From positions 40,299,587 through 40,363,586 of the forward strand of contig NC_068984.1 in assembly GCF_001194135.2 (NCBI RefSeq): DNA of 64,000 bases, written 5' to 3'. The notes beneath the pieces were generated by a model, which had not been told where the DNA came from, ran no database searches, and saw only the letters and a program-made list of their open reading frames with translations. Source of the DNA: Octopus bimaculoides (taxonomy: Eukaryota). Position numbers and translations under genes: made by a program. Every line of letters starts with the position of its first letter. The first letter of the stretch is position 1. This document shows positions 1-64,000 of this stretch, in pieces.

Positions 1-1479
1 ACTTCTTTTTACAATATTTATCACTGTGGTTTATCATCATCGTCATCATCATCATCTTCTCTTTTCATGCAAGGTGGATGTCACATGAAATTTTAATTTA
101 TCATTTTTAAAAAAATGTTTTTTTTTTTATTTTTCATCATCACCTCGATCATCAATATAAAAATAATACCATTGAAATTCAGTGTTTAGAAAGAGAAAAA
201 TAATAAAACAAAAAATAATTTGTAATGATAATGTTGATAACGATTTTTCATTATTATCATTGTTGTCTTCATTACTACACTCATCATCACTATGATGCAA
301 TAGTACATTGTCAACAAATTTAATTTGTAATTTCATCTTTGATTACCAGCTGAAACCGCTTTCAGTTAGATTTGTAATATCTTATGGAAAACTATGGACA
401 TAGCAAACAGTTTATTTTCTTATAAATCTGAGATGACTTACCTATGTACTATAATAATGACAACAACAACAACAACAACAATATTATTATTATATGCCAC
501 CTCTTTGCACAATGATATTGTCTTTTCAGTTTTTTCTGTTTAGTTTCTGTTATTGTCTTCCGAATTTGCTTAATCATATGATTTTTAGAAATGTTATCTT
601 TATATTAATAATTTGTATTGGTGAACTGACAGAATTGTTAAATTAAGTCCTGGGGTCGATTTGCTCGACTAATGGCGGTGCTCCAGCATGGCCACAGTCA
701 AATGACTGAAACAAGTAAAAAAGAGTAAAAAGAATAAAAGAGTATGCCAAGCAAAATGCTCCGTGGCATTTCTTTTTGCTTTACATTCTGAGTTCAAATC
801 CCATCAAAACTGACTTTGCCTTTCATTCTTTCGGGGTCAATAAAATAAGTACCAGTTGGACACTGGGATCACTGTAATTAACCAGCCCCCTCAATAATTT
901 CAGGCCTTGTGCCTACAGTAGAAAGGATTATTCTAAAGTGAAAAAGATGGCCAAAGGATGTGATAAATGGATTAAGTTGTTTTACTGTATTTAGTTCATT
1001 GCTGATGGTTCTGTTCAAATCACATTAGAAATTAATTTATCTTTCAATTGTCTGAGTTGCATGAGCTAAAATATCACATCCTTGTAAACATTGTCGTTAT
1101 GCTTTGTGAAATGATATAATTTTCTTTTACTGTTATGTTTTATCTGAACATAATGTGTGAATACATAAATCTTATATAATTGAACTGTATAAGATTCTAC
1201 ATAAAGTTTTTCCCCTTTCTCTATTTTCTTATGCTCATTAACAGTTCTAATTAATTAATAATGTTTATATATTAACTTAATAGTAATGTTTTTAATTATA
1301 AATCTATATGTTTAATACTTTGAAGTATACATTAAGCTGTATTTTTATAGGCAGTATAAGGTGTATGTTAATATATATTTCAAAGTCTTGGCACTAATTA
1401 TGCAAATCAGACTAACTGATTTAGTGAAGTCACAATATTTAATGGCTATAATACAGTATGAAATCTTAGATGAAATGAA

Positions 1480-4400
1480 TGAAAGGAAAGCGAATGAGAA
1501 CAACATTACTGTTTTAGCATGAAAGAATTCAACTGGGGAATTGGCAGTAAAGAGTTGACTATGATAGAGCCAAAGTTTGAGAGATATTGGAAATTTGTAG
1601 AGTAACGCTTGGTTTAATTGTAATTAAGTGACTTGGTAGATTTAATGATGATAGCCAAAAGAAATCTATACAAGTGAGTTTTCCAAAATTAGAAATAAAA
1701 CTGGGGCTGTCAGAAAATATCTGGCATATCAGCTGAATATTTTAAAAAGCATAAATATACAAAATCGTCTTAACAAGAAACAGAGAGAAAACAGAATACA
1801 GTTGGGGAGAAAACAAAGAATTTGACAGATTCAGGTAAAAGAGAATTGAAAGTGAGAAGACCACCATAAGAAAGAAGAGTAATGAGAATGATAAAAAGCA
1901 GGGAAATAGTTAAGAACACTACATAAAAAAAAGGTATGCAATACATCTGAATAGAAAAATAGAATTATAAGTTTACATATTAACACTTCCATTGCCATAT
2001 TCCTTTTGAAATACGCCAATACTACTTAAGCTAATTTTGAAAAGAATGAGGAATTTAGTAAAATAACTAAGCTGGTGTTTGGGACATAAATTAACTTGGA
2101 ATTTCAATGGAAGGTTTTAATTTAGATCATTTTAAAACAAGTTTATATCATAAAACAAGGAGTGGTCTCAGGCAGGTTGATATCAAAAGATTTAATGCTG
2201 ATCAAGTTACTAATAAGATGAATGAATTGAAGGTTAAAAGCTACAAACTCCAAGCCACAAGTCATTGATATTTCTAAAGCAAGACCAAAGAACATGAGAA
2301 TTTAATTGGTTATAGCAGAATTTTTGATAAATGAAGCAGCAGACTATGAAGTCTTTTCCAACAATATTGTGGAGGACAAATGAAAAGGAATAATGTTATC
2401 ATTTTAATGTTATCATTTTAATGCCCACTTTTCTGTGCTTGGAAAGAGTTTATTGGGGCAGATATTCTACAGCTGGATGCTCTTCCTGTTGCCAACACTT
2501 CCCTGTTTCCAAGCAAGATAATATTTCATCATAGGTGGACATGTTCTTGCAGAATATTAGAAATGAACAACACTGCTTTGACAGTGATACTCATTTACAA
2601 TGTCAAGACAAGGAGACATAAACATACACACAGACGTTCACATATATACATACACACTCACATATAACTGCACACACACACAGATACTGCAAATTCTTTT
2701 TATATTTTTGTCTACCAAATCCACTCACAAGGTTTTGGTTGACCCTTGTTGAAGGTACTATGCAGTTGGGCTGGACCTGAAACCATGTGGTTGGAAAGCA
2801 AACTTCTTACCACACAGCCATGCCTGTAATAACATGCAATTAAAATTAATCTCTCAAATACTGATTTATTTTGTTGACAGACCTAATTTACAGGCCAACT
2901 GCAGTGAATCAAAAGAAAAAAAAAGATATGGGAAAAAAATGAAAGGTTATGAAGAATAATGAAGCTGCTAATTATCAAATGTTTTAATTGCACAAGAATT
3001 ATATAATAGAAAATGATAACATGATTATCCCTAAATCTCAGGAAAATATTATTTTGGGGTTGCCAGCAAGGAAAATAACTTTCATCAATATACCAACTTG
3101 GAGAGAAACTGAAGATTATATCTTGGATATGATATTCACAAATAAAACTGAATGATATATGAAACTGAACTACCAAGGAACACCTGGAAACAGGCAGCAA
3201 TGTGTTAAGTTTTACTTTTATTTGTTACAGATATATACTTGACAATATATCAAAGCTCATAAAACTGGCTGATTTTGAGCAGAATGAAGTGATGTTCATA
3301 ATGGCTCTAATATAAATTTTAATATAAATTAGAAGAAATTCTCTGAGGTTATACCGAAACTAGAAAGTGGAAAATATACCAAACAATTCTGTGAACTTCA
3401 CTGATAGAAACGAATATGATATTTAAATACATTAGGTAACTTTTGAAAAGGAGACATGCATTGGCTGGAAACTCTTTAAAAAACTGAAATCCATAAATGA
3501 GCACACTACAAGATAATGTGTGACAAAGAAGTGAAGAAAGTTATTTGAGAAAAATTTATCAAAGAAATCAAAGGAAAATCCAAAGGAATATTAAGATTTA
3601 TAAAAGCAATATCAAGAATTAATAGTGACTTAGGTTATCTTTATGAAAACAAGAATAATTTGCATAATAAGAAGGATATAGATGATATTCTTTACTGAGA
3701 TGATAAGGTTAGACATGCTGTGGAATACATTAGGGTCAGAGGAAATTAAAGATTTATTGCTAGACAAATCACCAGAACATTCTAGATTTCTGAACATCAT
3801 GGCAAAGAATATTGCAAAGCCTCAAACAGCCTGTAGTCAGGGATCAGTTTCCAGACATTAAAAAATGCAAAGATTAATGTTATAGGGAAGAAGAAAACTT
3901 ATTGAGCTGTGAACCTAACACTGGTTTTACTAAAATTTTACTAACCGGAAAGTTAGTAAAGAAATAGTTTTTTTTTTAATCTAGCAAGTCAACTGCATTA
4001 TAGTTGTTGAAAATGATGGCGGAATGGTGCATTTTCTTAACTTTTCAAAAGACAATTGGTAAGGTACTATATTTGAGACTTACAAATGAGTTAAAAGCAT
4101 ATAGTACAAATGTTTAGATATAAAAGTAGATTGAAGACTTTATCAGTGACAAGAAATAACAAGTAAGGATGAAGGAGAGTAAATCAACATAGCATAGTGT
4201 AAACATTGAAAATATTTCAAAGATCAGTTCTGGGATTCGTTTAACTTTTTAATATATGTCAAGAATTTACAAGAAAATGTTATCACACATCCATACTTTT
4301 TGATGATGCTGAAGTTTTATAGACTGCAACTGTATAGGAAGACTATGCTAAACTAAGATCTCCAGAAAATGGAAAGCTGGAGTAATACAGAGTTGTTACT

Positions 4401-4960
4401 TTTCCTTCAAGACAAATGCAAACACCTTCATATAAGAAGAGAGATCAGTGAGGAAAAAGATATTAAATGTGCCAAACTGTAATTCAGAAAGTGAATGAAG
4501 GAATAGATTTAGGAATTATAATAGAAAAAAATTGAAAGGCAATGAACATATAGTAGAAAAAGAAGACAAATATGATGGTAGATGTAATACTTAAACACAA
4601 ACATTTATACTACTTTCTAAATGTATGATACAATCCTGTTTGTATTATGCAATTTTAGTTTGGGTTCCTTCTGACTAAAGAACTCATGGATAAAATAACA
4701 TCAATACTAAGAAGAGCTACTAACCAAATAACCTGTCTTGGAAAATCTAATGCAACCAAAGGGGTTAAAAAAAAACTCAAATTCCCAAGCTTGTGAAAGA
4801 AAAGTCTGAGTGAAAATGCTGGAAATATACTAGATGGTAAATGGACTCTATGAAGAAGATTTATGCAATTTTATTTCAGAAGGGAACCCTCAAGTGAATG
4901 TAGAACAAAAGGGCACAGTGATACTATCATATTGGAGAACATTAAACAGAAATAAAGTTA
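1480..4960 (+). mobile_element. Highly degenerate CR1/L2-like LINE ORF2 relic, interrupted by a SINE-like insert at ~2401-2826
   Basis: Decayed RT motifs around 4220-4320: agatcagttctggga (SVLG), ttaatatatgtcaag (LIYV) and tttgatgatgctgaagtt (FADDAK-like). An 'ilRRATnqi'-like segment occurs near 4700. Many stops and indels. Confidence 0.6.
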
Positions 4961-6062
4961 AGAGATATTTGGCTTAATAGGAAAAATGTTGAATAATTTG
5001 ACAGAACTGGTAGCAGCTGAAAACATTAATCATCAACATCATTTTAGTGACCACTTTGCCAAGCTTGTAAGGGTTAGATGTAGTTTGCTTTGGCAAATTT
5101 TCAGTGGCTCGATGCCCTTCCTATCACCAACCCTCGCTTGTTTTCAAGAAATGTAATATTTCTCCAAGGCCAGACAAGTTCACATTGAAAGATTGGCAAT
5201 GAAGAACACCACTTATATGATGGTGACACTAGTTTATAAGATAAGGAGGAACTCCTGTGCATACGCACCTCATACTTCTATCCATCTGCAAAATCAACTC
5301 TGGAGGCTTTGGTTGGTTTTGGGCTTTAGTAGAAGACACTTGTCCAAGGTGCCATGCCATGGAACTGAGCCCAAAACCAGGTGGTTGAGAAGTGAACTTA
5401 ACCATACGGCCACACCTGTATCCATGCCTATTCCATGCCTGCATCTAGAATATTTTAAAAATTGGTTGGATAAACAGTGGAAACAATTAAGCGTAGAATG
5501 TGGTAATACTTTGAAAGTGGACATAATCTGGTGCACCACCCACCAAAGGAATCGGGAGTTCAGTATAAAACTTCACTAATGAACTTGGAATGGAAAACTG
5601 CTACAGCCATTACCACTAACATTGGCACCATTATTGTCCTTGTTATTATTGTTATCATTGTTGTCATCATCATTATTGTTATCATTATCATCATGCCACA
5701 AGTTGTGGTCACTCATCATCTTCACAAAATTCAGTGTCTTGAAATTAGCTTCCACAACTTCTTCCTCTGTCTTCTTCAGTGCTCTTCTCTAAAGGTTCAC
5801 TTCCATTTGAACCACCTGACACTTTTCTACCAAAATACCTCTATCAATATGTATTATATGTTCATACCAACAATCTCCTCTCTTGCAAACTAAATCTGAT
5901 TTGTCTTATACCCAATATGTTGGCTGTGTACTTACATTATGTATGCATCCAGCAGAGTATATTCAACTCTATAACTCTATCCTTTCTAGCCTTTGCCTTC
6001 AATACTTAATGTTAAGCAATATGCTTTGTACATAAGTATGATATAACCAATTAGAAAGAATG

Positions 6063-6103
<41 letters not shown>

Positions 6104-6386
6104 NNNNNNNNNNNNNNNNNNNNNNNNNNNNNNNNNNNNNNNNNNNNNNNNNNNNNNNNNNNNNNNNNNNNNNNNNNNNNNNNNNNNNNNNNNNNNNNNN
6201 NNNNNNNNNNNNNNNNNNNNNNNNNNNNNNNNNNNNNNNNNNNNNNNNNNNNNNNNNNNNNNNNNNNNNNNNNNNNNNNNNNNNNNNNNNNNNNNNNNNN
6301 NNNNNNNNNNNNNNNNNNNNNNNNNNNNNNNNNNNNNNNNNNNNNNNNNNNNNNNNNNNNNNNNNNNNNNNNNNNNNNNNNNNNNN

Positions 6387-6451
<65 letters not shown>

Positions 6452-6599
6452 TTTGTTGCTACCTGAGGTAATAACTCTCTCCTGTTTTTACTCTGGCTGC
6501 TATACTGTCAGAGAACCTATGTCTGCTGTTAATTAGGTCACTTAGTTAATGGAAACTATCAAAGTGAATCTTCTAAACATTTCGAACAAATATATTTCA

Positions 6600-9100
6600 T
6601 TGGTTGTACTTACTGCTAACTACTCTTGTGCATCTGCCACATATGAAGTCTTCCCTCTCTCAGCCTACCAATGATCCCACTATGCTCTTGTACATCTAGA
6701 ATTCATATTGGATACATAGCATTCCTGCTTGCTCATTTTATTTGTATTGAACATGGCCAGTCCCCAGATAGCAAGTACAATGCTGTCTTTTTTCCTACTA
6801 TCTAAAACTTATTGTTTTTGTTAGATTTAGCTGGAAACCGCTTAGTTTTCAACTTTGCTTCAACATTAAAAAATTTGATTTTTTAATTCTACAGATTCAG
6901 CTCTGAGAACTAGATAATTGACATATAAAATCTCTGAAGAATAAATGTTCTTAAACTTTTTTATTTTGGCCTGGTGAACAATGTTCATGTTTTTCATGCT
7001 GTTGATACTGCTAGATTGAATGGTGCTGCCCAGGTCAAATCTATAATGATATCTTTTAGGCAGCCAAAAATGAATGTGTACATTTGATATGTTTTTTTAC
7101 TGTGAACCTTTCGTATCTTGTGTTCTTGTGGTTCTAAGTTGTCCTTCATTGAAATTCCAGTTCTTGTAAGGTTAAACTTATTTACAGTTTCTTGTTTTCT
7201 TGGTTTATGGTGTTTTTTGTCTATATTTTACCATTGCATTAATTGTCCTTCTTTTAGATTCTAATTTTGGTAAGAGTAATACTTGTCCAGGAATTTCTAG
7301 TTCATGGAGATTTTATTGTATATAATAAACAAGTGGAAGCTAAGAAACAAGCCTCAATGGATGTCTACTTGCACATAAAATTCTTCATTGGACTCAACGT
7401 TAACTCTCATCTTGTTGATGGCATCTCTGTATGTGGTTTGCATAGCGCTCACAGCCATTCACTTACATTTAGTTCTCTTAACTACCAAACAACAGAATGT
7501 GGTACTTTATCAAAGGTCTTTTCCAGGTTGACAAATGCTAGGTATAGTTGCTTGCTCTAAGCTGAGCACTTCTTTTGCAGTTGTCTTACTAGCAAAAGAC
7601 ATCAATGGTAATCTGACCTGGTATAACCAAAACCGAATTTCATCAAAACTAATTTTATCACTGACCAGTTGTTCTAAAACTCATTCTGCTACTTTTCCAT
7701 CAATTTGGTACCTGTTGTTGGCAATTTGCCTTTATAGCACTTGATGAATGCTCCACCTGTTAGTGTTTATGAATCTGGTTGATATACAACTGAATAGTAT
7801 GAACTCTTTTTAACAGGATGTGTTCAGTGTCTCAACAATCACTTCTGATTATTCAATTATTTCCTCTGTTTTAATATCCTTAGTTACATTTTCAACTATA
7901 TAATTGTCAACATAATTAGATGGTCTTTCTTTTAGTTCTACTTGTAGTTCCTCTTTGTCCTTTGCATTCTCTACATTCAGAAAATCTTTTAGTAGTATTT
8001 CCAAGCCTCTTTTTGGCATCAGTCAGGATAAATGTGCCACACTAATTCTGCACACATTTCCCCCTCAACAGTATCTTCTCTGGTCCTCTCATTACAATGA
8101 ATTGGCAAACCCTTATTTTTCCAGCTTATTTCTTTGCCATGTATATCTAGCTTCTCTTCTGGTTATCTGTTACTGTTTGCTGTTTCGCCCCTGTTCTACT
8201 AACCTGACCAGACTTGTCACTTAGCTTTAATAGCTCTATCCACTGTACAATTTTGCCACTATGGGATTTTGTGGCATGCTCCAACAATAAACCTGGTCTG
8301 TGACTCTGAGTAAGATGTCTCATAGAAACTCCTTGTTATAGAGAGGAAATATGTCACTGTCTCCTCCATGACATACACTTCAACTAGAACTGTCTGAAGC
8401 TACTTTCAGTAAAAGTCTTTCAGCCTCCATACTTTCTGTCTTCAGATTGTTTTGTTTTTCTGGATCCATTTAGCTCTTAATCTGTTGTTACTAATCACTA
8501 GTTTATGTTGCATGGTACATTCTTCACTATGAAAGACTCTGTTCAATTTTACAATAAGCATTATATCTATCTGGCTTGTGTGTTCACCTGGTTAGTTGGT
8601 AATTAAGTGGCTGGCTGCTTTCTTGCAGTTTGACACATAAATGGTTTCATTATTTGTATCACAGAACTCAAAGAAATTTAATCTTTCCTTATTACTTATA
8701 CCATACCTATTACTTCCATATATGCCAATCATAGTGTTGTCAAACATATTCGTTAAAATTATCAGTTATGATAAAATCACTGTCATTTGTTATTGTGATA
8801 GTCTGCAAGAGAACCTCATAGAAATGTTCCTTTTGTTATCTATCAATCTTGGTTGTGATATACATTCAAAGATCACTATTGCTATTGTGTTGCCTACGAC
8901 TAGTCTAAACTTAATTATACCATCCATACTCTTGCTACTTTACTTACTTTACTTACTTTATCCAACCCCGAAGTATATGTATCTGTGTTGCATGGTCATG
9001 AGGAGTCTTACTGAAGTATCCCCAAATATTACCTCTTGTATTCAGTTCACATTTATTTGTCTCTGCTCCAAAATTTGTTCAAGATCTATCCATCATTGAT
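6600..9100 (-). mobile_element. Degenerate RTE-clade LINE (endonuclease remnant, RT, C-terminal Cys-rich region)
   Basis: Minus strand at ~7550-7400 reads QLYLAFVNLEKTFDKVPHSVVW (RT motif LYLAFVDLEKAFDRVP). ~6720-6620 gives a decayed 'SGIIGRL..EDFICGRCT' motif. Frameshifted and stop-ridden. Confidence 0.7.
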
Positions 9101-9759
9101 GTTGGTAGCCCTGAAGTTTTCTACATGTAAAGAAGAAAGGTTTTTTTTTGTAGTGCTCATTACCTGTATTTTTGGCATCTAAGGGAGTCTTCACATATGG
9201 CTGGTTGTTTCTGCCTATCTATCTCACTGCTGTGCAAGTAGTTAAGTGTTAGTCCAGTATATGAAGTTGGAATTTTTCATTGTATTTGTGACTGTCGTGA
9301 TTTTGGCATGGTTTCTTGACTTGGTGTATTTCATCATACATCCTGCACAAGAGAAGTTGTCTGTCAGGACTAAAGTATCTCTTCTAGATTGAGTAAATTT
9401 TTTATTCAAAGGTATTGTTCTCGTAAAACAGTTTAGAGAGCATTAACTCTTAGTCAACCCTCCTTGTAGGATCTACATCTCTATACAAATATTTATTTAG
9501 TGTTGTTGCTATCCTAATTGGGCAGGCATTATTATGAATCTTGTTTCTCCAAAATACAACTAAGAGTGCATAAAGTGTTTTTGTTAGGAAGGAAAGGATG
9601 ATGAGTTTGTTTGGAGTGTATGAATTGTTAGGAGCAGAGTGGAAGCTGACATAGCTAGGTGGGTTGGATATCAGGACAACTAACCCCTGACAATTGCCCT
9701 CTGGACAATAGCTCTCTAGAAAACGATTATTTCTATTTCATACAAATATCACAGAATCT

Positions 9760-10110
9760 TAAAGAAAATATTCAGTAAGGCTATCTAGAGCTGTCTTAGA
9801 AATGTATATCCACAAATCTCTAACTGCAACTAAAAGTCTATGAGCACCAGACAGACAGACAATAAACCTACCTTAAATGTAGAAATATGGTTAAAATAGA
9901 AAAATACCTGTCAGCAAAAATTGTACACAGAGCACTTGTAGAATCAGAGAGCATGATAAAGATGTATATTGGGTTAAATGGGAATAATTTTAAAATTAGA
10001 TGCATACAACCCACTCATTCATTCAGCCTTAGGAGTAAGAGCAGGGTAACAGCACTTTCAAAATACATTGGACTTTTAAAGGACAAGAAAGAGCAGTACT
10101 ATAATAATGT
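9760..10110 (+). mobile_element. Penelope-like GIY-YIG endonuclease fragment
   Basis: ORF 9887-10153 contains IVHRALVESE..KMYIGLNGNNFKIR...HSFSLRSK...TALSKYIGLLKDK, the IVY...YIG...FK.R...H..SF...T.LSKYIW pattern. Confidence 0.65.
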
Positions 10111-11049
10111 GGACTATTGTTGCAAAGGCAAAGATGTACAATGGCTGTTGTAGTTACTATCATAATTTCCAGAAAACTCCTGTTTTGTCATGCATGTATG
10201 CACATGTATGTGTGCACATGTGCATGCATGGGCATGTATGTACATATGTAAGTATAAGCTTGACTAAATTGAAGCCTTCTTACATTGGCAATTATATGGA
10301 CATTTGCTATAGCTGTTGTATGTTTTTGCCTTGAAGGTAAAGGTGTGAGTGTGCATGCTTGTGTGTATACACTCTGGGTTGGGTTGTTAATGATAGTTGT
10401 GAACAGCTCAGCCTGAGGTGAGGTTGTCAACTTTTGATACAATAAACATACACCCCCCCCCCCCCACTTTTAGCTAAGACTGAGCAGCTAGAAACAAATG
10501 TGATTGATTGTTTTGTTTCTTCAATTCTACACATTGTTCAGTTACTTTCTGTATTTTACTTCATTATATTTTTTATTAGTTTCTGCTAAGAAGAATTTTG
10601 TTTGTGTAGCAATAAAAAAAAAAAAAAAAAAGCAAAAAAGCTTTTGGCTTCAGGAGTTTTGTTTTGCACACTTTTTAGCTTGTGCTGAGTTTTTTCTTCT
10701 CTCTTTGCCCTCTTCCACATTGTTCAGACTTGTCAGATACTGGCCATATAGCAAATTTTCTTCCTCACCTCTTAATATGACATTTTGTAAGCTTATTTTC
10801 AGTTAATTTTTTTATTCATTTTTTTTTCTTTAATAATTTATGTTATTTCTCCATTTTCCTATCATCTGTCTGTCACTTTAGCTTGTGTTTTATTGTTTTG
10901 TTGGCTCCTTGAAGATGGAAAAATTTTTATTTGTTGTCTGTGTTTTGAAGCTATTTGTATTAGTTTCTCTTTATTTTTTTCACTAGATATTTTCCACTAG
11001 ATATATTACCAAATATTTTTGTAGTTCTACAGTTGATATTTAATAATTT

Positions 11050-11725
11050 TTTAGTTGCAGAAAACCTTGCCTCTCTTTATTTATGATAAATATAAGTTTT
11101 CTGAGTTGGATTTTAGACAGTGTTTTCTAAAGGTAGTAATTATTTTTCTTGCCCAGTTGTGAATATTGCAATTATAGTTTATTGCTAGAAAAGCTAGATT
11201 ATTGATACTTATTGCCTTATTTTTTTTCACCTTATTTAATTCTTTTATTTCATTTAGTTCTGTTACTTTATTTAGCTCTGTTATTTGATTCAATTCTCTT
11301 TTAGATATTAATCTAATGTGCTTTATAATGTTCATGCTTTACCTTTTCTCTCATTGATGCATGTGATTTGTAAGTTTATTAATTCCTAAGAATTTTTGCA
11401 TGCTTGCTCTAATTTTCATGTCCCTGCTTCATTATCTAACACAGTAGCAGTGACTTTTGATAATTTTCCTCTCTTCAGAATTGCAAAAGTGCATTTTTCT
11501 AATCCAAATTGCAAATACAATTCTCTTTTGAGTCCATTTACTGTCTGCAACATTGTTTCCAGTTGTTTATCATCTACAGTAGACAACTTGAGGTCATCCA
11601 TATGCAAAATAACATTCATAGCTGAGATTAGAGTGACTTAGCATGTCGGTGAAGGTGTAAATGCTAGGCAAGAAATGAGTGGAACAGAGTCTCCTTGGAA
11701 CAATCCTCTTTCAATAGGGAAGAGC

Positions 11726-11790
<65 letters not shown>

Positions 11791-12500
11791 ATTCTCTCTT
11801 TTTCAAGCTGTTGAAGAATTATTTGCTGTTTATTCATTACCTGTTTACTGCAGCTTCTTATTGTTGGTGCTGCCTTACTTATGGATAATGTTTCTAAGAC
11901 TCCACAGCCAAGGAATTCTATCAAATGCTTTCTAGTTCTCAATCCAAGACATGCTCAGTTTCTTCAGTTTTAGTTGTTGATCAGTAATTGATCTTTTCAA
12001 CCTTGTGAGCTTTTGCAACATCCTTTCTCTTCTTCTGAAAGGAAGTTTTTTTTTTACAGATATTTATCCACTATGATATTATTGATAGTGAGGCTTTATA
12101 TACTACAGGTATACTTGTTCTTTTGAACATTGACATCTTTGGTGATGTTTTGCTGTACATACTCATCCACTCCCAAGTTATTTTTACTTCTCTTGCTGGT
12201 GGTACTACATTGATTTCTATTTTATTTTTACCTAGTTCTTTGGAAATGATTTTGGATTGGAGTTCAACTGTTTGTTTTGTTTGGAAGGTTATTGTAACAA
12301 TGGATTATTTTTGCAATTTAGCAAGAAACTATAGTTTTAGATGTTTTTGATTTTGGTGCTTCTTTTTTGTTGGCTATGTTTCTGTATTATTTGTCTTTCT
12401 GCTTTCTTTTTTATTCGTTTCTGTCATTCTATTGAGAGATCTTTCTTTCATTTTCCATCTTCCTTCTTATGTTTGTTTTTCATGATGTTTACTTATTAAA
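11050..12500 (-). mobile_element. Degenerate R4/NeSL-like (RLE-type) non-LTR retrotransposon RT region, interrupted by (ATT)n at ~11727-11790
   Basis: Minus strand gives KAFDRIPW (~11920), RGLFQGDS (~11710), HMDDLKL...QFGLEKC..AILKRGK (ORF 11416-11619) and KHIRLISKRELN...KNKAISIN...NW (ORF 11081-11335). Confidence 0.75.
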
Positions 12501-13444
12501 ATTATTATGTTTTCAACCATTTCATGCAAGTTTCTATTGCACCACACTGTGTTTGTGTTGTTTTGTCTTTTATAGCAGTATGTATGTATGCTACATCTGA
12601 TTGTTACTCTGTTGTATGGTTTGACATGTTGATTCTTGTGTTATTTTTGTGCTTAGTCTGTTGGATATAATACATTCTTGTAAGTTTTTGTTGCTTATTT
12701 AAAAATGTTTCTGGTAATGTTTCATATGTGTGTGAGTTGTGTTGCGTGTTATAAGACTAGGTGATAATTGTGCAGCATATGTGCTGTGTGGGTGGCACTT
12801 GTGTAGAATGTGAATTGTATGAGTTGTCGGTGTGTGTGGGAGGTTTTATAAAATCATGTGCTGATTATGTAAGCATATGCATTGTATTATGTAGAATATA
12901 TGCTGTGTGGGTTGTATGCGTTATTCAATGGTGATTCCGTTGACAGTGTGTAATGTTATTTTATTATGTGATGATTGAAGAGAGTATGTGTTGTATGCAT
13001 TGTACTGTGAGTGTACAGTTTGTGTTACTATTGAGTTTAGAGTGTTTTGAGTAGGATGTGGGCTTCCTCTAGCAGGGTTATATTTCTTAGACTGTATTTA
13101 GTTGCTAATCCTGGTATAATTTTTTATGTTTTGTTATTTGTGCTATTTTCTTCATAACTAGTGCTCCAGTTATTTGTTTTACCTATCATATCTTATATCC
13201 TTCATACTTTCATTTCAAGATCCCATACTTTGACAGTTTCTTGACCCCCTTATGATGATAGAATCAGTAGAGTGGCATGTTGAATGTATTGCAGTATTTA
13301 GTTAGGTCTCTATCCATTCTTAGTTTTAATTTGCATTTTCTCATTTCAGGTTCATAAAATAAGTACTAGTGGAGTATCTAAAAATACACAAAAATATTAT
13401 GGGCTTGTGCTTGCTTATGTTAAAAATTATTATTAGTTTTAAAA

Positions 13445-13582
13445 TAAAATATGGTCTGTTGTCTTCTGCTGAACCGGGGTCACCCCTTGACCCTAGGGTC
13501 ACAGTAGGTCCTCATCTCATGGAGAGTACATGGCGTAAAATGTGTGCAGAACCTAGCAACATTATTTTCTGAAGTTCCCCCA

Positions 13583-13585
<3 letters not shown>
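13445..13585 (-). mobile_element. 5'-truncated 3' end of an RLE-type non-LTR retrotransposon
   Basis: Minus strand reads LQKIMLLGSAHILRHVLSMR*, the typical RLE C-terminal LQK..LLGTA.ILR.VL motif, followed by a short 3' UTR. Confidence 0.65.
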
Positions 13586-13624
<39 letters not shown>

Positions 13625-13630
13625 TATTAC

Positions 13631-14185
13631 TGAGTAAGAGAACAGCTTATGTCATCAAAGTGATACTGGGGTACAAATATACAAAACCCAATATACCCAT
13701 CATGACTACCCTTTTGATAAGGGTACACCAAGTACATGCATCACAACCATATGTGTACATTGTGGTGACCTCATATCATTATAAAATGCACATGACCTTG
13801 CAGGTGGGGCCTAGTTAGAATTTTATTCAGGTCGAGTTGTTCATTCTGCTCAAAATGTCATTGAATATAAGTTGTTTAAGGATGATGAATGAAACACCCC
13901 TGTTTCAAGAAGTGAATTATTCAAACCTTAAAGAATTCTTCTCAACACATGGCTATGATATTTCCCTTACTACTACTGCTCATGATTAGAGATGCACATA
14001 TTGTCGGCCACTAAGGGACATGCTCAACTGATTAAGGTCAAACGACTGACAAGCAAATCTGTGTTTTTTTTTGCAAACTTTTTGCTGTAGCACATATTTT
14101 ACACCAAGGCAAAACATGTACTTGTTAACACTTTCAATCAGCTAAGATCAGAAGTCATGAGAGCCACAGACTTGTACTGCATCAA
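13631..14185. repeat. Dispersed ~550-bp interspersed repeat between (ATT)n and (CTA)n tracts
   Basis: Resembles a common octopus repeat as I recall it (gagagcag...catgactacccgtctgataagggtacacc...gcaaatctgtg). Family not assigned. Confidence 0.5.
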
Positions 14186-14186
14186 G

Positions 14187-14238
<52 letters not shown>

Positions 14239-14292
14239 TTCTTCTTCTTCTAATACAATCAATGTGACAGAGTGTGTGACAAAAGTGAATCT

Positions 14293-14502
14293 TTAACGTT
14301 TTAACATTTAAACTGACCATATCTGGCTGAAATATTCTGTTTTATGTTGAAACTGACCATTTATCCTACAATTTCATTCTAAAAATAAACAATCACATTA
14401 TTTGAAATCTCAAAGCTATAAGAAAATGCATGATTAATTCAAAACAATGTGAGTAAATGAGCATTACATGTTACAGAGTAATCTGAATGCTAGAAGGTTG
14501 AA
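14293..14502. mobile_element. piggyBac-like MITE (decayed)
   Basis: Left end ttaacgttttaacatttaaactg and right end tctgaatgctagaaggttgaa approximate the TTAA|CCCTTTAGCATT...AATGCTAAAGGG|TTAA inverted termini. Confidence 0.5.
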
Positions 14503-15185
14503 TTATAGATACAATCCATCCAATGAATTTCTGTACCATTTCCATCTACCTATTTTTTAAGTTTCTTTGAGAGGGCTTGGGTCAACCCAATGCTATTGTA
14601 AAAGGCACTTGCACAAGATGCCATGCGGTGAGATTAGACATGAGACCTCATGCTGCATACACATATGCATGAATACATGTGCATACAAGTTTGTGCATGC
14701 CTGTGTGTATGCACATAAGCACACTGATGTTGAATATGCACTTACACTTGTATGTGTGTGGTTATGTGCATATAGGTGTGTGTGTGTGTGTGTGTTTTGT
14801 ACTAGAAGTATGATAATATGCATCCTGTATTCACGTCGTAAAATAGCTGGTGACAGAAAGGTGTCCATCTGTAAAAACCATGTAAAAGGACATCATCATC
14901 ATCATCGTCGTTGTTGTTTAATGTCCGCTTTTCATGCTGGCATGGTTTGACATGAGGTAGCTAGGCAGAAGACTGCATAGACTTCTGTGTCTGTTTTGAC
15001 GTGGTTTATTATGGCTGGTTGCCCTTCCTAACACCAACCACCCTGCAGTGTGGACTGAGTACTTTTTACACGACACCAACATAGGCGAGGTCAGTTTTAG
15101 CATAGTTTTTACTGCTGGATGCCCTTCCAAATACCATTCACTTTGCAGTGTGGACTGGATGCTTTTTACGTGGCACCAGCACTGA

Positions 15186-15530
15186 CTGTATGGTAAGAAG
15201 TTTACTTCCTAACCACATAATTCCAGGTCCAGCCCCACTGTGTGGCACCTTGGGCAAGTGTTTTCTATTATAATCCTGGGCCAACCAATGCCTTGTAAGT
15301 GAATTTGGTAGAGAGAAACTGTGTAAAAGCCCATCATGTATGTGTATCTGTTTGTGTTTGGCTTCCATCATTGCTTGACAACCAATGTTGGTTTAGCAAC
15401 ATATAGAATTAGTGTTCGGGTAGAATTAGTGATAGAATTAGTGTTCGGGTTGATTTGTTTGACTAAACTCTTTAAGGTGGTGCTCCAGCATGGTTGCAGT
15501 TCAGTAGCTGAAACAAGTAAAAGATATAAT
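15186..15530 (+). mobile_element. tRNA-derived SINE, family B (CpG-decayed copy)
   Basis: Head tgtatggtaagaagtttacttcctaaccacataattccaggtcc, body gcaccttgggcaagtg, tail ggtgctccagcatgg...gctgaaacaagtaaaagata. Same family as 19285, 43086, 49097 and 51563. Confidence 0.8.
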
Positions 15531-15847
15531 AGCTCCTCCTATATATANNNNNNNNNNNNNNNNNNNNNNNNNNNNNNNNNNNNNNNNNNNNNNNNNNNNN
15601 NNNNNNNNNNNNNNNNNNNNNNNNNNNNNNNNNNNNNNNNNNNNNNNNNNNNNNNTATATATATGTATGTATGTATATGTATATATAAAGGAGACCACTA
15701 GGTGGACTGTTAATGTGCTAGAAGAAGATCACATGTAATGTGTCTACTAAGACTGAATTGTTCTTAAAGCAAATTCAGTAAAGTAGTAAAACGTATGCGA
15801 GCAGGACAAGTGAAAATTACATAAATATATACAAAATTATCTGCAAA

Positions 15848-15919
15848 CTAGTTTCAAAATTAACATTTTCTTACCGAAAATATCTGTTTTCGGTAAGAAA
15901 ATGTTAATTTCGAAACTAG
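15848..15919. repeat. 33-bp-arm near-perfect palindrome (one mismatch, 6-nt loop)
   Basis: ctagtttcaaaattaacattttcttaccgaaaa-tatctg-ttttcggtaagaaaatgttaatttcgaaactag. Confidence 0.9.
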
Positions 15920-15929
15920 GGCCTTGTTG

Positions 15930-15979
<50 letters not shown>

Positions 15980-17273
15980 GAGTGTCACCATCATGCCAGT
16001 GATGTCCTTCATTTCCAATCTTCTGTGAAAACATGTCTGATTTTTGGGGAAATATTGCCTTATTTGGAAATCGTTGACGGTGTCTGGCCATAGAAAATCT
16101 GCTTTAGCAAATTCCATCTGACCTATGTGAGAATGGAAAAGTGAACATTAAAATGATGATGATGGTGATGTTTTCTTGCATTGGTTTGGCCAATCACAAA
16201 CAGTGGTACATCATCCATTTTAGCTATTTAAATACAAGTTGAACTGTTTTGTCTCTCTTCTATCACCAAGATTTTACTTTGCATCTATGAATAAGCTATA
16301 TAATATCTGTCTGTCTGTCTGTCTGTCTATCTGTCTGTCTCTATCTCTCTGTCTCTCTCTCTGTCTCTCTCTCTGTCTCTCTGTCTCTCTCTCTACTCAG
16401 CTCCCCCTTGGTTGTGCTTCAATAGAATAGAATTGGCTAGCTTAAATCTTATAACATGTTAAGTTGGATGAAAAGTCATTTGCTGATTGTTATTTCTGCT
16501 AGTTCAGAAACACATTATCTGCTTTTCCTGTTTACTACTGGCCAGTATCTATTTCTATACATTGACCTTATAAATAAGAAAAAAATGTTTATAAACACTT
16601 TCTACAATACAATTGACCTTGTGAAAGAAGAAAATATTTACAAACATTCTCCCAATACATAATGCACAGACAAATTTCTATTAAAATCATGTAATCAAAT
16701 AGTTATTTTTCATTTTCGTGTTTTTGTAACCTGTACTTGCAACCCATGTAAGGTCTATATGCTATTGAATTATTATACCAACAATACCGGAAGAGGTCTG
16801 TTTTCTGTTGATATGCAGGAAATGAATGAAAAGTGATATATAATTCTTCTTTTTTCTATGAATATTCTTTTTATCATATAAAGAAATTGTGTATGCTACA
16901 TAATATACATGTATATTTATGTGCATCTGTTTATCTCGATCTATCTATCTATCTATCTATGTATGTATCTATCTATCTATCTATCTATCTATATATATAT
17001 ATATATATATATATATTTTTTATGTGTATATATGTATGTGCATCTTTATATGTGTATATGTATGTGTGTGTATATATGTACACACACCCACACATAAATA
17101 ATTTTGTTAAAGGTATGCTCTATATCTGACTGAAATTAATGTTAAGTCATGGGGGCACACTTTACATTTTATGTGGTATGTTAGAGATGTTAATCAGTTT
17201 TAATTCAGTGTCAAAAGATATTTTAAATTGAAGCATCTACTTTATATTGCTGTCTCTCTTACTTTCTTTCCAG

Positions 17274-17390
17274 TTGTGCTCCCACGCCTGGCTGCAATGG
17301 CTCTTGCTAATAACAGTATAACTAACGAAATCAAAAAGACTGATGTTGCTCTGCAGCTCTTTGAGGCCTACAGCGCCATGTCTTGTTGCT
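17274..17390 (+). CDS. RELCH: RELCH (RAB11-binding, LisH/coiled-coil/HEAT-repeat protein, KIAA1468) internal coding exon, third-from-last
   Basis: Acceptor ...ctttctttccAG at 17272-17273. Reads (x)VLPRLAAMALANNSITNEIKKTDVALQLFEAYSAMSCC, matching my recollection of human RELCH (FVIPHLHKLALVNN...DIATHLFEAYSALSCC). 117 nt, phase 1-1, followed by donor GTATCCTTT. Confidence 0.9.
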
Positions 17391-18207
17391 GTATCCTTTA
17401 TTTATTGATGATTTCTTAATATAATAACTATTACCTATTGTTTTATGAAAAAATACTGTTGTTGTTTTTTTGTTTCTTATTGTTGTTGCTTTTATGATAT
17501 TAAGCTGGTAGTTTCACAAAAACTGCAATGCATCAGACTAAATTACTTATACTAAAAATTAATATTTATCCCTACTTAAAAGTGCATGTAAGCACTCTTG
17601 TTTATCACTAGCAATGTACACAAGAGTGCTTATATGCACCAAAAAACCATATGAGAAGTTCTCTCATGGTAACTATCACAGTATTCTGTAACTTTTGGTA
17701 TTAATACGGCTTCTATCACTAATAATCATTATTTATACTATTTAGTGTTGCTCCTCTGTATTCTGAGTTCAAATCCTGCTGTGGTTGGCCTTATCTTTTT
17801 ATCTGTCTGAAATCAAGAAAATAAATACTAAATGTATTAAAATTAATTTAATCAATTAAACCATGTTTTTACAAATTTCTGGACTTTTATCAGTGTAAGA
17901 CATTATTATTATATGCAGTTAGAGATCACTGTGTGGTCTCTGAATGCATTGTAAATTAGACTGGCATTATAGGGTTTTCAAGTAGTATACCTCTCTTATT
18001 TTCATAGTCTCTAGATGTGTTCCTTAGTGGTAAAATCGAAAAAATATAGAAACAAATAAAATAATCTGTGACATGAGGTGTTTGTTGGCTTTTATGCTTA
18101 GATGTTAAAAGAAAATGTTCAATATGTGTGAGATATAGATGGATTGAGGATTGTTGATAATGTCCATGAATTTTATAATGTCTATTAAATCCTTAATTAC
18201 AAACTAG
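17391..18207 (+). other. RELCH: U12-type (minor spliceosome) GT-AG intron of RELCH, 817 bp
   Basis: 5' splice site GTATCCTTT (17391-17399) equals the U12 consensus RTATCCTTT. U12-type branch site TCCTTAAT at 18190-18197 lies 10 nt before TAG (18205-18207). No polypyrimidine tract. Splicing restores the SCC|F reading frame. Confidence 0.88.
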
Positions 18208-18361
18208 TCATCAATGATCAGTTGGTGCAGGAAGCCATGCTACCTGGATTACGGTACCTTCGCCAAGACTTATCACAGCTTGCTCCTGAGAGAGAGGAGG
18301 TGATGAGTTCTATGATCAAAGAATATGAAGCAAAGCTAGATGCATCAAAATCTTTAGAAAG
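18208..18361 (+). CDS. RELCH: RELCH penultimate coding exon
   Basis: T|TC completes Phe, then INDQLVQEAMLPGLRYLRQDLSQLAPEREEVMSSMIKEYEAKLDASKSLE. Compare recalled human FISEDLMVNHFLPGLRCLRTDMEHLSPEHEVILSSMIKECEQK. Ends AG|gtaagt, a canonical donor at 18362. Confidence 0.92.
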
Positions 18362-20612
18362 GTAAGTGTTATCTCATAGTCTATGTTGTCACAATTTCAA
18401 TGTTTTCATGTGTTGTATTTCTTGAAAATATAGTCTTCTATAAGAGCTGGCCAACAATTGACTTTATCAAATGTAATGGAGTAAAGTGTTAATAATCAGT
18501 TTGTAGTTGTACAATGGTAGATTTTGATATCTAATCATATGTAATATTGTTATTATAAATAATAAAGTCAAAGCGAGTATAAGGTGTGTGTGTGTGTGTG
18601 AGAGAGTGACCACAATAGCTCGATAACAAAGCAATTATAAGAACATTTCTTGATTTGATACAAATATTTTCTTGCAGCTGCAGCCAGCTAATTTCTTAGT
18701 ATTTTGGAGATCTTTCTATGAATGCTAGGAAAGTGAAGTATTACAATAGAGCTGGGTTAGTGTAATATGGTCAAAAGTATTGTTTGAATGAACGTTTGTG
18801 ATCTTAGTTTTGGAAGGAAGCCATGTGTAAGTAAAGAGTATTTACTTGAATAAGTTCTGTAGGAGATAAAATATAGATTTAATGGTAAGTGAAACAATAT
18901 GTGCTGCGTGATCTCTGTGGCTAAAATGAAGCCAGAATGTTTTACAGATCAGTAACCATTATGGTATATGTTGGAAATATGAACAAGAAGACATGACTTG
19001 TTAGGAACCAGAGCTTATCAGTTAGAGACAGTTTGCTTGCAAAGAGAATAGTGTTATTTTGGATATAGTGGAGAAAATCAATGACTGAAAGAGATGTGCC
19101 ATTTTGGTAGGAGGAATAGTTTTCTATTGTTAACACTTGGCCTCTATACAGCAGAATTTACTTACTTTCTCTCATTAGATACTCCTTATACATGTTTTTT
19201 TTTTCCATTTTTTTAATGTACTCATTAGTGTTTTTATTATGGATTAACAAGTTTTTCAAAGATTTTATATATTTTATTTTTTGATTCTTTTATTTGTTTC
19301 AGTCATTTGATTGTGGCCATGCTGGAGCACTGCCTTGAATGTTTTTTTTTTTAGTTGAACAAATCAACCCCAGAACTTATTTTATTTTATTTTTTTTAAA
19401 CCTAGTACTTATTCTATCTGACTCTTTGGCCAAACCGCTAAGTTATGGGGATGTAAACACACCAACACTGGTTTTCAAGTGGTGATGGGGGGATAAACAG
19501 ACACCAAGACACATACATACATACATACATACATACATTTATATATACACATACGACAGGCTTCTTTCAGTTTCTGTGTACCAAATACACTCACGTGGCT
19601 TTGGTCAGCCCAAGGCTATAGTAGAAGACACTTGTCCAAGGTTTCATGCGGTAGAACTGAACTCAGAACCATGGGGGTTGGGAAGCAAGCTTCTTGCCAA
19701 ACAACCATGCCTGTTCCTATATTTCATGTTATTTATTCTTGATTAATAACTGGAATAATTGTACTTCAATTATGTCACTGTTGAGAAAGATTTGAATGGT
19801 ACAACTCTCATGTATCCTTCCATTGAAGTCAATTGAACACATATCCCATTGAATACATAAAATGAAGAAATTGATTATCTATCACATTAAGTTAAAGACT
19901 GATGATTGTGAGATGTTTTACATATGCTAAAAAAAACAAACTTTCATCTAATTGCGTTCTAGTTTGATTTTTCTCTTGATCCTTATCTAACTTTTACACT
20001 CATTACTAGAGGTTACCTTTCTTAATCATACTCATACTATTAATCCTTAATAGAAACAACAAAATTATGATTGAACTTTCTGTTGTTTTCTGTATGTGAC
20101 AACATATTTACTAGTTTGATTACTGATGCTCATAGCTTTTTCCTTTCTTTTGTTTGACATTCTTATGTGTTAGGAGGTGCTATTTATCAGTTTATATTTT
20201 ATTAGAACCTTTTTCAATCTTCAATCATTCAGTTACTTTGTCATTTTGTTTTAGACTTTTGGAAAATTAATTTTGTTTTATCAGTTATCCACCCAAAAAT
20301 GTATGATTGTGTTATAAATATATTATTGTGGTTGCTATGTATAAAAAAACTTGCATCTACTAAAACATTCTGCTGGCTTTAAATGTTCAAAGCATTCTTT
20401 TGAATATCTAAAGTTTTTTTTTTTGAACTAATTTATTTATTTTGATTTTCTATTGCTAAAATACAACAACAAAAAAACTGTACTTTGCAAAGAAGCTATT
20501 ACTTTCACACAAAGATACTCTGACTTAATTTAATTTTGAGTTTGGCTGAAAGACATTTCAAATGTAAGAAAATATGTAATTTTTTCTTTTTTCTCTTTTC
20601 TTTTTGTTTTAG
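18362..20612 (+). other. RELCH: Last RELCH intron, conventional U2 GT-AG
   Basis: gtaagt donor, ttttctttttgttttAG acceptor, phase 2 consistent across the junction. Contains a SINE at ~19285-19718. Confidence 0.88.
19285..19718 (-). mobile_element. tRNA-derived SINE, family B, near full length, in the last RELCH intron
   Basis: Colinear with 43086-43414 (tttcagtcatttga...ccatgctggagcac...gaagacacttgtccaagg...ccatgcctg). CpGs mostly mutated. Confidence 0.85.
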
Positions 20613-20742
20613 GAGTCCTAGTCAATCAGTATCTCCGACCCCTGGTGGAAATGCTGAGGATGTCAGAGCAAGAGTAATGAGCAAAATCAAAGATACAACT
20701 TCAAAGGCTCACATTCCTAATATCTTCATGCGTAAGAAGTAG
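20613..20742 (+). CDS. RELCH: RELCH terminal coding exon (to stop codon)
   Basis: Long polypyrimidine tract plus AG at 20611-20612. AG|G gives Arg in phase with the previous exon, then SPSQSVSPTPGGNAEDVRARVMSKIKDTTSKAHIPNIFMRKK-TAG. The ending resembles recalled human ...ANVFQRKK*. Confidence 0.9.
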
Positions 20743-20888
20743 CCTCTAACTATGTTATCATTCCCAGAATTGCCTCTTTATCTTCTTCTTTACAAATAGA
20801 TAAAGTTGTTAGCACAAATTAAAAAAGAAAATCATGAAATATTAATTAAAAACTTTTCTTTTGTCTGTGAAATAATGGCTAACATTAT

Positions 20889-21170
20889 AATAAATATTTT
20901 ATTCTATTATTAGCCAAAAAAAATCATGATTATATCGAAATATTCAACATATATGGTGGCCTCTACACTTTAAAAAATCTTTTTCTCCATTCTCATATGA
21001 AAAATTTTCTTTGTTATATTTAATGATTTTTTTTTGTTTATTTAACTACTGATGTCTAAGGTAATATAATAATGTAACAATAAGGAAAAGGATAATAGTT
21101 ATGCATATTATGATATAAATAAAACTTAGATGTCAAAAAAATTGTTCCAATAAAGTAATTTGAAAATAAA
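20889..21170 (+). terminator. Candidate proximal polyadenylation signals for RELCH
   Basis: AATAAA at 20889, 21118, 21149 and 21165 downstream of the stop. The region is very AT-rich, so chance occurrence is likely. Confidence 0.3.
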
Positions 21171-21265
21171 AAAGCAATTTCAATTGATTTGTTTCTTGCT
21201 TGACAAAATGATATAGGAAAAGGGCAAAATTATATATANNNNNNNNNNNNNNNNNNNNNNNNNNN

Positions 21266-21305
<40 letters not shown>

Positions 21306-24300
21306 TAGTGGAAAAAAGGGATCATTGAGTAAATAGTTGTTTGAAAGCCTTGTTTTATTTCACTTTTGCTGATTAGAGAGTAACTGTTTAAGAACTTTGG
21401 AAATTAACTCTATATATTAAATTCTTGACTACAACACTTAGATTACTTGAAATTTTTACAAGATTTTGATAAAATTTATTCAGAGTGTTGTATTTTTCTC
21501 CTAAATTGAATGTTCAACAATGTGACACTAATTTACTTTTGTGATCGCATCAACCAGCTTGGTTTAGTCAATACATAAACCATTTTTTTTTCTTGTTCAG
21601 GTTAAAGAAAGCTTTTTTTTTTATAAAAAAAAATACAAAGTCAAATTGCTATTCAAAGTTTACTGTTTTCTTAGGCTTCAGATATAAATGCACACAAAGT
21701 GTATACATATTGGTAGCTATGCCAGGTATCTTAATTCAGACATTTTGTCTTTGTAATAGTTTGAGGGTTTCATTTTTATATTTATTCTGTTTTCTTTTAA
21801 TCACATCTGTATTAGGAAACTGAAATTAAATTACTTTTTGTAGATCCTTATTTAGACTTTGAATATTACCATTAAGTGTCTTTAGAATACATTTCTGCAA
21901 AAAATGAAAAAAATCAAAGAAAGAAAAACAAATTAGATTTTTCTACACTTTTTATGATTTAAAATTTTCTAATTTACCATAATTTTCCAATATTGTCTTC
22001 CCTATGTTTTTTAAAATTAGTATTTGTAGCAATGGAAGTTTTGCACAAACTACCTTTTTTAATACTTCTGAAAATGGTTGTATCTTTTAATTGTACTTTG
22101 TACTCTTTTGTCTGTTTCCATTTATCATTCTACATCGATGGGTTCTATATAATATAGCTAAATTGTGGTTTAATTCTTCTGCTAACCCTTGCTTTACAGT
22201 CCTAAATTCTTATATACTCTTCTTTGGTATCTATTATTTTTTTGTATGATTCTCTATTGATATTTTGGGGGAAATATTTTACTTCTAACTTGGATAAAAC
22301 CAATTTAATCAAGTTTAATTATAAGTTGATACTTTAAACAAATTTCTAAACCATTTTATTAGATTAATGCTATTAACTGGTTTCAGTATTTAAACGTTAC
22401 AAGGGCAGGATTTGGTAGAAATAGTAAAGCCTTTCAGTGTATAGTTTTGTTCCTCTGTTTTCTGGTTTCAAATCCTGCTGGGGTTTACATTGCCTTTCAT
22501 CTCTCCAGGGTTCATTAAAATAAGTACCGGTCACATACTGTGAATACATTGGTTGGTCTATTAATTATATCTTCCCTTTTCACAAATTGGCAATGTGCCT
22601 AGATAAAAAGAAATTACTATTTCAAAGTTAAAAAGCAAAATAATAATAATAATAAACATTTATTCGTTTTTCTTTCTTCAGTTCTTTATAATAACTAAAT
22701 TTTCTTAGCCACTCTTTTTTTTTAATGACAGGGACTGGTAATGTGAACATTCATGATGTAAAATCTACCCTCCCCCTTTTCACTTCTATATGATCATTCC
22801 CTACAATATTGACAGCTGACATTCATAGATGAAATTTTCTCTTTTTTCTTCTTCTATCAATACAGATATTCATTCCTTACTGCAATCAATGTTGACATAA
22901 TACATTGAAACACTTCTCTTAAAACTGAAATGGTTAGTGCATTTTAATAGGAATATTCTGTATGCCATTATTGATTTGTTGTACTGACTGTGGACATTTT
23001 TACTCTCCTTTATTTTTTCCCCTTCATTTCTCCTTTTCTTTCTCCTCAACTCATTAGTTAGGATTTTAAGCCTTAATTTACACAGAGATCAGAACAGTTT
23101 GTGAAAGTGAGCAATCATTAACCATTTACAGCTGATTTTAATGATGCATACTGCAACCTTCAAAATCTCTGCAAGACTATTAATATAGAATCAAAAAAGA
23201 ATTACAATATTGGACTTTTTTTTCCTTTTTGTTTATTAGATGGTTACTGCATCCTCTGCTGAGGTGATATTTTATGGGTTTCACAACCAAGCTGAGCCCA
23301 TTTCTTTCCAGGTGATTTATTGTAAACTATTTAGACCAAAGCAATTTTGTATGACATATTAGGTTTCCCATTTAATCTCATGAACTCAGAATAGATAATA
23401 AATAAGTGCCTGCATGTTAATGCCTTGCTTAATTATCCTCTCAAACTTCCGGATATTATATTTCTATTTATAAGAGACATAGCTCTGTAGATGAGGAATA
23501 ATACAAAACAATGGTTGTCATTTCCTTCATATAGCTATTTTTGATTTGAATGAAATTGTTTGAAGAAAGTGGATATAAATATACACTCTAGAATGGGAGT
23601 TTAAATCATTGTGTATACACACACACACATGCACGTGTCCACACACACATACAAACACACATTCATACACATATAAACATACAAATGCATGCATGAACAT
23701 GCTATATACAATCACATGCACATGTCTGTCTTTATATAAATGATATGAATTAAACATTCTAAGACTTGTGACAAAAAAAAAAATACAAATTTAAATTTTA
23801 AAAAATTATTATTTACTTGAGTATGTACGATTGTATGTTTTGTATGTATGTTGGCCTGCAAAATCTCAGAAATAATATTTGGTTATTTAGTTTTAAGTAT
23901 TTATTCCTTTTAAAAAGTATCAATATCCATTAGTAATTTTCAAAAAAACAAAAAACAAAAAAAAACAAGCTGCTTTTAGATATAGAAATGACTTTTTTTT
24001 TTTATAGATGTTTCAATAAGAAAATGTACTAATTTTATACAACAAAATTGCTGGCTTCTTTTAAAATTATTATTCTGGAATAAAAACATTGAAAATTACT
24101 TTAAAAAAATTATTTCTTTGATTTTTACTCATCTCATTTTCCAAACAAAACAAAACAAAACAAAACTTGGTCCATAGAGTTTTTCTTTCCAATCTATTTT
24201 TCCATTTTCTTCTGTCTATGAAATGTAAACATAATTAAATTGCATTTAAACTTAAATTATTCAATGTCTGAATTTAATTCAAAAATACTAGAAAAGATTA

Positions 24301-27300
24301 AATAAATAGAAAAGATTTGATAAATAAAAAACAAGATGCCTCAAGTTTCTTATACAATAAGGAAAATATAGATTATATCATATTAGTGTTTTGAAAATGA
24401 TTATTGAGTAAAACAAGAAGAGCAATTTAGCTTGTTAGTTGGTACAAAATGAATTTAAGACTTTTACAGTGTTGTACTCTATATCATGACTACTACAACA
24501 ACAACAACAATAATGATAATGGCCAGCATTCATCTTAAGTATTAATGACAAAATAAGATTACTTCTTTTGAAGAAATTAACAAATATACCCTAAATAATT
24601 TTCACAATGTAATGCATTCTTTAAAATACATAGTGAGCATCCAAAGTTCTTAACTGATTTTGTTTAATACAACCAAGATAAAATATTAAAAAAAAATTCC
24701 TAAGATATTAAAATTTCAAATAACACTAATTTAAAGTTTTAATTTTATGAAAAGGAAAATAATATTATTTTTAACTTAGTGGTAAACTGATACAAGTTAT
24801 CATAGGTGATAACTATTTCTCTGGAATTTTGTTAAAAGTGATGCCAAAATTATGGTAGGGGAGAAAACAAAAATCTGATACATTTGCTTCAGATTTGTCT
24901 GATGACAATGTTTAAAGTTTTATTTAGGACAGTGAATGGCAGAATTAGTAGAGTGCCTGACTAAATACTGTCCGATGTTTAGTTACGTCCCTTTACAGAC
25001 TGAATTAAAATTCTGCTTGGGTCAATAAAATAAGTACCAGTAATAAATTGGGTGTAGGTTACATCATTTATAATTCTCTAAAAATCTATGGTTTGCGTCA
25101 AGGTAAAAATACCAATATTTTAATATTGTTTAAATCTATATAACCTTATGTTACAGTAAATAGTGAGATATTCCTACTTCAGTAAAAACAATTTAAACAT
25201 AAAAAAATGACTCGCTATTTGAATTTCATAAAAAAATAGTTGTAGTTTACGTTAAAAATTCTGGATGAAAAAAAAATCAGTCTTAGAGAAAATTGCAAAA
25301 TTGTTCTTTATTAATTTTAGCATCTGGAAAAAAGAAAGAAAAGCCTTTTACCGTACCAAATTATATTATAGTGAATAAGCGATAAGAGAAAATTCTATTC
25401 CAGTTAAAGGTAAAGAAGTACAAATGAAAATAAAAAAGTTAGTTTTCTGTTTTAGTTTTAAATGTGACAAAATTATTTAAAATTAGAAAACTATTATCTT
25501 CTTATCTGTTCTAAGATGAGTTTCCTGCTATGGCAAACTCGTTTCTTATTCATTTAATATCTCACAACTGTTACATGACATAAAGCAAATTATTTTTTTT
25601 AAAACTCATTTCAAACAGATTATTATTATTATGTGATAATTTTAATTAATGACAAAACTACTTTAAAAGACTTTTCAATCGTAGCCTAACTGATTTCAGT
25701 AAAAATAAGTAAATGAGCAAATATATTTCAATTATAAGAAGAATGATCTTTATAAACAAAAGTGTTTCTTTAGAGATTCTGATAAAAAAAACAAAAAAAA
25801 AAAAAAAANNNNNNNNNNNNNNNNNNNNNNNNNNNNNNNNNNNNNNNNNNNNNNNNNNNNNNNNNNNNNNNNNNNNNNNNNNNNNNNNNNNNNNNNNNNN
25901 NNNNNNNNNNNNNNNNNNNNNNNNNNNNNNNNNNNNNNNNNNNNNNNNNNNNNNNNNNNNNNNNNNNNNNNNNNNNNNNNNNNNNNNNNNNNNNNNNNNN
26001 NNNNNNNNNNNNNNNNNNNNNNNNNNNNNNNNNNNNNNNNNNNNNNNNNNNNNNNNNNNNNNNNGGGGGGGGGGGAATTTCCATTTTTCTATGGTAGTAG
26101 GCTAAAAAATTCTTCAAGCAATTTTGCATGACATAGTCTAAAGGTTATTAAAATTTTCTATTGGAACATCTAATATTTACCTTTTTGATAATTCCAGCTT
26201 ATGCCTTGTTATCGATTTTATCTCAGACTGCTTAAAAGTTTTATACTATCTATACTATATTAAAGCTAGCAAGCAAAAACTTGTAATAACATTTAGCCAA
26301 CTACATAGTTTTCAGTGAAAACTTTTTCTATATTTTACGGGTGTACTTTAGGTTAGAAATGGCTTTTACTCTCATGGTTGTCTGCTTAGTTTTGTGGTAT
26401 CTAACTGTATTTGTAGAAGTACACTATTCTTTAGATACAGCTTTTTTTTTAAAGTTTGCTAATATATTTGATACTAAATTTTTACTGGAAGATTTATAAT
26501 ACCTTTGCATACAACATATTGTGTCTTCACATTTAAATTTGGTTTGTTTTACAGTAAATAAACTGGTAATTTAATAAAATTAAATTAACTTGTTGATTAT
26601 GTTAGAAATAATTTAGGGAAGAAAAGACTTCCTTTGATGTAGTAATTAAAAAACATGTAGAAATTTAAATTAGGATTATTAATGAAAGTAAATTAGATAA
26701 TTTTAGATAAATGAAATTTGATTTTAGTTAGTTATCCTTTTGATTGAACAAAGTAAGTATTCTTTAGTATTATTTGTTTCTAAATATAAAAATAACTTTC
26801 TTTATTTCATGTGTGTTTACCATTTTTAGTATATATAATGCTAAATATTACCTGAAGTATGACTTACAGATCTATTTTCTCTTTTGTGTTCTTATTTCTA
26901 AATAAAAGGCAGGTTTATTTTGACCAAGCATGAACACTAAGACTTTTCTACTTGATGGCATATTTGCAAGTAATTCTGTTAGAATTTTATCAACTGACTT
27001 TTAAAATTTCAGAAGAAATTTGATATTACACTCTTGTGTAATATCAAATCAAAAACTGATTCCTCTTTTATATTTTAGCAAAAGACCAATTTTCCAAATG
27101 AGATTAAATATCAAAATAATTTGTATATATCACAGTCCTATTTGGATGTGATTTGCCTTAATTTAGTCTATTAAAAGAATCTTTGAATTAAATTCTTCCT
27201 ATATAAAATTCTCATATATGAAAAACACAAACTTATTATGAATGTTTCTAGCAGATGGACATATTTCTGTTTTGAAATGCCAGAATTATTACTAAAATAT

Positions 27301-53194: not shown

Positions 53195-53631
53195 TGTCAA
53201 TCTTGTTCAGTAGATGGCGCATTGCTGCATGCAGACAATTCGTGGAGCTACAGGTGAAAACTAGGTGCCGGGGAGAGACAGTGAGAAGACCAACTGTCCT
53301 GAAAACAAACTGACATGATCCTTACCTTAGGTACAGTCTCTCCTTGATATCAATATACATATGCCAGTATTTATAAGTTAATTCTACAAACTTACGTTTA
53401 TGCATTTGTTTTGCAAGATTCTTGATGTGAAATCGTGTGTTACAACAGGTATTGATTAAACAGGACAGGAGACACGTGGGATGGAGAGTCGCTGAAGAGG
53501 TCACAAGATGTGTAACGGAAGATTCCAGACAAAGGATAATAAAATAAGAACAACAATAAAGTTGATGTGAAGAACGAGTATATGGTGCGTGTGTTTATTT
53601 GGCAAAACAATGACCGTCCCAAAATATAACA
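53195..53631 (+). mobile_element. Possible solo LTR
   Basis: Begins TGT exactly where RTE homology stops, has AATAAA at 53555 and ends ...tataACA. No matching TSD found. Confidence 0.3.
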
Positions 53632-56344
53632 ATTCTACAAACCTGTTATATAAACTTCGTTAGTATTTGGACAGATTACTAAATTCAACATAGCAGTAGA
53701 GAAAATATTTGATCTTTTAGAAGTATTACCTGATTTAATATGGCACTCCATACATAAATTGCTATCTTATCCGCAGAATGTTCTGGGTCAGAAACTAAGG
53801 TCATACTTTAGAAGCTCTATGTTTCTCATTTATCAGTTTTTATATCCAGAAAATTTGAATATTGATTTATGAGAATTTATCATGTATTATATCCGAACAG
53901 TTGAGTAATTATTGTATTTTTGAAAATTAAGGGTTGGATATATTTTAAGTCCTTTTTCTTTCTTTCTTCTCAGCGCATTAAAATTGTAGACCTTTCGTTA
54001 TCATCAAGTATTTTTGGATAAAAATATAAAATAAATTTGTTATGGATTAAATTTTATGTAACCATTTTGCTTTGAGATAATATTACAATTATAGAAGATA
54101 TAATTTTAGTTATTGCATTTAATCAATTGTACAGCGTTTGTAGTCCAATTTTGTTTTACGCTCTAAGAAATTATTCTCAGTGTCTTTATAATCGATCATT
54201 ACAATATTTGTTATACCCTCAAGCAATCTACTAGTTACATTACGTTAATGTGAATACAAGTAATACTGTTATACAATCTGTTCCATCTCCGTACTCAGAT
54301 ATTTAGAATAAACTGTTAAAACAACGATCTCAAGTGTACACCGTCACAAAAAATGCGAGAACCAATTTTAGGAAGTGTGAAAAGATGGTGCCTAAAAATA
54401 TTTTTGTTGTTCTTGATGTAAGCAACATCTATTCTTTCATGTTAAGCATTTGGATGCTTAGCATAACATCCTGATCGCTCTCAACACTAAAAATACCACC
54501 CATACTAAGCAAAAGTACATGACATGTTCTTATGTTCTTTTTGTAATATTGTTTTAAAAATAATTTTGAATTTTCAGATTAAAAGGAATGACATTGAAAT
54601 CTCAAAGTTGTGCGAATTTCGAGAAAAGTTAAAGCTCGCTGTGTTCATATATCTGTTCCGCAATAAAACCTTTACATAATAATTAACCTGCACCAAATAC
54701 CTGCTAAATCTCTACCAATAAACCCTGCATTTGTTTTAGGTAATGTCAGTCTCTAAATGGTCGTCCGACGTACTAGAAATAGAAAACAAATTTCCTCAAA
54801 TCGTACCTTTTGTCTTAAACAACTGAGGATACATTAGACAATGAAGTTATAAACATACACAAAGACGGAATGGTTACAACTGGAATGCTATCTGTTTCAA
54901 TCTTTACCGCAACCTACTCATTAGAAATGATATTGATATGATTAGAACGTCAATCAAATAATAATAATTACATATAATTTGGGTAATGAAGTCAAATCTG
55001 CTCCGAATGTTCTGTTGTGCTCATGAGCATGGCACCTAACTCTAGCGTTTCAGGCCATAAATCTGGCTATTTTGGGAAGATTGCTTATAAGATAGTGCGT
55101 TTATCTGAAAAGAAGTTGTTCTCATTCACTTAATGCTGCTGAATTAGGAGTTAAGGGTTGGCTACACAAATCTTCATGATTCATGCAACGATCAATTTAA
55201 AATTTTGCTCTCAGAATATTTGTCTAACTAGATCAAGTATAGCACGGTTCTCTTCTACCGTTCTCTTCTGTTATCTTTGCTGTACTGAGATAAGGTATAC
55301 GTAAGCAACTGAAATATAAGTTAATGTCACTTGAACCTTGAATGTTTTCTGAGTATCGGTGCTTTACTCTGAGTTCATGGTATTAGACGGATAAATGAAA
55401 TATATACTAGATGTTTCTGACATTTAGAGGAAATGAAACATGTATAGATAGGTGTAATAATCAAATATACGACAAAACGAATGCAGTAGTTCTAAACTCA
55501 ATATCAACGAACTTGTAGCAGAGTACCATATCCACGCGATCATATTACAAACGATCTGTATGTCTGTAATATGTGTCTTCAAAGAAATCATAAATAACCC
55601 TGTTGTTCTTATATTTAATTATATTAATAACAATTTCTTTTGACTGAGTACAACGTTATCTTTTGTAGCGGAAGAGGTATTGTCGATGAAATAGAATCCA
55701 CTGTTACACTAATATTCATTTTGTGGTCCCTTTAGAAAAGAAGAGCAAAGTCAATCACATCAGAAATTGAAGTTAGGACGCAGAGAAAAAAGAAGATCAA
55801 ATACTGCGGTACATTTAAGCTCTGCTTTCTCCCCTATCCGTTATTTCAGTCCAAGCAAATTGCTTTCTGTTTTATCTTAATCTCAAGTGCTATTTCCTTT
55901 AGGATTCTATGTCGCTGAACTAGTTAATCTTTGACTGAAAATTATGTTGTCTGTGTTAAGTACAATGATTTGTATACAAGAAATTGCTTGGCTAAGCATT
56001 CATTGATGATTCGATTGTTCTCATGTCTATGTAATGTATACGAGTTGTTATTTAAATCTGGTTTAGTACACTTACGATCAAAGGCATTTGAACTATAGCC
56101 ATTCCGTATTATTTATACTTAAGACTACATTGAACAACGTGTTCTTTTTCCTAGACGGTAGGGTGTATTTGGCAGCTATTTCTACCAGATCGAGCATCTG
56201 CCTAGTGGTAGGTATGAATATTATAGAATGATGGTAAGAAGCATCTGATGAGCCAAATCGGTACCAAAAGTTCAATTCTCGACTGTTCAACTTTCCTTTC
56301 ATTTACTTCTCCATACATTCGATTTTCAGTCACAGTTAATAGTT

Positions 56345-57810
<1,466 letters not shown>

Positions 57811-60239
57811 CATACATGATTCAGGGATAAGCTAAGGCAAGATATCCGATGCCAATAAGGGTCGCAGTTTGAGGAATATTCCTATCACCTCTTGTTTATG
57901 TTCTTGTAACTTAATGGTAGAATAAGTACCACCCTTTAGAAATAAATACTGAGGTCAACACGTTCGACTAAAACCCTTCAAGGCTTTGCTCCAGCATGAC
58001 CACTGTCCAATGACTAAAGCAAGTAAATGATAAAAGATTCACATATTCAAATAAGCATCTGTATATGTTTGCGAAAGAAATGCGTGTATGGGTTATATAT
58101 ACATGCGCTCATGCCTTCATTAGCAGATGATGTAGTGATTATCAAAGCTTTAGTCAGCACAGGGATAAAGTAAACTCCATTTGCTCAAGGACCCGCTCAG
58201 TGAGACTGAACCCGAAGCCACATGTTTACAAAGCGAACTTCTTAACCACATAGCTATGTTTGCGCTTTTGTGTAAGATTTTTCTGTTTCTTCGGTAGGCC
58301 GGATGAATCTGTAAAAGTTCCATTATTGGCTGATGAGGTTTTCAGCTTTCATGCATTTTATTTTGTTTCATCAAGATCATACGTTATAATCAGGACATAA
58401 AGGCACTTATGTTGGCATGAATCCATCAAATCTCTGTAGCTCAATTTTCTTTATCGTTGAAGTTTTACTTCATCCTATCTTTACTGCATTCATTGGATGA
58501 ACAAGATGGAAACTAATAGAGGAATACACATAAGACAAACTAATCTGTAATCAGCACTATAAATGCATTAGCTGTACTTGTGCCACCAAATTTCCTATTA
58601 CCGGATTCGGCATCGCTATTATTTCTTTTATAATTTGATTTTGGGGGAAATTTACCCCCCGTTCTTATAGCAACTATATCATTTGCAGGCGCCAAGGATC
58701 GTTTTTACGTTTAGAATTGACATTTCAATTTAACTTGCCTTTGTTCAATCTCATAATAAAATCTATGACATTCAATTCAAAACTACTTTTTCGTCGATAT
58801 TTGGCAACATAGGAAGGAGGTTGAGGTTAAACAAAAGTCGTGCACTAGATAAAAAGCAAAAGGTGGTGAATTATTAGATTAAAACTGGTACTGAGGGTAT
58901 GTTTGCAAGTTTTGGCATGTTAAGATTTTGATCTATTGAGAGAAAGAAAAATTCTTTATCACACTAATTAAATTTACCAGTACATGAACATTTAAGATTA
59001 CTCTAAGAACTTTTCAGAAATGTCTTAAAAATTGTTTATTGAAATTAAACAGTAGAAACAATAAACTTGAAAATTTATTATTTACGGAGGATAACATTTT
59101 TTAATGGAGTTAATGGAATATTGCACAATTAATCGTGGGCTCACTGAGTCATACGTTGTCAGCATACTGCTCTGTGGCCATGCTTAATACTCGTATTTCT
59201 AAGAGTAAAAAATAGGTAATATAATGTGATGTAATTCATTGCTATAATGGCTGGCAGCACTGAAAAATTGTAATTAGACTCAACTAAAGAGACAAAGTTA
59301 AAATATTATAGACACTTAATTACAGACTGTTAATTGAAAGCAAAATGAATGGAAAGACACGATGAAAATAAAACCAAGAACTACGCAAAGAATTGAGCAG
59401 ACTTTAATACAGTGCATGTTTTAAGAGGAGCATAAGAAAACCCGAGGTGGCTATTTATTGGCATTCAACCAAATAATGAGGACAGACGATAACTGATGGT
59501 AGTGGTGGTGGTGGTCGTGGTAGTGATGCACAATACACGTATACGTACATACATACATACAGGTATGTATGTATGTATGTATGTATGTATGTATGTATGT
59601 ATGTATGTATGTATGTATGTGTGCGCGCGCGCGCATATGAGAGTGTGTATGTGTGTATATATATATACATGGAATATATGCATATTCCACATCTTCCATA
59701 ATCTGCTGAAGTATTCTTTTGTCACTAGTTTTACCTTACTAATGTATGCAATGTTCTCGTCGATTCCGAGGTATTTGTAAGGTTAATCATTGGTGATGGG
59801 TTAAATTGACAAGTCATCGGTGGACAACCTTCCTCAAATATGATCACTTATTATTCTGACCGAACTCCTTTTCTTATGACCCACAAAAATGTCGTAACTA
59901 GGTCTGACTTTCTCTTTTGTGTTAAGAATATTACTCGAGTATAGCTTAAAGCTTAAGCTATACCTTAAGCCTTAAGGTCATCAACAAATATGGTGCGATA
60001 ACGTAATTCTTTCTTTCATTTGCATCCTCTCATTGTAGCCTTTGCATTTTCTTAACAGGGTTGACAAGGGTTTCACTGCTAGTACGAAAAGTGTTATAGA
60101 TAAGCCGACCTTCCTATCGATAGCTTAACTCTGTTCTTATCGAGATCCCTGTGACTATTTTATCGATAGTCATGTTTTTGTCAGTATCTTAATGTCATCG
60201 ACTATAGCAGTCCGAAATTTGACAATGCGCAGTGGCTCT

Positions 60240-61800
60240 ATGAGTGAAGAACAAAATCAAACGCTTCCTTAGAGTCTAACCATATAGCTAGCCGGTTTTG
60301 AGAGTGCTGTTTCGCTTTCTTATACAGAACTTTGTTAATGAAAAGCTCTCCAGCACAGCCCCAGACCCATTTCTTTATTCCAACCTGCGCATCAGTCACT
60401 ACATTGTATGTTTTTCAGTGATCCTGGAGGAATGGATTCAAACAATCTATATGTAGCTTATACATCAGATTCAAGCCAGTTATAGACCTGTAGTTTTTGG
60501 TCACATGCATCTCTTGTTATTTAGCTACTTATGGTGAACTTACAACTGCCAACTAGTCTGGTACATCAAACTCAGCGTCCATTGTTGCTTTAAACAATTT
60601 AACCAGGGCTACCCTGTATATTCCAGGCCCTTTCCCCTGAGAAGGTGCTTTCACCTTGATGTTATAGTCTTTTCTGCTGCGAAATCATGCTTATGGGTTT
60701 TGAGCTAGCTTGCAATTGATGATTTTGCATTATAGCAGTTTTTCCGGCAGCAAAATATTTCACTTATTGCTCGCAGTTCGTGTTTAAATTCAATTAGTTT
60801 ATCTGTCAGTATCTCTTGTGGACAGTTCCCATAGATTTCAGATAATCTATCATACAGTTGCCGCTGGTTGTTATGGAAATTATTATTAACTTTGTACTTC
60901 ATATTAGTGCTTAATTATCCAATATTTTTACCGAGTCTGTTGATATTTGTCTGGAGAGAGGTTATTCATTTTGATTGCTTTTTTCCTCGTTACAATCGAT
61001 GTCTTTTACTTCCATCTGTTGGTGAATGGCCATTTCAGTACAGTATAGAATATTCATCGTCTAAATTTTGAAATTCTCACTGATTGTTCCTTAGCTACTT
61101 GGACCATCGCAGACAATACTAGTTCGGTAGATTTTCTTATTTCTTTACTGCCCACAAGGAGCTACACACAGAGGGGACAAACAAGGACAGACAAACGGAT
61201 TAAGTCGATTATATCGACCCCAGTGCGTAACTGGTACTTATTTAATCGACCCCGAAAGATGAAAGGCAAAGTTGACCTCGGTGGAATTTGAACTCAGAAC
61301 GTAGCGGCAGACGAAATACCGCTAAGCATTTCGTTCGGCGTGCTAACGTTTCTGCCAGCTCGCCACCCTAAGATTTTCGGTTGATTTTCTGTCGAATCGT
61401 GTGGTAATTGTTCTCTCTTGTAATTGTTTATTAATGTAGGTGGTGAGATTTTGTTTAAATTTAGTTGTAAACGCGCTTTTGGTTGCTTAAATATTTCACT
61501 CATTACTACCGTTGTTTAGTTACCACTCGTTCGTGTAATGGTTGTATGTTCGTTTTAATGTTATTGTTTCCATCGCATCAGTTGCGGTCCGTGTTGTTTA
61601 CGGTCTTATTTAATGTCCAATTTTGTCGGCTGCTAGGTTTAACGGCTAATTTTTCTCGATAAAGTTTGCTTGTTGCCAAAGCTGAGTGGTATTGATGTGC
61701 AAATATTTGTGAATATCTTAGATCCCAGTCACTCTTCATTCTTTTCATGCATTAGCTCGAGGGAGCTCCCCTTGCCCTTTACAGAAATGATAGAGGTCTT
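60240..61800 (-). mobile_element. R4/NeSL-like RLE retrotransposon, N-terminal and RT-start fragment (SINE inserted at 61137-61370)
   Basis: Minus strand ~60500-60250 gives decayed NYRPI.CLNLMYKL...VTDAQVGIKKWVWGCAGELFINK...WLDSKEAFD (compare NYRPI.CLN.MYK...WGC.EQLLINK...WLDYKKAFD). Confidence 0.7.
61137..61370 (-). mobile_element. SINE family A, apparently young full-length copy with an 8-bp TSD
   Basis: Complete head-to-tail sequence with CpGs intact. agattttc on both sides (61129-61136 and 61371-61378). Confidence 0.9.
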
Positions 61801-62227
61801 CGTTCAATTCAAAGGTCCACTGAGCTTTCTCTCGATGGTTCTGTGACCTAAGGTAGCTGACCTCAGTCTCTTGCCCCACCATATTGTACAGAGTAGTAAT
61901 TCCACGTGTTGAATCTTCCCTGAATTTTTACCGTTCAGTTATTGTTACTACCTTCAATAAGAGAAGATACTTCGCATTTATCCAAAGAAAAGAGCCAATT
62001 TTATCAGGTTTGTATCAATGGTAAAAGTTTTAGGAGATAGCACGCATTATACGAAAAACAGCCTTTGCACCATATATTCTTTCTTTCTTTTTTTCTTTCT
62101 TTCTTTCTTTTTTCTTTCTTTCTTTTCTTTTTTCTTTCTTTCTTTTCTTTTTTCTTTCCATCCATCCATTCATCCATCCATCTATCTATCTATCCATCCA
62201 TCCATCCATCCATCCATCCACCCCCTT

Positions 62228-62258
<31 letters not shown>

Positions 62259-62926
62259 ACAATTAATAACACCACTACTGCTGTAACTGACTGCTGCTAT
62301 CGCTGATGCTGCTGATACTGCTGCTGTTACTACCATTATTTCAATTTCTAGCACTACTATTACAACTACTAGGACTGCTGATGCTGTTACTATAGCCACA
62401 TATGAAAAGTTACCGATATTTCTTTAACTGATTTCCTCTGCGAAATATAAGATATAATTAAATTATACTTTCTTTAGCAAACCAAAAAGCTTTCCATTAA
62501 ACTCATTTAATCCACCATTAGCCGTCTTGTTTGCGAAAGACACATTAAAACATATGTTAAATAATAATTGTATTTTCATGGAGATGCAAGAATAGGAGTT
62601 TGTGTAAACCTTTCCCGAGTACGAGCAAGTGAGTGAGTGAGTCTGTGTGTGTGTGTGTGGGGGGTTGGGTAGGGTGTGCACGCACACGTGCACGTGTATG
62701 GGATGCAATAATACTGTCCGATGTCCATTATAAATCTTAAAGATTATTTCCGTTTGTTATGCAGTCTCTGAAGATTGAATAAATTAATATGCTTGTAATT
62801 TCCCTTATATAACGGATATGATTGTTAATGAAATATGTGTAAGATGATGTAATTAAATAATTCCTGAAGCGACTCTCCAGTTTGTTTTTCATGCATATGT
62901 GCGTGTGTATGTATGTATATATGTAT

Positions 62927-62974
<48 letters not shown>

Positions 62975-63424
62975 TGTGTGTTGAAATAATATATAACATA
63001 CATATTAGTCAGCTGGTATAAATTTTATTGAAGGGCTATGGGAAAAATGTTTCTCTTACTAACATTTTTCTTTTGTGAGAACTCTATCTTCGCCGATTAC
63101 ATCAACTTGAATATTCATGAAATTAGATGTGTTTCAAGTCTGAACATTTTTGAATTTAATAAATTGAAAAATTTCATATTATGAATAATTTTCTTTTTCA
63201 ACATATATTAAGCGATGTATCGATGTTACCAATTGTTAATTATTTTTAAAGATGCATCTATATTAGTCTAGGACATCTGAAATCTTTCNNNNNNNNNNNN
63301 NNNNNNNNNNNNNNNNNNNNNNNNNNNNNNNNNNNNNNNNNNNNNNNNNNNNNNNNNNNNNNNNNNNNNNNNNNNNNNNNNNNNNNNNNNNNNNNNNNNN
63401 NNNNNNNNNNNNNNNNNNNNNNNN

Positions 63425-63466
<42 letters not shown>

Positions 63467-64000
63467 ACACACAAGTACGCATATATATGTACATATACAT
63501 ATGTATATATGTATGTATATTGGAAGGTTTGGAGGTGATGTACAGAAATTATATAGAAAAAAATTACGGTACTCAGAAATCTGGATGTTTGTACATTTAC
63601 AGATTTTTATTAATGTCACATATTAAATAAAGCGCTTTTCACCTAGTCGTGTAGGATTTTCAAATTGTTTTGAGAAGACCTTGCGGAGGGTCTCTTTATA
63701 TAGTTTTATTGAGTGTGTAGCGGTGGAGAGATATATAGCATAGTAAGAGAGGGTGAGGAAAAGTGAGAGAGAGAATGTGTGTGTGTGTGAGTGTGTGGTT
63801 TTTGTGTTGGTGTGTGTGTCTGTGTGTGTACGTGTGTGTGTCAATGGGAAAGAGAAAAGAAGAAAATTGGGTTCATAGCTGGTTAGTTCTTTTCAATGAT
63901 AAGTTTATTTTTAGCCTTTTAAAGGAATGGCAAAAGCAGGTATGATCGTTTTGAAGAAGTTACTTTTCAAAAAGAATCTTTGGTGTCATTGTCTAGTAGG

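What the first reader, a model, noticed from the sequence alone, without database searches (positions are those of the whole stretch)
17391..18207. Minor-spliceosome (U12) intron in the cephalopod RELCH gene
Seen: donor GTATCCTTT, branch site TCCTTAAT 10 nt before the terminal TAG, no polypyrimidine tract, and splicing that joins SCC|F in frame. Established: these are diagnostic U11/U12 recognition signals, and U12 introns are rare, position-conserved and can be rate-limiting. Inference: RELCH is a minor-intron gene in this mollusc, which implies a functional minor spliceosome, and the intron may be ancestral to bilaterians. It has also tolerated a decayed SINE (~17750-17900). A U2-trained gene predictor would read through to the stop at 17419, as the ORF track does, and could mis-annotate the C-terminus.
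Basis: partly seen in the sequence, partly recalled or inferred. Interest (0 to 1): 0.7.

Follow-up and report, generated by a model that had tools for sequence, protein, structure and literature searches.

The report
Conserved U12 intron in octopus RELCH
The octopus RELCH gene carries a textbook minor-spliceosome (U12-type) intron at the same codon where other molluscs, a brachiopod, an annelid and a fish have one; human and mouse RELCH are already catalogued as minor-intron genes, so it is real but ordinary.

Summary
The intron 17391-18207 (+) starts with GTATCCTTT, has TCCTTAAT with its branch A 11 nt before the terminal TAG, lacks a polypyrimidine tract, and joins ...SCC|FINDQL... in phase 1. 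The exon ends are fixed independently by protein homology and by a spliced decapodiform cephalopod transcript.

The donor is the best U12-type 5'ss among all 6,935 GT sites in the window. As a U2 donor it scores no better than a random GT. Both flanking introns are classical U2 type.

The gene is the 3' end of RELCH/KIAA1468 of Octopus bimaculoides. The same phase-1 intron is U12-type in cuttlefish, a bivalve, two gastropods, Lingula, an annelid and a teleost. Saccoglossus and a tick show matching 3' ends only.

MIDB already lists human RELCH and mouse Relch as minor-intron genes (5'ss GTT|GTATCCTTG). Published surveys report that molluscs are rich in minor introns, most of them orthologous to human ones.

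The "SINE" is a real dispersed repeat, not proven tRNA-derived. Interest is low.

The parts
17250..17273 (+). 3' end of the upstream U2-type intron (polypyrimidine tract plus CAG acceptor)
   Evidence: The sequence ...ctgtctctcttactttctttccag|TTGTGC has a pyrimidine fraction of 0.94, and its best U12 BPS score is only 3.4 bits. The cDNA and tblastn blocks start at 17274.
17274..17390 (+). RELCH coding exon A (VVLPRLAAMALANNSITNEIKKTDVALQLFEAYSAMSCC plus the first base of Phe)
   Evidence: tblastn and blastn to P0001, P0014 and L004; homologues named RELCH/KIAA1468.
17391..18207 (+). U12-type (minor-spliceosome) GT-AG intron, 817 nt, phase 1
   Evidence: orthologous U12-type introns.
17391..17399 (+). 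U12-type 5' splice site GTATCCTTT (the U11/U6atac recognition sequence)
   Evidence: It scores 18.1 bits on a PWM built from 58 human MIDB GT-type minor 5'ss. That equals the training maximum and ranks 1st of 6,935 GT sites in the window. Its U2 score of -1.3 is at the 46th percentile of random GTs. The 12-mer GCTGTATCCTTT is identical to the INSIG2 minor 5'ss, which MIDB scores at 96.9/98.7. Octopus-cuttlefish conservation extends exactly 11 nt into the intron.
17417..17419 (+). In-frame TAA reached if the intron is retained (adds CILYLLMIS, loses the last 94 aa)
   Evidence: ORF 17228..17419; sequence.
17582..17639 (.). Intronic palindrome forming a perfect 20-bp hairpin (a passenger, not part of the splicing signals)
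   Evidence: dG -32.4 kcal/mol, z = -7.85. It is not conserved in the cuttlefish intron, and the Rfam hits are non-significant.
17743..17835 (+). Fragment of a dispersed SINE-like repeat with the B-box-like motif GAGTTCAAATCC
   Evidence: Copies at 22442 and 38692. The 21-nt core occurs 6 times in the window against 0 expected. ARAGORN and Rfam find no tRNA.
18190..18197 (+). U12-type branch-point sequence TCCTTAAT (branch A 18196, 11 nt from the 3'ss)
   Evidence: The 12-mer AAATCCTTAATT scores 7.9 bits (window background) or 10.8 bits (uniform background). That is the 12th percentile of the MIDB training set, and only 4.6e-4 of window 12-mers score as high.
18205..18207 (+). 3' splice site TAG with no preceding polypyrimidine tract
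   Evidence: Pyrimidine fraction 0.56 at -20..-3.
18208..18361 (+). RELCH coding exon B (F)INDQLVQEAMLPGLRYLRQDLSQLAPEREEVMSSMIKEYEAKLDASKSLE(R)
18362..20612 (+). Downstream U2-type intron (AAG|GTAAGT ... TTTTGTTTTAG)
   Evidence: U2 5'ss score 11.7, U12 score -9.2, pyrimidine fraction 0.94.
20613..20742 (+). Last RELCH coding exon (…SPSQSVSPTPGGNAEDVRARVMSKIKDTTSKAHIPNIFMRKK) with stop TAG at 20740-20742
   Evidence: 100% tblastn match to P0001; sequence.

Best explanation
Window 17391-18207 (+) is a genuine GT-AG U12-type intron in the 3' part of the Octopus bimaculoides RELCH (KIAA1468) gene. It is the orthologue of the minor intron catalogued in human RELCH and mouse Relch. The inferred mechanism, from established knowledge of minor splicing, runs as follows. 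The U11/U12 di-snRNP binds GTATCCTTT (U11) and TCCTTAAT (U12, bulging the branch A at 18196) cooperatively. No polypyrimidine tract or U2AF is needed. U6atac then replaces U11 at the 5'ss, and the TAG 11 nt downstream of the branch point serves as acceptor. This joins Cys-Cys|Phe in phase 1. The two neighbouring introns are removed by the major spliceosome. The intron was inherited from at least the bilaterian ancestor and has kept its type, position and phase. Its interior is free to vary: length ranges from 817 nt to 33 kb among species, and the octopus copy holds a SINE-like insertion and a hairpin. Shown here: the signals, the exon ends, the orthology, the conservation, and spliced RNA in a related cephalopod. 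Inferred: which spliceosome actually acts.
For: Signals at the exact coordinates. The 5'ss scores 18.1 bits on a PWM built from human MIDB minor introns with RELCH excluded. That ranks 1st of 6,935 GT sites in the window, with a U2 score of -1.3. The flanking intron shows the reverse pattern, U2 11.7 and U12 -9.2. The BPS lies within the MIDB range with its branch A 11 nt from the 3'ss, and the joint chance is about 5e-8. The exon ends are set independently. P0001 (O. bimaculoides, 100% identical) and mollusc, annelid, brachiopod and vertebrate proteins all read SCC-F across the junction. The spliced transcript L004 aligns in blocks that abut at cDNA 282|283, which corresponds to window 17390|18208. 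L004 differs from the cuttlefish protein by one residue. The orthologous intron, same codon and same phase, has [GCT/GTT]|GTATCCTT plus CCTTRAC 10-15 nt from the acceptor in Acanthosepion, Solemya, Patella, Bulinus, Lingula, Ridgeia and Dallia. Saccoglossus and Amblyomma show matching 3' ends only. MIDB lists RELCH/Relch as a minor-intron gene conserved in 'Both' species, with human 5'ss GTT|GTATCCTTG scoring 97.1 and BPS 87.8. The literature reports that molluscs are minor-intron rich, that Octopus sinensis was analysed, and that most orthologues of human minor introns in molluscs are minor. Phase 1 fits the known bias of minor introns away from phase 0.
Against: No O. bimaculoides RNA-seq junction reads were available; the RNA evidence is cross-species. 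The branch site is on the weak side (12th percentile of the MIDB training set, T rather than C at the last consensus position). No minor snRNA gene lies in the window, so the machinery in this genome was not shown here. That the human MIDB intron sits at the same codon was not verified on human DNA. It is inferred from three things: the teleost locus, the -3..-1 'GTT' that fits Cys(TGT)+T, and the intron's place near the 3' end of the gene. [quoted passage not shown]
Confidence: 0.93

Rival explanations
1. The intron is real but is removed by the major (U2-type) spliceosome, or by both spliceosomes, despite its U12-like signals.
For: The termini are GT-AG. Published work notes that some sites with U12 consensus are spliced by both systems (PMC10853781 abstract). 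The octopus BPS is relatively weak (12th percentile).
Against: The U2 5'ss score of -1.3 is no better than a random GT (46th percentile). There is no polypyrimidine tract (0.56), and the exon ends ...GCT rather than ...AG. GTATCCTT and CCTTRAC have been preserved at this site in every phylum with data. That is expected only if U11/U12 recognition is under selection.
Confidence: 0.05
2. The motifs are a chance co-occurrence, and the true exon junction or gene structure is different (for example the protein ends at the 17419 stop, or this is a pseudogene fragment).
For: Each motif alone occurs at chance frequency in the window. A second U12-like donor at 19812 and a TCCTTAAT at 20044 lie in the next intron without forming a usable intron.
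Against: The joint positional probability is about 5e-8. Exon B and the last exon are conserved and in frame. Homologous proteins and a spliced cephalopod transcript are contiguous across exactly this junction. The same arrangement occurs in 9 other species.
Confidence: 0.01

Closest known systems
Minor intron of human RELCH / mouse Relch (MIDB; human ENST00000398130, chr18:62287468-62291542; Olthof et al. 2019, PMC6717393)
   Same: Same gene family and GT-AG U12 subtype. The 5'ss is nearly identical (human GTT|GTATCCTTG, octopus GCT|GTATCCTTT, annelid GTT|GTATCCTTT). The BPS is of the CCTTAAC type, and the intron lies near the 3' end of the gene. The teleost orthologue, examined directly, has the intron at the same Cys-Cys|Phe codon and phase.
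   Different: The octopus intron is short (817 nt against 4,075 nt in human). Its BPS ends in T rather than C and is preceded by A-rich sequence. Vertebrates have an extra U2 intron splitting the downstream exon (Dallia). Codon-level identity with the human intron was not checked on human DNA.
U12-type GT-AG introns in general (U12DB, SpliceRack, MIDB, intronIC/IAOD classes)
   Same: RTATCCTTT donor, TCCTTRAY branch site 10-15 nt from the 3'ss, no polypyrimidine tract, non-zero phase, flanked by U2 introns, deep positional conservation.
   Different: Nothing of substance; this is a high-scoring canonical example.
Minor introns of molluscs in pan-eukaryotic surveys (Larue and Roy 2023, PMC10639083; Olthof et al. 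2024, PMC11347168)
   Same: These surveys report minor-intron enrichment in Mollusca, include Octopus sinensis, and find that most mollusc orthologues of human minor introns are themselves minor. This intron is one such case.
   Different: I could not find this particular octopus intron listed by name. The relevant supplementary tables are not held in the library.

Membership tests
U12-type (minor-spliceosome) intron, GT-AG subtype | 5' splice site matching /RTATCCTTT at +1..+9 | tested here: met
   GTATCCTTT is a perfect match. It scores 18.1 bits, the training maximum, and ranks 1st of 6,935 GT sites. The 12-mer is identical to the MIDB INSIG2 5'ss.
U12-type (minor-spliceosome) intron, GT-AG subtype | 5'ss scores far better as U12 than as U2 (the SpliceRack/MIDB criterion) | tested here: met
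   U12 18.1 against U2 -1.3 bits. The flanking intron scores -9.2 against 11.7. The U2 matrix came from general knowledge and is approximate.
U12-type (minor-spliceosome) intron, GT-AG subtype | Branch-point sequence TTCCTTRAY | tested here: met
   TCCTTAAT scores 7.9-10.8 bits, within the MIDB training range but at its 12th percentile.
U12-type (minor-spliceosome) intron, GT-AG subtype | Branch A about 10-15 nt from the 3'ss (optimum 11-13, as cited in PMC6717393) | tested here: met
   11 nt; the orthologues range from 10 to 15 nt.
U12-type (minor-spliceosome) intron, GT-AG subtype | No polypyrimidine tract upstream of the 3'ss | tested here: met
   Pyrimidine fraction 0.56, against 0.94 in both neighbouring introns.
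U12-type (minor-spliceosome) intron, GT-AG subtype | Type and position conserved in orthologues | tested here: met
   Seven further species have both ends and two have the 3' end only. Human and mouse are listed in MIDB.
U12-type (minor-spliceosome) intron, GT-AG subtype | The junction is used in mRNA | tested here: inconclusive
   It is met in a related decapodiform cephalopod: the spliced transcript L004 has blocks abutting at 17390|18208. The O. bimaculoides protein model P0001 also uses it. No O. bimaculoides reads could be examined.
U12-type (minor-spliceosome) intron, GT-AG subtype | Removal depends on the U11, U12, U4atac and U6atac snRNPs | not testable with these tools
   This needs minor-spliceosome inhibition. 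No snRNA lies in the window, and the genome beyond the window is not available.
RELCH / KIAA1468 orthologue | C-terminal region homologous to proteins annotated as RELCH | tested here: met
   Profile hits with E-values of 1e-28 to 1e-58 to proteins named 'RAB11-binding protein RELCH homolog' (Aplysia, Saccoglossus) and 'LisH domain and HEAT repeat-containing protein KIAA1468 homolog' (Lingula, Elysia).
RELCH / KIAA1468 orthologue | N-terminal LisH domain and HEAT repeats | not testable with these tools
   Only the last three coding exons lie in the window. The next upstream exon (…RFRDEF) was not found in 1-17273, which contains N gaps.
tRNA-derived SINE (for the 17743-17835 insert) | Many dispersed copies | tested here: met
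   Six copies of the 21-nt core in 64 kb against 0 expected; alignment of three copies.
tRNA-derived SINE (for the 17743-17835 insert) | tRNA-like head with A and B boxes | tested here: inconclusive
   A B-box-like GAGTTCAAATCC is present, but ARAGORN and Rfam detect no tRNA. No A box was identified.

The most novel reading that the evidence does not exclude
Several features could make this intron a regulated retention switch in cephalopods. It is the shortest copy among those examined, has a weak-end branch site (TCCTTAAT) and reaches an in-frame stop nine codons in. Retention would trim the conserved C-terminal 94 residues of RELCH or send the mRNA to nonsense-mediated decay. That would couple RELCH output (Rab11-dependent cholesterol and endosome traffic) to minor-spliceosome activity. 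Nothing here tests this.
Probability: 0.08. Interest if true: 0.35.

Novelty: already known. Interest (0 to 1): 0.13.

Why it matters
It matters little beyond annotation quality. It is a clean, well-controlled example of a minor intron kept in type, position and phase across protostomes and deuterostomes. It can serve as a positive control for U12-aware gene prediction in cephalopod and other lophotrochozoan genomes. It also flags likely mis-spliced models at the same site in Bulinus and Etheostoma. It does not change what is known about the minor spliceosome in molluscs or about RELCH.

Tried and rejected
(1) Motif enrichment in the window: neither RTATCCTTT nor TCCTTAAY exceeds chance, so enrichment is not the argument; position is.

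(2) Rfam scan of the window for U11, U12, U4atac or U6atac, or any RNA: nothing. This is uninformative for the genome as a whole.

(3) A second U12-like pair inside the next intron (GTATCCTTC at 19812, TCCTTAAT at 20044). It was rejected because the only AG follows 3-4 nt after the branch A and no exon homology flanks it.

(4) ATATCCTTT at 56776 as a possible AT-AC intron: there is no coding context.

(5) tRNA detection in the SINE-like insert: negative.

(6) Conservation of the intronic hairpin or of any intron interior in cuttlefish: none.

(7) Full-text literature searches for RELCH or KIAA1468 with minor-intron terms, and for cephalopod with minor spliceosome: no papers. The supplements of the two large surveys are not held.

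(8) A search for named cnidarian or other non-bilaterian orthologues with a broad profile: none appeared among the hits, so pre-bilaterian origin stayed untested.

(9) The upstream RELCH exons were not found in the window.

Full report
**Observation.** Exon A ends ...GCC ATG TCT TGT TGC T at 17390. The intron begins GTATCCTTT (17391-17399) and contains TCCTTAAT at 18190-18197. It ends TAG at 18205-18207, and exon B starts TC ATC AAT GAT CAG at 18208. Joining 17390 to 18208 gives T|TC = Phe in phase 1 and the peptide ...EAYSAMSCC-FINDQLVQEAMLPGL.... Reading through instead gives CILYLLMIS and a TAA at 17417-17419, which is the ORF 17228..17419. The intron is 817 nt long.

**Is it more than chance?** Taken alone, the motifs are not enriched. 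RTATCCTTT occurs twice in the window against 2.29 expected. TCCTTAAY occurs four times against 6.04 expected. The argument is positional. I built weight matrices from 83 human minor introns in MIDB Table S2, leaving RELCH itself out. The octopus donor scores 18.1 bits, equal to the best training site, and is the top U12-type donor among all 6,935 GT dinucleotides on both strands of the window. On an approximate U2 donor matrix taken from general knowledge it scores -1.3 bits, the 46th percentile of random GTs. Its 12-mer GCT|GTATCCTTT is identical to the INSIG2 minor 5'ss, which MIDB scores at 96.9/98.7 out of 100.

The branch-site 12-mer AAATCCTTAATT scores 7.9 bits. That is within the MIDB range but only at its 12th percentile, and 4.6e-4 of window 12-mers do as well. 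Its branch A (18196) is 11 nt from the 3' splice site, and the optimum cited in PMC6717393 is 11-13 nt. The chance of both signals at two pre-specified sites is about 5e-8. Pyrimidine content at -20..-3 is 0.56.

The neighbouring introns give an internal contrast. The upstream acceptor (...ctcttactttctttccag|, 17273) and the downstream intron (AAG|GTAAGT at 18362 ... TTTTGTTTTAG at 20612) each have a pyrimidine fraction of 0.94. The downstream donor scores 11.7 as U2 and -9.2 as U12.

**Are the exon ends independently fixed?** Yes.
- The spliced peptide hits UniRef A0A0L8HDH8 of Octopus bimaculoides (P0001, 125 aa) at 100% identity. That model reads SCCFINDQL across the junction.
- Proteins from Solemya, Patella, Batillaria, Mactra, Lingula, Ridgeia, Lamellibrachia, Dallia and hagfish all read SCC-F(I/M/L) without a gap.
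- A 938-nt Logan contig (L004, SRR9970013) encodes a continuous 179-aa ORF, so it is a spliced transcript. Over the shared region its protein differs from the Acanthosepion pharaonis (cuttlefish) protein by one residue, so it comes from a decapodiform cephalopod.
- Aligned to the window at 77-79% nucleotide identity, its blocks are cDNA 166-282 = 17274-17390, 283-437 = 18208-18362 and 435-569 = 20611-20745. They abut on the cDNA exactly at the proposed junction.

This is RNA-level evidence from a relative, not from O. bimaculoides itself.

**What gene is it?** Profile searches return proteins named 'RAB11-binding protein RELCH homolog' (Aplysia, Saccoglossus) and 'LisH domain and HEAT repeat-containing protein KIAA1468 homolog' (Lingula, Elysia, Plakobranchus). 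The window holds only the last three coding exons: 17274-17390, 18208-18361 and 20613-20739, with the stop at 20740-20742. The preceding exon (…AEPRFRDEF) is not detectable in 1-17273, a stretch that contains assembly gaps. The 100% identity to P0001 and the ten N runs fit a draft O. bimaculoides scaffold.

**Comparative evidence.** I fetched the orthologous loci and read the intron ends at the same Cys-Cys|Phe codon.

| Species (locus) | 5' splice site | Branch site, distance of branch A to 3'ss | Length |
|---|---|---|---|
| Acanthosepion (L008) | gct\|GTATCCTTT | ATCCTTGAC, 14 nt | 3,013 nt |
| Solemya (L001) | gct\|GTATCCTTT | TTCCTTAAC, 14 nt | 33,088 nt |
| Patella (L002) | gct\|GTATCCTTT | ACCTTAAC, 10 nt | 2,459 nt |
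| Bulinus (L003) | gct\|GTATCCTTT | CCCTTGAC | not determined |
| Lingula (L009) | gct\|GTATCCTTT | ACCTTAAC, 13 nt | 8,174 nt |
| Ridgeia, annelid (L006) | gtt\|GTATCCTTT | GTCCTTGAC, 12 nt | 1,459 nt |
| Dallia, teleost (L005) | gct\|GTATCCTTA | CTCCTTGAC, 13 nt | 2,654 nt |
| Saccoglossus (L007) | not in locus | TTTCTTGAC, 11 nt | unknown |
| Amblyomma, tick (L010) | not in locus | GACCTTGAT, 13 nt before CAG\|AC (Tyr, same phase) | unknown |

All donors score 16.3-18.1 bits as U12 and about -2.5 as U2. Octopus-cuttlefish nucleotide conservation runs from exon A exactly 11 nt into the intron (to 17401) and resumes 2 nt before exon B. The interior is unalignable. Two unidentified eukaryotes encode ...SCCF... 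without interruption (L011, L012), so the intron has been lost in some lineages. That is a common fate for minor introns.

**What is already known?** MIDB (Olthof et al. 2019, PMC6717393) lists human RELCH and mouse Relch as minor-intron genes conserved in 'Both' species. The human intron is chr18:62287468-62291542 (4,075 nt), with 5'ss GTT|GTATCCTTG (97.1) and BPS ATTCCCTTAACT (87.8). The mouse intron is chr1:105746186-105750321. The -3..-1 'GTT' is what a Cys (TGT) codon followed by the T of Phe would give, as in the annelid, and the teleost locus shows the intron at that codon. I did not verify the codon on human DNA.

Larue and Roy 2023 (PMC10639083) report relative minor-intron enrichment in Mollusca and include Octopus sinensis in their conservation matrix. 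They also describe the bias of minor introns away from phase 0. Olthof et al. [quoted passage not shown] No paper in the searchable library discusses RELCH with minor splicing, or cephalopods with the minor spliceosome, in its text. The large supplementary tables are not held.

**Mechanism.** The identity of the signals is shown here; their use by the minor spliceosome is inferred from established knowledge. The U11/U12 di-snRNP should recognise GTATCCTTT and TCCTTAAT cooperatively across this intron, without U2AF or a polypyrimidine tract. U6atac then replaces U11 at the donor. The first AG at a suitable distance, the TAG 11 nt past the branch A, is the acceptor. The terminal T of TCCTTAAT, where the consensus has C, would make a G·U rather than a G-C pair with U12 if the octopus U12 resembles the human one. 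That last point rests on my own knowledge and is untested. Failure to splice would replace the conserved C-terminal 94 residues by nine residues and a premature stop.

**The secondary claims.**
- *'Decayed SINE ~17750-17900'.* There is a real dispersed repeat. Segment 17743-17786 matches 22442-22485 at 86%, and 17760-17827 matches 38692-38759 at 72%. Three copies align over about 90 nt. The core TTCTGAGTTCAAATCCTGCTG occurs six times with up to 3 mismatches, against none expected. It contains a B-box-like GAGTTCAAATCC, but ARAGORN and Rfam find no tRNA. 'SINE-like repeat fragment' is therefore fair and 'tRNA-derived' is unproven.
- *'A U2-trained predictor would mis-annotate'.* The octopus model P0001 has the correct junction. 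However, the Bulinus model P0004 uses a TAG only 4 nt past the branch A and inserts YAPPV, whereas the CAG 12 nt further gives SCC|FLSEQ as in other gastropods. The Etheostoma model P0032 lacks SALSCCF, judged at protein level only.
- *'Implies a functional minor spliceosome'.* This is true but already established for molluscs.
- *'May be ancestral to bilaterians'.* This is supported by its presence in Lophotrochozoa and Deuterostomia and probably Chelicerata. Non-bilaterians could not be tested because the profile search returned no named cnidarian or other non-bilaterian orthologue.

**Verdict.** This is the orthologue of a catalogued, deeply conserved minor intron, in a clade already known to keep such introns. 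It is useful as an annotation control but not surprising. Interest 0.13; novelty: already known. The caveat is that I could not find this particular octopus intron listed by name.

Noticed in passing
L003 8800-8870 (Bulinus truncatus, GCA_021962125.1): The annotated protein P0004 reads SCC-YAPPV-LSEQ because the model uses a TAG only 4 nt downstream of the U12 branch A. The CAG 12 nt further on gives SCC|FLSEQLV, as in other gastropods. This is probably a mis-called acceptor at the U12 intron.
   Followed up: partly
P0032 (Etheostoma spectabile protein model): The model reads ...LFEAY-IISEEVMV... and lacks the seven residues SALSCCF that all other vertebrate homologues have at the U12 junction. 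This is probably a gene-prediction error around the minor intron. The locus was not fetched because the look-ups were exhausted.
   Followed up: no
L011 7001-7390 (ENA ERZ27247872 contig) and L012 546-932 (GCA_024449895.1): Two unidentified eukaryotic genomic contigs encode the RELCH C-terminus with ...SCCF... uninterrupted, so the U12 intron has been lost in those lineages. L011 carries RELCH in a few large ORFs, which suggests an intron-poor genome.
   Followed up: partly
L007 2682-2768 and 6525-6611 (Saccoglossus kowalevskii): Exon B and the 45 nt of intron upstream of it are present twice, identically, 3.8 kb apart. This is either an assembly artefact or a very recent tandem duplication.
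   Followed up: no
window 17582-17639: A palindrome in the U12 intron folds into a perfect 20-bp hairpin (dG -32.4 kcal/mol, z = -7.85). It is single-copy in the window, is not conserved in the cuttlefish intron, and has only non-significant Rfam hits.
   Followed up: partly
window 19812-19820 and 20044-20051 (+): The second-best U12-like donor in the window (catGTATCCTTC, 15.4 bits) and a TCCTTAAT both lie inside the downstream U2 intron. The only AG follows immediately after the TCCTTAAT, and no coding homology flanks the pair. Judged a chance pseudo-site.
   Followed up: yes
window 56776-56784 (+): An ATATCCTTT (AT-AC-type U12 donor consensus) with no recognisable exon upstream. This is consistent with the chance expectation of about 2 per window.
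   Followed up: partly
window 52400-53154 (-): Two adjacent ORFs (135 and 115 aa) look like fragments of a non-LTR retrotransposon reverse transcriptase (…YVAFIDLIKAFDLV…). Identified by eye only.
   Followed up: no
window 1-17273, with N runs at 6104-6386 and 15548-15655 among ten in the window: The exon preceding exon A (…GPNAEPRFRDEF) is not found upstream in the window. The public O. bimaculoides model P0001 is a 125-aa fragment that starts at a Met inside exon A. The RELCH gene is therefore fragmented in this draft assembly and annotation for reasons unrelated to the U12 intron.
   Followed up: partly
L005 7612-7755 (Dallia pectoralis): Vertebrates have an extra U2-type intron splitting the exon downstream of the U12 intron (…SPEHE|VILSSM…). 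The invertebrates examined lack it.
   Followed up: no
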